From an uncultured Actinomycetota bacterium (lineage in GTDB: Bacteria; Actinomycetota; Actinomycetes; CAWDCV01): a stretch of 64,000 nt of DNA. The stretch covers positions 1,060,118-1,124,117 of the forward strand of contig CAWDCV010000002.1 in the NCBI GenBank assembly GCA_963801015.1, given 5' to 3'. This document shows positions 1-64,000 of the stretch, piece by piece. The notes beneath the pieces were generated by a model. The model did no database searches. It saw only the letters and a program-made list of their open reading frames with translations, and was not told where the DNA came from. A program made the translations under genes and the position numbers. The stretch's first letter is position 1; each line of letters opens with the position of its first letter.

Positions 1-1012
1 AGCCGAAGACGTCGCGCATGTAGTCCTCGCGCGGATGGCAGTGCACCGACAGGTTGCCACCGTCGACGGTGTCCAAGTAGTCGAAGCGGATCGGGAACGA
101 CGTGCCGAACATGTCGTGCACCGCAGCACCGAGGATGTCGACCGGATGGCGCGCAACGATCGCCTGGAACGGCAGCTCCACAGCGCCTGCAGCGTTACCG
201 CAGAGGACGCCGCTCTCCGGTGCGATCAGCTCGTACCCGAGCGCGGTGTTGGGCGCGTCCGTGTTCATGTCCAGCTGGCGCTGCCCCCAGTGGCCGCCCC
301 AGGGCGTGGTGTTGAACGTGGGCCGAGTCCGGAAAGGTCGGCGCACGAGCGCCTCCACGGTCTGCTGCAGCGTCGACCGATCGATGGACGCCGGCATCGA
401 CGGCTGCTGCAGATCGAACCAACGATCGACACGCGGCCAGATCTCGTCGCGATGCCGATCGAGCAGCGGCCAGTCGATGTAGAACAGCCGCTTGGTGGTC
501 GCCGGACCGTCCGCCGCAGACCTGCCGAGGTTGACGCCACCGCCCGCTGAGATCGCTGCCTCGGCAAAGCGTTTCGGCAGATCGACGTACCACAGCACGT
601 GGTGCGGAGCCAGTGCGGCGCCCGGACCGAACGCAATGGTGAGGCCTGCGTCTGGCGGTTGCGGCGCCGGGAGCCGGTCGAAGAGCTGCGCGAGATCACC
701 CGTCGCGAGGTGATCGAAGTCGGGGTCGTCCGCAAGGGCGACGGATGCTGTTCTGCGCACCAGCTCTGGCCACGGAACCAGGCAGCGCCGGACGTCAAAC
801 CACGTCACGGCCAGGCCCGGTGTCGCTCGACCGACCTCCTCGACGAGGTGATCCCAGTCGACAGCGGCCGGACCGTCAATGGCGAGCGTCGTGGGACCGC
901 TGCCCACCATCGAGGAGAGCTCGGCGATCGGCATATCCCAGCCGGTCGTCACCGACCCACCGACCGTCGGGTAGTGCGGGTTCGGCTCGTACGGTGGGGG
1001 GACGGTCGGCAT
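1..1012 (-). CDS. cupin-fold sugar isomerase-like protein (C-terminal part resembles class I mannose-6-phosphate isomerase; ~230-aa N-terminal extension); 3' end lies beyond window start
   Basis: The minus-strand frame is open from the window edge up to an ATG at 1010-1012 (MPTVPPYEPNPHYPTVGG...) with a stop just upstream; GC3 is ~80%. The distal part ...TPWGGHWGQ..ALGYELIAPESGVLCGNA..FPIRFDYLDTVDGGNLSVHCHP matches the PMI type I N-terminal region including the (Q/H)VHP metal motif. It is absent from the ORF track only because it runs off the edge. Confidence 0.5.
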   Translation of the reverse strand, partial: MPTVPPPYEPNPHYPTVGGSVTTGWDMPIAELSSMVGSGPTTLAIDGPAAVDWDHLVEEVGRATPGLAVTWFDVRRCLVPWPELVRRTASVALADDPDFDHLATGDLAQLFDRLPAPQPPDAGLTIAFGPGAALAPHHVLWYVDLPKRFAEAAISAGGGVNLGRSAADGPATTKRLFYIDWPLLDRHRDEIWPRVDRWFDLQQPSMPASIDRSTLQQTVEALVRRPFRTRPTFNTTPWGGHWGQRQLDMNTDAPNTALGYELIAPESGVLCGNAAGAVELPFQAIVARHPVDILGAAVHDMFGTSFPIRFDYLDTVDGGNLSVHCHPREDYMRDVFG

Positions 1013-1129
1013 CACCGGCCATTCGATCACCGGCTCTCATGCGTCAACAAGGATCACCAGCTCTCAAACCCAACCGATGAAGGGAGTCGTCGTATCGACG
1101 GCCATGCTGTTCGTACTGTTCGGGACCAG

Positions 1130-2299
1130 GTGCGGCGCCTCATGGACGCGCACTGGCTCGAGGACCGCGGGTACTGCGTGCCCAACCCGGCGGTCTACCC
1201 GCACCTGTGGCTGTGGGACTCCTGCTTCCACGCCATCATCTGGGCGCACCTGGGCGACGATCGCGCTCCGCGAGAGCTGGCTGCCGTCCTCGACGGTCAA
1301 CTGCCCGACGGGCTCGTGCCGCACATGCGTTATGGCGGAGAACCGCCCGACACCTGGCTCGGCCCGCGGGCCGCGACGTCCTCGCTGGCGCAGCCGCCGA
1401 TCTTCGGGCACACCATCCGCGTCCTGATGGACTCCGGTTTCGACGTGTCCTCGCAGGTGTTCGGCAAGGCTCGCCGCGGGCTCGACTGGCTCTGGTCGCA
1501 CCGCCGCACGGAGCAGGGTCTGATCTACGTCGTCCATCCGTGGGAGGCGGGCAACGATCACTCGCCGCGCTGGGATGACTGGGGAGCACCGGGGCAGACC
1601 CCTGCCGGCTACGACCGCTTGGCGCGGACTTCGTGGAACAAGGCCCTCATGCACGACGTGACGTTCACCGCGGACGGCGCCGCGGCCTGGTCATCGCGAC
1701 TGGTGGCCTGCCCGGCCGGGTTCAATGCCTACGTCGCCTTTGCCATGGCGGAGTTGGGAGAAGCGCTCGCCGACGAGGAGCTCACGAGCAGGGCGCGCAG
1801 CGTGAGCGCCGCCATGGACCGACACCTCTGGAACGACGACGAGCAGCTGTGGGACGACCTTGCGGTCGTCGGCGGCGGTCCGTCCGTCAGCGTGCCGATC
1901 AGCGACGGAGTGATGGGGGCGCTGGTCACCGATGACCCGAAGCGAGCGATCGCCGCGCTCGACCAGCTCGACCGGCCCGACCGGTTCGGTGCCGAGTTCG
2001 GGCCGGCCAACGTCGCGCGCACCCATCCGGCGTACGACCCAGTCATGTACTGGCGCGGTCCGACGTGGCCGCAGCTCAACTACCTGCTCTGGCTGGCGCA
2101 GCGGCGCTGGGGACGAGTACCGCAGGCCGACGACCTGGCCGCGCGGACGGTCGCTGGCGCGCAGATGAGTGGCCTGGCGGAGTACTGGCAGGCCGAGACC
2201 GGTCGCGGACTGGGTGCGATCCCTCAGTCCTGGACCGGACTCATCGTCACGATGGGTGCATCGGCGGCAGACGGAGAGGCTCTGGCCTCCGACCGCTAG
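1130..2299 (+). CDS. glycoside hydrolase family 63-like (mannosylglycerate/glucosylglycerate hydrolase-like, MGH family)
   Basis: Translation ...YPHLWLWDSCFHAIIWAHLGDD...VVHPWEAGNDHSPRWD...YWRGPTWPQLNYLLWLA is typical of GH63/MGH (alpha/alpha)6 hydrolases. The 5' 500 nt of the 599..2299 track ORF is not protein-like and overlaps the opposite-strand gene; start taken at GTG 1130 (ATG 1142 is an alternative). Confidence 0.7.
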   Translation: MRRLMDAHWLEDRGYCVPNPAVYPHLWLWDSCFHAIIWAHLGDDRAPRELAAVLDGQLPDGLVPHMRYGGEPPDTWLGPRAATSSLAQPPIFGHTIRVLMDSGFDVSSQVFGKARRGLDWLWSHRRTEQGLIYVVHPWEAGNDHSPRWDDWGAPGQTPAGYDRLARTSWNKALMHDVTFTADGAAAWSSRLVACPAGFNAYVAFAMAELGEALADEELTSRARSVSAAMDRHLWNDDEQLWDDLAVVGGGPSVSVPISDGVMGALVTDDPKRAIAALDQLDRPDRFGAEFGPANVARTHPAYDPVMYWRGPTWPQLNYLLWLAQRRWGRVPQADDLAARTVAGAQMSGLAEYWQAETGRGLGAIPQSWTGLIVTMGASAADGEALASDR

Positions 2300-2351
2300 C
2301 AAGACTAAAGTCGACGCGGACGCGACAGAAGCATCCGTCCTTTAGCGCTTA

Positions 2352-3566
2352 TTGACAGGGAGCCCGGTGCCTCGTGCCGGTGTCACCACATCCGCCGGGC
2401 ACATCGTGCAGATGGTGCGTTCCGGCGAGGTGCGCACGCGCCGGGAAGTCCAGGAAGCGACCGGACTGTCCCGGTCGACGGTGTTCGTCCGGCTCGCCGA
2501 ACTCATGGCCGCGGGGTACCTGCGTGAGTCCGGCTCACGCCCCGGCGCTGCGGGCCGGCCATCCGGCATCCTGTCGTTCGACGAGAGCGACAAGCTGGTC
2601 CTCCTCGCCGACCTCGGCGCCACCCACAGCCGGCTCGCGCTCCAGGACGCCGGCGGCGAGGTGCTCGCCGAGTCGACCAAGGAGATGCTCATCGATTCCG
2701 GGCCTGAGCCGGTGCTGCACGCTGTGCGGGACGGGTTTCGAGCTCTGTTCCGTAAGAGTGGGCGGCCCCTGACGCAGCTGCAGGGCATCGGTGTGGGACT
2801 GCCCGGACCGGTCGACTTCGCGACCGGCCGCCCGAACCAGCCGCCACTCATGCCCGGCTGGCACGACTATCCGGTACCGCAGGCGCTCCAGCAGTGGTTC
2901 CACGTTCCTGTCATCGTCGACAACGACGCCAACCTCATGGGTCTCGGCGAGGCCCGCAGCCGCTTCCCGGACGTCCCGAGCCTGCTGTTCGTCAAGGTGG
3001 GTACGGGCATCGGGGCCGGGGTCATCCTGCACGGTCGCCCCGAGCGCGGCCTCGCCGGCGGCGCTGGGGACATCGGCCACATCCGCATCGCACATCCCGA
3101 CGGGCCGCGGCGCTGCGCCTGCGGTTCGGTCGGCTGCTTGGCCGCGCACGCCAGCGGCGGCGCCCTTGCACGTCAGCTCACCGAGCGCGGCGTACCCGCG
3201 GCATCGAGCAGGGACGTGGTGAACCTCGTCCATGCCGGGCACCCCGAAGCCATCGCCCTGGTGCGTACCGCCGGCCGGCTGCTCGGCGAGGTTCTCGCGA
3301 CGGCGGTGGCGCTGCTCAACCCCGGCGTGGTCGTCCTCAGCGGTGACATGGCCAACACGCACGAGCACTTCCTCGTCGGCGTACGGGAGGTGTTGTACGA
3401 GCGCACGCTGCCACTCGCGACCCGAGACCTCGTCATCACCACCAGCGCACTCGGCAGTCAGGCGGGCGTGGAGGGCGCCCGCCGGCTGGTGCTCGATTCC
3501 GTCTTCTCTGCCGAGGCGATCGACGATCGACTACGAGGAGCAGCAGCGGAGCGCCTGACATCCTGA
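2352..3566 (+). CDS. ROK family transcriptional regulator (NagC/XylR-type)
   Basis: N-terminal wHTH (VRTRREVQEATGLSRSTVFVRLAELMAAGYL), ROK sugar-kinase-like core (LGIGVGLPGPVD, DNDANLMGLGE) and the CxCGxxGC zinc motif (RRCACGSVGCL). Confidence 0.85.
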   Translation: MTGSPVPRAGVTTSAGHIVQMVRSGEVRTRREVQEATGLSRSTVFVRLAELMAAGYLRESGSRPGAAGRPSGILSFDESDKLVLLADLGATHSRLALQDAGGEVLAESTKEMLIDSGPEPVLHAVRDGFRALFRKSGRPLTQLQGIGVGLPGPVDFATGRPNQPPLMPGWHDYPVPQALQQWFHVPVIVDNDANLMGLGEARSRFPDVPSLLFVKVGTGIGAGVILHGRPERGLAGGAGDIGHIRIAHPDGPRRCACGSVGCLAAHASGGALARQLTERGVPAASSRDVVNLVHAGHPEAIALVRTAGRLLGEVLATAVALLNPGVVVLSGDMANTHEHFLVGVREVLYERTLPLATRDLVITTSALGSQAGVEGARRLVLDSVFSAEAIDDRLRGAAAERLTS

Positions 3567-3570
3567 AGGC

Positions 3571-4986
3571 ATGACAGCGCACCCAGAGCGCCGCGTCATC
3601 ACGGTCGCCGATCGCCGCGGCTACGAGTCACTGCTCGACCGGAGCGTGCCGCGCAGCGAGCGCTACGCATTGGGGCGCGCACTCCGTAAGCAGGTGCCGC
3701 GCTCGTCGCTGTCGACCTGGGCATCGCTGCCTGCTCGGGAGGACGCCGTCGAGCAGGTCCTCCGCGCTCACGAGGATCGGCTCGACTGGCTCATTCCCGT
3801 CCGAATCGGCCGCATGATCGCGTCGCCGTACGCGTTCCTGCGCGGGACCGCCGGCATCATGGCGACGGACTTCGCCGATCTCCCGGTCACCGGCATCACA
3901 CCCGTCATCTGCGGTGACGCGCACCTCGGCAACTTCGGCTTCTACGCCTCTCCGGAGCGCGACCTCGTCTTCGATCTCAACGACTTCGACGAGGCGCATC
4001 CGGGTCCGTGGGAGTGGGACCTGCGCCGCCTCACCGCCAGCGTCTGGGTTGCCGGGCGACAGAACGGTTCGCGTGAGGACGATTGCGCCACCGCCGTCCG
4101 CACCTGCCTGCGGACCTACCGCCAGCACATCCGGCACCTCGCTCAGGAACCGCTGCTCATCCGCTCGTACGAACGGCTCGACGTCGACCGCTTCCAGCAG
4201 GCGACATCTGATCGTCGACTGCAGAACGAGATCGAGCGCGCCGCCCGACGAGCCCGCACCCGCACGAGCGACCGTGCCCTGCCACGGCTGACCGAGCAGC
4301 GCGACGGGCGATTGCGCATCGTCGAGCAGCCGCCGCTCATCACGCGCGTCAGTGACGCCGACGCGGCGCTGATCGGCGAGGCACTCGACGCGTACCTGCG
4401 CACGCTGCCACTGCAATGGCGGCGCATCCTGGCTGGCTACACGGTGATCGACATCGCGCACAAGGTCGTCGGCGTGGGCAGCGTCGGGTTGCGCGCCTAT
4501 GTGGCCCTGTGCGAAGGCAGCAGCCCGGATGACGTCGTCTTCCTGCAGTTGAAGCAGGCGCGCCGATCAGTCGTCGCGCCGTACGTCCACGGCGAGTCGG
4601 CACTGCACGCGCACCAGGGCCAGCGCGTCGTCGAGTACCAGCAGGCGCTGCAGACCGTCAGCGACCCGCTGCTCGGGTGGACCACCGTCGAGGACCGGCA
4701 GTACTACGTGCGCCAATTCCGCGACATGAAGGGCGCGATCTCCGTCGATGGGATCGACCCATCAACCCTGGCCGACTACGCCGGTGTCTGCGGCCAGCTG
4801 CTCGCCAAGGGCCATGCGCGGACCACCGGCGCGTCGATGATCGCCGGGTACGTCGGGAAGTCGTCGAAGCTCGACGTGGCGCTATCGCGCTTCGCCCGGT
4901 CGTACGCCGACCAGACCGAGCGCGACTACCAGGCGATGGTCGATGCGGTCCGTCGTGGCCAGCTCCCGGCCGAACGCTCCACCTGA
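3571..4986 (+). CDS. DUF2252 domain-containing protein
   Basis: 471-aa ORF with DUF2252 hallmarks (ICGDAHLGNFGFY, FDLNDFDEAHPGPWEWDLRRL); ATG start 4 nt after the ROK stop. Confidence 0.75.
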   Translation: MTAHPERRVITVADRRGYESLLDRSVPRSERYALGRALRKQVPRSSLSTWASLPAREDAVEQVLRAHEDRLDWLIPVRIGRMIASPYAFLRGTAGIMATDFADLPVTGITPVICGDAHLGNFGFYASPERDLVFDLNDFDEAHPGPWEWDLRRLTASVWVAGRQNGSREDDCATAVRTCLRTYRQHIRHLAQEPLLIRSYERLDVDRFQQATSDRRLQNEIERAARRARTRTSDRALPRLTEQRDGRLRIVEQPPLITRVSDADAALIGEALDAYLRTLPLQWRRILAGYTVIDIAHKVVGVGSVGLRAYVALCEGSSPDDVVFLQLKQARRSVVAPYVHGESALHAHQGQRVVEYQQALQTVSDPLLGWTTVEDRQYYVRQFRDMKGAISVDGIDPSTLADYAGVCGQLLAKGHARTTGASMIAGYVGKSSKLDVALSRFARSYADQTERDYQAMVDAVRRGQLPAERST

Positions 4987-5004
4987 CGATTTCGAGGTCG
5001 ACGC

Positions 5005-5109
5005 ATGAGTTCACTGGCCGGGCGGCGCTGGATGCGAGCGCTCGGCACCGGGTTGATCAACGGCCTGCTGGGTCTGGTGGTCGTCCTGCTCGAGGCGAGC
5101 CTGCAGTGA
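5005..5109 (+). CDS. hypothetical small membrane peptide (34 aa)
   Basis: ATG ORF MSSLAGRRWMRALGTGLINGLLGLVVVLLEASLQ containing one TM helix, located in the intergenic gap; speculative. Confidence 0.2.
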   Translation: MSSLAGRRWMRALGTGLINGLLGLVVVLLEASLQ

Positions 5110-5137
5110 CTCGTACGACCCCTGCTTTTCCGACGGG

Positions 5138-5677
5138 ATGGCAGCGTGGAATCATCCGAACGTGAGCTACCAGCCGAGCATGAACGATCCCAACTATCCC
5201 GGCAACGACTCCACGCAGCCGCGGGCGGTCCTCGAGGCCGGTCGGCTGTGGACGGGCGGCGTGGCCACCGCCATCGTGGCGGCGCTCATCGCCGTCCTCG
5301 GCGTCCTGGTCGTTCGCGGGGTCCTTGACGTCCCACTCCTCGCGCCCACCGAAGCCGGGACCCTCGGCGACTCGAGCACGCTCATGCTCGCGCTGCTCGC
5401 CGCGCTCGCGGCGCTGCTGGCGACCGGCCTCATGCACGTGCTGCTGCTGTCCACGCCCCGACCGTGGCAGTTCTTCAACGCGATCATCACCCTGCTGACG
5501 CTGATTGCCGCCGTGCTGCCGTTCCTCAGCGGAGCCGAGCGCGCGTCGAAGGTGGCGACTGCCGTCATCATCATCGTCATCGGCGCGACGATCGGGGCGC
5601 TGCTCAACGGAGTGGCGCGCAGCGCGGTCAAGGTGCGTCGCGCGGCGCCGCCGAACTATCCCCCGACGGGTTACTGA
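5138..5677 (+). CDS. hypothetical integral membrane protein (4 predicted TM segments)
   Basis: 179-aa ORF with an N-terminal NDPNYPGNDSTQP region followed by four hydrophobic helices and strong GC3 bias; the true start may be ATG 5180 (MNDPNYPG). Confidence 0.6.
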   Translation: MAAWNHPNVSYQPSMNDPNYPGNDSTQPRAVLEAGRLWTGGVATAIVAALIAVLGVLVVRGVLDVPLLAPTEAGTLGDSSTLMLALLAALAALLATGLMHVLLLSTPRPWQFFNAIITLLTLIAAVLPFLSGAERASKVATAVIIIVIGATIGALLNGVARSAVKVRRAAPPNYPPTGY

Positions 5678-5715
5678 GCGCCCATAACTGCCGAGTCACC
5701 GTTAACCTCAGGGGT

Positions 5716-5983
5716 ATGTGCCGCAACATCACTGCCCTGCGCGGGCTCGAGCCGTCGGCGACGCCCGAGGAGATCAGCGCTGCTGCGCTGCAGTACGTCC
5801 GCAAGGTCGCGGGGATCTCCACCGTGACGCCGCAGCACCGCCGACGCCGTCGATCGCGCCGTGCGCCGCATCGCCGAGGCGACTGTCGACCTGATCGAGG
5901 AGCTGCCGGAGCGCCGCACTCCGCCGCCCACCGAGCCGCCCATGCGACGCCGCGCGGATCATCGCCACGCGGTGACTGCCTGA
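5716..5983 (+). pseudogene. DUF2277 family protein, frame disrupted (apparent -1/+1 indel near 5830-5845)
   Basis: MCRNITALRGLEPSATPEEISAAALQYVRKVAGIS is the conserved DUF2277 N-terminus. The conserved C-terminus (ADAVDRAVRRIAEATVDLIEELPERRTPPPTEPP...TA*) continues in a different frame ending TGA 5981-5983, whereas the original frame runs into an Arg-rich nonsense tail. Confidence 0.7.
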
Positions 5984-5990
5984 CGATCAC

Positions 5991-7705
5991 TCACCGCACG
6001 ACACGTCGATAGACGCGGGCCTCCCACGGCCGCAGCTCGATCGCGCCACTGCTGCCTGCCTCTTCGGGCGCCGAATAGTTGCCGAGGATGAGCTCTTCCC
6101 GCGCCCAAGATGCGGCGGCCGGGACCGGAGCCTCGACGGTGCCGGCGGAGAAGTTGCCGAGCACGAGCAGCGTGACGTCGTCGAGGGAGCGGGTGAATGC
6201 GTAGACGTTGTCGTCGTCCGGGAGCAGCATCTGGAAGTCGCCCTCCGCGACGACCGGCTCGCTGTGACGCAGCGCGATCACCCGCCGGTAGTGATGCAGC
6301 ACCGAGTCCGGGTCGCCCATGGCGTCGGAGACATTGATCTCGGGAAAGTTCGGCTGGACGGGGATCCATGGCGTTGCGGTGCTGAATCCCGCGTTCGGCG
6401 TGTCGTCCCAGTGCATCGGCGTGCGCGCGTTGTCGCGACTCATCGTTCGCAGACTTCTGAGTACGGTGTCGGGCGCTTCGCCAAGAACACCGACGGCATC
6501 GGCATAGTGGTTCAGCGACTCGACGTCCCGGAAGTCATCGATGCTGTCGAATGCGGCATTCGTCATGCCGATCTCTTCACCTTGATAGACATACGGCGTT
6601 CCGCGATGTAAGTGCAGCACCGTCGCCAGCAGCTTCGCTGACTCGACGCGATAGCGCCCGTCGTCGCCGTACCGCGAGACCGCCCGCGGTTGGTCGTGGT
6701 TGTTCCAGTACAGCGAGTTCCAACCAACGTCCGCGAGACCGACCTGCCAGCGCCCGAACGTCGCCTTGAGATCCCGCATGAGCAATGGGTGGACGTCCCA
6801 CTTGGTCGCACCTGATCGAGGCGAACGTGCTCGAAGTGGAAGACCATGTCGATCTCGTGTCGAGCGGGGTCGGTGAACAGCCGTGCCTCTTCGACGGTGA
6901 CGCCCGGCATCTCCCCGACGGTGAGGTACGCATTCGCCCGATCCGCGAAGACCTCCCGGTGCAGCTCCTGAACGAACTCGTGCAGTCGCGGACCGCCGAT
7001 GTAGTACGGCGAGCCGTCAGCGAAGCGACCGCCACCGATCATGCGACCGTCCGGAAGGCTGGGCTCCTTCGAGATGAAGTTGATGACGTCCATGCGGAAG
7101 CCGTCGACGCCGCGGTCGAGCCACCAGCGCATCATCGCGTAGACGGCTTCGCGTACCTGCGGGTTCTCCCAGTTGAGGTCGGGCTGCTTGCGCGTGAACA
7201 CGTGCAGGTAGTACTCGCCGCTCGACTCGTCGAATTCCCAGGCGGAGCCGGAGAAGACGGACGCCCAGTTCGTCGGCGCGGCTCCCGGTGCGCCGGGCTC
7301 CATGCCTTCGCGCGGTGGCCGCCACCAGTACCAATCGCGCTTCGCCGACGAGCGCGAGGACCGGCTCTCGACGAACCACGGATGCTCGTCGGAGGTGTGG
7401 TTGACGACGAGATCCATCACCAGCCGCATCCCTCGGTCGTGCACGCCGGCGAGAAGCTCGTCGAAGTCGCCCAAGGTCCCGAACGTCGGCTCGATGTCCT
7501 GGTAGTTGCTGATGTCGTAACCCATGTCGTCCTGCGGCGATGCGTACACCGGCGACAACCACAGAACGTCGACACCGAGCCAGGCGAGATAGTCGAGATG
7601 CGCGGTGATGCCCGCGAGGTCACCGATGCCGTCACCGTTCGCGTCGGCGAAGCTGCGCGGCCAGATCTGATAGACGACAGCTGAATGCCACCATGCTTGA
7701 GTCAT
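5991..7705 (-). pseudogene. GH13 alpha-glucosidase (oligo-1,6-glucosidase/trehalose-6-phosphate hydrolase-like), apparent frameshift near 6811
   Basis: The N-terminal 300 aa (MTQAWWHSAVVYQIWPRSFADANGDGIGDLAGI...GFRMDVINFISK...MVFHFEHV) lies in frame 6563..8122. The C-terminal 264 aa (KWDVHPLLMRDLKATFGRWQ...NHDQPRAVSRYGDD...) lies in frame 5991..6785. The junction sits at a cc run (6811-6812) where ccc is expected. Confidence 0.8.
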
Positions 7706-7715
7706 TCGACCTGCC

Positions 7716-9959
7716 CTACGAGATTCGCTCGACGTCGAGGAGCACGAGGCGTTCGGGAAACAGCGTCGGAGCCTGGACGCCGACCTCGGCGAGCGCGCGG
7801 CCCGGCAGCTCCGGCTGCGTTGCCCACCACAGCAGCGGCGCGGTCGTCGGGCCCTCCGGGGCGTTGCCCGGCTCCAGCGGTGTGAGCCGGTACCTTCCGT
7901 CCGGGTCGAGACCGGGCAGCCGTACACGCCCTGCGGGCGATTGCACGCTGGTGCCGAGCTGGACGAGCGCGAAGATGCCGCGTGACCGGTCCGAGCTGAC
8001 GACTCCGTGCACCCACAGCTGCGGATCCGCGGCGTCGGCTCGGACGATGTCGCCGGTATGCAGCAGGTCGCGTACGTCCTTGTACAGCCCGATCCAGCGA
8101 GCGAGTTCGGCGCGCTCCGCATCGGTCGCCAGCGTGAGGTCCCATTCGATACCGAAGTGCCCGAACAGTGCGGTACCTGCGCGGAAGCCGAGCGTGTGCT
8201 GGCGACCGGTCGTATGTGAGACGGGCGATCCGACGTGGGCGCCGATCATCTCCGGCGGGACGAGCAGTGCGGTCCAGCGCTGGATGTGTTGCCGCTCCAG
8301 CGCGTCGATACAGTCCGACGCCCAGATCCGATCCGTCCGATCGAGGATGCCGAGGTCGACACGTCCCCCGCCGGAGGAGCAGGACTCGATTTCCAGCTGC
8401 GGGTGACGGGCGCGCAACTCGTCGATGAGCCGATAGACGGCGAGCGTCTGCTCGTGGACGCCGGCGGCTCCGTGCGGGCTGTGGCCCGCTTCGACGAGAT
8501 CGCGGTTGTGATCCCACTTGAGGTAATCGATGCCGTACTCGGTGACGAGTGCGTCCAGCCGCTCGAGGATGTAGTCGTACGCGTGAGTGTGCGCGAGGTC
8601 GAGAACCTGCTGCTGACGCGCTTCCGGCGGCAGTCGGTTTGCCGTTGCCATGATCCATTCCGGATGGCTGCGGGCCAGATCCGAATCCGGGTTGACCATT
8701 TCCGGCTCGACCCAGAGCCCGAACTGCAGTCCGACCTTGCGGACCCGCTCGACCAGCGGATGCAGCCCATCGGGCCACACGGTCTCGTCGACGTACCAGT
8801 CACCGAGGCCGGCGTTGTCGCTGCGGCGGCGGCGAAACCAGCCGTCGTCGACGACGAAACGCTCGGCTCCGACGTCGCCTGCCGCCTCAGCCAGCGCCGA
8901 CAACCGGTCGAGGCTCTGGTCGAAGTACACGGCTTCCCAGGTGTTGAGCGTCACCGGCCGCGGCGTACGCGGATGATGCGGGCGAGCTCGCAGGTACCGG
9001 TGGAAGCGCGCCGTCACCGCGTCGAGGCCGATGCCGTACGCGCCGAAGACCCACGGACTCGTGTACGTCTCCCACGCCGCCAGCCGGACCTCGCCGGGCA
9101 GGAGGAGCTCGCCGCCAGCGAGCAGCGATGTCCCCGCCGGCGTGCGCTCCGCGAGCAGCCGGTGGTTGCCGCTCCACGCGACGTGCACGGCCCAGATCTC
9201 ACCGCTGCGGAAGGCGAAGCCGGGCGTACCGGTGGCGAGGACAAGCGACGCGTCCGTCCCGGTACGGCCGCGCCGGTTCTCGCGCAGGTGAGTCCCGAGG
9301 GTGAAGTCGTGGCGCTGCGGGCTGCGCTCACGCAAGTGGCGTCCGGTGAGATCGAGCAGTTGGGTCGCCTCCGCCGGCACCCGAAGGGTGAGCAACACCG
9401 CGTCGAGAGAGAAGGCGCTCTCCGCTGTGTTCTGAACGGTGGCTCGCTGCCGAACCAGTCCGCTGCACGTAAGCTCGATCTCCAGCCGGAGCGCGAGGCC
9501 CGCGGTGGTGTCGGCAGCATCGATGACCAGGGAGTGCTGCACCAGCTCGTCAGCCGGTTCCGTGACGTCGAGACTGCGCAGCCGAAACGACGTGGAGAAA
9601 TCTGCGCCGTCGCGGTGTCCGGCGATCCCCGGAGTGCCCAGCCACCCGGTCGACAGTTCCGGGATAACGCTGAGTTGGACGACCTCGTCGAGGGTGTTCG
9701 TGACCAGCTGCGGCATCGAGACGTGCAGCAACGCTGCCAGGTCGTCGTCGGACAGCTCGCCGAGATCAGCACCCCAGTGCAGGACCCGCGGGAGCAGAGT
9801 CCCGCCGCAGTCGAGGAGCAGGCTCGTGCCGGCCGCCCGCAGGTGGACAAGACCGGTCGTGGACACGCCGTCATTCAAGCGGACGCCATCGAACGCGCGA
9901 GCGGTGCCGGTTGCCATCAGGATGAAGAAGTGAGCCCGCCAGTCGTGCGCGATCGACAC
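7716..9959 (-). CDS. alpha-galactosidase, GH36 family
   Basis: 747-aa ORF with GH36 motifs (VDDGWF, YLKWDHNRD, CSSGGGR); its stop lies 10 nt upstream of the GH13 start on the same strand, suggesting an operon. An alternative start is ATG 9917. Confidence 0.85.
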   Translation of the reverse strand: MSIAHDWRAHFFILMATGTARAFDGVRLNDGVSTTGLVHLRAAGTSLLLDCGGTLLPRVLHWGADLGELSDDDLAALLHVSMPQLVTNTLDEVVQLSVIPELSTGWLGTPGIAGHRDGADFSTSFRLRSLDVTEPADELVQHSLVIDAADTTAGLALRLEIELTCSGLVRQRATVQNTAESAFSLDAVLLTLRVPAEATQLLDLTGRHLRERSPQRHDFTLGTHLRENRRGRTGTDASLVLATGTPGFAFRSGEIWAVHVAWSGNHRLLAERTPAGTSLLAGGELLLPGEVRLAAWETYTSPWVFGAYGIGLDAVTARFHRYLRARPHHPRTPRPVTLNTWEAVYFDQSLDRLSALAEAAGDVGAERFVVDDGWFRRRRSDNAGLGDWYVDETVWPDGLHPLVERVRKVGLQFGLWVEPEMVNPDSDLARSHPEWIMATANRLPPEARQQQVLDLAHTHAYDYILERLDALVTEYGIDYLKWDHNRDLVEAGHSPHGAAGVHEQTLAVYRLIDELRARHPQLEIESCSSGGGRVDLGILDRTDRIWASDCIDALERQHIQRWTALLVPPEMIGAHVGSPVSHTTGRQHTLGFRAGTALFGHFGIEWDLTLATDAERAELARWIGLYKDVRDLLHTGDIVRADAADPQLWVHGVVSSDRSRGIFALVQLGTSVQSPAGRVRLPGLDPDGRYRLTPLEPGNAPEGPTTAPLLWWATQPELPGRALAEVGVQAPTLFPERLVLLDVERIS

Positions 9960-10339
9960 TGCGGTCCGGTCCCCGAGGAGGCGTGGCTCGCCGATGCCGA
10001 GCCCAGGTCACGGGGACGCCGCAGCGCATCCGGCGCTGGGTCGACACTTCCTCGGCCGCTGAGGGCGATCCGGGATGAGCTTCGTCCGCTGGCCGACCTC
10101 GGCGCAGCGGTGGAAGCGTCCGGTCTCGGCCTGACCTGGTTCCGTCAGGTGAGCATCGACGACACGTGTCGGCGATCTGGTTCAAGCACCGCTCCGAGTT
10201 CGGCCAGCTGAACCACTGAGCGACACGGTCGAGAATCGGTCATCGATGGACCGATGAGTACTGCCGCTCGGCGTCGTTCCATCCTTCGACAGCGTTACAT
10301 CGACTCGCGGCGACCGTCGCGGCTGAAGGAGTGAGAAAG

Positions 10340-10756
10340 ATGGATTGGAAGCTCGAGCTGATCGTCGTGCCGGTGGCGGACGTCGACCGCGCCAAGGCCT
10401 TCTACACCGAGCAGATGGGATTCCGGCTCGACGTCGATCACGCAGCAGGAGACGCGTTCCGTGTCGTGCAGATGACACCGCCCGGCTCAGCCTGCTCGAT
10501 CACGATCGGCATCAACGTCGGTGCTGGCGAGCCGGGGACGACCAAGGGCCTGCACCTCGTCGTCGACGACATCCAGGCAGCGCACAAGCAGCTCGAGGCC
10601 GCCGGGGTAGAGAACAGCGGCGTGCAGCACTTCGAGAATGGCGCCATGCGACCGGGGCCGGATCCTGACGACCAGGACTACGGATCGTTCATCTTCCTCA
10701 GCGACCCGGACGGCAACACCTGGGCCGTCCAGCAGGTGAAACCCCGCGCGTCATGA
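10340..10756 (+). CDS. VOC family protein (glyoxalase/bleomycin-resistance fold)
   Basis: GAAGGAG RBS 8 nt upstream of ATG 10340; protein MDWKLELIVVPVADVDRAKAFYTEQMGFRLDVDH... is typical of the VOC family. Confidence 0.8.
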   Translation: MDWKLELIVVPVADVDRAKAFYTEQMGFRLDVDHAAGDAFRVVQMTPPGSACSITIGINVGAGEPGTTKGLHLVVDDIQAAHKQLEAAGVENSGVQHFENGAMRPGPDPDDQDYGSFIFLSDPDGNTWAVQQVKPRAS

Positions 10757-11721
10757 GCGTGCTGCTGGACGGCGACTCTCAGACTGGCGACTTCGAGACC
10801 AGCACCTCGGCGTACCGCCGCGAGCTGCACGTGCACTGCTACCGCATGCTCGCGTCGTACGACGAGGCCGAGGACGCCGTGCAGGAGACGTACCTGCGCG
10901 CCTGGCGAGGCTGGGAGCGCTTCTCGCGCGAGCACGTCCGCGCCTGGCTCTACCGCATCGCGACCAACGTGTGCGTGGACTTGATCCGCGCCCGCGGGCG
11001 GCAAGTCGCGCGGATGCGGTCGTACGCCGAGATCGGCTGGCTCGCGCCGTACCCCGACCGTCTCCTCGACCAGGTGGCACCGGTCGAGGACGAGCCGGAG
11101 GTGGTCGCCGTATCCAAGGAGACGATCGAGCTCGCATTCCTCGCGGCGCTGCAGGTGCTGCCACCGCGCCAGCGCGCGGCTCTGCTCGCCCGTGAGGTCC
11201 TCGGCCTACCGGCGGAAGACATGGCGTCGATGCTCGAGGTGAGCGTGCCCGCAGCCAACAGCGCACTCCAGCGGGCACGGTCGACGATGCGCAAGCACCT
11301 ACCGTCGCATCGCAGCGACTGGAGCGCGCAGCCGCCGAGCCCGGCCGAGCGGGAGCTGCTCGACGCGTTCATCGACGCCCACGAGCGGTGTGACGCGGCA
11401 GCCGCCGTGGCCATCGCCGCGCAGGACCTGCGCGTCACCATGCCTCCCAACCCGCAGTACTTCGACGGACTCGACAACATCCGCCCGCTGCTGGAGCGCG
11501 CCTTCGGACCCGACCGGGACGGCGACTGGCGCCTCCTGCCGACGCGAGCCAACCGCATGCCTGCCGCGGCCAGTTATCTCCGGCGCCCGGGCGACAGCGA
11601 ATTCCGCGGTTTCAAACTCGACGTCCTGCGCGTCGAAGGAGATCTCGTCGCCGAGATCACGACCTTCGGCTGGTCACATTTCGAGCGGCTGGGTTTACCA
11701 CTCATTCTTACGGAGACATGA
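10753..11721 (+). CDS. RNA polymerase sigma-70 factor, ECF subfamily (ECF41-like with SnoaL-like C-terminal extension)
   Basis: Sigma-2 region (YRRELHVHCYRMLASYDEAEDAVQETYLRAW), sigma-4 region (LPPRQRAALLAREVLGLPAEDMASMLEVS) and a ~120-aa C-terminal extension; the start overlaps the VOC stop (ATGA). Confidence 0.85.
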   Translation: MSVLLDGDSQTGDFETSTSAYRRELHVHCYRMLASYDEAEDAVQETYLRAWRGWERFSREHVRAWLYRIATNVCVDLIRARGRQVARMRSYAEIGWLAPYPDRLLDQVAPVEDEPEVVAVSKETIELAFLAALQVLPPRQRAALLAREVLGLPAEDMASMLEVSVPAANSALQRARSTMRKHLPSHRSDWSAQPPSPAERELLDAFIDAHERCDAAAAVAIAAQDLRVTMPPNPQYFDGLDNIRPLLERAFGPDRDGDWRLLPTRANRMPAAASYLRRPGDSEFRGFKLDVLRVEGDLVAEITTFGWSHFERLGLPLILTET

Positions 11722-11727
11722 CTTGGG

Positions 11728-13052
11728 CTATCCATCCGGTGGCGGAATCGGTAATTCGGGGTCGTGAAACACCGAATTGATTCTCGGTCGACGAGCGGGA
11801 TCGACCCACATCGGTGGGTTGCACCACACCCGCCCGCCTCGGCGTTGCAGTGTCCATTCGCCGAAGCGGTGGTGGTGGTAGTCGCAACCCAGCGCGAGGT
11901 TGTCGATGTTGGTGGGCCCGCCCTTGACCCAGTCGTGCAGGTGCATCACTTCACACCGGGTCGCTGGGACGTCGCAGCCGGGGTAGACGCAGCCCTTGTC
12001 CATGATGGTGAGCACGTGCCGCTGGTGCGCGGACGCGAGCCGGTTGCCTGGCCGACCCACAGCGGTGCGCCGTCGGTGTCGAACACCGCCGGCACCAGCC
12101 TGGCGTTCGCCGCGAGGCGGAGCACGTCGCGGATCGGGAGCAGGCCGCCGTGCGCGGTCGAGACGTGCCCGGTCTTGCGTTCGAGGTCGTCGAGCTTCGC
12201 GGTGATGATCAGGGTGGTGGGCACCCCGGCCTGGGACGGCAGGTCACCGGAGCCGAGCATGAGTTTCGCGGCGTCGCGAACCGCGTCGTGCATCCGCTGC
12301 GACACGGTCCGCATGTCGCGTTCCTGCGCGGTGTGCCGCGGTGCGGCGAGCGGTTCGAGCGCCGCCTGAGCAGCGCGCCGGTCTCCGGGTCGAGGAGACC
12401 CTGCACCGGGTACATGCCGTGCCGATCCTGCCGGCCGATCGTGAAGGCCCGCTGCCGCCGCCGCTCGTCGTCCGTGGAACCGAGGGATCCGTCCGGGTCC
12501 AAGCACATCAGCATCCGCGACGCACGCGTGCTTCAACTGGTCCGGGTCCAGATCGCGCGCGTGCGCGACGAGGTCGTGTTCGGCCTTGTCCCGGGTCGGC
12601 TGATCCACGGTGTTCGGGATGCGGCGCATCGTCTGCCGGATCAGCCGCACCTGCTCGGCGCCGAGATCACCGTCCGCGACCGCAGCAGCGAGCGCCGGCA
12701 GTTTCGGCGGGAGCAGCTCACCCGAAGTCATCGACCGGCCAGGGACCAGATCATCGGCCAGCGCCAGCCGCGACCCCGCCTCCGCCGCGGAACAGTTCAG
12801 CAGCTGCCGCAGGAACGCCGCCGCCGTCCGGCAGCCGTGCTGCTCCGGCAGGCCCCGCGTCTTCACCTCGCTCAGAGCGCCGCCGCGCCGGGCGGGTGCC
12901 TGCCGATCCACCCGGTCCATACGGCGCACCCCGTCGAGCAGCTTCTCGTTGGTCACGACCGTCCAGTCGAACTCGCGTAACCCGCGCGCCCCCTCCTCGA
13001 ACATGCGCAAGTGAATCTCCAACTCACTGCTCAGCTCGAGATCGGCGGCCAT
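11728..13052 (-). pseudogene. DUF222 domain / HNH endonuclease protein (REP13E12-type repeat family), apparent frameshift near 12055-12075
   Basis: The DUF222 N-terminal region lies in frame 11946..13052. The HNH C-terminus (GRPGNRLASAHQRHVLTIMDKGCVYPGCDVPATRCEVMHLHDWVKGGPTNIDNLALGCDYHHH) lies in frame 11728..12060. The shift between the two is +1 at around 12060. Confidence 0.8.
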
Positions 13053-13254
13053 ACGGAAATTCTAGACCTGGCCGCCGACAATTCCGCAGCCGTCCCCAGG
13101 GGAATTACCGGAGGCCGGGTAAAGCAATTCTTGACGATGCTTCTGTGGATAACGCCGAACGCAGAAGTATTTTTGTCAGACCGTTCTGATAGCCGCACGA
13201 CGGCGACGTGACACCTGCCCCGGCGACCTCAAAGCCCATGGCAACCTGGCACGC

Positions 13255-13827
13255 ATGTCCTTGCCCAGCCCGACACTGCTGACCGCTCGCCTGCGGTTGC
13301 GCCCGTTCACCAGTGCAGACGCGGACGCCCTCTTCGCGCTGCACAGCAGCGCCTACGTGCTGCGCTACTGGGATGCGCCGCCCTGGAGCGAACGGTCGCA
13401 GGCCGAGCGCTTTATCGCGGCTTGCAGGCGCATGGCGGAGGAAGGCAGCGGGACACGGCTGGCCATGAACCGTGTTTCTGACAAGGCGTTCATCGGCTGG
13501 TGCGGTCTGATCCGGTGGAATCCTGACTACCGCAGCGCGTCGATGGGCTACTGCCTTGACGATGCGGCGTGGGGTCACGGCTACGCGACGGAGGCCGCGG
13601 GCGCCTTGCTGCAGTGGGCATTTGACACGCTGGACCTGAATCGAGTCCAGGCCGAGACCGATACACGCAACGCGGCTTCTGCCCGCGTCCTGGAGAAGCT
13701 CGGATTCGTGCGCGAAGGGACGTTGCGGGAAGACTGCATCGTGAACGGCGAGGTGTCGGACTCGTGGGTATACGGACTGATCAAGCGTGAGTGGCGGCCG
13801 CCGTCCGGGCCACATCTTGATCGCTAG
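13255..13827 (+). CDS. GNAT family N-acetyltransferase (RimJ/RimL-like)
   Basis: Characteristic layout (LRLRPFTSADADALFALHS...RVQAETDTRNAASARVLEKLGFVREG). Confidence 0.8.
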   Translation: MSLPSPTLLTARLRLRPFTSADADALFALHSSAYVLRYWDAPPWSERSQAERFIAACRRMAEEGSGTRLAMNRVSDKAFIGWCGLIRWNPDYRSASMGYCLDDAAWGHGYATEAAGALLQWAFDTLDLNRVQAETDTRNAASARVLEKLGFVREGTLREDCIVNGEVSDSWVYGLIKREWRPPSGPHLDR

Positions 13828-13920
13828 AGGCTTTCAGCGGAAGCTATAAGCGAGCCCGACCTCTGAACACGAGAGTCTGCCTGTCGACCAAGGTCACTGC
13901 ACCGTCGACTTTGTGCCGAT

Positions 13921-15159
13921 GTGCCCACACCGTCGGCGATGTCGCATGAAGTCATGAGTCTGCGACTGTCAGAGCAGATCGGCGCAACCCCGGTGACTGA
14001 GCGGTCCCTGGCGCCCGATCTGGCCCGCGGCTTCATGCTGCTGTGGATCGCGCTGGCGAACTCGCACTACTTCCTGACCGGTGGCTCGACCGGGAACGGC
14101 GTCCTCGGCGGGTTCCCGAGAGACGGCTCCTCGCTCGATGCCGCGGTCACCTGGCTCATCTCGACCTTCGTCGACGGCCGCGCCTATCCCATGTTCGGGC
14201 TGCTGTTCGGGTACGGCGTCGCCCAGATCGTTCGGCGTCAGGCAGACGCGAGTCCTCGCGCGGTCCAAAAGCTGCTGTGGCGACGAAGCGGCGTTCTCGT
14301 GCTGGTCGGGTTCCTGCACGGCTTGTTGCTCTACGTCGGCGACATCCTGACTGCGTACGGAGTCCTGCTGTTCCTCGCAGCGTGGACGGTGCGCTGGCGG
14401 GATCGCGCGTTGCTCGTGCTTGCCGCGTGCTTCTTCGTACTGACCAGCCTGCCCGGCCGTGGCTCGCTCTCGACGAGTGCGGCCCCGCCCGATCCGGCCA
14501 TGCTTCCGCCGAACTTGGCGGCGATGCTCACCAGCCGGCCCCCCATCCAGCTCTTCATCGCGCTGATCGGGCCGATCGGGTTCGCCTGCCCCTTCCTGGT
14601 CGGATTATGGGCCGGTCGCCGCCAACTGCTCGCAGACCCGGCACAGCACCGGACCCTGCTGCGCCTCACCGCCGTCCTGGGTCTGAGCGCAGCCGTGCTG
14701 GGTGCCCAGCCGGTGTCTCTCATGCTCGCCGGCGTACGTCCCGTGCCGGACCCCGCAACGCTCGACATCATCGGAGCGCTGCACGATGCGACCGGCGTGC
14801 TGGGTGGATTTGGGTACGCAGCGCTCATCGCGCTGATCGCAGCACGCATCGAGGATCGACGCAGCCCGTCCGTCCTCGCTATTGCCGCGACCGGCCAGCG
14901 GTCGATGACCTGCTACGTCATGCAGTCAGTCGTGTGGGCGCTGGCGTTCACTCCGTTCCTGCTCGACCTGTCCGGCACGCTGACGGTCGCCACGACCGCA
15001 TTGCTCGCGACGGCCACCTGGTTGGCCACCGTGGTGGTCGCGGATCGGATGCGTCGGTCGGGACTGCGCGGCCCCTTCGAGACCCTGATTCGTCGGGTCA
15101 CGTACCGCGTCAGGCGGGGATCCGGCATGACGCCTGATCCGCCGCCAATCTCTGGCTGA
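13921..15159 (+). CDS. DUF418 domain-containing membrane protein (YeiB-like)
   Basis: 412-aa polytopic membrane protein with LARGFMLLWIALAN... and a C-terminal DUF418-like region (MTCYVMQSVVWALAF); the start is more likely ATG 13939 or 13954. Confidence 0.7.
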   Translation: MPTPSAMSHEVMSLRLSEQIGATPVTERSLAPDLARGFMLLWIALANSHYFLTGGSTGNGVLGGFPRDGSSLDAAVTWLISTFVDGRAYPMFGLLFGYGVAQIVRRQADASPRAVQKLLWRRSGVLVLVGFLHGLLLYVGDILTAYGVLLFLAAWTVRWRDRALLVLAACFFVLTSLPGRGSLSTSAAPPDPAMLPPNLAAMLTSRPPIQLFIALIGPIGFACPFLVGLWAGRRQLLADPAQHRTLLRLTAVLGLSAAVLGAQPVSLMLAGVRPVPDPATLDIIGALHDATGVLGGFGYAALIALIAARIEDRRSPSVLAIAATGQRSMTCYVMQSVVWALAFTPFLLDLSGTLTVATTALLATATWLATVVVADRMRRSGLRGPFETLIRRVTYRVRRGSGMTPDPPPISG

Positions 15160-15164
15160 GCGCG

Positions 15165-15452
15165 ACGAAGGAAGCCATCGCGCACGGATGGGTCGACAGT
15201 CAACCGAGGAAGCTCGACGACGTGGAGAACCTCGTCGAGCCAGCGGACTTGCCGACGCAGCTGGATGCGGATGCGGATGCGCGTCGCTACTGGGACGCGT
15301 TCCCACGCTCTACCAAGCGCGCGATCCTCGAGTGAACCGGTACGGCGAAGACGGATGCGACGCGCGACAAACGCATCGAGGAGACCGCTCGACTCGCAGC
15401 GAAGGACATCCGGGCCAACCAACCCCGTCAGCCCAAGCGCTCCGCACGGTAG
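15165..15452 (+). pseudogene. C-terminal fragment of YdeI/OmpD-associated family protein (remnant)
   Basis: The frame reads ...EAIAHGWVDSQPRKLDDVENLVEPADLPTQLDADADARRYWDAFPRSTKRAILEWTGTAKTDATRDKRIEETARLAAKDIRANQ*, which matches only the C-terminal ~95 aa of YdeI-family proteins. There is no N-terminal half and no start context; the upstream part overlaps the DUF418 3' end. Confidence 0.35.
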
Positions 15453-15499
15453 GCGAGCGCGCCATTCTGGCCGCGATGTCCATTCGGCGAGTCACGGCA

Positions 15500-16030
<531 letters not shown>

Positions 16031-16082
16031 ACCCACCCACTCCCGAGTGCTCCCACGTATGCACCGCAGCAAACGGGGTATT

Positions 16083-16158
16083 TGGCGCGCCCGAAGGGAT
16101 TCGAACCCCTAACCTTCTGATCCGTAGTCAGATGCTCTGTCCGTTGAGCTACGGGCGC
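16083..16158 (-). tRNA. tRNA-Arg (anticodon ACG)
   Basis: Reverse complement GCGCCCGTAGCTCAACGGACAGAGCATCTGACTACGGATCAGAAGGTTAGGGGTTCGAATCCCTTCGGGCGCGCCA folds as a cloverleaf: 7-bp acceptor, GTTCGAATC T-loop, anticodon loop CTACGGA, encoded CCA. Confidence 0.9.
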
Positions 16159-16218
16159 TGGTCGCGAGAACGCGAGCCGTCGCCCGAGTGTAGCGGCTTC
16201 GTCGGGACCCTTATCCGT

Positions 16219-16272
16219 CGTGGATCTTGAGACCTGACGTCACTGAAACGACAACGAGGCTCAAGATCCACG
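16219..16272. terminator. 13-bp perfect inverted repeat (cgtggatcttgag ... ctcaagatccacg, 28-nt loop); probable terminator of the minus-strand lipoprotein gene, upstream of tRNA-Arg
   Basis: Seen directly in sequence; it starts 17 nt after the lipoprotein stop (16289) on the minus strand. Confidence 0.5.
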
Positions 16273-16288
16273 GGGCGAGGGCCGGCTT

Positions 16289-16449
16289 CTAGAACGGGTC
16301 GAGGTAGGTGCAGGTCGGCCTGTCGGCGACCGGCGGGCGCGGCGCGGCGCTGTCCTGGGCGTACGCCGAGCTATCACACGCGACGAGGGTGAGGGCGCTG
16401 AGACGCCTGCTCCGGCGAACATGGCAACGCGCAGACGAACGGAACGCAT
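16289..16449 (-). CDS. small secreted lipoprotein (about 52 aa), apparent +1 indel in a C/G run near 16394
   Basis: ATG 16449: MRSVRLRVAMFAGAGVS in one frame, then LTLVACDSSAYAQDSAAPRPPVADRPTCTYLDPF* in the neighbouring frame. Joined they form a classic signal peptide plus lipobox (LVAC). Either frame alone is non-protein-like. Confidence 0.45.
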
Positions 16450-16602
16450 GATGGTGCTCCAACCGGGAGGTTCGAGAGATTCGGAGCAGATGTCCCCGAG
16501 GTACGGCGCCGCGCCGGGGTCGCAGCGCCGTACCCGCGACCACCTCCACGCACAACACGGCCCGCCGGTTCGCGCGGCAGCGGAATCGGGTACACAGACC
16601 GG

Positions 16603-17448
16603 ATGGACACCTCTCGGTCCGCGCGGATGCGGTACCGGATCTGGGAAGTGGCCATCGGCGAGACCTGCATGGCACTCGCGGTCCTGCTCACGGCGTTCGT
16701 CATCGCGAAGGTGTCGCCAATCGACGCGCTGGACGTGCGCTGGGCGACGTGGCTCGCCGACCATCGCAGCGAGCTGATCGAGGACGCCTCGGTGTGGCTC
16801 GGCCTGCTCGGTGGTGGCGGCGTGATGTGGCCGGTGATCGGCGTGATCGTCGTCGGCCTGGCCTACACCCGTCGATCGGAATCACTCGTCGTCTTCGGGC
16901 TGACCGTCTCGACGGCGCAGCTGTTCATCGGACCGCTCAAAGCGATCGTGGCGCGCGCGCGGCCAGACGACGCGCTGATGGTGACCAGCGGGCTGTCGTT
17001 CCCGTCCGGCCACACCGTGACCGCCGCCGCCTTCTCCTTCGGACTCGTCGTGGCGATGACGCCACTCACGCGGACCCGCGTGGTCTGGTACGCCCTCGCG
17101 CTCGTCTGGACGGTGTGCATGGGCCTGAGCCGTACCGTCGTCGGCGCGCACTGGCTGTCCGACACGATCGGCGGCGCGCTGTACGGCATCGGCTTGGCGT
17201 GCCTGTGGTCCGGTGTCGTCGGCCTGATCGTGCTGCGCCGGTACCCCTCCGTGCAGCCGCCGGCGACGCGACTGCCCGCGCTGGACCAGCCGGAGGCTCC
17301 CGAAACGTCGCTGGAGGATGTGCTCGCTCACGGCAGCTCCGCCGACGGGTCGGGGCGCTCACTCCCCGAACGGTTGGGGGGCGCGTCCACGAGTGCGGAG
17401 GCTCCGGGATTTGAACCCGGGAGGGGCGATAAACCCCAACCGCATTAG
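16603..17448 (+). CDS. PAP2 superfamily phosphatase (phosphatidic acid phosphatase type 2 / undecaprenyl-PP phosphatase-like)
   Basis: Membrane protein with the PAP2 motifs KxxxxxxRP (KAIVARARP), PSGH and SRxxxxxHxxxD (SRTVVGAHWLSD). Its 3' 50 nt overlap antisense with tRNA-Ser. Confidence 0.8.
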   Translation: MDTSRSARMRYRIWEVAIGETCMALAVLLTAFVIAKVSPIDALDVRWATWLADHRSELIEDASVWLGLLGGGGVMWPVIGVIVVGLAYTRRSESLVVFGLTVSTAQLFIGPLKAIVARARPDDALMVTSGLSFPSGHTVTAAAFSFGLVVAMTPLTRTRVVWYALALVWTVCMGLSRTVVGAHWLSDTIGGALYGIGLACLWSGVVGLIVLRRYPSVQPPATRLPALDQPEAPETSLEDVLAHGSSADGSGRSLPERLGGASTSAEAPGFEPGRGDKPQPH

Positions 17449-17485
17449 CAGTGCGGCGCCATAGACCGGACTAGGCGAAGCCTCC
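17396..17485 (-). tRNA. tRNA-Ser (anticodon GCT)
   Basis: Reverse complement GGAGGCTTCGCCTAGTCCGGTCTATGGCGCCGCACTGCTAATGCGGTTGGGGTTTATCGCCCCTCCCGGGTTCAAATCCCGGAGCCTCCG: 7-bp acceptor, anticodon loop CTGCTAA, long variable arm typical of Ser, GGTTCAAATCC T-loop; CCA not encoded. Confidence 0.85.
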
Positions 17486-17554
17486 TGGCGGCCATCGGCC
17501 GCGTCGAGTCAGAGTACCGGTTCATGCAGGACGCATCGACGGAAGGAGTCAGTA

Positions 17555-18178
17555 GTGGGGGTGACCGCCCGGCCGGTGACGGCGGCACGGTGGGACGACT
17601 TCGCCGCGTTCGCAGGGCCGAGTGGGCTCTACTCGGGGTGCTGGTGCACGTACTTCCGCAGAAAGGGCGCGGAGTTCGACGCCGGCTGCCGCAACAAAGG
17701 TGTGGGCAATCGCGAGTTCCTGGCGCGGCTGACCGAGGAGGGCCGGGTGCCCGGCCTGCTGGCGTACGGCGATGAGGGCGACCCCATCGGTTGGGTGTCG
17801 GTAGGTCCGCGCTCGGACTTCGGTCGCGTCCTGCGCTCCCCGATCCTCAAGCCGGCTGCCGAGGAATCGGCCGAGCCGAACGTCTGGTCGGTGGTCTGCT
17901 TCTACATCGCCCGGTCCGCTCGGCGCTCGGGTGTCGCGACGGCACTGCTCGATGCCGCGATGATGCACGCGATCCACCACGGCGCGCACGTGATCGAGGG
18001 CTACCCGGTTGACACAGGTGGCCGGCGACGCCCCTCAGCCGAGCTCTACACCGGCACCCTCGACCTGTTCACTCGAGCCGGCTTCACCGAGGCGTTCCGC
18101 AGATCTCCCCATCGGCCGGTGGTCCGTTTCGAGGTCACGTCCGCAGAAAGTCGCGCAAAGCAGCGTCGCCGTCCTTGA
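17555..18178 (+). CDS. GNAT family N-acetyltransferase
   Basis: GGAAGGAG RBS then GTG 17555; protein with acetyl-CoA binding region (VVCFYIARSARRSGVATALLDAAMMHA). Confidence 0.7.
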   Translation: MGVTARPVTAARWDDFAAFAGPSGLYSGCWCTYFRRKGAEFDAGCRNKGVGNREFLARLTEEGRVPGLLAYGDEGDPIGWVSVGPRSDFGRVLRSPILKPAAEESAEPNVWSVVCFYIARSARRSGVATALLDAAMMHAIHHGAHVIEGYPVDTGGRRRPSAELYTGTLDLFTRAGFTEAFRRSPHRPVVRFEVTSAESRAKQRRRP

Positions 18179-19671
18179 ATGTCTTCGTGAGCCCGTCCCC
18201 CGACAACGACGTCGACACGCGTGCGCGCCGGCCTCGTCGGCGCCGCCGGGGTCGCACGGTGGGCGAAGCGCTGCTGCTGACTGCGGCGGGAGTGTTGCTG
18301 CCCGGTGCGCCGCACCGCGCGGCGGGTCGGCGGCGGCTCGGACTGCTCATCAACATCAGTGTTGCCGTCGTCGTCGTTGTCGCGATCCTGTGGGTCGTCA
18401 CCCGCTCCAGGCAGGATTTCCTCCAGCTCGCCGTCGACCCGGACGCGCTCGCCATCTTGCTGGTCGTCGCCGGGCTGCTGGCATTCGTGTGGCCAGCGTC
18501 TGTGGTCGCCGGGTGGCTCGCGGTACGCCCACGGCAGCTCTCCGGGGCGTCGCGACTAGCGGCGTATGCGACCGTGGCCGTGCTGTGCCTCGCGATCGCC
18601 GCCCCGCTCGCGGTTGCCACGCGGTACGCCTACGTCCAGCGCGATCTCGTCCTCACCGTGTTCGACGACGACGCGGGCGCGCTGGCCAGCGGAGACAAGG
18701 TCCAGCCGGAGGAAGTCGACCCGTGGGCGGGCACGCCGCGGGTCAATGTCCTGCTGCTCGGCGGCGACGCCGGCCCCGATCGTCGCGGGTTGCGCACCGA
18801 CACCGTGATCCTCGCCAGCATCGACACCGCCACTGGCAACGCGGTGCTGTTCAGCTTGCCGCGCAACCTCGAGCGGGCGCCGTTCCCACCGGGAAGCGAG
18901 CTGGCCCAGAAATACCCGCGCGGTTTCCCGGACTTCCTCAACGCGATCTACCCGACCGTCAGCGATAGCCCGAACCTGCTGGCCGGCGTCCCGGACAAGG
19001 GGATCCGCGCGGTCAAGGACGCAGTCGGCGAGATCCTGGGGCTGCCGGTCGACTACTACATGATGGTCGACCTCGAAGGCTTCCGCGAGGTCGTCGACGC
19101 GCTCGGCGGGATCACCGTGAACGTCAAGGAGCGAGTGTCGTACGGCGCGATCAAGGCCAGCGGCGCCATCGGTCGGTCGCAGGGATTCATCGAACCGGGG
19201 CTACAGCAGATGGACGGCGAGACGGCACTGCTGTACGCCCGGTCGCGCGACTTCGCCACCGACTACGACCGCATGGCCCGCCAGCGCTGCGTGGTGAACG
19301 CCATCGTCGACACGGCTGATCCGGTCACCGTGTTCCGCAGCTACCCGCAGATCGCCGGGACGCTGCGCGAGCACCTCCAGACCGACATCCCGGCGGCGCT
19401 GCTTCCCGCGTTCGTCGACCTCGGCGACCGGATCAAGGCTGGTACGCAGACGAGCGTGGCGTTCGTGCCCCCGCTGATCACGTCGGCCAATCCGGACTTC
19501 GCGCTGATCCGGCAGACCGTCACGCAGGCACTTATTCCGGTACCGCCGGAGGTTCCGGCTGCCGAGGAGAGCACGCCCACCCCGGCGATCCCGAGCGAAC
19601 CGGCCGAGACCGTCACACCGACGCCGGAAGCGATAACGGGGCAGCCGGCGAACCTCGATACCGTCTGCTAG
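18175..19671 (+). CDS. LCP family protein (LytR-CpsA-Psr cell-wall glycopolymer transferase)
   Basis: N-terminal TM anchor, LCP catalytic domain (VNVLLLGGDAG...RTDTVILASID, LPRNL, GGITVNVKERV) and a Pro/Thr-rich C-terminal tail; ATGA overlap with the upstream GNAT gene. Confidence 0.85.
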   Translation: MNVFVSPSPDNDVDTRARRPRRRRRGRTVGEALLLTAAGVLLPGAPHRAAGRRRLGLLINISVAVVVVVAILWVVTRSRQDFLQLAVDPDALAILLVVAGLLAFVWPASVVAGWLAVRPRQLSGASRLAAYATVAVLCLAIAAPLAVATRYAYVQRDLVLTVFDDDAGALASGDKVQPEEVDPWAGTPRVNVLLLGGDAGPDRRGLRTDTVILASIDTATGNAVLFSLPRNLERAPFPPGSELAQKYPRGFPDFLNAIYPTVSDSPNLLAGVPDKGIRAVKDAVGEILGLPVDYYMMVDLEGFREVVDALGGITVNVKERVSYGAIKASGAIGRSQGFIEPGLQQMDGETALLYARSRDFATDYDRMARQRCVVNAIVDTADPVTVFRSYPQIAGTLREHLQTDIPAALLPAFVDLGDRIKAGTQTSVAFVPPLITSANPDFALIRQTVTQALIPVPPEVPAAEESTPTPAIPSEPAETVTPTPEAITGQPANLDTVC

Positions 19672-19946
19672 GAGCCCACCCGAACGGGCCCGCGCCGACG
19701 TCTGTTCGGGGGACCGATGTCTGGTCGTGAGGCCGCTGCATTCCGCGGCCCCATCGGTTACGAATGTGGGACGGTGCCGGAGTCGGTGAGGGGTTGCGCA
19801 GGCGTGTGCTTTGATGGCAAGGCGCATGCTCCGGTCCGTCGGCGTGGCCGCGCCACTCCGATGACGCCGCCTCCCCTCCCGGGCGACGCCGGTGCACTCC
19901 GGGGAACCACACCGGAGCTACGTGCTGTACGCAGGGAGGATGCTCG

Positions 19947-22939
19947 GTGAGCGGCAACCGGTCAGAGCGGCGGTCGTTGAGCGACCTGCTGGCTGAGCGG
20001 CACGGCAGCGAGCCAGCGGGTAGCGCCGAGGCTTTCCAGGCTCCTCCTCCGGACGAGGAGACCGCCGCTGAGGAGACGGCGCCAGGCAACCGTGCAACGC
20101 CCGTCGGCCGCCCCGGATCCATGGCCGCGCGGCTGGCCGCGACCCGGAAAGCCCAGCAGGAACGTCGCAGGCAGCGTCCGCCACGCGGCGAAACAGACAC
20201 AGCGGACGCGTCCACCGCGCCGACCGATGAGCCGGCGGCGCACGGTGTCAACGGGGTGACACAGGAGGCGCCCGCCGCTCCCGAATCGGCCACTCCCGAA
20301 TCAGCCAAATCAGCCGCTCCCGAATCAGCCGCTCCCGACGAGGAAGCGCCGGTACGCCCTCGACCCGGCTCGGCGGCGGCCCGACTGGCCGCCGCGCGGC
20401 GCGCCCGCCAAGCTCGCCGGGAGGCCGCTCGCGAGCAGCGCGAGGCGACCGCAACGCCGGTGGCGCCGGCTGCGCCGGCTGCGCCGCCGCCGAGCCAGCC
20501 AAACCCCCCAAGCCAGCCGAGCCAGCCAAATCCCCCAAGCCAGCCGAGCCAGCGGCGGAGGCATCGCCGAAGCCAGCTGCGTCGCCCGAGCGGGCTGCGC
20601 CACCCGAGCCTGGCCGCCGACAAGCCCGGAGCTCGACATCGCCGACGCCCGTCCCGCCCGAGCGGGCTGCGCCACCCGAGCCTGCCGCCGACAAGCCCGT
20701 GAGCTCGACATCGCCGACGCCCGTCCCGCCCAAGCCCGCTGCGGCGACACCGCCCGCTGCACCCAAGCCCACTGCACCCAAGCCCACTGCACCCAAGCCA
20801 GCGGCGCCCAAGCCCGCTGCGGCGAAGCCCGCCGCGCCGAAGCCGAAGCCACCGGACGCACCTCAGCCCGCCGATGCACCGCCGGCAGCGCGCCCGACCC
20901 CAGAACCCGCGCCGCCGAAGACTGCTGCGCCGAAACCGAAGCCGGCAGTGTCCGCAACGCCACAACCCGCGCCGGCACCGCCACCACCGGCAGTCACGCC
21001 GGAGCCCATCGCCGCCCGGACGGCACAACCACCGCCCGCGTCCGCTCCAGCTGGTCCCGCTGTTGACTTGCCGAACTTTGGCGTCGTCGCGACGGTCATC
21101 GCGTTGATCGCTGCAGCCATCCTGCCCCTCCTCGCTCTCGGCGCCGCGTCGAGCGCAACGATTGCCGAAGGTGGCTACGTCGTCCGCGCCTTCGCCGCTT
21201 CCGAGATCCCCGGCGCGCTCGCGTCGACGTCCGTGGCAGATCGCCTGCTCGGTGCCTATGCCAGCGCCACCGGCGCCTTCACCGGTGACGGCAGCCCGGT
21301 GCTCGCTGGCCGCGTCCCCATGCTCCTCGCGGCAGCGGTCGGTGTCGGACTCGTCTACCTGCTCGGCCGCCACCTGACCCACTCGCGCGTCACCGCGGTC
21401 GTAGCGGCGGTCCTGTTCGGGCTATCGCCGCTGTCGATCACGCTGCACCGCATGGTCGATCCGGCGAATCTCGCCATCCCGTGCATGCTCGCGGCGATCC
21501 TGCTCGCCGCGTCCGCGACGAAGCCCAGCGTCACGCGACGGGGACGTTTCCTCGTGGTCGGCCTTGCTGCCGTCCTCGCGCTGCTCGCGCTGCTCATTGC
21601 TCCCATGCTGCTCGTTGTCGTGCCCACGGTGAGCTGGTTCGCCTGGGAGGCGCTGCGACCGACGATCCGCGATCGCGTCGTCGATGCCGTCGCGCCCGCC
21701 GTGATGGCCGTCGCGTGGCTCGTGACCTACCTCTTGGTCCGTTCCGGCGTCGGATCGACTGGACTCGGCAGCGGCGCCGAGAGCATCTCGCTGGACGTCC
21801 TGATCGGGCCCGACCCGGTGTTCGTCGTGCTTTCGATCCTCACTGCGTCGGGTGCGCTGTTGCTCGGACGGCTGCGCGTCGTCTCGGCGACGCTGCTCGT
21901 GCTCGTGCTGCTCTGCTTCTTCCCTGGGTCAGCCTCGCGCGTCAGTGCCGCGATCGCGGCCGTCCCGTTCGCTGCCCTGGTCATCCCGAGCGCGGTCGAA
22001 GCCGCCTGGCTGCACTGGCGCGAGGTCACCTCCGAGGAGTCCGCGCGGCTGCGTCGACTCGGTCCAGCCATCGTCGTCGGCCTGCTCGTCGTTCTCGCGC
22101 TGCCGATCTGGCTGGTCCGCCTGGGTCCCGAGGTCGCCTCCCGATCCGACGGCGATCCGGCCCGCGCTGTCGCTGATTTCCTCGACAGCGAGGTCTCCGA
22201 CGACGAGGCCGTCCTCGTTGACGACGCGACCTGGGTCGTCCTCGCCCGCGCCAGCGACGACCTGGCCGCGCGGATGCCGTACGACGCCGTGCGCTCCGGT
22301 GGCGCATTCGTACGATCGGGTCTCGATCCGTCCCTCGCGGTGGCCGCCGAAGGCGTCCGTGACGAGCGGTTGCGCGATTTCCTCGACCGCTCGCGCCCGC
22401 TGGCCGCATTCGGCCCGCTGGTCATCCGCCAGGTGACCCAGTCGGCCACGCAGAACCGCCCGTCCAGCCAACCCACGCCGAGCGAGACACCGCTGCTGTC
22501 ACCCGAACAGGAGCGAGCAGATCCGCTGCCTGCCGAGGAGCTCGCCGAACGGCGTGCGGCCGGTGCCGACCTGCTCCGCAACAGCAAGCTCATCGCCGAG
22601 CCACCAGCGGTCGCTGCGCTCGAACAGGGTCAGGTCGATCCCCGGTTGCTGTCGGTGCTGGTCTCCGCGATCTTCAGCCAGACGATCCGGGTCGCCGACT
22701 TCCCGGCCGCTCGTGGCGAGGAGGGCACCGACGCCGCGCGGCGCACCGCGATCATCACCCAGATCGACGGAGCGCCGGTCGATGCGAACGGGGAGGCCAC
22801 CGAGAAGCTCGTGCGCTTCCTCCAGGCACAGCTGCCGACGTACCGCCCGGCTGACGTGTCCGTCTCGTTGACCGGTTCCAGCTTGACCATCCGCTATGAC
22901 GCCCCGAGCCCCGTAGGACTCCTCGCGAGGGGGACCTGA
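19947..22939 (+). CDS. large Pro/Ala-rich repeat protein with C-terminal polytopic membrane domain (GT-C/PMT_2-like glycosyltransferase fold suspected); apparent frameshift near 20481-20492
   Basis: Frame 0 (19947..) encodes the N-terminus with internal repeats (GSMAARLAATRKAQQERRRQ / GSAAARLAAARRARQARREA). From ~20490 the adjacent frame encodes natural PAxxPK repeats (AEPAKPPKPAEPAKSPKPAEP...PKPTAPKPTAPKPAAPKPAAAKPAAPKPKPP) and runs without a stop into the 746-aa ORF 20699..22939 (>10 TM helices plus a soluble C-terminal domain). Frame 0 itself becomes an Arg-rich nonsense tail. Confidence 0.6.
20460..20830 (+). repeat. in-frame coding tandem repeats (30-bp SQP/PKPAEP unit x2-3; ~75-bp unit x2 at ~20583-20735; 15-bp aagcccactgcaccc unit x3)
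   Basis: Direct repeats visible in sequence. The two ~75-bp copies differ by a +1 and a -1 indel that compensate each other (PEPGRRQARSSTSP versus PEPAADKPVSSTSP). Confidence 0.7.
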
Positions 22940-22968
22940 TGCTCACCAGAAAGAGAAGGGGAGGAATA

Positions 22969-23874
22969 GTGAAATCTCGTATGCGCGCCATGGCATCGGC
23001 AGGAGCCGCCGCCGTCGCGCTTCTCGCGGCCTCATGGGCAGGTGCTGCCCCGGCGGTCGCTCAAACGGACTCGGTCGTCCCGACGTCCACCGGCTGGGTG
23101 CGGCTTGCCCACCTGTCCCCGGACACGCCGAACGTCGACGTCTACCTCACCTCGTTCGACCGACCCGATTTCCGCGAGGTGTTTCCCGGCGTCGGCTACG
23201 GCGTCGTCTCCGACTACCAGCGACTCGAGCCGGGCCGCTACAACGTCGAGATGCGGCCGGCAGGTGCCGCCGAGAGCACGCCGCCGGTGATCTCCGCAGC
23301 CGCGGACGTCCAGGGCGGCCTCGCGTACACCGTGGCGGGTCTCGGCCAAAATGCGCAGCTGCAGCTCAAGGTGCTGTCGGACGACCTGTCGCTGCCGCCC
23401 TCGGGGCAGGCCAAGGTGCGAATCGTCAACGCCTCGCTCAACGCGCCGCTCGTCGACGTGTCGGTGCAGAACGGGCCGACCGTAGCGACGGGCGTGGCGT
23501 TCGCCAACTCGTCGCAGTACGGCTCCGTCCCGGCCGGTTCGTGGACGCTGTCGGTCACGCCCAAGGAGGGGGCGACGACACCCTCCACCGGCAACGTCGA
23601 CCTCGCCGCGGGCAGCGTGTACTCGGTGCTGCTCCTGGACGAGGCGGATGGAACCGTCGAGGTCGTCACCCACACCGACGCATCGGCGGCTGGAGCCGCA
23701 GCGGCTGGCGGCGTCGCCACCGGGCTCGGTGGTACGGCCGGAGGCAGCTCCTCGCTGCCGCTAACCGTGTTGGCGATCGGCGCCGGTGTGCTACTCGCCG
23801 GTGCGCTCGGGCTGCGCCGCATGCTCGTCCCGGCTCGTGGCCGCTACGTCGCGTCCCACCGGATGCCCGGCTGA
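22969..23874 (+). CDS. DUF4397 domain-containing secreted/surface protein with C-terminal membrane anchor
   Basis: AGGGGAGGAA RBS then GTG 22969. Signal peptide MRAMASAGAAAVALLAASWAGAAPAVA, then DUF4397 repeats (VRLAHLSPDTPNVDVYL..., KVRIVNASLNAPLVDVSV...). The C-terminus reads GGTAGGSSSLPLTVLAIGAGVLLAGALGLRRM... Confidence 0.75.
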   Translation: MKSRMRAMASAGAAAVALLAASWAGAAPAVAQTDSVVPTSTGWVRLAHLSPDTPNVDVYLTSFDRPDFREVFPGVGYGVVSDYQRLEPGRYNVEMRPAGAAESTPPVISAAADVQGGLAYTVAGLGQNAQLQLKVLSDDLSLPPSGQAKVRIVNASLNAPLVDVSVQNGPTVATGVAFANSSQYGSVPAGSWTLSVTPKEGATTPSTGNVDLAAGSVYSVLLLDEADGTVEVVTHTDASAAGAAAAGGVATGLGGTAGGSSSLPLTVLAIGAGVLLAGALGLRRMLVPARGRYVASHRMPG

Positions 23875-24461
23875 ATCGCTCCATCCAGCTGCTCGCCGCC
23901 GCGGTGCTCCTTGCCGCGGCGGCGGGCTGTGGGACGCGCTCCGACTCCGGGACCGCGTCCGCGCCTCGGCAGGAATCGCCGCCCCCAACGATCTCGTCGA
24001 CAATGATCCCGGTGCTGCGGTCAGCAGCGCCGGTCTCGCTGACGATCCCCAAGCTCGACCTGGCCGTCGACCTCGAGCGCCTAGGCCTCGACGATGCCGG
24101 GGCGCTCATTCCGCCGCAGGACTTCGCTCGACCCGGCTGGTACGTCGACAGCGCGGTCCCCGGTGACGTCGGCCCCGCTGTGATCGCCGGCCACGTCGAC
24201 TCGCGCAACGGGCCCGCCGTCTTCTACGACTTGCGCGAGCTAGCGCCAGGAGACGTCGTCGACGTCGGCCGTGAGGACGGCAGCACGGCCCGCTTCAGCG
24301 TCCTCGGCACCGAGCAGTACCCCAAGGACGAGTTCCCGACCCAGGCGGTCTACGGCCCCACGCCGGATGCGGAACTGCGCCTCATCACCTGCGGCGGCGT
24401 GTTCGACCGGGCGGCGCGCTCGTATCGCGACAACGTCGTCGTCTACGCGGTCGCCGCCTGA
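23871..24461 (+). CDS. class F sortase (transpeptidase); start codon unresolved
   Basis: Catalytic domain motifs: TIPKLDLAVDLERLG...GWYVDSAVPGDVGPAVIAGHVD...LRLITCGGVFD...NVVVYAV. The in-frame N-terminus LNRSIQLLAAAVLLAAAAGCG has no ATG/GTG; an ATG at 23863 (MPG) is one base out of frame, a possible homopolymer indel. Confidence 0.75.
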   Translation: MNRSIQLLAAAVLLAAAAGCGTRSDSGTASAPRQESPPPTISSTMIPVLRSAAPVSLTIPKLDLAVDLERLGLDDAGALIPPQDFARPGWYVDSAVPGDVGPAVIAGHVDSRNGPAVFYDLRELAPGDVVDVGREDGSTARFSVLGTEQYPKDEFPTQAVYGPTPDAELRLITCGGVFDRAARSYRDNVVVYAVAA

Positions 24462-24492
24462 CCTGCGCTGCGGACAATGGCGCGAGGGCCGG

Positions 24493-25722
24493 CTACCAGG
24501 TCGGACGCAGCGGCATTCCCGACGTGCCGTCGTCGGAGGTTCGCACGCCGAGCACCTGATGCAGCTCGATCTGGTCGCGATCGAACCCCAGCCGGGACGC
24601 CGCCATGTACAGACGCCACACCCGCGCTCGTCCCTCGCCGACCTCCCGCACCGACTCGTCCCAGTGCTCGTCGAGGTTGGCCACCCAGGCGCGAACCGTG
24701 CGCGCGTAATGCTCCCTGAGGTTCTCCTCGTGCCGCACCTCGAGCCCGCTGTCCTGCATCGCCGACACCAGCGTGCCGACGCCTTCGAGCTCGCCGTCGG
24801 GGAAGACGTACCGACTGATGAACTTGCCTGCCTGGGCGGGCGCCGTCGTCGTCGGACGGGTGATGCAGTGATTGAGCAGCCGACCCTCGGGACGCAGCTT
24901 CGCCCGCAGGAAACTGAAGTACGCGGCCAGCTGGCCCTTGCCGACGTGCTCCGTCAAACCGATCGACGACACGGCGTCGTACGACATGCCGGGAGCGTCG
25001 CGGTAGTCGAGGAAGCGCACATCCGCCCGATCGGACAGGCCTCGCTCGGCGATCGCCTTCTGCGCCCACTCCGCCTGCCGCCGGGACAGCGTGACACCGA
25101 GAGCCTGGACGCCGTAGTGCTCGGCAGCATGCATCACCATGCCGCCCCAGCCACAGCCGACGTCGAGTAGACGCTCGCCCTCCTTCAGGTCGAGCTTTCG
25201 CGCCACGAGATCGAACTTCTCGTGCTGCGCCTCCTCGAGCGTGGCGTCCGGACGCGGATACACAGCGCACGTGTACGCCATCGACGGCCCGAGGAACATC
25301 TCGTAGAAGCGGTTGGATACGTCGTAGTGGTGCGCGATCGCCTCCGCGTCGCGCCGACGCGAATGACGCTGTCCGCGCAGCTTCACCTCTTCGCGCGGTC
25401 GCGGCACGGGGCGCAGTAGTCCGGGGCCGAAATCGCGCACGAGCTGGGCTCGCTCGCGGATCGAGAGACGTCCCAATCGCGGATCGCTGAGCGCGCGCAA
25501 TGCGTCGTAGAGGTCACCGTGCACGTCCAGTTGGCCGGTGACGTACGCCCGTGCGAGTCCGAGCTCGCCGGGCGACGTGGCGATGTATCTGACAGCCAGC
25601 GGCGTACGAATGTCGATACACACTGGAGCATCGGACGGGCCCGTGGCGCTCCCGTCATAGGCCTCGAAGCGGACGGGGACGTCCGACTCCATCACCCGCG
25701 TGAACACGTCGGAGAGCTTCAT
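24493..25722 (-). CDS. bfaB: cyclopropane-fatty-acyl-phospholipid synthase family SAM-dependent methyltransferase (10-methylene-stearate forming, BfaB-like)
   Basis: GGAGG RBS 9 nt before ATG 25722; MKLSDVFTRVMESDVPVRFEAYDGS..., LDVGCGWGGM SAM motif, CFA-synthase C-terminal region; 5 nt downstream of the FAD oxidoreductase gene on the same strand. Confidence 0.8.
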   Translation of the reverse strand: MKLSDVFTRVMESDVPVRFEAYDGSATGPSDAPVCIDIRTPLAVRYIATSPGELGLARAYVTGQLDVHGDLYDALRALSDPRLGRLSIRERAQLVRDFGPGLLRPVPRPREEVKLRGQRHSRRRDAEAIAHHYDVSNRFYEMFLGPSMAYTCAVYPRPDATLEEAQHEKFDLVARKLDLKEGERLLDVGCGWGGMVMHAAEHYGVQALGVTLSRRQAEWAQKAIAERGLSDRADVRFLDYRDAPGMSYDAVSSIGLTEHVGKGQLAAYFSFLRAKLRPEGRLLNHCITRPTTTAPAQAGKFISRYVFPDGELEGVGTLVSAMQDSGLEVRHEENLREHYARTVRAWVANLDEHWDESVREVGEGRARVWRLYMAASRLGFDRDQIELHQVLGVRTSDDGTSGMPLRPTW

Positions 25723-25727
25723 GGCAG

Positions 25728-27104
25728 TCACCTCCTGCGTACGCACTTCTCGTACAGATCGAGTAGTCGACCGTCGGGATCGTAGGTCTTCTTCAGCAGG
25801 TCGTAGGCCGAGCCACCGTAGAGCTCCCAGAAGTGATCCTCCTCGTAGAAAGCCGTGCTGTAGAGCGATTTCCGGCCGCCGAGCTCCTCCACCTTCTCCT
25901 CGATGCGTCGGTTGTAGGTGCCCTCCGCCTCGTCCGGCTGCAACGGTACGGAGGACCAGAAGCCGAAGTTGACGTACAGCTTCGACGGGTCGAGAGAGTA
26001 GAGGTCCCAGGTGACATCGGCGCTGCGCTGCCGTAACGGACACGCCCACACCGGCGAGATGCCGATCTCGTTGACGAAGAACTCGTGGAACTCGGCTGCC
26101 TTCTCGATCGGCACCTCGATGTCCTGCACGACCGTCTCGCGCGCTGGACGGCCGCGCAGCCGGTCGTACCGGGCCGAAAGCTGGTAGCGCCGATCCCACC
26201 CGACGATGCGCCAGTAGGTATCGGATCGCAGCCGATCCTTGGGCCACAGCCGGCGCAGCCACGGTTGCTGCGCGCCGAACGCCCGCGAGCACCAGAACCA
26301 GTCGGTGTCCCATCGCCACAGGTAGTCGTGGGTGGTGAGCACATCGTGCGTTCGGCGCTGGATCGACCGGTAGTAAACGTCCATCCCCGTGTAGTCGCTG
26401 ACAGCATCAGCAGTCGACACAAAGCGCCCGATCGTCAAGTAGAGCTCGCCGCGGCTGAACAGCGTGGCGTCGACGAAGTCGCCCGAGGGTTCGGCGCACG
26501 CCTCGTCCATGGCGGCGAAGAGGTCGGTCGCTGTGCTGAATCGGCGGTGCTGCAGCTCGACGTACGGCTGCACGGGCTCGAGCTCGATGGTGAGCCGCAG
26601 CGCGTAGCCGAGCGTCCCGTAGGAGTTGGGGAAGCCGTAGTACAGCGCGCGGTGCTCATGCGTCTTCGCCCCTCCAGGAGCGGAGTCAGGGGTGGCGACG
26701 ATCACGCGTCCATCGCCGGTCATCACCTCGAGCTCGAGGACGGACTCGTGCGGCAAGCCGTTGCGGAACGACGATGATTCGATGCCGAGGCCGGTGACCG
26801 CGCCGCCGAGGGTGATGGTGCGAAGCTGTGGGACGACGCGCGGCATGAGTCCGTACGGCAACGTGGCGGCGACGAGGTCCTCGTACGTTGTCATGCCCTG
26901 CACGTCAGCGGTTCGACGCTCCGGATCGACGGACAGCACACCGCTGAAGTCGTGGACCCGCAGACCAGGGGCAGTGGTGGCGGCACGAGTTCGGAACAGG
27001 TTCGACGTCTGCTTCGCCAGCCGGACCGGAGCGTCTGCCGGGAGGGCGGCGTAGTCCGCCTGCACTCTGGACCGTCGTTCCTCGTACGCGTCGTACGCCC
27101 CCAT
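25728..27104 (-). CDS. bfaA: FAD-binding oxidoreductase (BfaA-like partner of the Cfa-family methyltransferase; tuberculostearic acid pathway)
   Basis: 458-aa PCMH-type FAD-binding domain protein (TLGGAVTGLGIESSSFRNG) immediately upstream of the cfa-like gene on the same strand; this gene pairing is the one described for 10-methyl branched fatty acid synthesis in mycobacteria. Confidence 0.7.
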   Translation of the reverse strand: MGAYDAYEERRSRVQADYAALPADAPVRLAKQTSNLFRTRAATTAPGLRVHDFSGVLSVDPERRTADVQGMTTYEDLVAATLPYGLMPRVVPQLRTITLGGAVTGLGIESSSFRNGLPHESVLELEVMTGDGRVIVATPDSAPGGAKTHEHRALYYGFPNSYGTLGYALRLTIELEPVQPYVELQHRRFSTATDLFAAMDEACAEPSGDFVDATLFSRGELYLTIGRFVSTADAVSDYTGMDVYYRSIQRRTHDVLTTHDYLWRWDTDWFWCSRAFGAQQPWLRRLWPKDRLRSDTYWRIVGWDRRYQLSARYDRLRGRPARETVVQDIEVPIEKAAEFHEFFVNEIGISPVWACPLRQRSADVTWDLYSLDPSKLYVNFGFWSSVPLQPDEAEGTYNRRIEEKVEELGGRKSLYSTAFYEEDHFWELYGGSAYDLLKKTYDPDGRLLDLYEKCVRRR

Positions 27105-27819
27105 GAAGCATCACGGTATCGGGCGGATCAAGATGGGCGGTATGACGCTTCCCACTCCTCCCGTCGGCACCATCGCGGTGTGGAGCGACATCGGCTGCCC
27201 CTGGGCGACGCTCGCCCTACATCGTCTGTACGGCGCTCGCGCGCGCCTCGGTCTGGACGACCGGGTCGTTGTCGACCACGGCTTGTTCCTGCTCGAAGAC
27301 GTGAACGAAGCACCGACGCGCCGTTCGACCCACGATGCCGAGATCCCGGTGATCGGCACTCGGGCGCCGGAGCTCGAGCTGACGCTGTGGCATGCCGACG
27401 TCTCGGCCTGGCCGGTGAGCACCGCGCTGGCGAACGAAGCCGTGCACGCCGCCAAGTCCCAGTCGCTGAGTGCAGCGGAGCAGCTGGACATGGCCCTGCG
27501 GCTAGCCTTCTTCCGCGACAGTCGCTGCATCAGCTTGCTGCACGAAGTCATCGCCGTTGCCGAAACGTGCTCCCGAGTCGACGTCGCGGCACTGCGTGCC
27601 GCACTCGACGACGGAAGCGCTCGCGGCCCGATGATGCGCCGCTATCGGACGCATGCCGGCGACGTGCAGGGCAGCCCACACTTCGTCCTTCCGAATGGTT
27701 ACGAGGTTCACAATCCTGGGATGTCTCTGCGCTGGCTCGGCAAGGCCGGCGGCTTTCCGGTGATCGACGAGGACGACCCGTCGGTGTACGACGACCTGGT
27801 GAGACGCGCCGCCGCCTGA
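27103..27819 (+). CDS. DsbA family (FrnE-like) thioredoxin-fold oxidoreductase
   Basis: CPWA active-site motif (VWSDIGCPWATLA) in a DsbA-like thioredoxin domain; the start is more likely ATG 27133 or 27142. Confidence 0.7.
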   Translation: MKHHGIGRIKMGGMTLPTPPVGTIAVWSDIGCPWATLALHRLYGARARLGLDDRVVVDHGLFLLEDVNEAPTRRSTHDAEIPVIGTRAPELELTLWHADVSAWPVSTALANEAVHAAKSQSLSAAEQLDMALRLAFFRDSRCISLLHEVIAVAETCSRVDVAALRAALDDGSARGPMMRRYRTHAGDVQGSPHFVLPNGYEVHNPGMSLRWLGKAGGFPVIDEDDPSVYDDLVRRAAA

Positions 27820-27869
27820 CCCTCACCGGCGATGCTGACCGACACCGAACTCGGCGGTTGCCCACCGAG

Positions 27870-29153
27870 TCAGGTGCTTTGCTCGATGGCCTCGACGACG
27901 GCTGACGTCAGCGCCTTCGTGTCCGCTTCATCGACGATGTACGGCGGCATGAGGTAGACGAGCCTTCCGAACGGGCGAACCCAGACGCCGAGATCGACGA
28001 GCAACGGCTGGATCACGCGCATGTCGACGGGTTGGCGCATCTCCACGACACCGATCGCGCCGAGCACCCGAACGTCGGCGACGCCGGGGAGCCCCGCGGC
28101 CGGGCTGAGACCCTGGCGGAGCCGCTGCGACAGCGTGTCGACCGTGCTCTGCCACGACGATGCGAGCAGCACCTCGATGCTCGCGCGCGACACGGATGCA
28201 GCAAGCGGATTACCCATGAACGTCGGGCCGTGCATGAACGCGCCGCCCTCACCGCTGCAGATCACTTCGGCTACTGACGACGTGCACAGCGTCGCCGCCA
28301 TGGATACGTACCCGCCGGTCATCGCTTTCCCGAGGCAGAGGATGTCCGGGACGACCCCGGCGTGGTGGCTGGCGAAGAGTCTGCCGGTGCGGCCGAACCC
28401 GGTCGCGATCTCATCGAAGATGAGCAGTGCGTCGTAGGCGTCGCACAGTTCACGCAGTCGAGGTAAATAGCCAGGTGTGAAGAAGCGCATGCCGCCCGCA
28501 CCTTGCACGATCGGCTCGAGAACAACACCGGCTATCTCGTCACGGTGGATGACAAGCAGACGCTCGAACTCCTCGATCCAGCCGTCCTCAACCTCTGCGT
28601 CATACCCGGGCGGCGGAGCGGGAGCGAAAACCTGCCGCGCCAGCATCGCCGAGAACAGGTGGTGCATCCCCGTGACCGGATCGCAGACCGACATGGCGCC
28701 AGACGTGTCCCCGTGGTAGCCACTGCGGACCGTGAGAAAGCGTGTCCGGCGCGGGTAGCCGCGCGCGTGCTCGTGCTGCACCGCCATCTTCAGGGCTATC
28801 TCGACGGCAACCGACCCGGAGTCGCAGAAGAACACCTTCGTCAGCGGTTCGGGGGTGATGTCGACGAGAAGCTGCGCGAGCTGTACCACGGGCTCGTGCG
28901 TCAGCCCGCCGAGCATCACGTGCGCCATGGAGTCGAGCTGGGTACGTACCACCTCGTCGAGCACCGGGTGCGCGTAGCCGTGGATGGCCGCCCACCACGA
29001 CGACATGCCGTCGATCAGCTCACGGCCGTCGGCTAGCACCAGCCGCACCCCGCGAGCTCGGACGACCGGCTGAACGGGCAGCGGGTCGACCATCGAGGCG
29101 TACGGGTGCCACACGTGCGCACGGTCGGCGGCGAGTAGGTCTTCGACGTTCAT
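27870..29153 (-). CDS. bioA: adenosylmethionine-8-amino-7-oxononanoate aminotransferase
   Basis: MNVEDLLAADRAHVWHPYASM..., class III PLP aminotransferase motifs (LIFDEIATGFGRTG, CLGKAMTGGY); ATG 29153 placed in preference to the long upstream in-frame extension of the track ORF. Confidence 0.85.
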   Translation of the reverse strand: MNVEDLLAADRAHVWHPYASMVDPLPVQPVVRARGVRLVLADGRELIDGMSSWWAAIHGYAHPVLDEVVRTQLDSMAHVMLGGLTHEPVVQLAQLLVDITPEPLTKVFFCDSGSVAVEIALKMAVQHEHARGYPRRTRFLTVRSGYHGDTSGAMSVCDPVTGMHHLFSAMLARQVFAPAPPPGYDAEVEDGWIEEFERLLVIHRDEIAGVVLEPIVQGAGGMRFFTPGYLPRLRELCDAYDALLIFDEIATGFGRTGRLFASHHAGVVPDILCLGKAMTGGYVSMAATLCTSSVAEVICSGEGGAFMHGPTFMGNPLAASVSRASIEVLLASSWQSTVDTLSQRLRQGLSPAAGLPGVADVRVLGAIGVVEMRQPVDMRVIQPLLVDLGVWVRPFGRLVYLMPPYIVDEADTKALTSAVVEAIEQST

Positions 29154-30583
29154 GATGCAGCCAGGGGTGCGAGCAGCCCGCGCGGGGGTACGGACAGCAC
29201 CGGCTCGCGCCCGACACCCTCGCTTGCCAGGATGTCGTTCGCAGCGAGGACGCCCGACGCTGCCGCCCGCTCCATGAGTGCGGTCGGGAAGTCGAGATGG
29301 ATCCAGTCGCCCGCCAGTCGCAGTCCGTCGGCGCGAGTGGTCACGCGGGGACGGTGCGCCGAAGCGCCGGTAGCAAACAGCGGGGCGTTGGTCAGGATGC
29401 GCGATCGGACATCGACAACGTGCAACGACGACGTCTCCGGCCACAGGGCGGCGAGCTCAGCGCGCATGCGGGACACGATCTGTTCGCTGCCGAGGCCGCG
29501 CTCCGTGCCGTACGCATGCAGCTCGACGACCGAGCCTCCGGTCCGTGCCCCCCACACGCGGGCGCCGTCCTCGAGCCGGCTGTAGACCGAGATCGAATCG
29601 AGCGTCGGCTGTCGTGACACCCCGGTGAACGGCGCCCGCTCGGGAGCGACGTCGCGATCGAACCAGAACCGGGCAACGGCGTACGGGCCTGCCGGTTGCA
29701 GCGCCGGCGACGTGGGGTCGAGCAGCGGCTCTGCGGCAACAATGCTCGGCGATGCAACGAGCAGCGGACCCAGGGCAGCAACATCGGTCGCGAGGATGCA
29801 GTGTGGTGCCGACACCGTCGAACCGTCATCGCAGGTTATGTGCCACTCCGTGTTTCGGTTGATAGCGACCGCACGGGTGTTGAGGCGGACGTCGACGTGC
29901 CGCTTGCGCAGCGCTGCCTCTACCGGCTCCCAGATACACGTCGAGTAGTCAGTGTTCGGCGCGTCGAACAGCAACCCTTCGGGATTGCCAAGGAAATAGA
30001 AGTGGAACAGCGCGATCATCTCGGCGGCAGACATCTCGTCCTCGCTGTTGAAGAACGAGTGTGCGAAGACCTCGAACAGCATCGCGCGGGCCCGGTCGCC
30101 GAGGCGCAGCGAATCGAGCAGCTCCCGGGCCGAGACGTCGTCGAACTCGCGATAGGTGCTGTCGGCGTCATACGCCAGCAGCGGTGTCGCCGCCTTGCCG
30201 TCCATCGTGCGGAGGTCACCGAGGGTGATGCTCGGTGACCGCTGCACCAGCCGGATCACGTTGAGCGGTGCCCGCCGCGGCAGGCCGGCGAAGCTCTCGT
30301 CGGGCCAGTCGACGGCCGCCACCGGATAGTCCGCTATCGGCTGCAGGAACGACAGCGTCGGATCGAGGCGTCTTAGCCACGAGCGCAGCGTGTAGTACTG
30401 CCGGAAGAACGCATGGAAGCCATGCTCGACGATCTGCTGCGACCCATCTGGCAGCCGATGAGGTCGAGCGGAGAGCCGGCCACCGAGTACCTCGTCCGCC
30501 TCGAGCAGGGTGACCCGTACGCCGCGTTCGGCGAGCACCGTGGCCGCGACGCAGCCGGCGATACCGCCTCCGACGACGACCAC
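29150..30583 (-). CDS. FAD-dependent oxidoreductase, amine oxidase/phytoene desaturase (CrtI/HpnE) family
   Basis: Rossmann motif VVVVGGGIAGCVAATVLAERGVRVTLLEADEVLGGRL; GTG start at 30583 just before the GxGxxG motif; the stop overlaps the bioA start by 4 nt. Confidence 0.7.
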   Translation of the reverse strand: MVVVGGGIAGCVAATVLAERGVRVTLLEADEVLGGRLSARPHRLPDGSQQIVEHGFHAFFRQYYTLRSWLRRLDPTLSFLQPIADYPVAAVDWPDESFAGLPRRAPLNVIRLVQRSPSITLGDLRTMDGKAATPLLAYDADSTYREFDDVSARELLDSLRLGDRARAMLFEVFAHSFFNSEDEMSAAEMIALFHFYFLGNPEGLLFDAPNTDYSTCIWEPVEAALRKRHVDVRLNTRAVAINRNTEWHITCDDGSTVSAPHCILATDVAALGPLLVASPSIVAAEPLLDPTSPALQPAGPYAVARFWFDRDVAPERAPFTGVSRQPTLDSISVYSRLEDGARVWGARTGGSVVELHAYGTERGLGSEQIVSRMRAELAALWPETSSLHVVDVRSRILTNAPLFATGASAHRPRVTTRADGLRLAGDWIHLDFPTALMERAAASGVLAANDILASEGVGREPVLSVPPRGLLAPLAAS

Positions 30584-30772
30584 GGAGACCTCGCCGCGTA
30601 CGCGAAACGGGCGATGCCCCTCGGGGGCGACGACAATGTGCGGACGAGCCAGGACGGCCTGACCCGCGCGAGCAGCGACTGCGCTCGCGGTCTTGGTCAC
30701 CACGCTCGGATGGAACGGCACCACTCGGCCTCTTCCTGTTCTTTGGCGCGAACCGGCCAGTAAAGTCCCTGG

Positions 30773-32020
30773 GTGGCCGCGTCGGACATCCTCGCGCCCC
30801 TTCTCGCCCGAGTGCACGACATGGCGCCCAGCGCTCTGGCGTCCGTCGTCAGCGAGGAGGGACGCTCGCTGGGTGCGTCCGAGCTGGTGATCTACCTCGT
30901 CGACTACGCACAGACCGTGCTCGTTCCTATTCCGTGTTCGGATGCGTCCGATAGGCACGAGCTCACCCTGGAGGGAACGCTCGCCGGGCGGGCATTCCGC
31001 TCATCAACGCCCCTCGAGTCGGCCGACGCTGACGGCCACCGCATCTGGATGCCCGTGGTGGACGGCGTCTCGCGGGTCGGCGTCCTCGAGGTGCTGTTCC
31101 CTCAGGGGGAGCCGAGCGCCGAGGTACGAGAGGCGCTGCACCGCTATGCAGGGCTCGTCGGCCACCTCGTCGTCATCAAGGGTGAGTACGGCGACGTCTT
31201 CGAGTTCGTCCGCCGTCGGGCCCCGATGAGCGTCGCCGCCGAGCTGCAGTGGTCGCTGTTACCACCGTTGACGTTCGGTACGGAAGGCATCGTCATCTCC
31301 GGCCTGCTCGAGCCGGCGTACGAGGTCGGCGGCGACTCCTTCGACTACGCCGTGAACGGAGATCACGCCTACCTCGGCCTGTTCGACATGATGGGGCACG
31401 GCCTTGAAGCAGCGTCCCTGAGCAGCGTCGTGGTCGGGGCCTACCGGAGTGCCCGGCGCAAGCTGCTCGACCTGCCGGAAACCTATGTCCAGATCGACCG
31501 AGCGCTGCTGGAGCTGACCGGCGGCGAAGGTGGCTTTGCCACAGGTCTGCTTGCCGAACTGCGACTCGACGAGGGGCTCTTCAGCTTCATCAGTGCTGGT
31601 CACCTCTCTCCCCTGCTGTTGCGCGAGGGCAAGGTCGTGAAGAACCTGACCGCCCGACCGGCGCTACCGTTCGGCTTCGCTAACCTCGTTGCGACCGGAC
31701 ACTCGCCGGAGGCGATTCCCGTCAGCACCGAGCAGTTGCAACCGGGCGACCGAATCATCGCCTTCACCGACGGCGTCGTGGAAGCGCGCCGAGGTATGGA
31801 GTTCTTCGGCGTGGATCGCCTCGGCGACTTCGTCGCTAGGGAGGACTCGGCAGGACAGATCGCACCCGAGACGCTACGGCGGTTGATGCAGGCGATCCTC
31901 GAGCACCAGGACGGGGCCCTCCAGGACGACGCGACCGCGATGCTCATCGAGTGGCGTGGGCGTGGCCCGGCGCCGCTGCGCCCCGACCGTCCTCCGCCCA
32001 GCCGCCACGCGCGCACGTAG
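30773..32020 (+). CDS. GAF domain-containing PP2C-family (SpoIIE/RsbU-type) protein serine/threonine phosphatase
   Basis: N-terminal GAF-like region plus PP2C/SpoIIE motifs (GGDSFDY, LFDMMGHGLEAAS, IAFTDGVVEAR). Confidence 0.8.
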   Translation: MAASDILAPLLARVHDMAPSALASVVSEEGRSLGASELVIYLVDYAQTVLVPIPCSDASDRHELTLEGTLAGRAFRSSTPLESADADGHRIWMPVVDGVSRVGVLEVLFPQGEPSAEVREALHRYAGLVGHLVVIKGEYGDVFEFVRRRAPMSVAAELQWSLLPPLTFGTEGIVISGLLEPAYEVGGDSFDYAVNGDHAYLGLFDMMGHGLEAASLSSVVVGAYRSARRKLLDLPETYVQIDRALLELTGGEGGFATGLLAELRLDEGLFSFISAGHLSPLLLREGKVVKNLTARPALPFGFANLVATGHSPEAIPVSTEQLQPGDRIIAFTDGVVEARRGMEFFGVDRLGDFVAREDSAGQIAPETLRRLMQAILEHQDGALQDDATAMLIEWRGRGPAPLRPDRPPPSRHART

Positions 32021-32132
32021 CACGGCGCCGACGGCGGTTTGCCGCCGAATCGCGGGGTAGCGGCGCTGGCACGAAAATTCTCATCGTGGGCGATAACCAC
32101 CGAACCCACCCATCTCGTGCCAAGGAGGCCGC

Positions 32133-32597
32133 GTGAGCAACGTTACCGAGTCCATCGACGTCGACGTTCCCGTCAGCACGGTGTACGACCAGTGGACGCA
32201 GTTCGAGACCTTCCCCCAGTTCATGGAGGGCGTCGAGCGCATCGACCAGATCACCGACACCAAGACCCACTGGGTCACCAAGATCGGCGGTGTGGAACGC
32301 GAGTTCGACGCCGACATCACCGAGCAGCACCCGGACGAGCGGGTTGCCTGGAAGTCCACGACCGGAGCCGACCAGGCCGGCGTCGTGACGTTCCACCGTC
32401 TGTCGGACACCACCACCCGGGTGACCGTGCAGATGGATTACGAGCCTGAGGGCGTCGTGGAGAACGTCGGGGACAAGCTCGGCATCGTCAAGCGCCGGGT
32501 GACCGGCGACCTCGAGCGGTTCAAGCAGTTCATTGAGGCGCGCGGCACCGAGACCGGTGGCTGGCGGGGCGACGTGGACGCAGCTCCGCAGGTCTGA
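32133..32597 (+). CDS. SRPBCC family protein (polyketide cyclase/dehydrase-like)
   Basis: AAGGAGG RBS then GTG 32133; SRPBCC fold signature (VDVPVSTVYDQWTQFETFPQFMEGV); followed by an 8-bp hairpin at ~32608-32631. Confidence 0.75.
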   Translation: MSNVTESIDVDVPVSTVYDQWTQFETFPQFMEGVERIDQITDTKTHWVTKIGGVEREFDADITEQHPDERVAWKSTTGADQAGVVTFHRLSDTTTRVTVQMDYEPEGVVENVGDKLGIVKRRVTGDLERFKQFIEARGTETGGWRGDVDAAPQV

Positions 32598-32728
32598 CTC
32601 ACCCGGTACGTCCCGGATCCCGCTCGCAGCCTACGAGCGGGGTCCGTGCATGTTGCGGGAAGAGTGCGGGCAGGAGAAGAGTCGGGAGGGCCTAACAGCA
32701 CGCGGCATCGTGACCGGAGGGGCGGATC

Positions 32729-33319
32729 ATGGCTGGTGACGCACACGACGAGCTCAGCCCGACGATCACGCGGTACCACCGCGAGATCGAGCACCTGCTC
32801 GACCTGATCGACGAGCGCCCGCCCGGCGATAGGCGGCGTGAGGAGCTCATCGAGAAGCTGTTCGTCGAGGTCATGCGCCATCAGGTGGCAGAGGTGACAT
32901 TCCTCGATCCACTGATCCGCATGCGCCTCGACAACGGCGACGAGACCGCGACAGCCATGCTCACCCAGCACGAGCAGCTGGAGACCTCGTTGCGCGGTTT
33001 CGAGCGACTGGAGGACGGAACCGACGAGTTCGACGCCGCGCTGAAGAGCCTGCGCGCGGCGCTCGACGACCACGCCCGTCACCAGGAGCACGAGGTGCTG
33101 CCGACCCTGCAGTCGTCGATCGACACCCATGATCTCGATGACGTGGCGGCCCGCATGGTGCCGACGCAACAGGCGGGCGCGACGATGTCGCATCCGTCGC
33201 AACCTGGGGAAGGGACGATGTCGACCGAGCGCCGCAGCGGACTCACCGACCGGGTGCGGGATGCCTTCCTCGTGACCGAGGGCGTGCGGGTGGTGGGCGG
33301 GAGCGAAGACCCGTCGTGA
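32729..33319 (+). CDS. hemerythrin domain-containing protein
   Basis: HHE cation-binding pattern (HREIEHLL...MRHQVAEVTFLDPL...HARHQEHEVLP). Confidence 0.75.
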   Translation: MAGDAHDELSPTITRYHREIEHLLDLIDERPPGDRRREELIEKLFVEVMRHQVAEVTFLDPLIRMRLDNGDETATAMLTQHEQLETSLRGFERLEDGTDEFDAALKSLRAALDDHARHQEHEVLPTLQSSIDTHDLDDVAARMVPTQQAGATMSHPSQPGEGTMSTERRSGLTDRVRDAFLVTEGVRVVGGSEDPS

Positions 33320-33858
33320 CACAGGAGCAGGTACGCGACGACAAAGCCGATCGGTCAACGGAGAAACAAGACGAGCGCGACTCCAACGACCGCCACGAGA
33401 CTGAGGGTCAGCGCCTCGATCGCAACGTCGATGAGATGCTGCAGGAGCTGCGGGTCGCCCAGACCGGTGTCCAGATCCTATTCGCATTCCTGCTGACGAT
33501 CACGTTCCAGCAACGCTTCTCCGAGATCACGACTTTTCAACGGAATGTCTACGTCACGACGCTGATCCTCGTTGCCCTCGCCACCGCCCTTCTCATTGCA
33601 CCGGTGTCGTTCCACCGCATCGTCTTCGGGCAGCGCCAGAAGCGGAGTCTGGTCAAAGCGACTAACCGGCTCGCGATTGGCGGCCTTGTGCTGCTGCTGC
33701 TCGCTGTCTGTGGTGCCGTGCTGCTGATCCTCGACGTGGTAGTCGGCACGCGTGCAGCTGTCGTCGGCACCGGTGGTGTCGCGATCTGGTTCGTCATTTT
33801 CTGGTACGCCATCCCGCTGCGCATACGCCGGCAGCCGCCGGAGACGTACGAGCGCTGA
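33316..33858 (+). CDS. DUF6328 family membrane protein
   Basis: MLQELRVAQTGVQILFAFLLTITFQQRF plus two further TM helices; ATGA overlap with the hemerythrin gene. Confidence 0.7.
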   Translation: MTQEQVRDDKADRSTEKQDERDSNDRHETEGQRLDRNVDEMLQELRVAQTGVQILFAFLLTITFQQRFSEITTFQRNVYVTTLILVALATALLIAPVSFHRIVFGQRQKRSLVKATNRLAIGGLVLLLLAVCGAVLLILDVVVGTRAAVVGTGGVAIWFVIFWYAIPLRIRRQPPETYER

Positions 33859-33886
33859 AGCTGTTCCTGTGTCGAGGAGGCCCAAC

Positions 33887-34306
33887 ATGCCCGCCAAGAA
33901 AGACATGCCGTCGACGATTCAGCGGTCATCCAAGAAGGCCCAGGACACCTGGGGTGACACGCACGATTCAGCCGTCGAAAGCTACGGCGACGGCGAGCGC
34001 GCACACCGTACGGCGTTCTCCGCGCTCAAGCACTCCTTCGAGAAGGTGGGCGACCACTGGGAGGAAAAGGAGGGCGGGCGCAGGGGACCGTCCGACAAGC
34101 AGGCGGCGGCGTCGGGGAGTCGGGCCCGTCGCGGCAAGGGCGGCGACACCAAGGGCGGCGTCGACGCGAACGCGACGAAGAAGCACCTGATGGACCTGGC
34201 TCGCCGCCTCGACGTCAAGGGCCGCAGCACCATGACCAAGGACGAGCTCGCCGACGCCATCAACAAGGCGAACAACCGGCAGACCGCAAAGGCGCGCCGC
34301 TCCTGA
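33887..34306 (+). CDS. ChaB family protein with C-terminal Rho_N-like domain
   Basis: GAGGAGG RBS then ATG 33887; MPAKKDMPSTIQRSSKKAQDTWGDTHDSAVESYGDGERAHRTAFSALKHSFEKVGDHWEEKE matches ChaB; the C-terminus TMTKDELADAINKANN matches the Rho termination factor N-terminal motif. Confidence 0.75.
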   Translation: MPAKKDMPSTIQRSSKKAQDTWGDTHDSAVESYGDGERAHRTAFSALKHSFEKVGDHWEEKEGGRRGPSDKQAAASGSRARRGKGGDTKGGVDANATKKHLMDLARRLDVKGRSTMTKDELADAINKANNRQTAKARRS

Positions 34307-34316
34307 CCGACCCTGA

Positions 34317-34742
34317 CTACTCCAGGAGCGAACGAATCGCGCTTACCTTGGCGCGCGCATCGGTGAGCCGCTCGTCGGTGAGCGACCAGGTCTCGAGCCA
34401 CTCGCTGTCGTCCTCGCCGACTCGATCGAGCGCCTCCGCCGCGAGCGTCGGCAGGTCATCGGACAGGTCGAAGTCGGTCGATGCCAGCCAGTCGACGACC
34501 GCGTCGTCGTCGATGCCGGCGTCGTCCGGGTCGGCTGCGACCGACGCAATCACGGCAACGATCGATGCCGCCGCGACACCGCGATTGGCGTCGATCAGAT
34601 CGAGGTAGCCCTCGTTCGCCGTCACATCGAGCAACGCGTCGCGAAGCGTTCTGGGGACGTCTGCGGGGTCGAGCGGTTCCAGAATGTGAAAGAAGTCCAT
34701 GGCGTCGTCATTGCCGAACGGTGCTGCGCTCCAGGTGGCCAC
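34317..34742 (-). CDS. DUF4259 domain-containing protein
   Basis: (M/V)ATWSAAPFGNDDAMDFFHILE... is the DUF4259 N-terminal signature; acidic protein. Confidence 0.7.
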   Translation of the reverse strand: MATWSAAPFGNDDAMDFFHILEPLDPADVPRTLRDALLDVTANEGYLDLIDANRGVAAASIVAVIASVAADPDDAGIDDDAVVDWLASTDFDLSDDLPTLAAEALDRVGEDDSEWLETWSLTDERLTDARAKVSAIRSLLE

Positions 34743-34796
34743 GGAGGAATTCTCCAGGAGAAGTTACGGGGGTCGGTCATCGGGTACGGCGCTCCC

Positions 34797-36272
34797 GTGC
34801 GGAGCCTGTCCTCGCTGCTGGCCAGTGTCGCCGACGAGCGGATCGTCGTGGTCGGCGACGCCGTCCTCGACGCCTGGCTTTCGGGCCCCGCACACCGGCT
34901 ATGCCGCGAGGCGCCGGTCCCGGTAGTGAGCGTCGACCAGCGCATCACCGCTCCGGGTGGCGCGGCGAACACCGCGGCCAATGCCTCAGCGCTCGGGGCG
35001 GACGTCAGGTTCGTGTCTTTCGTGGGGCAGGACGACGACGCGCTCGCCCTGCGGCACGCGCTCGCCGTGCACGGCGTCGCGGACTCCGCGCTCCTGGGCG
35101 TACCCGGCCGCCGCACCCAGGCGAAGCGGCGGATCCTGTCCAACGGTCAGGTGCTCGCGCGCTTCGACGAGGGCGATGCCGGCGAGCCGTCCGAGCAGGT
35201 CCAGGCCGACCTGGTCGATGCGCTCCACCTTGCGCTCGCGGCGCCCGACGGCGGAGTGGACGCGCGGGTCGTGCTCGCGGCCGACTACGGCGCGGGCACG
35301 CTGACCGCGCGCGTCCGTGAGCGGCTGACGGCACTGCGCGACGAGCACGATCTCCTGCTCGTGGTCGACGCCCACGACGTGCGCCCCTGGCGCGACGTAC
35401 GGCCGACAGCCGTCACCCCGAACTGGCCGGAGACCGCCGCCCTGCTCGGCATCTCGCCGAACGTGCCGGATCGAGCGGCCTACGTGGAGGCGCACGCCGA
35501 CGACCTGCTCGCCGCGAGTGGGGCCTCGCTTGTCGTGGTCACGTTGGACGAGGACGGCGCGGTGCTGCTCGAACGGGGCCGCCCGCCGCACCGCGCGTAC
35601 ACCGAACGCATCGACCGCCCGTCGACGACCGGTGCCGGCGACTCGTTCGCCGCGGCCTTCACGCTCGCGCTCGGCGCGGGCGCCGACAGCATTACAGCGG
35701 TGGAGATCGGCGTCGCAGCAGCCTCCGTCGTCGTCCGCGAGCGCGGCACAGCCGTATGCGACATCAGCGAGCTCCAGCGTTCGCTCGGGCTCGTCGAGCG
35801 CTCGTTGCTCAGCGAGGCGGAGATGGCGTCGGCGATTGCTATGCACCGGCAGGCCGGGCGGCGCATCGTCTTCACCAACGGCTGCTTCGACGTGCTGCAT
35901 CGCGGCCACGTGACGTATCTGGAGCAGGCCAAGCGCCTCGGCGACGTCCTCGTCCTCGCGCTCAACAGCGACGACAGCGTGCGCCGGCTCAAGGGCGCTG
36001 ATCGGCCGGTCAACAGCGCCGAGGATCGCGCCGCGGTGCTCGCGGCCCTGTCGTGCGTCGACCATCTCGCGGTGTTCGACGAGGACAGTCCACGCCGCCT
36101 GCTCGAAGTCGTCCGCCCCGACCTCTACGTCAAGGGCGGCGACTACACGCCGCAGATGCTGCCGGAGGCGCCACTCGTCGAGCAGCTCGGCGGCAGCGTG
36201 CGGATCCTGCCCTACGTCGAGGATCGGTCGACGACGAGCCTGCTCGAGCGGATCCGCGCCAGCGCGCCCTGA
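34797..36272 (+). CDS. hldE: bifunctional D-glycero-beta-D-manno-heptose-7-phosphate kinase / heptose-1-phosphate adenylyltransferase (copy 1, unlinked to the heptose cluster)
   Basis: N-terminal pfkB-type sugar kinase domain (VVGDAVLDAW...TGAGDSFAAA) and C-terminal cytidylyltransferase-like domain (FTNGCFDVLHRGHVTYLEQA, RILPY); start taken at GTG 34797 because the upstream part of the track ORF overlaps the DUF4259 gene. Confidence 0.8.
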   Translation: MRSLSSLLASVADERIVVVGDAVLDAWLSGPAHRLCREAPVPVVSVDQRITAPGGAANTAANASALGADVRFVSFVGQDDDALALRHALAVHGVADSALLGVPGRRTQAKRRILSNGQVLARFDEGDAGEPSEQVQADLVDALHLALAAPDGGVDARVVLAADYGAGTLTARVRERLTALRDEHDLLLVVDAHDVRPWRDVRPTAVTPNWPETAALLGISPNVPDRAAYVEAHADDLLAASGASLVVVTLDEDGAVLLERGRPPHRAYTERIDRPSTTGAGDSFAAAFTLALGAGADSITAVEIGVAAASVVVRERGTAVCDISELQRSLGLVERSLLSEAEMASAIAMHRQAGRRIVFTNGCFDVLHRGHVTYLEQAKRLGDVLVLALNSDDSVRRLKGADRPVNSAEDRAAVLAALSCVDHLAVFDEDSPRRLLEVVRPDLYVKGGDYTPQMLPEAPLVEQLGGSVRILPYVEDRSTTSLLERIRASAP

Positions 36273-36288
36273 TGGTGACGCGCCTCCT

Positions 36289-36359
36289 GGTCGTGTAGAT
36301 CGTCGTGAAGCTTTAGCACGATCCCGAGCGCCGGGATGCTCACGACGATCTACACGACC
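36289..36359. terminator. 19-bp perfect inverted repeat (ggtcgtgtagatcgtcgtg ... cacgacgatctacacgacc; 33-nt loop), bidirectional terminator candidate between convergent hldE and trxB-like genes
   Basis: Seen directly; it fills the entire 88-nt convergent intergenic gap. Confidence 0.55.
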
Positions 36360-36360
36360 G

Positions 36361-38043
36361 CTACCGCGGCGCAGGAAGCGTCGCCAGGTAGCGATGCAGC
36401 AGCTGCACGGCGATCGCGCCGTCGCCGACCGCTGTCGCGACGCGCTTGACCGAGCCGCTGCGCACGTCGCCGACCGCGAACACGCCGGGCACGCTCGTCT
36501 CGAGCAGCGCCGGCGGAGGCTGCCCATCGGCGCGGACGACATCGGCGCCGCAGCGCAAGTATCCGCCCTGGTCACGCTGCAGGGCGTCGCCGAGCCAGTC
36601 GGTGTTGGGCAACGAGCCGATGAGTACGAACAACCCCGTCACCGGTTCGAAGCCGTCTGTCCCGGAATCGAGGTCGCGGATGGTGAGTCCGCCGAGCATG
36701 CCGTCTTCCTCGACGCCGCCGACAACCTCGGCGCGGTACCTGATGGTGATGTTCGGCGTACCTTCCAGCTGGCGAATCAGGTAGTCGGACATGCTCACGG
36801 CGAGCGTCGCCGAGCGGACGAGGATCGTGACGTGCGTCGCGTACTTCGCCAGGTGGATCGCCGCCTGTCCGGCGGAGTTGCCGCCACCGATGACCGCGAC
36901 CTCGCGGCCCTCCATCGCCCGTGATTCCGAGACCACGGCGCCGTAGTAGACACCGCGACCCACCAGATTCTCCAGCTCCGGGACGTCCAGCCGCCGGTAA
37001 GTCACGCCGGTGGCGATGATCACGCTACGCGCCCGTACCGTCTCCTCATCGGACAACGAGACGAGCCGCCGGTCGCCGTCCATATCGAGTCCGACGGCCT
37101 CGCGCAGCCAGAGGAACTCGGTGCCGAAGGTCCAGGCCTGCAGGAACGAGCGGAACGCGAGTTGCGCGCCGCTGATGCCGCGGGAGAAGCCCGGATAGTT
37201 GCGAATCATCGAACTGGTACCCGCCTGGCCGCCCACCGCGGCCTGCTCCACGATGACGGTGTGCAGCCCCTCGGATGCGGCGTACACGGCTGCGGCGAGG
37301 CCGGACGGACCGCCGCCGATGATGATGACGTCATACACGGTGTCCGGATCCAGCGGTTCGCCGAGTCCGAACACGTCGACGATCTCGAAGTCGGTGGGGT
37401 TGGCCAGAACGGCAGGAGGCGAGGTGAAGCGGAACACGAGGACCGGCAGCTCGGGGGAGGAGAGCCCGAGGTCCTCGAGGGCCGCCTGCCCACTCGGGGC
37501 ATCGACGTCATAGAAGCCCACGGGGATGGAATTGCGGGAGAACTGGTCCCGCAGCGTCGACGTGCGCTCGTCGTAGCGGTGGCCAATGAGGCGGACCGCC
37601 TCGAAGGCGCTGCCTTGGCCGACCTGCCAGTCGACCAGCGCGTCGTTGATGGCGGCGTGGAACTCCTCGTCGCGCGCCCGCTCGGGTCGGATGAGCGTGA
37701 GGTCAACCTGGCCAACGCCGATGGCCCGGAACACGTCTGCCGACGTGGCAAAACTGCCCCAGTTGACGGCGATCGCGCGCTTGGTCGTTCGCGAGTAGCG
37801 CGGCACGTGGGCCAGGAAGTCGATGCCGCCGCGATCCGCGTCGTTGTAGCAGGCGATGACGAGCGCTACCGGCTGGTCCTGGCGGGCGAGATCGGCGAGC
37901 AGATGCTCCGCTGCGCTGTACGTCGAGCGCGCAAGCACGGAGTACTCGACGCCGTACCGCGCCCGCAGCTCGCGCTCGAGGACGCCGCGCGACTCAGCGT
38001 CGGGCGAGGCGACGACGAGCACCGGTGTCAGCGGCTCGGTCAC
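36361..38043 (-). CDS. FAD-dependent pyridine nucleotide-disulfide oxidoreductase, thioredoxin-reductase-like C-terminal domain fused to a ~240-aa N-terminal domain of unknown function
   Basis: The C-terminal 310 aa carry TrxR-like motifs (YDVIIIGGGPSGLAAAVYAA, GGGNSAGQAA, GVFAVGDV). The N-terminal domain (MTEPLTPVLVVASPDAESRGVLERELRARYG...) resembles a receiver-like / alpha-beta fold. Confidence 0.7.
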   Translation of the reverse strand: MTEPLTPVLVVASPDAESRGVLERELRARYGVEYSVLARSTYSAAEHLLADLARQDQPVALVIACYNDADRGGIDFLAHVPRYSRTTKRAIAVNWGSFATSADVFRAIGVGQVDLTLIRPERARDEEFHAAINDALVDWQVGQGSAFEAVRLIGHRYDERTSTLRDQFSRNSIPVGFYDVDAPSGQAALEDLGLSSPELPVLVFRFTSPPAVLANPTDFEIVDVFGLGEPLDPDTVYDVIIIGGGPSGLAAAVYAASEGLHTVIVEQAAVGGQAGTSSMIRNYPGFSRGISGAQLAFRSFLQAWTFGTEFLWLREAVGLDMDGDRRLVSLSDEETVRARSVIIATGVTYRRLDVPELENLVGRGVYYGAVVSESRAMEGREVAVIGGGNSAGQAAIHLAKYATHVTILVRSATLAVSMSDYLIRQLEGTPNITIRYRAEVVGGVEEDGMLGGLTIRDLDSGTDGFEPVTGLFVLIGSLPNTDWLGDALQRDQGGYLRCGADVVRADGQPPPALLETSVPGVFAVGDVRSGSVKRVATAVGDGAIAVQLLHRYLATLPAPR

Positions 38044-38062
38044 CTGTCAGAGTGTGCCGGAA

Positions 38063-38338
38063 CTACCCGCCTTCGGGGCGCTCCTGGTCGCCCTCCTCTT
38101 CCGGCATGGCGGGCTCGCGGAACTCGGGCGCACCCTCTGCTCCGGCGTCCGGCGCCCGCAACGCGTCCAGCGTCGTGTCGTCGTCAGCGGCTTCGAAGGC
38201 CGCTTCGGTGTCCTCGACGGCTGTCTCTCCGGACGCTGTGGGGTGGGGCGGCGTTTCGGGCGGTGGATCGCTGCCCGGCACGGACTGGTCGCCGGGATCG
38301 CCGTCCCCGCCGCTGCGCATTCCCCCGGGTGCAGTCAT
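38063..38338 (-). CDS. hypothetical acidic Pro-rich small protein
   Basis: 91-aa ORF between two minus-strand genes, D/E/P-rich; low support. Confidence 0.25.
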   Translation of the reverse strand: MTAPGGMRSGGDGDPGDQSVPGSDPPPETPPHPTASGETAVEDTEAAFEAADDDTTLDALRAPDAGAEGAPEFREPAMPEEEGDQERPEGG

Positions 38339-38773
38339 TTATGCCGGCGACGCATCGGCCTGTGGCTGGGCGATGTTGACCAGCCAGTCGATGCCGTACT
38401 TGTCGGTGAACATGCCGAACTTGTCACCCCACGGCGACACGTCGAGGGGCACGGTGATGCGACCGCCTGCGGAGAGCTTCTCGTAGTAGCCGGTGAGCAG
38501 GTCGTCGTCATCTCCGCTGAGTGACATCGCCATCTGCGTCCCGATGCGGTACTCCATGCTCGCGGGCGTGTCGGCACCCATGAAGACGATGCCGTTGTCG
38601 GCGGTCAGCTGAGAATGCATGATCTTGTCGTCTTCGCTGGGGTCCTCGGACGCGTCGAACTCCTTGAACGTATTTATGTCGAGCTGGCCGCCGAAGACGC
38701 TCTGATAGAACTGCATCGCCTCGCGGGCGTTGCCCTTGAAGTTGATGTACGGGTTGAGCTTGCTCGCCATCAC
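38339..38773 (-). CDS. VOC family protein (PhnB-like glyoxalase fold)
   Basis: MMASKLNPYINFKGNAREAMQFYQSVFGG...ITVPLDVSPWGDKFGMFTDKYGIDWLVNI is typical of PhnB/VOC. Confidence 0.75.
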   Translation of the reverse strand: MMASKLNPYINFKGNAREAMQFYQSVFGGQLDINTFKEFDASEDPSEDDKIMHSQLTADNGIVFMGADTPASMEYRIGTQMAMSLSGDDDDLLTGYYEKLSAGGRITVPLDVSPWGDKFGMFTDKYGIDWLVNIAQPQADASPA

Positions 38774-38803
38774 TCCTCCTGTGCTTGCTAAGTGGGTGTT
38801 GGG

Positions 38804-39313
38804 TCAGCTCGGATCGAGCTGCAGGCGACAGTACGCCAGTTGAAGTGCGTCACTTCCGGCGAGGGCTGAGAACACCGCGGCGACAACGCGGGTCTGGCGC
38901 GGGGCCACCACGAGCCCAGCAACGAATCCGGTGGCGATCCACTGGCCTAGGCAGAACGGGCACGTGAGCAGCTCGCCGATCACGTGCTGGTGCCCGTCGC
39001 CGCGCGCCTCCTCGGACAGCTCCGCGGGCCCGCCGACGCCGCGGTAGCGCGTGAACGGCGCCCGCAACGGGCTCGTGATGTTGGCCCGGCTGATGAGGCG
39101 ACTGAGCTTGTGCGTCGCCACGGTGACGAGGGCCAGGTCCCAGGGGCGGATGGTCTCTGGAGCGCGTACGCCGGCCTGCCGAGCGGCGGCGGCCGCCGCG
39201 GCAACCAGACCGAGGTACGTGGCCATCGCGGCGGTGTACGACGCCAGCGGCCGGTCCTCGTCCGGAGAGTAGTTGTGCGTCACGTCCTGGAGCCGGCCAG
39301 CGAGCTGTGTCAT
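38804..39313 (-). CDS. DUF1360 domain-containing membrane protein
   Basis: VATHKLSRLISRANITSPLRAPFTRY and two TM helices; DUF1360 signature. Confidence 0.65.
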   Translation of the reverse strand: MTQLAGRLQDVTHNYSPDEDRPLASYTAAMATYLGLVAAAAAAARQAGVRAPETIRPWDLALVTVATHKLSRLISRANITSPLRAPFTRYRGVGGPAELSEEARGDGHQHVIGELLTCPFCLGQWIATGFVAGLVVAPRQTRVVAAVFSALAGSDALQLAYCRLQLDPS

Positions 39314-39414
39314 GAGCCGACTTCCGTCGAAGGCACTGTCATGAGCGCACCTGTACCCGTGGCCGGAGGATGTCGAACGACCGGCGGGGCAGCTTCCCTG
39401 ACACGGATGAGGCC

Positions 39415-39439
39415 ACTGGTTCGAATCCAGTATCGCCCA
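39415..39439 (+). other. tRNA 3'-end remnant (T-arm plus acceptor 3' strand: ACTGGTTCGAATCCAGTATCGCCCA) without a matching 5' half; possible integration-site scar
   Basis: Canonical G-TTCGAAT-C T-loop with a 5-bp stem followed by a 7-nt acceptor strand and discriminator A. No complementary GGGCGAT 5' strand within 120 nt upstream; it lies in a 243-nt intergenic gap. Confidence 0.55.
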
Positions 39440-39556
39440 CTGATAGTCGGCCTTGTCAGGCCGCGTTGCCGGACTACCGGTCCTCCTGGATCCGTAAAGG
39501 TGCAGCCGATGGCTCGCTTGGTGCCCTCCGGTAGAGAACCAGCTTTGATTATCAGG

Positions 39557-39982
39557 TCAGGTCGTCCCGGTGTACTCGTGATCGGTGACGTGCTCGAGCC
39601 AGGTCACGACCCGGCCGTGGTCGTCGGCTTCCTGCATGGCGACGTGGGCCATGAACCGGTCGGGTGTGGCGCCGTGCCAGTGCTCCTCGTCGGGTTCGAT
39701 GTAGACGACGTCTCCGGGTCGGATCTCGACGATCTCGCCGCCTCGGTAGGAGACGAGCCCGATCCCGTCGGTGACGTACAGCGTCTGACCCTTGGGATGG
39801 GAGTGCCAGGCGGTGCGGGCGCCTGGGGTGAACCGGACGTGGGCGCAGCCGATGGCGGACTGGTCGTCGGGGTTCCGGATGGTGTCGATGTAGACGTCTC
39901 CGGTGAACCAGTCAGCCGGCCCTTCTCCGGTCTGTCCTCCGCTGTGCGTGATCTTCACGTGCGTCTCCTGGTGGGCTGGCAA
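39557..39982 (-). CDS. cupin domain-containing protein
   Basis: Cupin motifs (AWHSHPKGQTLYVTDG...PGDVVYIEPDEEHWHGA). Confidence 0.75.
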   Translation of the reverse strand: MPAHQETHVKITHSGGQTGEGPADWFTGDVYIDTIRNPDDQSAIGCAHVRFTPGARTAWHSHPKGQTLYVTDGIGLVSYRGGEIVEIRPGDVVYIEPDEEHWHGATPDRFMAHVAMQEADDHGRVVTWLEHVTDHEYTGTT

Positions 39983-40001
39983 AGCGACGGGGCCAGAGGT
40001 C

Positions 40002-40375
40002 TTACTGGGCGGTGTAGCCGCCGTCGACGGGGAGGGCGACGCCGATGACGAAGCCGGCCCCCGGACTGCTCAGCCACAGCACCGAGGCCGCGATCTCCTC
40101 AGACGTGCCGAGCCGGTTGATGGGCTGGTTCGCCTTGGCGACCTCAAGGTCAAGTTCGCCTTTGTCGATCATGTCAGTGACCATCGGGGTGGCGATGGTG
40201 CCGGGACAGATAGCGTTGATCAGGATTCCGCGGGGGGCGTACTCGAGGGCCGCGCTGCGGGTGAGGCCGATGACGCCGTGCGGGCGGCGGCCAGACCCAT
40301 GCCGGAGCTGGCGCCGGTCACCAGCGCGACCTGGCCGGAGAAGTCATACGTCGGGTTCATCATCGAGCCTCTCAG
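40002..40375 (-). pseudogene. SDR family oxidoreductase remnant with internal deletion (~120 codons missing, frame broken)
   Basis: N-terminus MMNPTYDFSGQVALVTGASSGMGLAAAR (Rossmann TGxxxGxG) is joined directly, in a different frame, to the C-terminal ...HGVIGLTRSAALEYAPRGILINAICPGTIATPMVTDMIDKG...GRLGTSEEIAASVLWLSSPGAGFVIGVALPVDGGYTAQ*. The catalytic middle region is absent. Confidence 0.75.
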
Positions 40376-41403
40376 CTGGGTGCGGGTGAGGGTTGGAGGA
40401 GGACCTTGATGGCCTGACGCTGGTCCATGGCGGTGTAGGCGTCGGCGGCCTGGTCCAGCGGCAGGGTGAGGTCGAAGACCCGGCCGGGGTTGATCGTGCG
40501 GTTCCAGATCCGGTCGATCAGGTCGGGTAGGAACCGGCGGATTGGGGCGGGGCCGCCGTGGACGTGGACGTGGGTCATGAAGATGTCGTCGCCGGCGATG
40601 GCGACGTCATGGAGGACGCCGACGAAGCCGAGGTGCCCGCCGGGGCGGGTGGCGCCGATGGCCTGCATCATCGACTCCTGCGTTCCGACGGCCTCGACGA
40701 CCGAGTGTGCGCCGAGTCCGTCGGTGAGCTCCTTGACCTTGGCGATCCCGGCTTCGCCGCGTTCCTCGACGATGTCGGTGGCGCCGAACTCCCGCGCGAG
40801 GGCCTGCCGGTCGGCGTGCCGGGACATGGCGATGATGCGCTCGGCGCCGAGCTCCTTGGCGGCCAGGACGGCGAGCAGCCCGACGGCCCCGTCACCGACC
40901 ACGGCGACGGTCTTGCCCGGTCCGGCCTCGGCCGCCACGGCCCCGAACCAGCCGGTGCCCAGCACATCGGAGGCGGCCAGCAGGCTGGGAATCAGGTCCG
41001 CATCCGGCTGGCCCGGGGTGGCGACGAGCGTGCCGTCGGCCAACGGCACCCGCATCAGCTGCGCCTGCGACGGACCCGGGAAGTCGCGGTGGACGCAGTT
41101 GGTCTGATAGCCGGCCTGGCAGATCTCGCAGGTGTTGTCGGAGGCGAAGAACGACCCGACCACGAAGTCGCCGACCTTGACCTGCTCGACCTGGTCGCCG
41201 ACCTGCTCGACGACACCGACGTACTCATGCCCCATCGGTTTCGGCTCGTTGACGGCGTCGGCGCCGCGGTAGGGCCACAGGTCCGATCCGCAGACACACG
41301 CCGCGGCGAGCCGGATGATCGCATCCGTCGGCTGCTGGATCGTCGGCTCGGGCAGGTCCTCGACCCGGACATCACCGGGGGCATGCATCACAACACCACG
41401 CAT
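40372..41403 (-). CDS. zinc-dependent alcohol dehydrogenase family protein (MDR superfamily; formaldehyde/threonine dehydrogenase-like)
   Basis: GHEYVGVV zinc site, structural-zinc Cys cluster (CEICQAGYQTNC), VVGDGAVG NAD-binding motif. Confidence 0.8.
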   Translation of the reverse strand: MRGVVMHAPGDVRVEDLPEPTIQQPTDAIIRLAAACVCGSDLWPYRGADAVNEPKPMGHEYVGVVEQVGDQVEQVKVGDFVVGSFFASDNTCEICQAGYQTNCVHRDFPGPSQAQLMRVPLADGTLVATPGQPDADLIPSLLAASDVLGTGWFGAVAAEAGPGKTVAVVGDGAVGLLAVLAAKELGAERIIAMSRHADRQALAREFGATDIVEERGEAGIAKVKELTDGLGAHSVVEAVGTQESMMQAIGATRPGGHLGFVGVLHDVAIAGDDIFMTHVHVHGGPAPIRRFLPDLIDRIWNRTINPGRVFDLTLPLDQAADAYTAMDQRQAIKVLLQPSPAPS

Positions 41404-41475
41404 CAGCGGGCCAACTCCTTGAAAGATCGGATTTGTGCGGGAACTGACCCCCAGTCAACCCCCGCCGACGACGAT

Positions 41476-41517
41476 GTGGGATGCCCTGTCGTGGGGTGTA
41501 CCACCAGGGCATCCCAC
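41476..41517. promoter_or_regulatory. 13-bp perfect palindrome arms (gtgggatgccctg N16 cagggcatcccac) in the divergent promoter region between the ADH gene and the MmyB-like regulator; candidate operator
   Basis: Seen directly; 33 nt upstream of the regulator start codon. Confidence 0.4.
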
Positions 41518-41549
41518 GTTCACGGCCCGGCGTCGTAGCGTCGTATGTC

Positions 41550-42431
41550 GTGGACAACCGTGACGAGGTCCGCGAGTTCCTCATCTCGCGGCGAGCCAAG
41601 ATCACCCCGGCTGAAGCCGGCCTGCCGACCCACGGCGCTCGGCGGGTACCCGGGCTGCGCCGGGCCGAGGTTGCGGCGCTGGCCGGGGTCAGCGTCGAGT
41701 ATTACGCCAAGCTCGAACGCGGCACGATCGCCGGTGCCTCCGCGTCCGTGCTCGACGCGATCGCCCGCGCCCTCCGGCTCGACGACGCTGAACGCGCCCA
41801 CCTGTTCCATCTCGCCCACGCCGCCGACGGCACCATCGCCAGCATGCGGCCCCGCCGAACCCCGAAACGCTGGCAACCCCGGCCGAGCCTGCAATGGGTG
41901 CTCGATGACTTCACCGCCCCGGCGATCGTCCGCAACGGCCGGATGGACCTGCTCGCCGCCAACCACCTCGGCCGAGCCATGCACGCCACCGTCTACGAGG
42001 CGACGGGCGACCCGGTGCCGAACTTCGTCCGGTTCACCTTCCTGCACCTCGACGACGCCGACGACTTCTACTCCGACTGGGACCTCGCCGCCGACACCAG
42101 CGTCGCCATCCTGCACACCGAAGCCGGCCGCGACCCGCACGACAAAGATCTGCACGACCTCGTCGGCGAGCTGTCCACCCGCAGCGACGACTTCCGGCGC
42201 CGCTGGAGCAGCCGCAACGTCCGCAGCCACGGCGCCGGCACCAAACAGTTCCACCACCGCGACGTCGGCGACCTCGAGCTCGCCTACGAGAGCCTGGACA
42301 TGATCGCCGATCCCGGACTCACCCTCACCCTCTACGCCGCCGAACCAGGCTCGCCCACCGCCAGCGCCCTCGCCCTGCTGGCTTCCTGGTCCAGCCCCAC
42401 CGTCACACCGTCACCGACCGCCACCTTGTGA
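41550..42431 (+). CDS. MmyB-like helix-turn-helix transcriptional regulator
   Basis: VDNRDEVREFLISRRAKITPAEAGLP...RRVPGLRRAEVAALAGVSVEYYAKLERG (XRE HTH) plus the MmyB-like ligand-binding C-terminal domain (AIVRNGRMDLLAANHLGRA...). Confidence 0.8.
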   Translation: MDNRDEVREFLISRRAKITPAEAGLPTHGARRVPGLRRAEVAALAGVSVEYYAKLERGTIAGASASVLDAIARALRLDDAERAHLFHLAHAADGTIASMRPRRTPKRWQPRPSLQWVLDDFTAPAIVRNGRMDLLAANHLGRAMHATVYEATGDPVPNFVRFTFLHLDDADDFYSDWDLAADTSVAILHTEAGRDPHDKDLHDLVGELSTRSDDFRRRWSSRNVRSHGAGTKQFHHRDVGDLELAYESLDMIADPGLTLTLYAAEPGSPTASALALLASWSSPTVTPSPTATL

Positions 42432-42569
42432 GATCCGCGCCGCGGGCTGGGTGTACCAGCGGTACGTGCCAGGCCAGGGTGTTCCTCACCACATGGGACG
42501 CTCCTGGCGTCGACGACGTGTGCTTCAGCACCCAGGCGAGCGCGATGGCCGCCATGGAGGGCTGTGTAC

Positions 42570-43340
42570 CTCAGGCTTGCGAGGTGGGCATGGCCCACAG
42601 CTCGGCCACCGACGAGCGGCGGGGTCGGGTGACCATGTAGGTGATGCCATCGGCGATATCCTCGGGCTGCAGCGGTTCGGGATGTTCTCGGCGTCGGAGG
42701 CGGCGAGGTTGTCACGGATCTGCTGGTTGTTGTGGGAGACAAGCTCGGTAGCCACGGCGCCGGGCTCGAGGACGCCGACGCGTACGTGCTTCTTCGTGAC
42801 CTCTTGACGGAGGGCCTCGGTGAAGCCGTTTACGCCGAACTTCGTCATGTTGTAGACGCCGAAGTTCGCCCAGGCCTGGCGGCCGGCGATCGAGGAGATG
42901 TTCACGATGTCGGCGACTCCGCGCGGCCCGTCCTGTGCTGCGGTCAGCAGGTGCGGGAGGGCGGCGTGGGTGACGTAGAGCAGGCCTTTCTGGTTGATCG
43001 CGATCATCCGTTCCCATTCCTCGATGTCGGCGCTGGCTACAGGGCCCAGCAGCATTAGTCCGGCGTTGTTGATGAGGATGTCGAGCCGGCCGAAACGGTC
43101 CACGACGGTTTGTACGGCCTGCTCGGCCTGGGCCCGGTCGGTGATGTCCGCCTCGACGGCCAACACCGTCGCGCCGGTCGCCTCGATCTCGGACACGAGG
43201 GTGTCCAGCCGGTCTTTGCGGCGAGCGAGGACGGCGACGCTCGCGCCGTGCTCGGCGAGCCGGCGAGCGGTCGCCTCCCCGATGCCGCTGCTGGCCCCGG
43301 TCACGATCGCGACCGTCCCGGTCAGCGTGGTGATGTTCAT
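42570..43340 (-). pseudogene. SDR family oxidoreductase with apparent frameshift near 42679 (C-terminal ~35 aa in the adjacent frame)
   Basis: MNITTLTGTVAIVTGASSGIGEA..., YxxxK active site (YNMTKFG); the expected C-terminus EPLQPEDIADGITYMVTRPRRSSVAELWAMPTSQA* is read in the -1 frame after a ccc/ggg run where one more base is expected. Confidence 0.75.
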
Positions 43341-44182
43341 GAGGCGTCGTAAGCCAGCGAGGCCGACAGGTCGCGGTGGGCGTCGATCTGGCCCTGGATC
43401 GTTGCCAGGTTCTGCTCGACCCCGGTCATCACATCGGCGCCGGCGAGGAAGCGCAGTGGCAGGTCGCCGGAGTCGGACAGGGTGACGAGTGCGGAGGCGA
43501 GCTTGCTCGGGTCGCCGCCCTGCTGGCCGTTCATTCCTTTCCACGCCGTGATGGTCTGTGCGGTGCGCTCGGCGTAGTCCGCGATGTCCAGCTCGGGCCA
43601 GATCGTCGACGACCCCTCGACCAGCAGTTCGGTGCGGAAGAAGCCGGGCTCGACCGCCATCGTCGTGATGCCGTACGGGGCGACGTCGTAGCGCAGCGAC
43701 TCCATCCAGCCCTCGAGGGCGAACTTCGACGGGGCGTACGCGGCGCAGAACTCCTGCCCCATCAGCCCGGCGGCCGAGGTCACCGTGATCACCTGCCCGG
43801 AACGCTGTGCACGCATGATCGGCAGGACCGCCCGGGTGACGTTGAGCGGACCGAAGAAGTTGGTCTCCATCTGCGCCCGCAGCTGCTCGGGGCTGATGTT
43901 CTCGAAGTAGCCGGCGTAGAAGTTGCCTGCGTTGTTCACCAGGACGTCGATACGTCCGAAACGCTCGACCGCCGCCTGGACGGCCGCGTCGATCGTGGCC
44001 GGGTTGGTGACGTCCAGGGCGACGGCGAACAGCTCCTCATGCTCACCGACCGCAGCCCGCACCTTGTCGGCATCACGGCCGGTCGCGACCACGGCGTGGC
44101 CGCCGGCCAGCGCGGCCCGCACGATGTCGACGCCCAGGCCACGGCTGGAGCCGGTGACGAACCAGACCTTCTTCTCACTCAT
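43337..44182 (-). CDS. SDR family oxidoreductase
   Basis: MSEKKVWFVTGSSRGLG..., NNAG motif, YAPSKFA catalytic Tyr/Lys; the stop overlaps the start of the downstream SDR by 4 nt. Confidence 0.8.
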   Translation of the reverse strand: MSEKKVWFVTGSSRGLGVDIVRAALAGGHAVVATGRDADKVRAAVGEHEELFAVALDVTNPATIDAAVQAAVERFGRIDVLVNNAGNFYAGYFENISPEQLRAQMETNFFGPLNVTRAVLPIMRAQRSGQVITVTSAAGLMGQEFCAAYAPSKFALEGWMESLRYDVAPYGITTMAVEPGFFRTELLVEGSSTIWPELDIADYAERTAQTITAWKGMNGQQGGDPSKLASALVTLSDSGDLPLRFLAGADVMTGVEQNLATIQGQIDAHRDLSASLAYDAS

Positions 44183-44344
44183 AGGTTGTCCTTCAGCTGG
44201 TGAAGGTCGGTGTCTGGATGACGCCCGACCCCGACCGGTGGGTGCTTTCAGTGAATCCGCTCGCATCACGTCGAGGGAGACCCGCGTTATAGGGGTACTC
44301 CTGGTGACCCCTTCGGCTCGGACTGCCGCCGTAGGCTCCCGGAC

Positions 44345-45250
44345 ATGGACGTCCGGCAGGACCTGCGCGAGTTCCTCACCACGAGGCGTGCCCGGCTCGC
44401 TCCGCAGGACGTGGGGCTGCCCGACTTCGGCGGACGTCGCCGCGTCCCCGGCCTGCGACGCGAGGAGGTCGCGCTGGTGGCCGGAGTGAGCGTCGAGTAC
44501 TACGTCCGCCTCGAACGCGGCAACGCCACCGGGATCTCAGAATCCGTGCTCGACGGCGTCGCCCGAGCCCTCCAGCTCGACGACGCCGAACGCGCCCACC
44601 TGTACGGACTCGTCCGGGCCGCGAACGACGGCGCCCACCCCAGCAAGCGTCGCACCCGTCCCCGATCCCAACCGGTCCGTCCCGGCGTGCAGCAGCTGCT
44701 CGACGCCATCGAGAACGTGCCCGCGATCGTGCAGAACGGACGCCTGGACGTCCTCGCGGCCAACCGGCTCGGACGGACCCTATTCTCCGAGCTCCACGAA
44801 CACGCGCCGGCCAACTTCGCCCGCTACGTCTTTCTCGACCCGCGCGCCCAGATCTTCTACCGCAGTTGGCCCGACGCCGCCCAGCAGACCGCCGCCATCC
44901 TCCGCACCGAAGCCGGACGGGTGCCGCACGACCGCGCGCTTAGCGACCTCGTCGGCGAACTCGCCACCCGCAGCGAGGACTTCCGGGCCCTCTGGGCCTC
45001 CCACGACGTCCGCGACCACCGCACCGGCAGGAAGTCGATCACCCACCCAGTCGTCGGCGACCTCGACCTCGACTACGAGCTGATGGACCTGACCACCGAC
45101 CGCGGACTCACCCTCATCACCTACACCGCAGCGCCTGGCTCCGCGTCGCACGATGGACTCCGACTCCTCAGCAGCTGGACCATGCCCGATCACGCGACCA
45201 GAAGGGACCAGACGACGCCCGTCGACGGGAGCCGACTCGAGAGCCAATGA
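44345..45250 (+). CDS. MmyB-like helix-turn-helix transcriptional regulator (paralog)
   Basis: MDVRQDLREFLTTRRARLAPQDVGLPDFGGRRRVPGLRREEVALVAGVSVEYYVRLERG; about 45% identical by eye to the regulator at 41550. Confidence 0.8.
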   Translation: MDVRQDLREFLTTRRARLAPQDVGLPDFGGRRRVPGLRREEVALVAGVSVEYYVRLERGNATGISESVLDGVARALQLDDAERAHLYGLVRAANDGAHPSKRRTRPRSQPVRPGVQQLLDAIENVPAIVQNGRLDVLAANRLGRTLFSELHEHAPANFARYVFLDPRAQIFYRSWPDAAQQTAAILRTEAGRVPHDRALSDLVGELATRSEDFRALWASHDVRDHRTGRKSITHPVVGDLDLDYELMDLTTDRGLTLITYTAAPGSASHDGLRLLSSWTMPDHATRRDQTTPVDGSRLESQ

Positions 45251-45660
45251 CTATGGCCCTGGTCGACTGCAGGCGAACGTTGCCGTACGGAATCTGGCGG
45301 ACGGGTTTTGCGCCCACCGCAACAGAGGCGTCGCTTACACGGAAGAGCCTGTTCGAACAGCTGCCGGAGGCCACCTTGGCTGCGGTCGTGATCGCAGCCG
45401 TCATCGAGCTCGTCGACATCCCCGCCCTGGTGCGGCTGTACCGAGTCTGGACCGGCAACCTCGGCGGCATCTACGGCTGGGCTGCCCGGGCGGACGTCCT
45501 CTCAGCGCTGGCCGCGATGCTCGGCGTGCTGGTCTTCGACACCCTCCCCGGCCTGTTCATCGGCATCGGCGTCTCACTGCTCCTGCTGCTCTACCGGGCT
45601 TCCCGACCCACGTTGCCCGCCTCGTCCGCGGTGGGGAGCCCGGTATCTGGGTCGACCTCC
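45247..45660 (+). pseudogene. SulP-family anion transporter fragment (internal TM region only)
   Basis: ...LPEATLAAVVIAAVIELVDIPALVRLYRVWT...VLSALAAMLGVLVFDTLPGLFIGIGVSLLLLLYRASRP matches the distal TM helices of SulP permeases. There is no N-terminal core and no STAS domain; the downstream continuation of the ORF is antisense to the LLM gene. Confidence 0.4.
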
Positions 45661-45678
45661 AGCCCAGCCCGCCGCCGA

Positions 45679-46587
45679 TCAGCCGCGGCGCAGCTGGCTC
45701 AGCAGCGGGAGCTGGCGGAGCGGTTCGTCGTCGGTGTTCCAGTAGATGTGCTCGATACCCAGTCGCGCGGCCCGGTCGAGGTCGGCGGCAACCTGGTCGG
45801 GCGACCCGAGCAGCGGTCCGCGCTCGTCCAGTGGCTCAGCGGTGACGTTGCCGTTCACCTGAAGCATGACCGGCAGCGTGTCGGGATCGTGACCGGCGTC
45901 CCTGGCCGCGGCACGGAAGGTCTCGACGCTGGCCTCGACCGCGTCCCAGTCGAAGATCACCAGGGTGAGTCCGACACCGAGACGCCCGACGCGCTCGAGC
46001 GCCGCCGGTGAACCGGCGCCCAACACCAGGCGTGGGCCATCACGGTGGACCGGCTTCGGTCCGATATCAGCTTCGGGGATGCGGTAGAAGCGGCCCTCGA
46101 AGCGCACCGGATCAGGGCCCCAGATCGCTCGCATGGCCGACAGATGCTCCTCGAAGCCTGCGCCGCGCCGCCGCATCGAGACGCCGGCGGCCTCGAACTC
46201 CTGCTCCATCCAGCCCTGACCGATACCGGCGATGAGTCGACCGTCGCTCAACCGGTCCAGCGTGGCGAGCCGACGAGCAAGGATGACCGGGCTCTGAAAC
46301 AGCGCGTCAAGCACGCTGGTGCCCACGGTGATGCGGTGGGTCCGAGCCGCGACGTAGCTGAGCGTCTCGATCGGGTCGTACACGGTCCCGAAGTCCTCGG
46401 GCGCCTCCATCACCGGCCCGCCCTCGCCCCCCATGGCGATCGGGACGGTCGGCCGCATGAGACGCTCCCAGGACCACACCGAGTCCAACCCGATCCGTTC
46501 GGCCTCCTCCGCGACCTGCGCGATGGCTTCCGGTGAGGCACCGCGCCCCGCCACCGGAAGGTGCACGCCCAGCTTGATCGACGACAT
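45679..46587 (-). CDS. LLM class F420-dependent oxidoreductase (luciferase-like monooxygenase family)
   Basis: GAGGAGG RBS then ATG 46587; MSSIKLGVHLPVAG... TIM-barrel LLM signature. Confidence 0.8.
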   Translation of the reverse strand: MSSIKLGVHLPVAGRGASPEAIAQVAEEAERIGLDSVWSWERLMRPTVPIAMGGEGGPVMEAPEDFGTVYDPIETLSYVAARTHRITVGTSVLDALFQSPVILARRLATLDRLSDGRLIAGIGQGWMEQEFEAAGVSMRRRGAGFEEHLSAMRAIWGPDPVRFEGRFYRIPEADIGPKPVHRDGPRLVLGAGSPAALERVGRLGVGLTLVIFDWDAVEASVETFRAAARDAGHDPDTLPVMLQVNGNVTAEPLDERGPLLGSPDQVAADLDRAARLGIEHIYWNTDDEPLRQLPLLSQLRRG

Positions 46588-46693
46588 CTGGTCCTCCTCG
46601 TCGTTTCCTACTGCGGAAGACCTGCTCCGCCGCCGCTTCTCATCGGTCCGCGCCGCCCTGGAAGCTGAATCGTGGTGGACCATACTGGGGTTC

Positions 46694-46903
46694 ATGACCC
46701 ACCCCGTCCCTCCCGGGCCAGATCCGGGTCCTGTCCCACCCTCGCCGGTGCCACCGGGCCCCCCAGGACCACCTGTTCCCGACCCCACGCCGCCCACCCC
46801 GACGCCGCCGATGCCGGGGCCGGGTCCTGACCCGATCCCGCCGGATCCGCTGCCGCCGCAGCCCGGTCCTGAGCCGGGGCCGTCGCCGGTTCCGGGGTTC
46901 TAG
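46694..46903 (+). CDS. hypothetical proline-rich small protein (69 aa)
   Basis: ATG ORF MTHPVPPGPDPGPVPPSPVPPGPPGPP...; its stop lies 11 nt before the downstream FAD-oxidoreductase start. It may be an artefact of GC-rich low-complexity DNA. Confidence 0.25.
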   Translation: MTHPVPPGPDPGPVPPSPVPPGPPGPPVPDPTPPTPTPPMPGPGPDPIPPDPLPPQPGPEPGPSPVPGF

Positions 46904-46914
46904 GGCGAACCGCG

Positions 46915-48507
46915 ATGTACGACGCTGACGCGGTCGTCGTCGGTGCCGGCCAGAACGGGTTGGTTGCCGCCAACCTGCTGGCCGATGCCGGGTGGAAGGT
47001 CACCGTCCTCGAGGAGCAGCCGCTTCCGGGCGGCGCTGTGCGCAGCGCCGACGATGTGACGGCGCCCGGCTATTCGACCGACCTCTTCAGTGCGTTCTAC
47101 CCACTCGGCGCCGCGTCGCCGGTGCTGCGCGAGCTGCACCTCGAGGCGTACGGCCTCACCTGGCGGCACGCGCCCCTCGTCCTCGCCCACGCCTTCGAGG
47201 ACGGGCGCGCCGCGCTGCTGAGCCGCGACCCGGAGGAGACCGCAGCCTCGCTCGAGACCTTTGCTGCATCCGATGGTGAGACGTGGATGCGGCTCGTCGA
47301 CCAATGGGCAGAGATCGGTCCGACCGTGGTCGAGGCGCTGCTGCGACCGTTCCCGCCGGTGCGGCCGGTAGCGTCGCTGGCGCGACGACTGGGGGTCGCC
47401 GACGGGATCCGGCTCGCGCGGCTCGGAATCACCCCGGTGCGCTCGTACGCCCAGGAGGAGTTCGCTGGCGAAGGCGCCCGGGTTTTGCTGGCCGGCAACG
47501 CGCTGCACAGCGACATGTCGCCGGAGAACGCGGGCAGTGGGTTTCTCGGTTGGCTGCTCACGTTGCTCGGCCAGGACGTCGGCTTCCCCGTGCCGGAAGG
47601 CGGCTCGAGCCGGATCATCGATGCGCTGGTGCAGCGGCTAGCCGCGCGCGGGGTCACCGTGCAGTGCTCGACGCCGGTGCGGGGAGTGATCGTTCGAGAC
47701 GGACGAGCCGTCGGCGTCCGCGTGGCCGACGGCTCCGAGGTGCGGGCCCGGCGGGCAGTGCTTGCCGATGTCACGGCGCCGGCGCTGTTCCGCGACCTGG
47801 TGGGCTACGACCTCCTGCCGAGCCGGTTCGTGTCCGACCTGCGTCGTTTCCAGTGGGACAGCGCAATTCTCAAGGTGAACTGGGCGCTGTCCGGGCCGAT
47901 CCCCTGGAAGGCGTCGGAGGTCTCTCGCGCGGGAACCGTCCATCTCGGCGCCGACTTCGACTCGCTCACTGACTTCGCGGCGGACCTGTCGATCGGGCGG
48001 ATCCCGCGTGATCCGTTCCTGCTGTTCGGCCAGATGACCACCTCCGACCCGACTCGCTCGCCGGCCGGGACGGAGTCGGCGTGGTCGTACACGCACCTGC
48101 CGCACCAACGCACCTTGACGTCGGACGAAGTCGCGGGGCACGCCGATCTCATGGAGACGGTCGTCGAGCGGGTGGCGCCGGGGTTTCGCGACCTGATCGT
48201 CGGCCGGTACGTCCAGGGCCCTGGAGACCTGCAGTCGGCCGACGCCAACCTGTCCGGTGGCGCCGTCAATGGGGGGACAGCAGCGCTGCACCAGCAGCTG
48301 GTGTTCCGTCCGGTGCCCGGCCTGTCGCGTCCGGAGACGCCGATCGACGGGTTGTTCCTTGCCAGCGCCTCGGCGCATCCGGGCGGGGCGGTGCACGGAG
48401 CCTGCGGGGCGAACGCCGCGCACGCGGCCCTGGCGCGAGCGAAGTGGTACGGCCGCGCCTACAACGCCGGTTGGCGTGCGGCCGGCCGGGCCGTCTGGGG
48501 CCGCTGA
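46915..48507 (+). CDS. NAD(P)/FAD-dependent oxidoreductase (phytoene desaturase/amine oxidase family)
   Basis: MYDADAVVVGAGQNGLVAANLLADAGWKVTVLEEQPLPGGAVRS Rossmann motif and a CrtI-like C-terminal region. Confidence 0.8.
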   Translation: MYDADAVVVGAGQNGLVAANLLADAGWKVTVLEEQPLPGGAVRSADDVTAPGYSTDLFSAFYPLGAASPVLRELHLEAYGLTWRHAPLVLAHAFEDGRAALLSRDPEETAASLETFAASDGETWMRLVDQWAEIGPTVVEALLRPFPPVRPVASLARRLGVADGIRLARLGITPVRSYAQEEFAGEGARVLLAGNALHSDMSPENAGSGFLGWLLTLLGQDVGFPVPEGGSSRIIDALVQRLAARGVTVQCSTPVRGVIVRDGRAVGVRVADGSEVRARRAVLADVTAPALFRDLVGYDLLPSRFVSDLRRFQWDSAILKVNWALSGPIPWKASEVSRAGTVHLGADFDSLTDFAADLSIGRIPRDPFLLFGQMTTSDPTRSPAGTESAWSYTHLPHQRTLTSDEVAGHADLMETVVERVAPGFRDLIVGRYVQGPGDLQSADANLSGGAVNGGTAALHQQLVFRPVPGLSRPETPIDGLFLASASAHPGGAVHGACGANAAHAALARAKWYGRAYNAGWRAAGRAVWGR

Positions 48508-48521
48508 CCGGCGACTCGGCG

Positions 48522-49139
48522 CTAGTCGTACATGTCGAGCGCGATCAGCCCCTGGACCTGGATGTGCTGACGCTGGTCGCGCATCTGCTGCGCCCCTTCC
48601 TCCGCAGTCACGCCGACCTCCTGGGGAAAGTTCGAGGGCGTCGCCACCACGCGACCGACGAACGACACGATGTCGCCAGGCTCGACCTTGTACGGCGACT
48701 CGACACCAACGTCGACCAGCTGCACCCAGACCCGGTTAGTCGTGTTGTCGCCGAGCCAGAAGCCCTCGTTGGCCGGCACCGACTCCACCCGGACCCGGTC
48801 GGCGACGGCCTCGCCACCGGCGAAGCGGGACAGATCGCCGCCCGGCCCGGCGTACTCGGCCAGCGGAAACACCGGCTCGCCGTCCACCGTCAGCCTCCCG
48901 GTCTCCCCTGGCACGATCACCGCAGGCGCCGACGTCGGGCTGACAATCGACGTCACCGTGGGCTCGGGGTCCGGCTGCACGACCACCTCGTCGCCACGGC
49001 GGGTCAGCGAGATCAGCCAGAGCAGGAGCAGCGCGAGCAACAGCAAGAGAAAGATGACAGCTGCGGCCGGGCGATCGTCATACTCGTCCTCCTCGGTCGT
49101 CGTGACAACGACGTCGGGATCGCGCCGGAAGAGGCTCAC
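48522..49139 (-). CDS. hypothetical membrane-anchored protein (single N-terminal TM helix, extracytoplasmic domain)
   Basis: 205-aa ORF with an acidic N-terminus, TM helix AAVIFLLLLLALLLLWLISL and a beta-rich C-terminal domain. Confidence 0.55.
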   Translation of the reverse strand: MSLFRRDPDVVVTTTEEDEYDDRPAAAVIFLLLLLALLLLWLISLTRRGDEVVVQPDPEPTVTSIVSPTSAPAVIVPGETGRLTVDGEPVFPLAEYAGPGGDLSRFAGGEAVADRVRVESVPANEGFWLGDNTTNRVWVQLVDVGVESPYKVEPGDIVSFVGRVVATPSNFPQEVGVTAEEGAQQMRDQRQHIQVQGLIALDMYD

Positions 49140-49145
49140 GAGGCG

Positions 49146-49616
49146 TCAGTCCGTCGGGTGCTCGGCGCGTCCGGCCCGGCCCGCCGCGAGCGCCGCCAGC
49201 CGGACGGTCATCTCGGACAGCCGCTGCCGCAGCAGCGCGTCGAACAGCGGGTTGTTGAGCCAGGCCCCGGGTCCGCTCGTCGGCGTCTCCTCGAGCCGGA
49301 GCAGGCAGCGCACGCCTCGCTGCTCTGCGCTGATCGCTATCCGGGCTTCGCCGAGCGGCCAGCCGCGGGCGCGGACGACCAGCCGCGATGGCTCGATCGA
49401 CTCGAGGACCTCGGTGTAGTCCTCGATGAGCATTGGCCACGCGCCCACCGAATGGTGTATACGCGTCCCCACCTGCGGCCAGGCGGGGTCGACGGAGCGG
49501 ATCTTCGAGGTGCCGACCACCCACGCGGAGTAGGTCCACCCGTCCGACAGCACGGCCCAGATCTCGGTTGCGCTCGCCTCGACTTCGCGTTCGACGCTCG
49601 CCATGGCACCTCCCAC
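49146..49616 (-). CDS. SRPBCC family protein (polyketide cyclase/dehydrase-like)
   Basis: MASVEREVEASATEIWAVLSDGWTYSAWVVGTS... is a typical SRPBCC signature. Confidence 0.7.
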   Translation of the reverse strand: MGGAMASVEREVEASATEIWAVLSDGWTYSAWVVGTSKIRSVDPAWPQVGTRIHHSVGAWPMLIEDYTEVLESIEPSRLVVRARGWPLGEARIAISAEQRGVRCLLRLEETPTSGPGAWLNNPLFDALLRQRLSEMTVRLAALAAGRAGRAEHPTD

Positions 49617-49883
49617 CGTCTCCCTCGCTCCTACCCCGCCGCGATGATCCCATGATCGCCCACGCCGGCTTTACGAGAAGTTCTCGGCGAAAGCGTTTCC
49701 CCGAAACGTTCGCGGGGCACGACTTCTTCTCGGCAGTTCTTCTCGGCACATCCACGGCGGTACCGCTTCGGACATAGGCGCTCCGCGACGCAATTGGCCT
49801 CACGAGGGCGCTTGACCACGGAGAACGCATTGGCGCAGCCGAATACATGCGGGGCGGCCGGGGCGCGGCCGCGGCCACAGCTC

Positions 49884-50393
49884 GTGCTGTTCGATCGCGA
49901 TGGCACGCTCGTTCACGACGTCCCCTACAACGGGGATCCGGAGCAGGTGCAGCCGGTACGCGGGGCAGCCGAGGCGCTGCGCCGCTTGCGGGAGCGCGGG
50001 ATCGCCACCGGTATCGTCAGCAACCAGTCCGGAATCGCCCGCGGGCTGCTGACCGTCGACGACGTCGAGGCCGTTACGGAGCGCGTCGAGCAGCTGCTGG
50101 GCCCGTTCGACACTCGCCAGTACTGCCCCCACGGCGCCGACGATGGGTGCGGGTGCCGCAAGCCCGCGCCCGGCATGATCATCGATGCCGCTGCAGATGT
50201 CGGCGTGCCGCCGAGTGAGTGCGCCGTCATCGGCGACATCGGCAGCGACGTTTCGGCGGCTCTTGCCGCCGGCGCCCGAGCCATCCTCGTCCCCACGCCC
50301 GTCACCCGCCGGGACGAGGTCGCGGCCGCGCCTGAGGTAGCCAGCGACCTGGGTGAGGCGGTCGACCTCCTACTGCTCAGCGCGTGCCGATGA
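49884..50393 (+). CDS. gmhB: D-glycero-beta-D-manno-heptose-1,7-bisphosphate 7-phosphatase (HAD-IIIA)
   Basis: LFDRDGTLV (HAD motif I), GIVSNQSG, the zinc-binding CxHxxxxxCxC cluster (CPHGADDGCGC) and IGD motifs; the start is ambiguous (GTG 49884; an out-of-frame ATG at 49854 sits within G-runs). Confidence 0.8.
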   Translation: MLFDRDGTLVHDVPYNGDPEQVQPVRGAAEALRRLRERGIATGIVSNQSGIARGLLTVDDVEAVTERVEQLLGPFDTRQYCPHGADDGCGCRKPAPGMIIDAAADVGVPPSECAVIGDIGSDVSAALAAGARAILVPTPVTRRDEVAAAPEVASDLGEAVDLLLLSACR

Positions 50394-51412
50394 GACGCGT
50401 CCTGGCCGTTCGTCTCGACAGCGACGGTGACGTCCTGCTCGCCGGCCCGGCGATCCGCGCCCTGGCGGCGGCCGGCAGCGTCACGCTGCTGTGCAGCCCG
50501 CGCGGCCGGCAAGCCGCCGAGCTCCTTCCCGGCGTCGACGGCGTCGTGGTGTGGCGCTGCCCGTGGATCGAGGCACAGCCGGACCCCGTCGACCGGGCTG
50601 CCATCGACGCGCTCGTCACTCGGCTCCGGGTAGCCGACCTGGACGAGGCGGTCGTCTTCACCTCGTTCCACCAGTCGGCGCTGCCTACAGCCCTCCTGCT
50701 CCGGCTCGCTGGGGTACGGCGAATCAGCGCGATCAGCGAGGACTATCCCGGAGCGCTGCTCGACGTCCGTCACCGCATCGACGACAGCACCCCGGCATCG
50801 GACGTTCCAGAGTCCGAGCGCGCGCTCTCCCTCGCCGCGGCGGCCGGCTTCCCGCTGCCCACGCAGGATGACCGGCGGTTGGCCGTACGACGACCGTTAC
50901 CGGCGACGACGTCGCTGACGGGCGCTGAGCCGTACGTCGTCCTTCACCCGGGCGCATCCGTCCCGGCGCGCGCCTGGCCCGCGCATCGTGCCGCCGAGAC
51001 AGTCGTCGCTCTCGCCGAGCGCGGCGTGCGCGTCGTCGTCACCGGAAGCCGGGACGAGAAGGAACTGACCGCCGGCGTGGCGGGCGTCGACGCCGTCGAC
51101 CTCGGCGGCCGGACGACGTTCGCTGAGTTGGCGGGCGTGCTCGCCGGCGCCGAGGCCGTGATCGTTTCGAACACCGGCCCGGCCCACCTGGCCGCCGCGG
51201 TCGGCACTCCGGTCGTGTCCCTGTTCGCGCCGACCGTCCCCGCGGCGCGCTGGGCACCGTACGGCGTTCCCGCTGTCGTGCTTGGCGACCATGCCGCGCC
51301 CTGCCGCGGCAGCCGCGCGACGACGTGCCCGGTGCCCGGTCACCCGTGCCTGTCGTCCGTCACGGCGGCCGACGTCCTGGCCGCTCTCGATCGATTGCGT
51401 GCGGGCCCATGA
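50390..51412 (+). CDS. glycosyltransferase family 9 (ADP-heptose-dependent heptosyltransferase, WaaC/WaaF-like)
   Basis: MRRVLAVRLDSDGDVLLAGPAIRAL... and a C-terminal GT-B half with VSNTGPAHLAAAVGTPVVSLFAPT; overlaps the gmhB stop. Confidence 0.8.
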   Translation: MRRVLAVRLDSDGDVLLAGPAIRALAAAGSVTLLCSPRGRQAAELLPGVDGVVVWRCPWIEAQPDPVDRAAIDALVTRLRVADLDEAVVFTSFHQSALPTALLLRLAGVRRISAISEDYPGALLDVRHRIDDSTPASDVPESERALSLAAAAGFPLPTQDDRRLAVRRPLPATTSLTGAEPYVVLHPGASVPARAWPAHRAAETVVALAERGVRVVVTGSRDEKELTAGVAGVDAVDLGGRTTFAELAGVLAGAEAVIVSNTGPAHLAAAVGTPVVSLFAPTVPAARWAPYGVPAVVLGDHAAPCRGSRATTCPVPGHPCLSSVTAADVLAALDRLRAGP

Positions 51413-52371
51413 GGGTCCTGCTCTGGCACGTGCACGGCTCGTGGACGACATCGTTCGTCCAAGGCCCGCACACCTACCTCGTCCCGGTGACCGCCGACCG
51501 CGGGCCGGACGGGCTCGGCCGGGCCCGGACGTACGACTGGCCGGCCTCCGTGGTCGAGGTCACGGCCGCCCAGTTGCGACAGGAGGACGTCGACGTCGTC
51601 GTCCTGCAACGTCCGCACGAGGCCGGACTCGCTGAGGGTTGGCTCGGCCGGCGGCCCGGACGCGACGTGCCGGCGGTCTACGTCGAGCACAACACGCCCA
51701 AGGGCGAGATCCTCGCGGCGCGGCATCCGGTCGCCGACCGCGATGACCTCACTCTCGTCCACGTCACCCACTTCAACCGGCTGTTCTGGGACAACGGGCG
51801 CGCACCGACCACCGTCATCGAACACGGCGTCGTCGACCCGGGCGCTCGCTACACCGGCGAGCTTCCCCGGGCTGCAGTCGCCATCAACGAGCCGATCCGC
51901 CGCTGGCGCGTCACCGGTACTGACCTGTTGCCCGCGTTCGCCGCCGCCGCGCCGGTCGACGTTTTCGGGATGCGAACTGCAGACCTCGCGGAGACACTTC
52001 AGCTCGGGCCGGACCGGCTCGCGACCTACGACCTGCCGCAGGAGGAACTGCACGACCAGATGGCGCAGCGCCGGGTCTACATCCACCCCATCCGGTGGAC
52101 CTCGCTCGGCCTGTCGCTGCTCGAGGCGATGCACCTCGCCATGCCCGTCGTGGTGCTTGCCAGCACGGAAGCGGTCGAGGCGGTCCCGCCTGACGCCGGC
52201 GTGATCTCGACGCGCCTTGATGTGCTTACCGCGGCCGTCCGCGCCTACGTCGCTGACCCAGACCACGCCAGGGAGATGGGGCAGCAGGCGCGGCGCGCGG
52301 TCCTCGCCCGGTACTCCCTTCAGCGATTCCTGGACGACTGGGAACTGCTGCTCAAGGAGGTGACTCGATGA
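51409..52371 (+). CDS. glycosyltransferase (GT-B fold, GT4/GT1-like)
   Basis: MRVLLWHVHGSWTTSF...LGLSLLEAMHLAMPVVVLAST; ATGA overlap with the GT9 stop. Confidence 0.7.
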   Translation: MRVLLWHVHGSWTTSFVQGPHTYLVPVTADRGPDGLGRARTYDWPASVVEVTAAQLRQEDVDVVVLQRPHEAGLAEGWLGRRPGRDVPAVYVEHNTPKGEILAARHPVADRDDLTLVHVTHFNRLFWDNGRAPTTVIEHGVVDPGARYTGELPRAAVAINEPIRRWRVTGTDLLPAFAAAAPVDVFGMRTADLAETLQLGPDRLATYDLPQEELHDQMAQRRVYIHPIRWTSLGLSLLEAMHLAMPVVVLASTEAVEAVPPDAGVISTRLDVLTAAVRAYVADPDHAREMGQQARRAVLARYSLQRFLDDWELLLKEVTR

Positions 52372-53606
52372 AGATCGCGATGGTCTCCGAACATGCCAGC
52401 CCGCTGGCGACCCTGGGGGGCGTCGACGCGGGCGGGCAGAACGTGCACGTGAGCGAGCTGGCGCAAGCACTCGCCCGCAGGGGCCATGCGGTGACGGTCT
52501 ATACCCGTGACGAGGGAACGTTCCCCGATCGGCGCATCCTCATGGCGCCGGGTGTCACGATCGAGCACGTGCCCGCCGGGCCGCGCGCCGTCCTCTCCAA
52601 GGACGAATTGCTGCCTCATATCGGCGATTTCGGCCGCTACCTCGCCGCCGCCTTCGACCGCGAGCGCCCCGACATCGTGCACGGCCACTTCTGGATGTCG
52701 GGGCTCGCCTGCTTGATGGCGACCAAGGACACGTCGGTGCCGGTCGTGCAGACCTTTCACGCGCTCGGCGTCGTCAAGCGTCGCCACCAGGGCGTTCGCG
52801 ACACCAGTCCGGAACATCGGCTGCGCCTCGAGCAGGGCGTCGCCCGTGGGGTCGATCGAGTCATTGCGACCGCCTCCGACGAGGTGTTCGAGCTGATGCG
52901 GATGGGGGTAAGGCGGCCGGAAATCAGCGTGGTGCCCTGCGGGGTCGACGTCGACCACTTCCAGCCTGACGGCCCGACCCTGCCGCGAGGCGAGCTGCAC
53001 CGCCTCGTGATCGTGGGTCGCCTCGTCCAGCGCAAGGGCGTCGACGACGTGATCCGCGCCCTCGCGCTCGTACCGCGGACTGAGCTGCTGATCGCAGGCG
53101 GTCCCGACGTGGCCGAGCTAGGCGATGACTCCGAGGTACGGCGGCTCATCCTGCTCGCGGCGAAGATGCGCGTGCTTGATCGGGTGAGGTTGCTCGGCCG
53201 CGTCTCGCGGTCCGAGCTCCCGGCGCTGCTGAGGTCCGCCGACATCGTCGTCTGCATGCCCTGGTACGAGCCGTTCGGCATGGTGCCGCTGGAAGCCATG
53301 GCGTGCGGGCGTCCCGTCGTGGCGTCGGCCGTCGGCGGCATCGTCGACACCGTCGTCGACGGCGCGACCGGAACGCTGGTCCGGCCGCAACGCCCGGACA
53401 TGCTCGCCCACGCGCTGCGGCGGCTGCTCGCCGATCCGGTGCGGCGCGCGGGGTACGGCCTCGCCGGGCGAGAACGCGCGGCCATGCGCTACCGCTGGGA
53501 CCGCATCGGCGCCGAGACCGAGTCGGTGTACGCGTCCGTACTGGGACTCGATGCTGACATGGCATCCGCACCGGACGCTGACGAGATGATCGAGGTGGCC
53601 CGATGA
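52368..53606 (+). CDS. glycosyltransferase family 4 (MshA/PimA-like retaining GT)
   Basis: MKIAMVSEHASPLATLGGVDAGGQNVHVSELAQALARRGHAVTVYT..., EPFGMVPLEAMACGRPVVAS; ATGA overlap. Confidence 0.8.
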   Translation: MKIAMVSEHASPLATLGGVDAGGQNVHVSELAQALARRGHAVTVYTRDEGTFPDRRILMAPGVTIEHVPAGPRAVLSKDELLPHIGDFGRYLAAAFDRERPDIVHGHFWMSGLACLMATKDTSVPVVQTFHALGVVKRRHQGVRDTSPEHRLRLEQGVARGVDRVIATASDEVFELMRMGVRRPEISVVPCGVDVDHFQPDGPTLPRGELHRLVIVGRLVQRKGVDDVIRALALVPRTELLIAGGPDVAELGDDSEVRRLILLAAKMRVLDRVRLLGRVSRSELPALLRSADIVVCMPWYEPFGMVPLEAMACGRPVVASAVGGIVDTVVDGATGTLVRPQRPDMLAHALRRLLADPVRRAGYGLAGRERAAMRYRWDRIGAETESVYASVLGLDADMASAPDADEMIEVAR

Positions 53607-54241
53607 CCGCGGTCGGAGGGATGGCCCGAACCCCGTTGCCGCTCGGCGCCGCCCACGTGACGGCGCTCTCGGATGCGCTGCTCCGGTTCGGCGATTGCGT
53701 GGACACCGCGCAGCGCTGGGGTGAGCAGCTCGCCCAGATGCTGGCGGGTGGCGCCCGGTTGCTGGCCGTCGGCAATGGTGGCAGTGCCGCTCAGGCCCAG
53801 CACCTGACCGCGGAGCTCGTCGGTCGCTATCGCGACGACCGGCCGCCGTTCTCGGCCATCGCGCTCCACGCGGAGACGTCGAGCTTCACCGCCATCGCCA
53901 ACGACTACGGCATGCAGGAGGTGTTCGCCCGGCAGGTGCTCGCGCACGGTCGCCGCGGCGATGTCCTGGTCGCGCTCTCAACGAGTGGCACCTCGCCCAA
54001 CGTGGTCGCCGCCGTTCGCGCCGCGCGCGACCTCGACATCACGACCTGGGCGATGACGGGACCCGTGCCGAACCCACTGGCCGGGCTCGCCGACGACGCG
54101 CTCAGCGTGGATGCCGCGGCGACCGCGACGGTGCAGGAGCTGCACCTGGTCGCCGTCCATCTCGTCTGCGCGGCGTTCGACTGGGCACTGGCGTGCTCCG
54201 ATGGCGACTACCAGACCAACGGGAAGGGGGTCGTCGCGTGA
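53603..54241 (+). CDS. gmhA: D-sedoheptulose-7-phosphate isomerase (SIS domain)
   Basis: SIS motifs (LLAVGNGGSAAQAQHLTAEL, DVLVALSTSGTSPNVV); ATGA overlap upstream and GTGA overlap downstream. Confidence 0.85.
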   Translation: MTAVGGMARTPLPLGAAHVTALSDALLRFGDCVDTAQRWGEQLAQMLAGGARLLAVGNGGSAAQAQHLTAELVGRYRDDRPPFSAIALHAETSSFTAIANDYGMQEVFARQVLAHGRRGDVLVALSTSGTSPNVVAAVRAARDLDITTWAMTGPVPNPLAGLADDALSVDAAATATVQELHLVAVHLVCAAFDWALACSDGDYQTNGKGVVA

Positions 54242-55602
54242 GGGATGCACCTCTGGTCGTCGTCGGCGACCTGCTACTCGACCGCGACCTCGATGGAACG
54301 GCGCGCCGGCTGAGCCCGGACGCGCCTGTTCCCGTGGTGGACCGGCCGACCGAACAGGTCCGAGCCGGCGGAGCCGGGCTTGCCGCCACGCTCGCGGCGA
54401 ATGACGGGCGCGACGTAATCCTCGTCGCGGCGGTGGCCGACGATGCGGCCGGCGCGACGGCACGGTCCCTGCTCGCCGAGCGCGGCGTACGCCTGATCGC
54501 CGTACCCCGGACCGGTGGAACGCCGGAGAAGGTGCGTATCCGCGCCGACGGTCACCCGCTCGCTCGCGTCGACCATGGCGGGGATGGCGTGCCGACGGAG
54601 CTGCCCGATGCGGGGAAAGATGCCCTGCTCTCGGCGGCGGCCGTGCTGGTGTCCGACTATGGCTACGGAACGGCCGCCCTTCCGGCGCTGCGCGAGCTGC
54701 TGGGTCGACCGTCACGGACGCCGGTGATCTGGGACCCGCATCCGCGAGGGCCCGGACCCGTATCGGGGGTCCGGCTGGCGACGCCCAGCGATGCCGAGGC
54801 GAGGCACTTCAGTGGTGAAACGGACGGCCACGACCTCGCCTCGGTCACCGCTCGGGCGGCACGCCTGGTCGCGGATTGGCAGGCAGCCGCGGTCGCGATC
54901 ACTCTCGGACGGCGCGGCGCGCTGCTGTCGACCGGTGATGGCACGCCGCTGGTGATTCCCGCACCGGCGGTGACGTGCGTCGACCCCTGCGGCGCGGGCG
55001 ACCGGTTCGCCGCGAGCGCGGCCGGCCTGCTGGCCGATGGCGCGCTGCCGTCGGAGGCGGTGCACGGCGCGGTCTTCGCAGCCGCGGCATTCGTCGCAGC
55101 AGGCGGCGCGTCGGCAGCTCTCCGCGACGTGCCGGATCCCGCGTCAGCGGTCGGCGAGGACGTCGTTGCTGCCGTACGGCGACGCGGCGGTGTCGTCGTG
55201 GCGACCGGCGGATGCTTCGACCTGCTCCACGCGGGGCACGTGGCAAGTCTGGAAGCCGCCCGGTCACTCGGCGACTGCCTCGTCGTCTGCCTCAACTCCG
55301 ACGCGTCTATCCGCCGGCTCAAGGGACCGTCGAGACCGGTGGTGACGCAGGAGGACCGGCAGCGCGTCCTGGCGGCGCTGTCGTGCGTCGATGCGGTCGT
55401 CATCTTCGACGAGGACACGCCGGAGCGGCTGCTCGGCGAACTCCGTCCGGACATCTGGGCGAAGGGTGGCGACTACGCCGAGCGCGCGCTTCCCGAATCT
55501 CGCCTGGTCGCCGGCTGGGGGGGCCAGGCCGTCGTCCTGCCGTACCTCGACGGTCGATCGACCACCCGACTCCTCGAGCTCTCTATGAAGGGACCCCAAT
55601 GA
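54238..55602 (+). CDS. hldE: bifunctional heptose-7-phosphate kinase / heptose-1-phosphate adenylyltransferase (copy 2, in the cluster)
   Basis: pfkB kinase half (VVGDLLLDRD...GAGDRFAASA) plus adenylyltransferase half (ATGGCFDLLHAGHVASLEAA, VVLPY); paralog of 34797..36272. Confidence 0.85.
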   Translation: MRDAPLVVVGDLLLDRDLDGTARRLSPDAPVPVVDRPTEQVRAGGAGLAATLAANDGRDVILVAAVADDAAGATARSLLAERGVRLIAVPRTGGTPEKVRIRADGHPLARVDHGGDGVPTELPDAGKDALLSAAAVLVSDYGYGTAALPALRELLGRPSRTPVIWDPHPRGPGPVSGVRLATPSDAEARHFSGETDGHDLASVTARAARLVADWQAAAVAITLGRRGALLSTGDGTPLVIPAPAVTCVDPCGAGDRFAASAAGLLADGALPSEAVHGAVFAAAAFVAAGGASAALRDVPDPASAVGEDVVAAVRRRGGVVVATGGCFDLLHAGHVASLEAARSLGDCLVVCLNSDASIRRLKGPSRPVVTQEDRQRVLAALSCVDAVVIFDEDTPERLLGELRPDIWAKGGDYAERALPESRLVAGWGGQAVVLPYLDGRSTTRLLELSMKGPQ

Positions 55603-55666
55603 CTCTGCATCCCGCCTACCTCCATCGACTGCGCTCCAGCTGTGTGCTCGCGACGGAGGTCGGCTC

Positions 55667-56350
55667 ATGACAACCGGCACCGTCCTCGTGACCGGTGGCT
55701 CCTCCGGCCTCGGCGCTGCCACCGTGGCTGCCATCGCGGCGGCCGGCGGCCGGCCCGTCGTCTTGGATCGCCAGCCACCGCCCTCCGATACCGACTTCGA
55801 GCTCGTCGACCTCGCTGACGCCCGGGCCGCCGAGGTGTCGACTCGCGCGCTCGCCGATCGCGTGGGCGGCCTGGACGGCGTCTTCACTGCGGCCGGCGTC
55901 GATCGCTGCGGCATGCTCGCCGACGTCCCCGGCGACGAGTGGGACTGGGTGATCAAGGTCAACCTGCTCGGAACCGCCGCCGTGGTCCGGGCCGCCCTGC
56001 CGTACCTGCTGCGTTCCCACGGCCGGGTCGTGACCTGCGCCTCGACCCTCGGCCTGCGCGCCGTGAGCGACGCGACGGCGTACTGCGCGTCGAAGTTCGG
56101 CGTCGTCGGGTTCACCCGCGCGCTCGCCACGGAGACGCAGGGCACCATCGGAGTCACGATGCTCGTGCCAGGCGGCATGCACACGTCGTTCTTCGACGAC
56201 CGCGAGGAGAAGTACCGCCCACCGGCTGACGCGAAGCTGAACCGGCCCGAGGACGTCGCGCAGGCCGTGGTGTTCGCGCTGTCGCAGCCGTCCGGCTGCG
56301 AGGTGCGCGAGCTGGTCGTCACGCCGTCGCGCGAGTCGTCCTGGCCGTGA
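55667..56350 (+). CDS. SDR family oxidoreductase (classical short-chain, 227 aa)
   Basis: VLVTGGSSGLGAA Rossmann motif, YCASKFG catalytic motif; embedded in the heptose/GT cluster. Confidence 0.75.
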   Translation: MTTGTVLVTGGSSGLGAATVAAIAAAGGRPVVLDRQPPPSDTDFELVDLADARAAEVSTRALADRVGGLDGVFTAAGVDRCGMLADVPGDEWDWVIKVNLLGTAAVVRAALPYLLRSHGRVVTCASTLGLRAVSDATAYCASKFGVVGFTRALATETQGTIGVTMLVPGGMHTSFFDDREEKYRPPADAKLNRPEDVAQAVVFALSQPSGCEVRELVVTPSRESSWP

Positions 56351-57303
56351 CAGGCGGTCGAGTTCTCGTCCTTCGCGCCCTCGGCCTGGGGGACCTGCTC
56401 ACGGCCGTACCCGCGCTGCGCGGACTGCGTCGAGCGCTGCCCGCCGCCGAAATCGTCCTCGCCACCGACCCTGCTCTCCAGCCGCTCGTGGACCTCAGCG
56501 GGGCGGTCGACGTCGTGCTGCCGGCGCGCGGGCTGGGCCGGCTGTCGTGGTTGGGTCCCCCACCGGCAGTGGCGGTCAACCTGCACGGCTGCGGTCCGCA
56601 GAGCCACGACACGCTCGCTGCGCTACAGCCGGACGAGTTGTGGGCGTTCGCGACCGGGTCGTACCCAGGGCCACCGTGGCAACCCCCGGACGGCGAAGAG
56701 CATGAAGTCGAAAGGTGGTGCCGGCTGCTCGCGGCGTACGGCGTTGCGACTGACCCCGCTGACTTCGACCTGGACCGGCCGGTGGGCGTCGAGAGCCCCG
56801 CGCCCGGAGCAGTGGTGATCCACCCGGGAGCGGGTTACGCCAGCAAGCGGTGGCCGGCAGAGCGGTTCGCGACGGTGGCGCGCAGCCTTCGCTCGCGCGG
56901 GTGCCGCGTCGTGATCACCGGCTCGCGGCACGAGCTGCCCATCGCCACGCAGGTCGCGCACCTCGCGGGCCTCACGCACGAGGACATGCTGGCGGGGAAG
57001 ACGTCAATCGCGTCGTTGGCCGCGCTCGTCGCTGACGCCTCGCTCGTGGTGTGCGGCGACACCGGCATCGGCCACCTGGCCACGGCGTACGCGACCCCAT
57101 CGGTGCTGCTGTTCGGACCATCGTCGATCGCCGAATGGGGGCCGCCGCCGTCCCGATCGGCGCACGTGGTGCTGCGCCACCCGACCGCCGGAAGCGTGGA
57201 CCCACGCGGCGACACAGTCGATCCAGGCCTGCTCGCGCTCACCGTCGACGATGTCCTTGAGGCTGCGCCGCTGGCCGGGCTGCTTGAGGGGGCAGTCAGC
57301 TAG
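56347..57303 (+). CDS. glycosyltransferase family 9 (heptosyltransferase-like), second copy
   Basis: MTGGRVLVLRALGLGDLLTAVPALRGLRRALPAAEIVL... and VCGDTGIGHLATAYATPSVLLFGP; GTGA overlap with the SDR gene. Confidence 0.8.
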   Translation: MTGGRVLVLRALGLGDLLTAVPALRGLRRALPAAEIVLATDPALQPLVDLSGAVDVVLPARGLGRLSWLGPPPAVAVNLHGCGPQSHDTLAALQPDELWAFATGSYPGPPWQPPDGEEHEVERWCRLLAAYGVATDPADFDLDRPVGVESPAPGAVVIHPGAGYASKRWPAERFATVARSLRSRGCRVVITGSRHELPIATQVAHLAGLTHEDMLAGKTSIASLAALVADASLVVCGDTGIGHLATAYATPSVLLFGPSSIAEWGPPPSRSAHVVLRHPTAGSVDPRGDTVDPGLLALTVDDVLEAAPLAGLLEGAVS

Positions 57304-57324
57304 GCGAGCCGCCGATGCTCGTGG

Positions 57325-57723
57325 TCATGGTGCAACAACGAGAAGGCCAGTGTGGCTGGCGAGCAGCTCGAAGTCGCGGTCGGCGTGGAGTACCTGGAGT
57401 TCCGCGCGGTGCGCCACCGCCGCGATGAGGCAATCGGACAACGCGCGGACGGTGGCTCCGCCGCGTCGGCAGCGGCGGTAGAGAGCGGCAGCTTCCTCAA
57501 AGTCGGCGAGTCCCTCGACAGGGACGAGATGGCAACGCGCCAGCATCCGGCGCAGTCGCTGGAGATGCACGTCGTCGCGAGCTCCCGCCAGCATCTCCAT
57601 GACGATCACGTCGGTGGTCGCGACCGGCACCTCGTCCTCAACGAGCTGGCGAACGGCGTGATGTGTTGCTGTGCCCGTCGCCCGAAGGAACTCCACCCAG
57701 GCGGAGGTGTCAATGAGAATCAC
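57325..57723 (-). CDS. vapC: type II toxin-antitoxin system VapC family toxin (PIN domain RNase)
   Basis: MILIDTSAWVEFLR...D..E...ADRDFE acidic PIN residues; 4-nt overlap with the upstream antitoxin gene. Confidence 0.85.
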   Translation of the reverse strand: MILIDTSAWVEFLRATGTATHHAVRQLVEDEVPVATTDVIVMEMLAGARDDVHLQRLRRMLARCHLVPVEGLADFEEAAALYRRCRRGGATVRALSDCLIAAVAHRAELQVLHADRDFELLASHTGLLVVAP

Positions 57724-57947
57724 GGTGCGCGATGCGCTCGATCGGTCCTCAGCTGCGCGAGGTCGCTATCCCACCCACTGCCTTCCATGTCCAGCGCCTC
57801 ATCACGGGTCAACGCTTCTCCCACCAGCCGGCGAAGCGCTAGCTCGACGGCGGCTCGCTTGGACGGCAGGCTGTAGCGCCGCATCGCCTCCTCCACCAGC
57901 ACATCGTCGATCTCGATATTGGTGCGTGTCACGACACCACGATACAC
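57720..57947 (-). CDS. vapB: type II toxin-antitoxin system VapB family antitoxin
   Basis: (V)TRTNIEIDDVLVEEAMRRYSL... matches the VapB/DUF2191-like antitoxin N-terminus; the true start is probably the GTG at about 57932. Confidence 0.8.
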   Translation of the reverse strand: MYRGVVTRTNIEIDDVLVEEAMRRYSLPSKRAAVELALRRLVGEALTRDEALDMEGSGWDSDLAQLRTDRAHRAP

Positions 57948-58018
57948 CTTAAGGTGTAGAGATGGCGGCTCGTTCTGTACAGCGCATGGCCGGCGCAGCG
58001 GCGGGGTAGGTCGTCACC

Positions 58019-58375
58019 GTGACGAATCAGAGCGGCGGCATTCCGGGGACCCAATTGAGCGACGAAGACCTCATGCGCGAGATGCAGCACCTCCACGAGA
58101 CGCGGCACGACGCGGTGCTGCACGCTAGCGACGACGCGCTCGAGACGCACACCCGCCGGATGCACGAGCTGGAGGACGAGTACGTGCGCCGTGATCCGGG
58201 TCGCGACATCGACCCGGACCGGCTGCGCAGCGGCGCCCGGGAGAGATCGGGCCAGCAGGCTCAGCCGCAAGCTCTGCAGCACACAGAAGACGATGCCTAC
58301 TCGTCCCTGCACGACATGGGCGGCGACATCGGCCCGGCGTCGATCGCCGGCTCCGGGGATCGACGCGACATCTGA
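58019..58375 (+). CDS. DUF6158 family protein (conserved actinobacterial hypothetical)
   Basis: LSDEDLMREMQHLHETRHDAVLHASDDALETHTRRMHELEDEYVRRDPGRDIDPDR signature. Confidence 0.65.
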   Translation: MTNQSGGIPGTQLSDEDLMREMQHLHETRHDAVLHASDDALETHTRRMHELEDEYVRRDPGRDIDPDRLRSGARERSGQQAQPQALQHTEDDAYSSLHDMGGDIGPASIAGSGDRRDI

Positions 58376-58544
58376 CCCCGGCCCGCCGGCGTGGCTCCCC
58401 TCTTTCAACGATCATGGACTGATGGCACGCGACACGCCGGTGAGCGGGCGCCGTCGAGGTGGATGTCTCCATGATCGTTGCTGATGGGGACGGCGGGACC
58501 GTTCTGTCGGTATGTCGTGATGGGGTCGTTCCCGGAGGGATGCG

Positions 58545-58922
58545 ATGACCCCACAGGATGTGGTGCAGAGATTCTGGGCCGCGATTGCGGCGCGCGACTG
58601 GGCGAGCATGGCCGACCTGCTCCACCCCGACGTCGTCGTCGAGTGGCCGGCGAGCGGTGAGCGCATCGTCGGACGAGACAACGTCGTAGCCGTCAACCGT
58701 GAGTACCCCGAAGGCTGGGCCATCGACGTGCTCCGGGTGATCGGTGACGACGACGTGGTCGTCTCTGAGGTCGAGGTGCCGCACCAAGGGCTCGGCGTGT
58801 TCCGGGCCGCATCGTTCTGGACAGTCCGCGACGGGTTGATCGTCTCGGGGCGGGAGTACTGGATCGGCGTCGGCGCCGAGGAGCCGCCGGCGTGGCGGTC
58901 TGCGTACGCCGAGAAGGTGTGA
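58545..58922 (+). CDS. nuclear transport factor 2 family protein (SnoaL-like)
   Basis: MTPQDVVQRFWAAIAARDWASMADLLHPDVVVEWPASGERIVGRDNV... is a SnoaL-like signature. Confidence 0.75.
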   Translation: MTPQDVVQRFWAAIAARDWASMADLLHPDVVVEWPASGERIVGRDNVVAVNREYPEGWAIDVLRVIGDDDVVVSEVEVPHQGLGVFRAASFWTVRDGLIVSGREYWIGVGAEEPPAWRSAYAEKV

Positions 58923-58960
58923 GTCGTTTGCGGCCGGCAGGCAGGGGTACGCGGCGCCCT

Positions 58961-59989
58961 ATGCGGATCGTGGTGACGGGCGCGAGCGGCAACGTGGGCA
59001 CAGCGCTGCTGCGGCGGGCCGCAGCCGATGGCGATGTCGATGTCGTCGGTATCGCGCGTCGTCGTCCCGACGAGTCGGCGGCGCCGTACGCGGGCGCCAC
59101 CTGGGTGACGTGCGACGTCGGTGAATCCACCTCGATCAGCACACTCATCGACGCGATGCGGGGCGCCGATGCGGTTGTCCATCTCGCCTGGCAGATCACG
59201 CCCTCGCGCGATGAGCCGGCGATGCGGCGGACCAACGTCCACGGCTCGCGGCAGGTCGCGACAGCAGCGGTGTCCGCCGACGTCCCTCACCTCGTGCACA
59301 TGTCGTCAGTCGGTGCGTACTCGCCAGGGCCGCATGCCCGCCGAGTCGACGAATCGTGGCCGACCGATGGCGTCGAGACGTCTACGTACAGCCGCCACAA
59401 GTCGACCGCCGAGCGCCACCTCGACACCGTCGAGCGCGACAACCCCGAGCTCGTCGTAACGCGCGTCCGACCGTCACTGATCTTCCAGCGGGACGCGGGC
59501 AGCGAAGTTGGCCGCTACTTCCTCGGCCCGGTGCTCGCTGCCGCCGCCTCGCCGCTGCTCAAACTGTCGACGCCGATCCTGCCGGTGCCTGCGCGGCTAC
59601 GGCTGCAAGCGGTCCACGCCGACGACGTCGCCAGCGCACTCGTGCAGATCGTCCGCCGCCGCGCCGGGGGCGCGTTCAACCTGGCGTCGGAGCCGGTCGT
59701 CCGGGCCGTGGATCTCGCCCAGCTGCTGGGTGCGCGGCTGGTCGATACGTCACCAGCCGTCGTCCGGCGCGCGGCCGACCTGTCGTTCCGTACGCATATT
59801 CAGCCGACCGAGGCCGGTTGGTTCGACATGGCCATGTCAGCGCCGCTGCTCGACACGACCCGTGCCCGCGAGGCGCTGGAGTGGACGCCGACCGTCGACG
59901 CCAAGGATGCGGTGAAGGAGATCCTCACCGGGGTGGCCGAAGGCGAGGGCGCCGATAGCGCACCGATGGAGCCCCGCGGCGACGCGTGA
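58961..59989 (+). CDS. NAD-dependent epimerase/dehydratase family protein
   Basis: MRIVVTGASGNVGTALL Rossmann motif, YSRHK catalytic motif; start placed at ATG 58961 inside the longer track ORF. Confidence 0.75.
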   Translation: MRIVVTGASGNVGTALLRRAAADGDVDVVGIARRRPDESAAPYAGATWVTCDVGESTSISTLIDAMRGADAVVHLAWQITPSRDEPAMRRTNVHGSRQVATAAVSADVPHLVHMSSVGAYSPGPHARRVDESWPTDGVETSTYSRHKSTAERHLDTVERDNPELVVTRVRPSLIFQRDAGSEVGRYFLGPVLAAAASPLLKLSTPILPVPARLRLQAVHADDVASALVQIVRRRAGGAFNLASEPVVRAVDLAQLLGARLVDTSPAVVRRAADLSFRTHIQPTEAGWFDMAMSAPLLDTTRAREALEWTPTVDAKDAVKEILTGVAEGEGADSAPMEPRGDA

Positions 59990-60280
59990 TGCCGCCTACT
60001 CCCGTTGCTATGTCGTGCCCTTGGGTACGCCCGGGGCGAGCTCAATGGCCCGCCGGCGGTTGATACGCGCCGGCCGCGCCGGTCGACAGCATGGCCGCCG
60101 CGCGACCGGCCGCGCTGTCCCCGATGAAGACCCGCCGCACAGCGTCCATCGGGACGTGCAGATCGACCACGGAATCCCACGCAGAACCGCACGCCAAGCA
60201 CGCGCTGCCGCCATCATGCCGGGACTGAGCATGCCGGACTCAGACTCCAGCGCGACGCATCGGCCAGATGTCGGGGGGCG

Positions 60281-60694
60281 TTAAGCCCGGTGGTGTTCGG
60301 TGGCGCCGCCGAGCGACTCCCACACCTCGTTCACGTTCTGGTACTCGCGGCCGTCGGGTAGCCGCTGCAGCGTGTTCAGCACCGCATCCGGCGCGTTGTT
60401 GTCGCTTGCCACGTCCACGAGGATCTGCCGGTTACCAGGGAAGGCAGCTATCCCGAGATAGCGCGCGAGCTCGCTGCGGCCCGCGACATCGCCCGCGCTC
60501 ATGTCCATCCCGGCCCCGCTCGCCCCGTCGGCGTTGGGGATCAGGTCGACGTCGGGCTCGTCCTCCCCGGACGGCTCCGGGTCCAGCCATTCCTCAGCGC
60601 GCGTGCTGTGACCGCTGCGCACCATGCCCTCGGTCTGGGCCTTGAGTTTGTCGTCCTCGAGCGGGCCATGCTTGTCGCTCTGCTGCTGGCTCAT
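60281..60694 (-). CDS. DUF2795 domain-containing protein
   Basis: C-terminal ...LARYLGIAAFPGNRQILVDVASDNNAPDAVLNTLQRLPDGREYQNVNEVWESLGG matches DUF2795; start at ATG 60694. Confidence 0.7.
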   Translation of the reverse strand: MSQQQSDKHGPLEDDKLKAQTEGMVRSGHSTRAEEWLDPEPSGEDEPDVDLIPNADGASGAGMDMSAGDVAGRSELARYLGIAAFPGNRQILVDVASDNNAPDAVLNTLQRLPDGREYQNVNEVWESLGGATEHHRA

Positions 60695-60793
60695 GCCTCG
60701 GCCGCTACCCGCGCCCGCCAAGGCGAAACAGAGGTGAAACGGTGGCGGCAGCATGGCGGCATGAGACCTCGACGAACGGGAAGGCGTGTGGGC

Positions 60794-61885
60794 ATGGATC
60801 TCAGCAGGCTCTCGTCGGTGTACGACGTCCCCGGGCCCTTCGCCACGGCTTACCTCGATACCAGCCGCGACTCGGAGAACGCGGCTCACGAGATCGAGCT
60901 GCGCTGGCGAGCGGCGCGCCAGGAGCTGGAGGAGCAGGGCGCCCCGGCCAGCGCTCTCGACGCGATGGCAGCCGCGATCGGCGAGGACCGCGGCGTTCCC
61001 GGACGGCACGGTCGGGTGCTCGTAGCCGCCGGCGACGACATCGTCCTCGACCTCGTCATGCCGAGTCCGCCGCGCCGCGAGATCGCGCGGTTCGCTCCGC
61101 TCCCCCACCTCATGCCGCTCATCGCGCAGGCGGGCGCGTCCGTGCCTCACGTCGTCGTCGTCGCCGACCGCGTGGGTGCCGAGGTGCGCGTGGTCGGCCC
61201 CGGAGCGCAGGAGGATGACCACGAGGTCCGTGGCAACGACTTCGACATCCACAAGGTGAAGGCCGGCGGGTGGGCGAACAAGAAGTACCAGCAGTCGGCC
61301 GAGAACACGTGGGAGAAGAACGCAAAGCTGGTTGCGGAGGACGTGACGCGGGCAGTACGCCGTACCGGAGCCGCGGTGGTCGCCGTCACCGGGGACGTCC
61401 GCGCGGTCACTGACCTGCGGGACGAGCTACCTGAGGAGGTCGCCGGCCTCGTCCAGGTCGTCGAGGAGCCATCACAGCTGGACGAGCGCGTCGCCGACAT
61501 GGTGGCGTCGTACGAGCTGAACAACACCGGACAGGTCCTCGACGAGTACGAACGCGAACGCGGCCGGCACGAAGCGGCGGCCGACGGCCTCGCCGCGACA
61601 GTCGCCGCCTTACGGCAGGCACAGGTCGAGACGCTGCTACTCGTCGACCACCCAGACGCCGACGGCCGGGCGTGGATCGGTCCCGACCCGACCCTGCTCG
61701 CCCTGACCGAGCAGGAGCTGCGCGACCTGGGCGTCGAGGAACCGCAGCAGGATCGGATGGATGCTGCTCTCGTACGAGCCCTCGTCGGCACGGACGCCGC
61801 AATCGCAGTGCTGACCCAGGACACCGTCGAGCTCGACGGCGGTGTGGGCGCGGTGCTGCGCTACCCAAACCGGAGTGAGGCGTGA
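60794..61885 (+). CDS. Rv2629-like protein (bacterial eRF1/Vms1-type peptidyl-tRNA hydrolase-like domain, baeRF2 family)
   Basis: GGGAAGG RBS then ATG 60794; MDLSRLSSVYDVPGPFATAYLDTSRDSENAAHEIELRWRAARQELEEQGA... resembles the mycobacterial Rv2629 family. Confidence 0.65.
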   Translation: MDLSRLSSVYDVPGPFATAYLDTSRDSENAAHEIELRWRAARQELEEQGAPASALDAMAAAIGEDRGVPGRHGRVLVAAGDDIVLDLVMPSPPRREIARFAPLPHLMPLIAQAGASVPHVVVVADRVGAEVRVVGPGAQEDDHEVRGNDFDIHKVKAGGWANKKYQQSAENTWEKNAKLVAEDVTRAVRRTGAAVVAVTGDVRAVTDLRDELPEEVAGLVQVVEEPSQLDERVADMVASYELNNTGQVLDEYERERGRHEAAADGLAATVAALRQAQVETLLLVDHPDADGRAWIGPDPTLLALTEQELRDLGVEEPQQDRMDAALVRALVGTDAAIAVLTQDTVELDGGVGAVLRYPNRSEA

Positions 61886-62865
61886 CAAACACGCGATTCG
61901 GCTACTTTCTCTCCACCGAGGAGCAGGGGCCGGCGGAGCTGGTGACTCAGGCGCGGTTGGCGCAGGACGCGGGTTTCGAGGCGCTGTGGATCAGCGATCA
62001 CTACCACCCATGGAACGACGAGCAGGGCCAATCACCGTTCGTCTGGTCCGTCATTGGTGCGCTGTCCGAGGCCGTGACGATCCCGGTCACCACGGCGGTG
62101 ACGTGTCCGACGGTCCGCATCCATCCCGCCGTCATCGCCCAGGCTGCCGCCACTGCCGCCGTTCAGTTGGACGGCAAGTTCGTCCTCGGCGTCGGCAGCG
62201 GTGAGAACCTCAACGAGCACGTCACCGGCGCTCGGTGGCCGGAGACGGATGTACGGCTGGAGATGCTCGAAGAGGCCGTTGACATCATTCGAAAGCTGCA
62301 CCACCACGGCGAGTTCGTCAGTCACCACGGCACGCACTACACGGTCGAGAGCGCGCGTATCTACACGCTGCCCGCCGAGCCAGTGCCGATCTACATGTCT
62401 GGCTTCGGGCCCAAGGCGATCAAGCTTGCTGGCCGAATAGCCGACGGCTTCGTCTCCACGAGCCCCGATGCCGATGCTGTCAAGCTGTTCCGCGATAGCG
62501 GTGGCCTCAGCAAGCCGACGCAGGCCGGGACGAAGGTCTGTTACAGCACCGATCGCAAGGAAGCCATCAAGACTGCTCACCGACTCTGGTCGAACTCCGG
62601 CCTGCCCGGCGAGCTGTCGCAAGAGCTGCCAAGTCCACGTCACTTCGAGCAGGCGTCGCAGATCGTCACCGAGGAGATGACGGCCGACGCCGTCGTCTGT
62701 GGCGACGACATCGACGAGCATGTGGAGCTGCTGCAGGAGTACGTCGACGCGGGCTTCGACGAGGTGTACGTCGGTCAGATGGGTCCAACGTCCGAAGAGT
62801 TCTTCCGCTTCTACTCCGAGAAGGTGCTGCCTCGATTGAATACGGCACGGTTGAGTACGGCGTGA
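61882..62865 (+). CDS. LLM class F420-dependent oxidoreductase (glucose-6-phosphate dehydrogenase-like subfamily)
   Basis: MTNTRFGYFLSTEEQGPAELVTQARLAQDAGFEALWISDHYHPW... matches the F420-dependent G6PD-like subfamily of LLMs; GTGA overlap with the upstream gene. Confidence 0.8.
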   Translation: MTNTRFGYFLSTEEQGPAELVTQARLAQDAGFEALWISDHYHPWNDEQGQSPFVWSVIGALSEAVTIPVTTAVTCPTVRIHPAVIAQAAATAAVQLDGKFVLGVGSGENLNEHVTGARWPETDVRLEMLEEAVDIIRKLHHHGEFVSHHGTHYTVESARIYTLPAEPVPIYMSGFGPKAIKLAGRIADGFVSTSPDADAVKLFRDSGGLSKPTQAGTKVCYSTDRKEAIKTAHRLWSNSGLPGELSQELPSPRHFEQASQIVTEEMTADAVVCGDDIDEHVELLQEYVDAGFDEVYVGQMGPTSEEFFRFYSEKVLPRLNTARLSTA

Positions 62866-64000
62866 CAGAACGCGTCGATGAGGCGACACGAATCGCGCAT
62901 GACGTCTTTGGTTGGGAGGCCCTTCGAGTCGAGCAGGAGCAAGGCGTCGGCGCGCTCCTCAGTGGCCGCGACGCACTCGTCGTCATGCCGACGGGTTCGG
63001 GTAAGTCGGCGATCTACCAGGTAGCAGCACTCCTGCTCGACGGTCCCACGGTCGTGGTCTCGCCGCTGCTGGCTTTGCAGCGTGATCAGCTCCGCGCCCT
63101 GCTTGCGCGCGGCGACTCGACCGGCGGCGCAGTGCGCGTCAGCTCGCACGAGCGCGGCAGCGAACGGGCGGCTGCGTACGAGGCGCTGCGCGCGGGCGAG
63201 GCCGAGTTCTTCTTCGTCACCCCCGAGCAGCTGGCAAGGGACGAAGTCCTCTCGTCCGTCGCCACGGCGAAACCCTCCCTGTTCGTCGTCGATGAGGCGC
63301 ATTGCGTCTCGGCGTGGGGTCACGACTTCCGGCCCGACTACCTCCGGCTCGGTGCAGCAGCCGATGCTGTCGGCCGCCCGCCGCTGCTCGCGCTCACCGC
63401 CACGGCGTCGCCACAGGTCCGCGAGGAGATCGTCGCGCGCCTGCACATGCGCGACCCTGCCGTCATCGTGTCCGGCTTTGACCGACCCAACATCTTCCTC
63501 GACGTGACTCGACCGCTGAGCGCAGCCGAGCACAAGGAGTCAGTGCTGCTGCGTACCGTCGCAGCGACGAAGCCGGCGATCCTGTACGCGCCGACGCGGG
63601 CGACGACCGAGGAGTACGCCGAGCAGGTCGACGATGTCGGGCTGAGTGCCGTGGCATACCACGGCGGGATGAACGGCCGACGGCGCGAAGCTGCACAGCA
63701 AGCCTTCATGGATGGGACAGCCGATGTTGTCGTTGCCACGTCGGCATTCGGGATGGGCATCGACAAGCCGGACGTCCGTACGGTGCTGCATGCGTCGGTT
63801 ACGTCGTCTTTGGACACCTACTACCAGGAGATTGGGCGCGCCGGCCGAGACGGCGAGGCGGCCGAAGCGGTGCTGTTCTATCGACCCGAGAACTTCGGCC
63901 TCCGAGAGTTCCTCGTCACCGCTCCAGCAAAGGCGCAGGACTTGTACGCCACCGTGGCCGCGCTCGAAGCCGGCATCGATGCAACCGATCGCAGAGCGCT
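62862..64000 (+). CDS. recQ: RecQ family ATP-dependent DNA helicase (5' part; continues beyond window end)
   Basis: GTG 62862 overlaps the LLM stop. VTERVDEATRIAHDVFGWEALRVEQEQGVGALLSGRDALVVMPTGSGKSAIYQ (helicase motif I), FVVDEAHCVSAWGHDFRPDY (DEAH, motif II), and further on VATSAFGMGIDKPDVR and YYQEIGRAGRDG. Confidence 0.85.
   Translation, partial: MTERVDEATRIAHDVFGWEALRVEQEQGVGALLSGRDALVVMPTGSGKSAIYQVAALLLDGPTVVVSPLLALQRDQLRALLARGDSTGGAVRVSSHERGSERAAAYEALRAGEAEFFFVTPEQLARDEVLSSVATAKPSLFVVDEAHCVSAWGHDFRPDYLRLGAAADAVGRPPLLALTATASPQVREEIVARLHMRDPAVIVSGFDRPNIFLDVTRPLSAAEHKESVLLRTVAATKPAILYAPTRATTEEYAEQVDDVGLSAVAYHGGMNGRRREAAQQAFMDGTADVVVATSAFGMGIDKPDVRTVLHASVTSSLDTYYQEIGRAGRDGEAAEAVLFYRPENFGLREFLVTAPAKAQDLYATVAALEAGIDATDRRA

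Follow-up and report, generated by a model that had tools for sequence, protein, structure and literature searches.

Genes and features of the locus

The window, that is, the whole stretch of DNA analysed here, is 64 kb in length. Its features around the locus are listed below in window coordinates.

38804-39313, minus strand: DUF1360 gene; native left flank, 79-98% identical in relatives
39314-39391, no strand: left-flank spacer of native origin, upstream of DUF1360; homology to relatives extends to 39388-39391
39392-46690, no strand: lineage-specific insert of ~7.3 kb; missing from four related lineages
39392-39439, plus strand: orphan 3' part of a tRNA-Val(GAC) gene; 48 nt, tRNA positions about 27-73
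39393-39409, plus strand: anticodon arm CTTCC-CTGACAC-GGATG; anticodon GAC (Val) at 39400-39402
39410-39414, plus strand: variable loop AGGCC
39415-39431, plus strand: T-arm ACTGG-TTCGAAT-CCAGT
39432-39438, plus strand: acceptor 3' strand ATCGCCC
39439, plus strand: discriminator A; followed by CTG, not CCA
39440-39556, no strand: spacer from the tRNA fragment to the cupin stop codon; 117 nt, homologue found nowhere
39557-39982, minus strand: Cupin_2 protein (Pfam); first cargo gene
40002-40363, minus strand: SDR pseudogene; 409-nt internal deletion
40372-41403, minus strand: Zn-dependent alcohol dehydrogenase (Pfam); cargo
41481-42431, plus strand: MmyB-like HTH regulator 1 (Pfam); cargo
42525-43322, minus strand: SDR (Pfam); cargo
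43337-44269, minus strand: SDR (Pfam); cargo, likely start 44182
44345-45250, plus strand: MmyB-like HTH regulator 2 (Pfam); cargo, repeat families D1, D2 and D9
45343-45450, plus strand: SulP sulfate permease remnant, C-terminal membrane part; ~36 codons, in a 428-nt gap
45679-46587, minus strand: luciferase-like monooxygenase (Pfam); last cargo gene
46588-46693, no strand: non-coding right end of the insert, up to the ATG at 46694
46694-46903, plus strand: conserved 69-aa proline-rich ORF; native right flank, homology with all empty relatives resumes exactly at its ATG
46915-48507: amine oxidase; native right flank, after the proline-rich ORF

The DUF1360 and cupin genes are both on the minus strand and, as the first-pass annotation had described, a gap of 243 nt (39314-39556) separates them. 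That annotation had noticed in the gap a 25-nt tRNA T-arm and acceptor 3' strand lacking any 5' half. The 25-mer, ACTGGTTCGAATCCAGTATCGCCCA, is present at 39415-39439 on the plus strand; it occurs once in the window, and shuffled sequences gave an expectation of 0 matches. The tRNA-like stretch is longer, it begins at 39392 and reads GCTTCC into the anticodon arm. Judged from its sequence, 39392-39439 is confirmed as part of a tRNA-Val(GAC) gene, of which the 3' two-thirds are present and the acceptor 5' strand and D-arm are missing. Compared over positions 27-74 to the tRNA-Val(GAC) of one Actinomycetota MAG (L087), which is intact and forms the last gene of a Gly-Cys-Val cluster, 46 of the 48 nucleotides are identical, in agreement with the earlier suggestion of a Val/Ala-type acceptor. 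One difference (A>T) breaks an anticodon-stem pair; the other (T>C) is located in the variable loop.

The Rfam tRNA model aligned to 39387-39439 with the D-arm deleted; the 22 bits obtained (E 0.035 in a 451-nt search) fall short of the gathering score, 29. That the model spans a whole tRNA is made possible by 4 bp of pseudo-acceptor pairing (GGGC/GCCC) to the host flank. ARAGORN gave no tRNA call at 39392-39439, and in the window it called only tRNA-Arg and tRNA-Ser, at 16-17.5 kb. Of the parts that a functional tRNA-Val requires, the acceptor 5' strand and the D-arm are missing, and what precedes 39392 is host spacer that is conserved. Neither promoter nor terminator patterns were detected around the fragment. 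The 48-nt tRNA-Val piece is a non-functional relic. The sub-threshold Rfam score and the GGGC/GCCC pairing would also fit a resemblance by chance, or a tRNA-like RNA with a function of its own, for instance as a T-arm mimic in regulation, but both are exceedingly improbable: the identity to a real tRNA-Val(GAC) includes the anticodon loop, the sequence is conserved in no relative and has accumulated the anticodon-stem mismatch, and no other Rfam family matched. Throughout the window, Rfam revealed no other tRNA relic.

The same stretch was delimited independently by blastn against phage and plasmid tRNA genes, in which query 8-56, corresponding to window 39392-39440, was aligned. In the phage and plasmid searches, the fragment matched tRNA genes only, with the exception of one attP from Nonomuraea; the scan of viral contigs gave 0 matches. 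A scan of GTDB species genomes with a 43-mer (2 N) yielded a single match, the L087 tRNA-Val(GAC) gene in its unrelated MAG, which is of use as a reference only; the pattern was probably too strict for the tRNA-Val genes of the host clade.

The insert and its native flanks

Among metagenomic relatives, the DUF1360 protein is 98, 96, 88, 86, 83 and 79% identical, followed by 62% for the next one. Four lineages (L001/2/3, L005/6, L093/94 and L095) are free of the insert. In these empty lineages, a spacer of 60-100 nt leads from the DUF1360 start codon to a conserved proline-rich ORF of 69-71 aa, and next comes an amine oxidase of 530 aa. The blastn alignments of the L001/2/3/5/6 contigs jump from window position ~39290 to 46693/46694, and L093, L094 and L095 have an empty spacer at the insert site. 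L001, a 16.5-kb contig, aligns collinearly to 34365-39286 at the left and to 46694-55911 at the right of the insert, which it does not have. As L001 is collinear on both sides, both flanks are native and the window carries ~7.3 kb extra. None of the relatives lacking the insert has a tRNA in the spacer between the DUF1360 gene and the proline-rich ORF. The site in the relatives is a plain spacer; therefore, no tRNA gene was split here, and the fragment was imported with the insert. An insert that splits an ADP-heptose gene cluster was also considered and was rejected, since L001 shows the same flanking order without the insert; one suspected frameshifted second hldE was rejected as well, the gene being intact.

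In the junction alignments, the left synteny breakpoint (39391|39392) coincides with the 5' end of the tRNA fragment. Homology ends at 39388 for the closest relative, L004, whose blastn alignment covers window 39338-39388 in the left spacer, and at 39391 for the empty lineages; the left spacer also contains one near-tandem duplication of 29 nt (39314-39342). For this uncultured actinomycete from soil, the fragment is thus a precise marker of where the 7.3-kb accessory block begins on the left. The first-pass annotation had taken the region for the eroded edge of a former genomic island. The kind of structure is retained, as the fragment sits at the breakpoint of a decaying segment; its geometry and extent have to be revised. 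The suggested variable region of 38.0-40.4 kb is replaced by 39392-~46690, to the right of the fragment. The VOC and DUF1360 genes, which had been regarded as accessory genes of the island, are conserved and syntenic in all of the related lineages that were sampled.

Which half of an att site a fragment represents can be read from the position of the variable DNA relative to it. With the variable DNA on its 3' side, the fragment has the geometry of an element-borne (attP/attL-side) copy and not of a displaced attR scar. For a canonical displaced fragment, the island is on the 5' side (PMC4383910). It could be supposed that the fragment is a displaced attR piece of a large left-hand island whose intact tRNA-Val lies outside the window, over 39 kb upstream. 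The 5' side of the fragment would then face the island in the canonical orientation, and a distant partner is conceivable, as there is no tRNA-Val in the window. However, 34365-39286 is collinear with the fragment-free L001, and the missing DNA is the right-hand 39392-46690, making such a left-hand island very unlikely.

The insert has the largest tetranucleotide distance among all 7.3-kb windows; its GC3 is the same as that of the flanks. The cupin gene probably starts at the GTG at 39958, giving 133 aa as in the homologues, none of which exceeds 91% identity; they are dispersed widely over the actinomycetes. An SDR gene with a non-triplet deletion had been reported in the first-pass annotation. 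The deletion is real; the gene is not immediately downstream of the tRNA piece, since the cupin gene lies between them, and the missing part is larger than the ~120 codons given. Compared to one intact 255-aa homologue, 409 nt are missing, which corresponds to ~136 codons plus 1 nt; intact homologues located beside cupin genes on other soil contigs show this loss. In the pseudogene, the 28 N-terminal codons (MMNPTYDFSGQVALVTGASSGMGLAAAR, which includes TGxxxGxG) continue in another frame into HGVIGLTRSAALEYA...GGYTAQ*; the 3' segment starts right after the catalytic YxxxK motif, and the Pfam profile is covered at positions 1-18 and 150-236 only. The SulP remnant matches PF00916 at profile positions 334-370 (E 2.4e-4, under the gathering score). 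MmyB-like regulator 2 is a paralogue of MmyB-like regulator 1. The luciferase-like gene has its true start at MSSIKLGVH, behind the ribosome-binding site GAGGAGGA.

The relatives of the insert genes are 70-91% identical and are distributed across many soil actinomycetes, where the genes for the cupin, MmyB regulator, ADH and SDR are often clustered together. In ~80 metagenomic cupin loci, none has a tRNA-Val adjoining the cupin gene, and neither do two long contigs; homology past the cupin stop codon was found in none of the ~80 loci. Taken together, the insert is shown to be a foreign, decaying accessory block.

Junctions of the closest relatives and the right end

The two closest relatives, L004 (98% identity of DUF1360, 94% at the DNA level) and L092 (96%), share the spacer of the window up to the same junction and then diverge; they carry genes for one YCII protein and one ECF-type sigma factor, neither of which is present in the window. 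The L004/L092 lineage comes from soil samples ERZ1759139 and JGI 3300041823. Both contigs stop inside the sigma-factor gene, so that their cargo is seen only up to there. Eight bases past the junction, L092 contains TCGAATCCAGT, which is the T-loop/T-stem sequence of the window (39421-39431) in the same orientation; an 11-mer match of this type occurs in ~0.4% of comparable pieces (p about 0.004). The counterpart in L004 is TCGAAACCAG, whose similarity alone is not significant. No anticodon arm was found in L092 or L004, and the search with YCII recovered a ubiquitous family only, with at most 91% identity. Inversion, with the left end of the L092/L004 insert being homologous to the right end of the window insert, was rejected because the similarity is not significant. 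Judging from these alignments, the clade of L004, L092 and the window seems to share tRNA-derived junction sequence and to differ in cargo. A tRNA-like 11-mer together with different cargo at the same junction is what would be expected if a tRNA-type att block seeded the site.

These junctions also bear on an in-situ origin of the fragment, in which an intact tRNA-Val, either native or brought by an earlier island, stood between the DUF1360 and cupin genes and lost its 5' half together with neighbouring DNA (e.g. the YCII and sigma-factor genes). The region is deletion-prone, as illustrated by the 409-nt SDR deletion and the SulP remnant, and the closest relatives do have extra genes at the junction. 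However, the spacer is compact and tRNA-free in four lineages, the end of the deletion would have to coincide within ~3 nt with both the L004/L092 junction and the breakpoint of the empty sites, and L092 and L004 lack the anticodon arm. We therefore regard in-situ truncation as improbable.

At the right end of the insert, no direct repeat of the tRNA block exists, and Rfam gave no tRNA match. The minus strand contains, 5 nt inward from the junction, the sequence CCAGTATGGTCCACCA (46673-46688), in which 14 of 16 positions agree with the canonical tRNA-Val 3' end. Five bases beyond CCAGTATGGTCCACCA, CAGCTTCC (46660-46667, minus strand) is a copy of the 8-mer of the left junction. The empirical p is 0.002-0.012 for the CCAGTATGGTCCACCA match and 0.006 for the pair of CCAGTATGGTCCACCA and CAGCTTCC. 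As a sequence resemblance, the tRNA-Val-like match at the right end is marginal and may be called suggestive. CCAGTATGGTCCACCA and CAGCTTCC are inverted and out of order, and thus they do not form the usual att duplicate.

Origin of the fragment and comparison with known systems

Tyrosine integrases that target tRNA genes duplicate the tRNA stretch from the first anticodon-stem base to the discriminator, and the element's own attP copy normally completes the target tRNA after integration. In the window, two of the features by which Islander recognises islands are seen. The fragment borders DNA that is missing from related genomes (breakpoint 39388-39391, four lineages), and it is nearly identical to the 3' part of tRNA-Val(GAC), with the anticodon loop CTGACAC included. 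As for an intact cognate tDNA, there is no tRNA-Val in the 64 kb, at the right end of the insert or at the site in the relatives. In a Pfam search of all sizeable ORFs of the 64 kb, no integrase, excisionase, recombinase, transposase, replication or transfer genes were identified. The AICE signature genes int, rep and traB/FtsK-like are absent from the insert. Signs of a prophage were likewise absent: the cargo consists of oxidoreductases and regulators, and the phage collection was matched at tRNA genes only. The direct duplicate that an integrase would leave, as proposed in the first-pass annotation, could not be upheld, there being neither a second direct copy of the fragment nor an intact tRNA-Val or integrase in the 64-kb window. 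When the empty spacers were aligned with the tRNA core as possible pseudo-attB sites, the scores were no better than those of shuffles (p about 0.7); by eye, GGTTCC/GGTTCG of the empty sites resembles GCTTCC of the fragment. The region qualifies as no more than an orphan att block or a remnant that has decayed completely.

The explanation we prefer, at an evenly balanced probability, is that the fragment is the element-borne attachment-site block of an element with a tRNA-Val-targeting tyrosine integrase, which landed at a non-tRNA site and decayed. One integrative element, an actinomycete AICE or a prophage-like one, would have carried the 48-nt block as the tRNA-identical core of its attP; the partner of this attP in the recombination would have been a secondary site of non-tRNA sequence, within the short spacer that separates DUF1360 from the divergent operon of proline-rich ORF and amine oxidase. 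Recombination of this kind would join the host flank directly to the tRNA block and place the body of the element on the 3' side of the block. Just past such a block, an integrase gene and further genes for mobility are normally located; these would later have been lost, leaving regulators and oxidoreductases as a residue of cargo that is itself eroding. The action of an integrase at the joint, the secondary nature of the site and the former presence of mobility genes are inferred.

Several observations favour such an attachment-site block. The near-identity to a real tRNA-Val(GAC) extends exactly from position 27 to the 3' end; the first base of the fragment is the synteny breakpoint; in four lineages the spacer is uninterrupted and free of tRNA; and the insert is decaying and has the most deviant composition in the window. 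The 5' limit of the fragment at the first base of the anticodon stem, as in the Nonomuraea attP block, points in the same direction. The 46-nt repeats of Streptomyces tRNA-Val AICEs and the frequent loss of int and rep provide one further parallel (PMC9513070). On the other side, mobility genes are absent from the 64 kb and the right end lacks a direct repeat of the block; the cargo genes also cluster in many unrelated soil actinomycetes, and the relatives of the cupin gene have no tRNA next to them. The probability is held at about even because there is no trace of an integrase, the empty spacers do not resemble the tRNA core, and the cargo is of an ordinary chromosomal type.

The main competing explanation involves no integrase: a 7.3-kb piece of a donor actinomycete chromosome, starting by chance inside a tRNA-Val(GAC) gene, would have entered the spacer through end-joining or some other illegitimate recombination. 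Mobility genes and a flanking direct repeat, neither of which was found, would not be needed for such a capture, nor would the pseudo-attB signal, which was not seen in the empty sites. Cupin, MmyB regulator, ADH and SDR genes form a recurrent chromosomal neighbourhood in dozens of metagenomic loci, and the GC3 of the insert is that of the host; both are in line with random capture. However, the break falls at the first anticodon-stem base, which is the 5' limit of a bona fide attP block, and the length of the fragment fits the 46-nt repeats of the tRNA-Val AICEs (PMC9513070). The donor arrangement it calls for, with tRNA-Val beside the cupin gene, is seen in 0 of ~80 cupin loci. In addition, one event of capture does not predict that sister lineages have other cargo and a tRNA-like 11-mer at the junction. 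We consider random capture unlikely, although it has a substantial share of the probability.

One further reading can be considered, namely that the imported fragment acts, or acted, as a portable attachment site, by which the spacer became an integration hotspot reusable by tRNA-Val-specific elements. We regard this reading as doubtful. It would explain why L004 and L092 switch to entirely different cargo at an identical position, following a tRNA-like remnant that is shorter, and it would also explain the possible trace of a rearranged, inverted tDNA end at the right border. A portable site, if true, would show how new integration hotspots arise; its present support is thin.

That 3' fragments of tDNA mark the ends of genomic islands is known, and anticodon-centred attP sites (the 'A' sublocation of Williams 2002) are the commonest class (PMC4383910). 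Like Islander-type islands, the window has a piece from the anticodon arm to the 3' end at a strain-specific border, and 48 nt is a typical length. Different from them, no intact cognate tDNA, integrase or second direct copy was found, the insertion site in the relatives is not a tRNA gene, and the island is on the 3' side of the fragment. An orphan tRNA fragment need not mark a former tRNA target; it can travel with an island into an ordinary spacer, and islands of this kind would escape algorithms that look for a fragment and its cognate tRNA as a pair.

In Streptomyces, AICEs of the AICE03 type integrate in tRNA-Val and make 46-nt direct repeats; AICEs often decay by loss of int and rep, leaving cargo and repeats (DAICEs) (PMC9513070). 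AICE03 and the DAICEs share with the window an actinomycete host, the tRNA-Val target and an almost equal length of the repeat. The described DAICEs are still located at a tRNA gene between two repeats and are recognised by traB (PMC9513070), whereas the window has no traB, rep or int and one tDNA block only.

The 'plasmid III' of Nonomuraea gerenzanensis (NZ_LT559120, 59 kb, circular; L090) contains a tRNA-Val 3' block and no intact tRNA. As in the window, the block extends from the first anticodon-stem base to the 3' end, with the body of the element on the 3' side. Different from that in the window, it belongs to the Val(CAC) type, with 83% identity across the 48 nt, and CCA is kept. In L090, the gene for a site-specific integrase follows ~50 nt after the tRNA block; in the window, the cupin gene is found there. 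By comparison with L090, 39440-39556 would be the place where the integrase gene of an intact element is expected.

Integration of phages or ICEs at secondary sites (pseudo-attB) would explain how an attP-derived block comes to lie on non-tRNA host DNA; different from such events, the empty sites have no significant similarity to the core, and the right end has no recognisable attR-type joint. Partial tRNA genes are already established as landmarks of islands (PMC4383910; PMC9897764), and in this respect the present finding is ordinary; what may be the uncommon twist is the location in a non-tRNA spacer, possibly a small hotspot of cargo turnover.

Junction sequences at the two borders of the insert

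Just within the right border of the ~7.3-kb lineage-specific insert, two short sequences recall its left edge, where the orphan tRNA-Val(GAC) 3′ fragment is located. CCAGTATGGTCCACCA (window 46673-46688, minus strand) agrees with the canonical 3′ end of tRNA-Val in 14 of 16 positions, with an empirical p of 0.002-0.012; CAGCTTCC (46660-46667, minus strand) is identical to the left-junction 8-mer at 39390-39397. The two are separated by 5 bases, and the empirical p for the pair is 0.006. Their orientation is inverted and their order is wrong.

The left junction is occupied in L092 and L004, the closest metagenomic relatives, by genes for a YCII protein and an ECF sigma factor in place of the cupin cluster; both contigs stop short of the end of their island. 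This cargo is preceded by TCGAATCCAGT in L092 and by TCGAAACCAG in L004 (junctions L092 322-345 and L004 990-1010, reverse strand), each of which is possibly a tRNA remnant reaching from the T-loop to the 3′ end.

The left spacer carries a near-tandem duplication of 29 nt (window 39314-39342) at the start codon of the DUF1360 gene, in which TGTCATGAGC is present twice. One copy is L092-like and the other is L004-like; the duplication creates an extra upstream ATG, which is out of frame.

Gene decay and a second indel

The insert contains a second decayed gene, which sits within a 428-nt non-coding gap:
45343-45450, plus strand, orphan remnant of a SulP sulfate permease, last membrane segment (PF00916 positions 334-370, E 2.4e-4)

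Decay was also noticed in L088, the contig whose cupin is the most similar (91%). Upstream of this cupin (L088 1077-1885), the ADH gene exists as fragments only and the SDR gene is absent; a second ADH copy, located downstream, is intact. The cupin/ADH/SDR operon seems to be decaying independently in L088 too.

The native right flank opens with a short ORF, which has no Pfam family and is kept in all related lineages (71 aa in L001):
46694-46903, plus strand, extremely proline-rich ORF of 69 aa, directly upstream of the amine oxidase gene

On the left flank, a gene for an ArAE/FUSC-type membrane protein lies between the DUF1360 and VOC genes in two lineages without the insert (L001, 10586-11770; L005, 1615-2811); it is missing in the window, L004, L093 and L095. 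The presence or absence of this gene is a second indel of the neighbourhood.

Other loci in the window and a replicon of Nonomuraea

Further loci of the window are as follows:
11946-13052, minus strand, DUF222 protein of the 13E12-repeat type, 26 kb from the tRNA fragment
34686-36272 and 49656-57303, apparent ADP-heptose glycan cluster
60281-61252, minus strand, ORF with a DUF2795 domain
60608-61885, plus strand, bacterial archaeo-eukaryotic release-factor family 2 (baeRF) protein, overlapping the DUF2795 ORF

The actinomycete locus at 34686-36272 and 49656-57303 encodes two HldE-type bifunctional kinase/adenylyltransferases, GmhA (SIS), a GmhB-like HAD phosphatase, two GT9 heptosyltransferases and GT4 glycosyltransferases. 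It looks like an ADP-heptose glycan cluster, and is conserved in L001.

Members of the 13E12-repeat type DUF222 family are frequently fused to HNH endonucleases; apart from the DUF222 gene, no gene of the window shows any connection with mobile DNA. On 'plasmid III' of Nonomuraea gerenzanensis, a circular replicon of 59 kb, a tRNA-Val(CAC) 3′ block adjoins an integrase gene (NZ_LT559120.1, 33866-34154), whose annotation is split into a 63-aa product and hypothetical proteins; this region is probably the attP-int of a temperate phage or integrative plasmid.

Follow-up and report, generated by a model that had tools for sequence, protein, structure and literature searches.

The question raised by this locus, which lies in a 64,000-nt stretch of DNA from an uncultured Actinomycetota bacterium (hereafter designated the window), is whether two MmyB-like regulators, two SDR genes, and a perfect 13-bp palindrome constitute a single redox module with the palindrome as its operator, as the original prediction proposed. 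Comparison of domain content, gene pairing, sequence conservation, geometry, and synteny, all of which were observed directly, leads to a different answer, to which we assign a probability of about 0.6. The region would consist of two separate, ordinary MmyB-like regulator/target pairs, namely Reg1 with an ADH-SDR-cupin operon and Reg2 with SDR2; this single figure covers the whole explanation, that is, the pairs, a candidate operator dyad that differs from the palindrome, the gene replacement that brought the pairs together, and the origin of the perfect repeat, which itself would not be the operator.

Both regulators, Reg1 (41550–42431) and Reg2 (44345–45250), are encoded on the plus strand, so that the predicted 'mirror-image' arrangement is inaccurate. 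Their assignment to the MmyB family was borne out by domain profile searches, which revealed HTH_31 and MLTR_LBD in each; HTH_31 and HTH_3 matches exceeded the cut-off in both proteins, and MLTR_LBD (PF17765) was covered over its whole profile with E values of 5e-50 (Reg1) and 4.5e-57 (Reg2). An N-terminal XRE-type HTH followed by the C-terminal PAS-like MLTR_LBD is the architecture common to the MmyB/MltR family (PF17765; Xu et al. 2012, PMC3406030), of which MltR (3pxp), matched weakly in sequence, is the sole relative with a solved structure. The GTG start of Reg1 at 41550 is backed by the N-terminus MDNR.EVREFL conserved in 80 orthologues, and the last approximately 11 codons of Reg2 come from sequence shared with L094, a locus 98% identical to the window (window 45214–45258 matching L094 7493–7537). 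Reg1 and Reg2 are 55% identical and are paralogues as predicted; they are old ones belonging to different orthologous groups, however, and not the outcome of a local duplication.

Rather than jointly bracketing the SDR genes as one module, Reg1 is divergent from, and pairs with, the ADH(-SDR-cupin) operon, and Reg2 does so with SDR2, both pairings being kept in orthologue loci. Of the 80 orthologue loci, about half show Reg1 beside the divergent operon, and Reg2 is likewise paired with SDR2 in L081, L082, and L085. The predicted adjacency of MmyB-like regulators to NAD(P)-dependent oxidoreductases was thus found, and this association has been described before (Xu et al. 2012, PMC3406030). The ADH gene (40372–41403, minus strand) encodes a zinc-type medium-chain dehydrogenase (MDR) with ADH_N (GroES-like) and ADH_zinc_N both above cut-off, and its orthologues, 62–82% identical, are divergent from Reg1 orthologues. 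Its best NCBIfam match was mycothiol-dependent formaldehyde dehydrogenase (TIGR03451), at 119.7 bits far under the equivalog cut-off of 512.9, so that ADH is a homologue and non-member of this family. The operon continues with an SDR pseudogene (40002–40360, minus strand) that has suffered an internal deletion, as judged from L094, where an intact 255-aa SDR occupies the same position; 407 bp of L094 (4325–4731) are missing in the window and the synteny blocks join at 40280/40281. The last gene is that of a cupin (39557–39982, minus strand; Cupin_2, E 3.7e-13), whose orthologue follows ADH in many Reg1 loci and in L094.

The minus-strand genes between the regulators, SDR1 (42571–43340) and SDR2 (43337–44182), the latter being the conserved divergent partner of Reg2, overlap as ATGA at 43337–43340, where the SDR2 stop meets the SDR1 start. 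This overlap and the C-terminal frameshift of SDR1 had both been predicted correctly. The frameshift, by 1 nt, occurs at a GGG run (42679–42681) and leaves the C-terminus PEPLQPEDIADGITYMVTRPRRSSVAELWAMPTSQA and its stop codon in another frame; addition of one base to the run yields a 256-aa SDR1, which aligns with SDR profiles over their whole length. Given that the shift falls in a homopolymer run, it may be a sequencing error. Both products are classical SDRs (adh_short, E 2e-50 for SDR2 and 7e-60 for SDR1, full-length SDR1 needing the 1-nt repair), and their translations contain the TGxxxGxG/YxxxK motifs as VTGSSRGLG/YAPSK and VTGASSGIG/YNMTK.

Synteny with L094 ends at 42446 and restarts at 45214, and both L094 and L096 carry a Cyclophil_like2 gene after Reg1 in place of SDR1-SDR2-Reg2. 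This comparison indicates that the SDR1-SDR2-Reg2 segment of about 2.7 kb recently replaced the cyclophilin-like target gene of close relatives, an event that would have brought the Reg2 pair beside Reg1. What appears to be a relic second operator/promoter, whose target gene is gone, is found at 42447–42521 on the plus strand (TGGGTGTACCAGCGGTACGTGCCA ... CAGGGTGTTCC ... TGGCGT ... GTG); its position-weight-matrix score is 18.3, whereas shuffled sequences score no higher than 16.1, and it aligns with the operator/promoter ahead of the cyclophilin-like gene located 3' of Reg1 orthologues (L025, L028, L001, and L037).

The palindrome itself is present as predicted: a perfect inverted repeat, GTGGGATGCCCTG (41476–41488) and CAGGGCATCCCAC (41505–41517), separated by 16 nt and ending 32 nt ahead of the Reg1 GTG. 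Its occurrence inside a 146-bp intergenic region is not ascribable to chance, since the window contains two perfect repeats that are 13 bp or longer and enclose no more than 30 nt, whereas 0.17 are expected per random 64 kb. The half-site is no commoner elsewhere in the window than chance would have it (with up to 3 mismatches allowed, 31 matches were found and 27.5 are expected). When sought upstream of Reg2 and of the SDR operon, it was not found, and Reg2 has a different dyad at 44291–44312. The original prediction had named conservation upstream of orthologous regulators as one of the points on which the palindrome would stand or fall; among 79 orthologues, complementarity reaches at most 10/13 and averages 6.8/13, and two central pairs, -11/+18 and -10/+17, are consistently non-complementary (in 92% and 82% of orthologues, respectively). 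Because the palindrome is unconserved, its reading as the operator fails by that very standard, although a conserved operator-like region does lie at the same place.

In 79 of 80 Reg1 orthologue loci from many actinobacterial genera, we found the candidate operator GGTGTAC-N5-G[GT][GA]CA[TC]CC at a constant distance upstream of the start codon (mostly -54 to -57), a conservation that is inflated by shared ancestry among related genomes. Its left half in the window, block B (GGGGTGTAC, 41493–41501, plus strand), lies within what had been regarded as the loop of the palindrome, and its right half, block C (CAGGGCATCCCAC, 41505–41517, plus strand), is the right arm of the palindrome and overlaps the putative -35 position of the Reg1 promoter. 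The six positions of GTGTAC in block B, each conserved in 75–79 of the 79 orthologues, are the most conserved bases of the region, and the consensus of block C is A-G-[GT]-[GA]-C-A-[TC]-C-C-C-A. The window sequence at 41493–41516 scores 33.3 with the position-weight matrix, the same as the median of orthologue sites. Complementarity between B and C amounts to 75.9% in the orthologues, compared with 25–55% for slid pairing; in the window itself, the arms of the B-C dyad are symmetric at only 6/9 positions, compared with 13/13 for the arms of the palindrome (A and C), which speaks against this dyad as the operator. The operator conserved in about 80 related bacteria would therefore be a family dyad that overlaps, yet differs from, the palindrome.

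Two further blocks flank the dyad on the target side. Block A (GTGGGATGCCCTGTCGT, 41476–41492, plus strand), which comprises the left arm of the palindrome plus TCGT, corresponds to the orthologue consensus GGGAGTCnCTGtCGA, in which GGGAGTCnCTG is conserved; it looks much like the right half-site in inverted form and probably belongs to the -35 region of the ADH (or other target) promoter. Block D (CCAGTCAACC, 41451–41460, reading TTGACT on the minus strand) is conserved as tCCAGnnAACC 17 nt to the left of block A and is the putative -10 region of the ADH promoter, in which TTGACT lacks the usual A at position 2. Extra copies of the site precede those ADH, cupin, SDR, or cyclophilin-like genes that are not arranged divergently to the regulator, and in such copies block A always faces the target, with a -10 hexamer after it; in these second-site promoters, a canonical TAGCGT stands about 15 nt beyond block A, as against 19 nt for block D here. 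The target start codon comes 6 nt beyond block D in L011 and L082. On the other side, the predicted -10 hexamer of the Reg1 promoter, TAGCGT (41536–41541, plus strand), is 8 nt ahead of the GTG, within a stretch conserved among Reg1 orthologues as cGTCGTA[CG]CGTCGa 7–8 nt ahead of the start codon. Every Reg1 and Reg2 orthologue has a TANNNT hexamer 6–8 nt ahead of its start codon, and the regulator mRNAs look leaderless.

Presumably, a Reg1 dimer binds the dyad GGGGTGTAC-CACCA-GGGCATCCC (41493–41515), the center of which is about 46 bp upstream of the Reg1 start codon, probably also the transcription start, and about 58 bp upstream of the putative start of the divergent ADH-(SDR)-cupin operon. 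Bound at this dyad, Reg1 would govern the two promoters according to a ligand that is probably a small hydrophobic molecule held in its PAS-like domain. Regulators of this family would bind a palindromic or pseudo-palindromic target as dimers, and a conserved dyad is present at the expected place. In the MltR dimer, 34 Å separate the recognition helices, which corresponds to a span of about 10 bp (PMC3406030), a geometry that fits GTAC-N5-GTAC and misfits the arms of the perfect repeat, whose centers are 29 bp apart. Activation is the favored mode of action, given that MmyB itself activates transcription and that a TTGACA-like -35 hexamer is absent here.

The Reg2/SDR2-SDR1 pair has a Reg1-like layout with a dyad of its own. 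Its block D (CAGTGAATCC, 44249–44258) keeps the 17-nt spacing to GGGAG of the Reg1 family; an A-like block, GGGAGACCCGCGTTAT (44275–44290, plus strand), is followed by the dyad AGGGGT-N10-ACCCCT (44291–44312); and the putative -10 hexamer TAGGCT (44332–44337, plus strand) is located 7 nt ahead of the Reg2 ATG, suggesting a leaderless mRNA here too. The half-sites GGGGTAC-N5-GTGACCCC are also found in the Reg2 orthologue L081, the layout in L082–L086 is analogous, and the TANNNT hexamer lies 6–7 nt ahead of the start codon in all Reg2 orthologues. The Reg1 matrix gives the Reg2 site a score of only 1.2.

Of the other ways in which the region might be read, binding of one regulator dimer to the two arms of the perfect repeat (A and C across the 16-nt spacer) draws on the statistically unexpected and well-placed repeat, on the coincidence of both arms with conserved blocks, and on A-C complementarity in the orthologues (62.8%, with one compensatory pair) above the slid controls (36–48%). 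We nevertheless regard this as quite improbable, since, besides the dimer geometry, the absence of any orthologue (0/79) above 10/13, the two conserved mismatches, and the missing half-site upstream of Reg2 and the SDR operon, the supposed spacer contains the most conserved bases of the region. A related model, in which the regulator occupies A, B, and C as two dimers or a tetramer for symmetric control of back-to-back promoters, the perfected A arm of this lineage strengthening ADH-side occupancy, has several observations in its favor: A and B, like the reverse complement of C, contain a GGGrkkyMC-like sequence; A and C mirror each other in position relative to the putative starts (about -32 to -42 and -35 to -43); A accompanies B-C even at second sites that have no regulator-side promoter; and A co-varies with C across lineages through compensatory A:T to C:G changes at one pair. 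Because block A tracks block C in this way, it may also be contacted by the regulator, for instance as a second dimer or a tetramer, beyond its putative promoter role. The model is unlikely, for A and B are direct rather than inverted repeats, ill-suited to a two-fold symmetric dimer, and the 5' part of block A, GGGAGTC, is common to paralogue families with differing B-C dyads, which argues for a promoter element of a general kind, not one that confers specificity.

The same sharing of blocks D and A among paralogue families, both of which RNA polymerase could recognize, can be taken to mean that the blocks are occupied by some other protein (an alternative sigma factor or global regulator, for example) and that Reg1 binds elsewhere or not at all, the assignment of Reg1 to them being based on sequence comparison. 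There is little chance of this, in our estimation: the dyad is peculiar to Reg1 orthologues and moves with them and their target genes across genera, Reg2-type loci have a different dyad, and N5 spacing in a palindrome typically marks the site of a dimeric HTH protein and not that of a sigma factor. Very improbable is a role of the repeat as nucleic-acid structure, whether leader RNA hairpin, terminator/attenuator, or DNA cruciform, despite a single-stranded DNA fold of -19.8 kcal/mol with a z-score of -4.3. Neither a T-tract nor a terminator-like site was found at the repeat, there was no Rfam match, and the repeat is upstream of both putative transcription starts and would therefore not be transcribed; its pairing is lost in the orthologues, the two central pairs being conserved mismatches, and cruciform extrusion is disfavored by a 16-nt loop.

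Under the preferred reading, with the B-C dyad as the probable operator, the perfect repeat is best regarded as specific to this lineage. It is identical in the window and L094 and absent from L095–L097 (87–88% identical) and from 79 other loci. Block A in the window differs from the consensus by three changes within 4 nt (GTCT to TGCC), which make the repeat perfect, whereas L095–L097 keep GGGAGTC. Three clustered substitutions would thus have rendered block A exactly complementary to block C, and a single template switch, or 'quasipalindrome correction', would be the simplest origin; three independent substitutions or selection could have given the same sequence and cannot be told apart from it. 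Quasipalindrome template-switch mutation has been described in E. coli and phage T4, where simultaneous, clustered changes likewise turn an imperfect inverted repeat into a perfect one. The present case, with all three changes toward complementarity, is deduced from lineage comparison, unlike those systems.

One of the closest known systems is SCO4944/SCO4945 of Streptomyces coelicolor, in which an MmyB-like regulator of wide conservation and an MDR gene lie divergently; the MDR is homologous but not orthologous to mycothiol-dependent formaldehyde dehydrogenase, and Xu et al. 2012 (PMC3406030) give no operator for the pair. Reg1/ADH fits this pair by its description, rather than by comparison with the SCO4944 sequence, and Reg1/ADH orthologues are present in Streptomyces loci L058, L067, and L070. 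In the literature searched, no operator was found reported for SDR/MDR-linked MmyB-like members. Within the family, MmyB controls an antibiotic cluster through 'B-boxes', and the ligands are furans for MmyB and a fatty acid in MltR; the dyad and two flanking blocks described here were defined by comparison only. MsrR of Corynebacterium glutamicum (PMC7532634) is an autoregulated XRE-family regulator on divergent promoters, as Reg1 may be, but it is a repressor that senses oxidation via a cysteine.

Collectively, the eye-catching palindrome in the window is not the functional unit, and the apparent module is a juxtaposition resulting from gene replacement, in a region that also contains a deleted SDR, a frameshifted SDR, and a dead promoter. 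Actinomycetes possess a large MmyB-like family, whose paralogues can number dozens in a single genome and which has been proposed as a marker of antibiotic-related and redox genes. We tentatively raise the possibility that the oxidoreductase-linked members of this family across Actinomycetota share one fixed promoter/operator design, in which a family-specific dyad (GGTGTAC-N5-G[GT][GA]CA[TC]CC in the Reg1/SCO4944-like group) is flanked by a half-site-like -35 block and a -10 on the target side and by a leaderless regulator on the other, one bound regulator driving both promoters. If so, this would be the first operator consensus for a poorly studied family; a small regulon of ADH-SDR-cupin and a cyclophilin-like lipoprotein would be predicted, and the perfect repeat would represent a natural quasipalindrome correction within a site of this kind. 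With its fixed geometry, the conserved dyad provides a concrete DNA probe, predicts transcription starts, and comes with a short list of predicted targets (ADH, SDR, cupin, and cyclophilin-like protein), so that the questions of binding, ligand, and regulon would become testable for the most widely conserved subgroup of the family.

The gene arrangement at this locus, in which two MmyB-like regulators flank two overlapping SDR genes, was found as described in the original prediction with respect to domains, strands, and overlap. Thus, Reg1 (41550–42431, plus strand, GTG start) and Reg2 (44345–45250, plus strand), 55% identical to each other, are both composed of an XRE-type HTH and an MmyB-like ligand-binding domain (PF17765; E values, 5e-50 and 4.5e-57, respectively), and SDR1 (42571–43340) and SDR2 (43337–44182), both on the minus strand and 32% identical, overlap in an ATGA at 43337–43340. 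A zinc-type ADH (40372–41403, minus strand) precedes Reg1. The reported C-terminal frameshift in an SDR was also seen: the C-terminus of SDR1 runs on in another frame, and with one base added in the GGG run at 42679–42681, the reading frame extends to 42571 and encodes 256 residues that align with SDR profiles over their whole length. The frameshift may be a sequencing error, since it falls in a homopolymer run. MmyB-like regulators have been associated with divergent SDR/MDR genes, a palindromic target has been expected for them, and the SCO4944/SCO4945-type pair is widely conserved (Xu et al. 2012, PMC3406030).

A perfect 13-bp inverted repeat, earlier proposed as the operator, is indeed present upstream of Reg1 (41476–41488/41505–41517, 16-nt gap), the expected number being 0.17 per random 64 kb; the sole other one in the window lies at 16219–16231/16260–16272 (CGTGGATCTTGAG/CTCAAGATCCACG, 28-nt gap). 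At ≤3 mismatches, the 13-mer half-site gave no more matches in the whole window than expected by chance, and none upstream of Reg2 or the SDR operon. Reg1 orthologues were then collected by one scan of species-representative genomes (80 loci, 66–85% identity), which covered Kribbella, Microlunatus, Micromonospora, Dactylosporangium, Actinoplanes, Nonomuraea, Mycolicibacterium, Streptomyces, and many uncultured Actinomycetota, and their upstream regions were aligned by anchoring on the best dyad. The palindrome was not conserved among 79 orthologues, which had a mean of 6.8 complementary pairs out of 13 (none more than 10), compared with 2.9–4.7 in slid controls. Because the two central pairs are kept as mismatches (a G faces an A in 62 of the 79 loci, and a T faces a C in 53), selection appears to act on the sequence GAGTC, not on pairing.

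What is conserved in these 79 loci is a fixed order of elements, namely, block A (consensus GGGAGTCnCTGtCGA; left arm of the repeat in the window), block B (nGGGTGTAC; 41493–41501, inside the supposed loop), five variable bases, block C (G[GT][GA]CA[TC]CCC(A); right arm), about 18 variable bases, a stretch cGTCGTA[CG]CGTCGa that includes a TANNNT hexamer 7–8 bases before the start codon, and the start codon itself. The GTGTAC positions of block B are each kept in 75–79 of the 79 loci. Blocks B and C together form a dyad that is near-perfect in Micromonosporaceae and Streptomyces (GGGTGTACTG-c-CAGTACAYCC) and less symmetric in the relatives of the window (GGTGTAC-N5-GGGCATCC), with a complementarity of 75.9% against 25–55% in slid controls in a 37-sequence alignment. 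The recognition helices in the MltR dimer are 34 Å apart, about 10 bp (PMC3406030); a dimer of such spacing would fit GTAC-N5-GTAC, not arms with centres 29 bp apart. An operator-like conserved region does occupy the predicted place, but its unit is probably the B–C dyad rather than the 13-bp repeat.

The perfect repeat is common only to the window and its closest match, an ENA metagenome contig (L094) with a 98% identical Reg1, and the canonical GGGAGTC is seen in relatives at 87–88% identity (L095, Microlunatus ginsengisoli; L096; L097). Block A reads GGGATGCCC in the window versus the canonical GGGAGTCTC, and comparison with L096 reveals three changes within 4 nt (GTCT to TGCC), all towards complementarity with block C. 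Template switching in a quasipalindrome is a candidate mechanism; a single such event would produce exactly these three clustered changes. Among the orthologues, a single pair of the repeat is compensatory (A:T in 13 sequences and C:G in 9), and block A therefore tracks block C. Single-stranded DNA of the repeat region folds well; Rfam and tRNA scans of the region gave no match, and, going by the predicted promoter positions, the repeat would lie upstream of both transcription starts.

A TANNNT hexamer precedes the start codon by 6–8 nt in every Reg1 and Reg2 orthologue. Such placement is a signature of leaderless transcripts in actinobacteria, and the Reg1 and Reg2 mRNAs are probably leaderless. 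The predicted transcription starts fall at 41548–41550 for Reg1 and 44345 for Reg2 and, on the minus strand, at about 41446 for the ADH and about 44243 for SDR2. If the regulator mRNAs are leaderless, the centre of the B–C dyad would fall near -44 to -46 of the regulator promoter and block C over the -35 position, which lacks a TTGACA-like hexamer. Since block C is kept even where its side has no promoter, it would serve as a half-site for binding, beyond any promoter role.

A position-weight-matrix scan revealed 32 more high-scoring B–C sites across the 80 loci, which precede ADH, cupin, SDR, or cyclophilin-like genes wherever such genes are not transcribed divergently from the regulator; a small multi-promoter Reg1-type regulon is suggested, possibly with cross-talk between MmyB-like paralogues. 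In four loci (L025, L028, L001, and L037), immediately beyond the regulator gene on its 3' side, a second site is followed by an A-like CAGGGTGTTCC, TCCTAGCGT, six bases, and the ATG of a cyclophilin-like (PF18050-type) protein. Just past the Reg1 stop, the window contains TGGGTGTACCAGCGGTACGTGCCA, CAGGGTGTTCC, TGGCGT, and GTG (42447–42521), which align with the operator/promoter of the cyclophilin-like gene; here the -10 element is TGGCGT, GTG stands in place of ATG, and the gene itself is missing. This stretch is best read as the remnant of another Reg1-type operator/promoter. The site at 42448 had also been considered as the edge of an inserted segment, an idea dropped when homologous second operators were found 3' of Reg1 orthologues. 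The 32 extra dyads (for example, L034 +967, L055 +2601, L070 +995, L072 +3098, and L074 -1782) include some near other MmyB-like paralogues.

Because the second sites show an A-like block followed by a -10 element and the target ATG, block A presumably lies in the -35 region of the target promoter, with the -10 element downstream. The putative -10 element is block D (tCCAGnnAACC; 41451–41460), exactly 17 nt beyond block A and at -43 to -33 relative to block B in the orthologue loci. In both regulator families, the form tCCAG[n]CAACC/CAGTGAATCC is separated from GGGAG by exactly 17 nt (41451–41460 and 44249–44258 in the window). On the target strand, block D reads TTGnCT, an unusual -10-like hexamer without A at position 2. 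Neither block D nor block A convincingly fitted the SigH/SigE-type or SigF/SigB-type consensus, and a promoter and terminator scan of 41350–44420 gave no match, its E. coli-type models being uninformative for actinobacterial promoters.

Gene pairing further separates the two regulators. In about half of the loci, the Reg1 orthologue has an ADH orthologue (62–82% identity) as its immediate divergent neighbour, often with SDR and cupin genes next. The window keeps the ADH-SDR-cupin operon, but its SDR (40002–40360) is 407 bp shorter than that in L094; an intact 255-residue SDR occupies this position in L094, L095, and L096. The shortened SDR is a pseudogene, in which an internal deletion at the junction 40280/40281 removes the middle of the protein. 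In L096 (88% identical), the interval separating the SDR from the regulator (about 2550–3000) contains no called ADH, although sequence coding for the ADH N-terminus can still be recognized; this ADH is probably truncated.

The Reg2-type loci (L081–L086, L008b, and L053b) have the same layout as the Reg1 loci with different dyads. In the window, block D (44249–44258), an A-like GGGAGAC from 44275, the dyad AGGGGT-N10-ACCCCT (44291–44312), and TAGGCT (44332–44337) precede the Reg2 ATG at 44345. With the Reg1 matrix, the site of Reg2 scores only 1.2, so that the two regulators probably have distinct operators. SDR2 is the conserved partner of Reg2 (72–79% identity in L081, L082, and L085), whereas SDR1 is not conserved there. 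In L012, a Reg1 orthologue is immediately followed by a codirectional SDR2 homologue (4899–5741; 57% identity), showing that SDR2-type genes join Reg1-type regulators in other arrangements too.

Synteny with L094 extends up to 42446 and resumes from 45214–45258 (L094 7493–7537), so that Reg2 ends in ~11 codons derived from sequence that L094 also has; in L094 and L096, Reg1 is followed by the cyclophilin-like gene (Cyclophil_like2). Because of this synteny gap, the cyclophilin-like gene in the relatives, and the relic promoter, the SDR1-SDR2-Reg2 segment (about 42520–45213; L094 counterpart, 6898–7492) appears to have replaced a Reg1 target gene, with the breakpoint nearer 42520. The bracketing of the SDRs, previously read as one redox module, is thus an accident of gene replacement, the pairs being Reg1/ADH and Reg2/SDR2. 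Nor is the regulator locally duplicated, as Reg1 and Reg2 are old paralogues of different orthologous groups. Beyond Reg2, an ORF at 45247–45699 weakly resembles the sulfate permease family at its C-terminal end only (PF00916; E value, 2.9e-4, below cut-off); it is probably a gene fragment, a further sign of decay and rearrangement here.

Among the 80 orthologues, Reg1 residue 30 (41637–41639), which precedes the conserved RRVPGLRR loop, is mostly A/N with a GGGCAT block C and Q/R with GTACAT. Mutual information between the residue (A versus Q/R) and the GG/TA operator class is 0.64 bits. Residue 30 may thus help to determine specificity, but the correlation is confounded by shared ancestry and is not counted as evidence here. 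The recognition helix VSVEYYAKLERG is near-invariant, with rare conservative substitutions.

In open-access literature and preprints, we found no operator for SDR/MDR-linked MmyB-like members, a prior description elsewhere being possible; searches there for the B-box sequence and for SCO4944 likewise gave no operator for MmyB-like regulators. MsrR and AotM, tried as guides, were not informative about the family. What is said here of binding, transcription starts, sign of regulation, ligand, and mutational mechanism is what we infer. Collectively, the observation behind the original prediction was confirmed and its interpretation supported in part only: the locus belongs to an already described type, in which XRE-family MmyB-like regulators go together with a putative dyad operator in a divergent promoter. 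As a by-product, comparison defines a candidate operator and promoter geometry for the most widespread MmyB-like subgroup.

Follow-up and report, generated by a model that had tools for sequence, protein, structure and literature searches.

The closest described system to the locus analysed here is the cwg operon of Streptomyces coelicolor (SCO6179-6190, or cwgA-L; Hong, Paget and Buttner 2002, as summarised in PMC6767563 and PMC5839063). This operon depends on sigma-E/CseBC and is induced by vancomycin (PMC6767563). Expression of its cwgE gene, earlier termed a putative heptosyltransferase, is raised in an envelope mutant of ppm1 (PMC5882110), and cwgA is induced by salt and cold shock in S. 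coelicolor (PMC13011467; bioRxiv 10.1101/2025.04.11.648403). The link between cwg genes and the envelope comes from this literature on their regulation. Papers up to 2026 still name the product "putative cell wall glycan", and none of the papers found to August 2026 establishes a product or describes heptose in an actinomycete wall, in agreement with the first-pass annotation of the present locus, which had found no characterised acceptor evident. Other points of comparison are the heptosylation of the LPS inner core (GmhA, HldE, GmhB and HldD, with WaaC/WaaF/WaaQ), the septacidin and hygromycin B pathways, the autotransporter heptosyltransferases TibC/AAH and, for single transferases, MshA of mycothiol synthesis and the Thermosynechococcus enzymes Tll1590 and Tll1591.

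The window, i.e., the whole stretch of 64,000 nucleotides that was analysed, comes from an uncultured Actinomycetota bacterium. The features considered are the following, with the main domain match in brackets.

34797..36272, plus strand: HldE2, an unlinked second bifunctional HldE paralogue (PfkB and CTP_transf_like domains)
49146..49616, minus strand: SRPBCC gene, divergent from gmhB
49617..49829, no strand: intergenic stretch separating gmhB from the divergent SRPBCC gene, presumed to hold the promoter
49830..50393, plus strand: gmhB-like HAD-IIIA phosphatase, cwgD counterpart (NCBIfam GmhB as best match)
50390..51412, plus strand: GT9a, family 9 glycosyltransferase, cwgE counterpart (PF01075, 103.5 bits)
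51409..52371, plus strand: short GT4-like retaining GT-B glycosyltransferase of 320 aa, cwgF counterpart (Glycos_transf_1, 35 bits)
52368..53606, plus strand: GT4 retaining glycosyltransferase, cwgG counterpart (Glycos_transf_1, 130 bits; Glyco_transf_4, 120 bits)
53603..54241, plus strand: gmhA, sedoheptulose-7-phosphate isomerase, cwgH counterpart (SIS_2, 81 bits)
54238..55602, plus strand: hldE, bifunctional heptose-7-P kinase and heptose-1-P adenylyltransferase, cwgI counterpart (PfkB, CTP_transf_like)
55667..56350, plus strand: classical SDR of 227 aa (adh_short, 120.9 bits)
56347..57303, plus strand: GT9b, family 9 glycosyltransferase, cwgJ counterpart (PF01075, 105.3 bits)

The eight plus-strand genes from about 49830 to 57303 thus encode, in order, a GmhB-like phosphatase, a GT9, a GT-B, a GT4, GmhA, HldE, an SDR and a second GT9. 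As initially described, they are joined almost wholly by ATGA/GTGA overlaps: 4-nt overlaps occur at six of the seven junctions (50390, 51409, 52368, 53603, 54238 and 56347), a predicted translational coupling among the cluster genes, and the sole non-overlapping junction is a 64-nt gap between hldE and the SDR gene. No terminator-like site was found on the plus strand within the cluster, the 3' end of which abuts a convergent vapBC pair. This arrangement is not due to chance, as the gene order is repeated throughout the phylum. The starts proposed by the ORF lister for GT9a (50384) and GT-B (51325) are too early, since the homologues have about 340 aa and 320 aa, respectively. Start codons are uncertain for gmhB (TTG at 49794, 49812 or 49830, or GTG at 49884, with a GGAG 7 nt upstream of 49830), for gmhA (possibly a few codons downstream of 53603) and for hldE (alternative GTG at 54193). 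Proteins of general-stress type (SRPBCC, ChaB, hemerythrin, DUF2795) are encoded close by, both here and in related loci, and proteins with SnoaL-like and SRPBCC 'polyketide cyclase' domains are found near the cluster.

In the Streptomyces loci, twelve genes follow one another (dehydratase, carbamoyltransferase, GT2, HAD, GT9, GT-B, GT4, GmhA, HldE, GT9, GT2, GT2), an order that agrees with the published cwgA-L annotations (PMC5839063). Furthermore, the S. violaceorubidus locus (L065) carries, about 220 nt 5' of its first gene, the cwg sigma-E promoter published in PMC6767563 at 27 of 29 nt, and this match ties it to the published operon. The SDR gene apart, the cluster genes of the window lie on one strand in the order of cwgD-J (SCO6182-6188), with 54-70% identity to the Streptomyces copies. 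The window differs from cwg by its lack of cwgA (nucleotide-sugar dehydratase/epimerase), cwgB (carbamoyltransferase), cwgC (GT2) and cwgK/L (GT2s); none of these has a match in the 64 kb, save for the HAD part of the GT2-HAD query, which hits gmhB. The gmhB product shares 63.6% identity with the HAD part of a Thermomonospora GT2-HAD protein. A second difference is the additional SDR gene that separates hldE from the final GT9 gene. Among solved structures, the SDR has only generic SDR matches. Of the 81 loci, 54 carry it in this place, ahead of GT9b (56-73% identity), and it is missing from Streptomyces and Geodermatophilaceae loci; the comparison thus marks it as a lineage-variable addition, outside the Streptomyces cwg operon. 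A third difference lies in the promoter. The sigma-E type of promoter has AAC at -35 and CGTCT at -10. The strict sigma-E-type motif AAC-N16-19-CGTC is absent from 49400-49900, where the only loose form is GAAAC...TTCTTC at 49703, and a sigma-70 consensus scan of 49617..49829 gave no match. As just 9 of 78 related loci carry a sigma-E-type motif upstream of the cluster, the Streptomyces regulation is not transferable to this locus.

Domains were called with Pfam and NCBIfam models, the NCBIfam scores being judged against equivalog cutoffs. They agree with the gene content first described, with most NCBIfam scores under the cutoffs; among the pathway enzymes, HldE domain II alone passes. The likeness to the LPS inner-core system lies in the donor-pathway enzymes, whose active-site motifs can be aligned. 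The candidate GmhB, a HAD-IIIA phosphatase, scores 122 bits against GmhB (cutoff 178), its best NCBIfam match; its closest solved structure is the D,D-heptose 1,7-bisphosphate phosphatase 4pnh (81.8 bits), and it carries a DRDGT motif and a CPH...CxCRKP zinc loop. GmhA reaches 166 and 160 bits with the NCBIfam phosphoheptose isomerase models, below the cutoffs (166 vs 276), and 133.5 bits with GmhA of N. gonorrhoeae (5i01), to which its active-site and zinc residues (H..E and Q-E-x-H-x4-H) align. In HldE (PfkB 87 bits, CTP_transf_like 65.5 bits), rfaE domain II scores 188.9 bits, over the 181.5 cutoff, whereas the kinase domain I is divergent (132.9 bits, under the 345 cutoff) and contains the GAGD kinase motif; the solved structures HldC 5x9q and HldA 4e84 match at 144.7 and 71 bits. 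The second, unlinked hldE noticed at the outset is confirmed by 357 bits to the HldE model, with domain II at 201 bits (above cutoff) and domain I at 210 bits. HldE2 has 39% identity with the cluster HldE, and about 12 of the 81 loci have an equivalent paralogue at a distance of a few kb from the cluster, sometimes adjoining a third GT9.

Unlike the LPS system, the cluster has no HldD, as first noted: an epimerase encoded nearby, at 58892..59989, does not match HldD, and no cwgA/HldD-like match was found in the 64-kb window. Given this lack of a 6-epimerase, the heptose donor is probably the D,D form. The host lineage is also that of a monoderm actinomycete, and no Kdo or lipid A gene was found among the window ORFs scanned.

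At least 581 species genomes of Actinomycetota, from all major orders and from Thermoleophilia, carry a GT9a orthologue (59-68% identity). In the synteny sample of 81 fetched loci (the tblastn comparison took 10 Streptomyces loci and 70 others), the neighbours of GT9a are GT4 (74), GmhA (73), HldE (72), GT-B (70), GT9b (64) and the SDR (54), the five former recurring in 64-74 loci. The exact gene order of the window is found again in Micromonosporaceae. Over the phylum, the cluster is conserved with 55-70% identity and a fixed gene order, and the flanking genes vary from lineage to lineage. Extended versions add a pyruvyl transferase, a UDP-glucose dehydrogenase, a carbamoyltransferase and extra GT2s. 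The cluster enzymes have intact catalytic residues, with no variation at the catalytic positions among orthologues; these motifs, like the gene content, the orthology and the conservation, are direct observations.

The cluster is the actinobacterial cwg core, i.e., cwgD-J with the lineage-variable SDR; the full reading, in which this core makes a heptose-containing envelope glycoconjugate, seems probable (at about 0.62). The first interpretation of the locus is partly supported. Its default reading as an envelope glycoconjugate is weakened by a point not noticed at first, namely that genes for priming, export or ligation to the wall are missing from the conserved set. Neither the window cluster nor the families recurring around it in the 81 loci include a priming phosphoglycosyltransferase, flippase, polymerase, ABC exporter or LCP ligase, and none of the eight cluster proteins has a convincing transmembrane segment.

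The product could instead be soluble and cytoplasmic, an oligosaccharide or glycoside that contains heptose, such as a stress protectant or a storage compound, rather than a wall polymer, which we regard as possible although unlikely. The GT4 would then act on a small acceptor that bears a phosphate, such as heptose, sedoheptulose or inositol phosphate, and the other transferases would extend it. The absence of membrane, export and ligation functions from the conserved set speaks for this, as do the GT4 relatives. Its closest solved relatives are the sucrose-phosphate synthase Tll1590 (6kih, 218.8 bits) and C. glutamicum MshA (164 bits), which glycosylate sugar or polyol phosphates; the GT4 aligns with them over its full length and retains two basic acceptor-site residues. 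At the position corresponding to MshA K78, 70 of 74 orthologues have K and 3 have R, and R151, aligned with MshA R154, is invariant (74/74), as are E301/E309 of the EX7E motif. Both MshA residues reportedly bind phosphate in the MshA structure. By alignment, the enzymes closest to the GT4 are those with sugar phosphates as acceptors. It differs from MshA itself by its score against that model (239.5 bits, under the 462.5 cutoff) and by the replacement of Y110 and T134 by invariant Phe and Ala.

In the same way, the short GT-B enzyme (homologues of 320-322 aa, with 70-74% identity in Streptomyces) has a sequence match limited to its C-terminal Glycos_transf_1 domain, and its AlphaFold model (pLDDT 73.6) has GlgM, PimB', BshA and Tll1591, the Thermosynechococcus glucosyltransferase found with Tll1590, as best Foldseek matches; GlgM, BshA and Tll1591 use soluble acceptors. 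The general-stress type of the neighbours and the salt and cold induction of cwgA in S. coelicolor also fit a soluble product. However, the GT4 matches are of a generic kind in both fold and sequence, the sole HAD domain found per cluster across the loci compared is already required by the ADP-heptose pathway, and both the polysaccharide-type genes of the extended clusters and the sigma-E control in Streptomyces suggest the envelope. GT9 enzymes characterised so far have membrane glycolipids as acceptors, and to our knowledge no soluble heptose-containing metabolite of the proposed kind has been described.

The GT9 family also includes hexose and GlcNAc transferases, and it is improbable that one or both GT9s do not transfer heptose, ADP-heptose being used otherwise, for example by GT9b only or in a pathway involving HldE2. 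Both enzymes share the GT9 fold family and the conserved catalytic Asp with the LPS heptosyltransferases. Both are full-length, and the first description of two GT9 enzymes holds up. They reach 65-91 bits against cutoffs of 135-185 for HepI/HepII/HepIII: GT9a 70, 66 and 69 bits and GT9b 91, 74 and 65 bits, the cutoffs being 185, 135 and 170. They belong to Pfam GT9 but are not WaaC/F/Q orthologues. The GT9a family profile aligns with residues 2-284 of E. coli WaaC, and D14, equivalent to the catalytic D13 of WaaC, is conserved in 80 of 81 orthologues. Two other positions differ invariably, WaaC K192 being R194 and D261 being N261 in GT9a; Lys192 and Asp261 are said, from WaaC mutagenesis work, to be important for donor binding. 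The Asn at this donor-binding position suggests that GT9a may not use a heptose donor. The presence of two HldE paralogues also hints at more than one use of heptose nucleotides. Against this, GT9a directly follows gmhB with an ATGA overlap, and some homologues are fusions of GT9a with a GmhB-type HAD domain. Furthermore, GT9b (39% identity with GT9a over 163 aa; closest solved relatives 3tov, 58.9 bits, and WaaF 1psw, 50.9 bits) keeps D16 in the 56 of 56 orthologues aligned at that column, K/R at the WaaC Lys192 position and an invariant D238-T-G (63/63). On account of this canonical D-T-G donor motif, GT9b is predicted to be the most likely heptosyltransferase of the cluster.

Known protein heptosyltransferases such as TibC/AAH use ADP-heptose as donor, and the GT9 enzymes could likewise heptosylate proteins, giving a surface or cytoplasmic glycoprotein. 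GT9a has remote GT-B similarity to them (22.9 bits to the Aah/TibC model; 16.8 bits, E = 0.026, to TibC structures) and an invariant Cys3His motif (C305/C313/H318/C320), TibC being reportedly iron-binding. This is nevertheless very doubtful: the GT9a score is far under the 200-bit cutoff of TIGR04414, GT9b has no match, no autotransporter-type or other candidate substrate protein is conserved beside the cluster, and two further GT4-type transferases suggest an oligosaccharide rather than a single-sugar decoration. A specialised-metabolite pathway is effectively refuted by the distribution. ADP-heptose does serve as a precursor of septacidin and hygromycin B in Streptomyces, likewise Gram-positive actinomycetes (PMC10221265; PMC9978623), and SnoaL-like and 'polyketide cyclase' proteins lie nearby. 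The cwg-type operon, however, is phylum-wide with fixed order, whereas such clusters are patchy, strain-specific and equipped with tailoring enzymes, of which this operon has none. In the flanks, which vary between lineages, no gene for a PKS, NRPS, aminotransferase, methyltransferase or resistance function was found; the natural-product cluster that the first-pass annotation had named as a possible refutation is thus not borne out.

For the heptose-containing envelope glycoconjugate, we infer the enzymatic steps, the donor and acceptor of each transferase and the destination as follows. From family membership, GmhA would convert sedoheptulose-7-P to D-glycero-D-manno-heptose-7-P, the kinase half of HldE would yield the beta-1,7-bisphosphate and the GmhB-like HAD phosphatase would remove the 7-phosphate; the adenylyltransferase half of HldE would then supply ADP-heptose as the sugar donor. 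With no 6-epimerase, the D,D form would be used. Four soluble cytoplasmic GT-B transferases, two retaining GT4-type and two inverting GT9, would build a short heptose-containing oligosaccharide. At the weakest step, this would be carried by a lipid or lipid-linked acceptor at the cytoplasmic face, and the glycoconjugate would be exported by machinery encoded elsewhere. Although the first description of the locus implied a rare cluster, its distribution across Actinomycetota indicates the contrary: it is neither rare nor new, and few glycan operons of this phylum are as widely conserved.

The window carries another copy of an operon that is already known and occurs throughout the phylum, in Streptomyces coelicolor as cwgA-L (SCO6179-6190). 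Pfam and NCBIfam profile searches bear out eight consecutive plus-strand genes, encoding the following products:

ends 50393, +, HAD-IIIA phosphatase, with GmhB as best match
50390..51412, +, GT9a, a family 9 glycosyltransferase
51409..52371, +, short GT-B enzyme
52368..53606, +, GT4 enzyme
53603..54241, +, GmhA, a SIS-domain phosphoheptose isomerase
54238..55602, +, HldE, a PfkB kinase and nucleotidyltransferase fusion
55667..56350, +, classical SDR of 227 aa
56347..57303, +, GT9b, the second family 9 enzyme

Neighbouring genes overlap by 4 nt (ATGA/GTGA) at six of the seven junctions, the remaining one being a 64-nt gap, and no plus-strand terminator-like site was found within the cluster. 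For gmhB, gmhA and hldE the true start may differ by a few to 30 codons; the starts of the GT9a and GT-B genes were set from homologue lengths. A type II toxin-antitoxin pair converges with the end of the operon:

57325..57723, -, VapC, PIN domain
57720..57947, -, VapB antitoxin

The plus-strand ORF 57352..57876, located beyond the operon, was rejected as a gene since it is the antisense shadow of vapC.

In ten Streptomyces loci the block comprises as many as 12 genes (the full set in seven loci), in the order extended-SDR dehydratase, carbamoyltransferase, GT2, HAD, GT9, GT-B, GT4, GmhA, HldE, GT9, GT2, GT2. This block matches gene for gene the published annotation of cwg in S. coelicolor, where the products are given as a "dehydratase" (cwgD), a "phosphoheptose isomerase" (cwgH), a "bifunctional synthase/transferase" (cwgI) and, for the remainder, "transferases" (PMC5839063). 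Thus, the window shares the cwgD-J core with S. coelicolor and differs from it by an extra SDR; the other five cwg genes have no match anywhere in the 64 kb. Furthermore, in the S. violaceorubidus locus a sequence shortly before the first gene agrees with the published sigma-E promoter of cwg (PMC6767563) in 27 of 29 positions. The operon is up-regulated in an argR mutant (PMC5839063), and cwgE, annotated as a "putative heptosyltransferase", in the envelope mutant ppm1 (PMC5882110); cwgA is induced by salt (PMC13011467) and by cold shock (bioRxiv 10.1101/2025.04.11.648403). Neither a characterised cwg product nor a report of heptose in actinomycete walls was found in the literature to August 2026.

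GT9a has thousands of close homologues, and every one with a named source belongs to an actinomycete. Scanning one genome per species recovered GT9a relatives in at least 581 species. The best 80 of these come from Pseudonocardiales, Streptosporangiales, Micromonosporales, Geodermatophilales, Frankiales, Nocardia, Nocardioidaceae, Jiangella, Streptomyces and Micrococcales, and reach the deep class Thermoleophilia. Among the matches listed, no GT9a relative is closer than 68% identity; relatives that share at least 90% identity with the cluster proteins originate from metagenomes and MAGs named "Actinomycetes bacterium". The best 80 loci, joined by one from Thermomonospora, were searched by tblastn with the window proteins, which recovered GT4 in 74 of the 81, GmhA in 73, HldE in 72, GT-B in 70, GT9b in 64 and the SDR in 54. 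Gene order is usually conserved, and Micromonosporaceae repeat the arrangement of all eight window genes exactly. As the eight proteins are about evenly distant from every sampled order (55-62% mean identity), the lineage of the window is an actinomycete without an assignable order. One 1.6-Mb MAG contig labelled "Candidatus Melainabacteria" (CAWFTJ010000007.1) has the actinobacterial gene order and a GC content of 70.5%; the bin was probably mislabelled, so that the contig is no evidence for spread beyond the phylum.

The operon thus shows that Actinomycetota conserve a predicted complete ADP-heptose pathway together with GT9 transferases. The first-pass annotation was largely right in its functional reading of the cluster. 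The operon is known and phylum-wide, and not an unusual case of an LPS pathway fused into a Gram-positive bacterium. According to the commentary PMC11461863 on a 2024 Science study, heptose-nucleotide enzymes are widespread across kingdoms.

The donor enzymes keep active-site motifs of their characterised relatives. GmhA scores 133 bits against solved GmhA structures, and its H..E and Q-E-x-H-x4-H pattern lines up with theirs. The C-terminal half of HldE scores 144.7 bits against HldC, its adenylyltransferase domain lying above the curated cutoff, and the N-terminal half, for which the match to HldA is weaker (71 bits), retains the GAGD motif. The nearest solved relatives of the HAD protein, which has the CPH...CxCRKP loop, are heptose-1,7-bisphosphate phosphatases. 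From the established enzymology of these four activities, the cluster would supply ADP-heptose. The NAD-dependent epimerase at 58892..59989 was rejected as the missing HldD because it has no HldD match and its top matches are HpnA/OleD-like. The homologues from metagenomes include HAD-GT9a fusions of 508-520 aa, and in the Thermomonospora locus a GT2-HAD fusion (L001, 8502..10010) replaces the separate gmhB; judging by tblastn match patterns, this replacement apparently extends to many further lineages.

The orthologue profile of GT9a aligns with residues 2-284 of WaaC, the LPS heptosyltransferase of E. coli, and 80 of 81 orthologues have an Asp aligned with WaaC D13. The donor site of GT9a differs from that of WaaC by Arg194 instead of K192 and Asn261 instead of D261, both invariant among orthologues. 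Its C-terminus carries an invariant Cys305-x7-Cys313-x4-His318-x-Cys320 motif in the 81 orthologues, probably a structural metal site, which GT9b lacks. GT9b retains the D13-aligned Asp, and D-T-G is invariant in its orthologue alignment; it is the safest heptosyltransferase candidate. The EX7E pair is invariant in GT4. As both GT9 enzymes are full-length and keep the catalytic Asp, their genes do not appear to be the inactive or truncated homologues that the first-pass annotation had considered. The modelled fold of the short GT-B enzyme (pLDDT 73.6) matches GlgM, PimB', BshA and Tll1591. Four GT-B transferases, two retaining of GT4 type and two inverting of family 9, would act after donor synthesis, which implies a short mixed oligosaccharide.

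The second, unlinked HldE (HldE2, 34797..36272), already reported from the sequence alone, is real and shares 39% identity with the cluster HldE. It scores higher than the cluster copy with the full model (357 vs 276 bits) and with the kinase domain (210 vs 133 bits), and has the canonical GGAAN where the cluster HldE has GGAGL. By these sequence comparisons, HldE2 is nearer to canonical HldE. In about 12 related loci a comparable paralogue is situated a few kb away from the cluster, sometimes adjoining a third GT9 (e.g., L002, L037, L050). An Arg in the STTR5 motif confers CDP/UDP-heptose synthesis, as the commentary PMC11461863 relates of Tang et al. 2024. The cluster HldE has an Ala five residues before YLDGRSTT and HldE2 an Arg four residues before YVEDRSTT, a counting that may differ from the STTR5 convention. 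HldE2 belongs to a stress-type gene block:

30773..32020, SpoIIE/PP2C phosphatase
32097..32597, SRPBCC protein
32729..33319, hemerythrin
33752..34306, ChaB and Rho_N protein
34317..34763, -, DUF4259 protein

Homologues of the ChaB/Rho_N and SRPBCC proteins are also found beside the cwg-like cluster in four Micromonosporaceae loci (L046, L057, L074, L081).

The flanks of the cluster are unrelated to it and encode MmyB-type regulators, SDRs, luciferase-like oxidoreductases, and SRPBCC, DUF6158, SnoaL and DUF2795 proteins. Each MmyB-like gene is divergent from SDR or zinc-ADH genes, and a sugar-catabolism neighbourhood, which includes a DUF2252 protein, occupies 551..10007:

551..2299, MGH1-like mannosylglycerate hydrolase domain protein
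2346..3566, ROK family protein
7716..10007, -, GH36 alpha-galactosidase
40372..41403, 42525..43544 and 43337..44269, SDR / zinc-ADH genes
41481..42431 and 44345..45250, MmyB-like transcription regulators

The minus-strand ORF 40002..40343, adjoined by a cupin gene, matches adh_short_C2 solely at positions 148-236, the C-terminal third of an SDR; it resembles a fragmented gene or one whose start was miscalled. Between 20000 and 23000, GC rises locally to 0.73 and the GC skew is -0.13. Long ORFs overlap there on the two strands (19613..21382 on the minus strand, 20699..22939 on the plus strand), none of which passes the codon-position GC filter.

To our knowledge, characterised GT9 enzymes all act on membrane glycolipids. 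By analogy with these acceptors and with the sigma-E control seen in Streptomyces, we favour an envelope glycoconjugate, which would be assembled at the cytoplasmic face. This destination is the weak point of the proposal, and several observations argue against it. None of the eight cluster proteins has convincing membrane segments. Clustering of ORFs from the 81 loci, a noisy procedure with which antisense ORFs in high-GC DNA interfere, revealed no recurrent exporter, flippase, polymerase, priming transferase or LCP ligase near the cluster and no transporter among the recurrent families. Those recovered outside the cluster, identified by eye from their sequences, are an aldehyde dehydrogenase, a topoisomerase-IB-like protein, a UDP-glucose dehydrogenase, a pyruvyl-transferase-like protein, a ChaB/Rho_N protein, an SRPBCC protein and a small holin-like protein. 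The strict sigma-E motif is absent upstream of gmhB in the window, where a sigma-70 promoter scan gave no match either, and among 78 related loci just 9 have a sigma-E-type motif upstream, without enrichment.

The missing export genes, together with the stress-protein neighbourhood and the likeness of GT4 to enzymes acting on small phosphorylated molecules, leave room for a soluble cytoplasmic heptose oligosaccharide instead of a cell-wall glycan. GT4 would start it on a phosphorylated sugar and the GT9 heptosyltransferases would extend it. Aligned end to end, GT4 scores 218.8 bits with the sucrose-phosphate synthase Tll1590 and 164 bits with MshA of mycothiol synthesis, both acting on small phosphorylated acceptors. 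At MshA K78, R154, Y110 and T134, which we take to be phosphate-binding sites, GT4 orthologues retain the first two basic residues (73/74 and 74/74) but differ from MshA by an invariant Phe and Ala in place of Y110 and T134. However, the known GT9 acceptors are membrane lipids, extended clusters contain polysaccharide-type accessory genes, and the single HAD domain of each cluster is needed by the donor pathway itself. We consider such a soluble product unlikely, though worth keeping in mind. Protein heptosylation is weakly supported, the match to the protein-heptosyltransferase model reaching 22.9 bits for a cutoff of 200. Membership of a natural-product cluster of septacidin or hygromycin B type, envisaged in the first-pass annotation, is effectively excluded by the phylum-wide distribution of the operon.

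ADP-heptose is usually presented as a precursor of Gram-negative LPS and an innate-immune agonist, Gram-positive exceptions being limited to Streptomyces antibiotic pathways, which general reviews link to septacidin and hygromycin B (PMC10221265). The cwg operon was named more than 20 years ago and the search for its product still stands at the label "cell wall glycan"; the identity and destination of the heptose glycan are a real, long-standing question. The window contributes a single additional copy, carried by an uncultured lineage, and makes this question no easier to test than it is in S. coelicolor. The comparison narrows the problem to a seven-gene core with no dedicated exporter and a GT4 resembling sugar-phosphate glycosyltransferases, and supplies a concrete alternative to this label. 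If true, the soluble heptoside would be a class of actinobacterial stress metabolite not seen before and would provide the first GT9 acceptor that is neither lipid nor protein.
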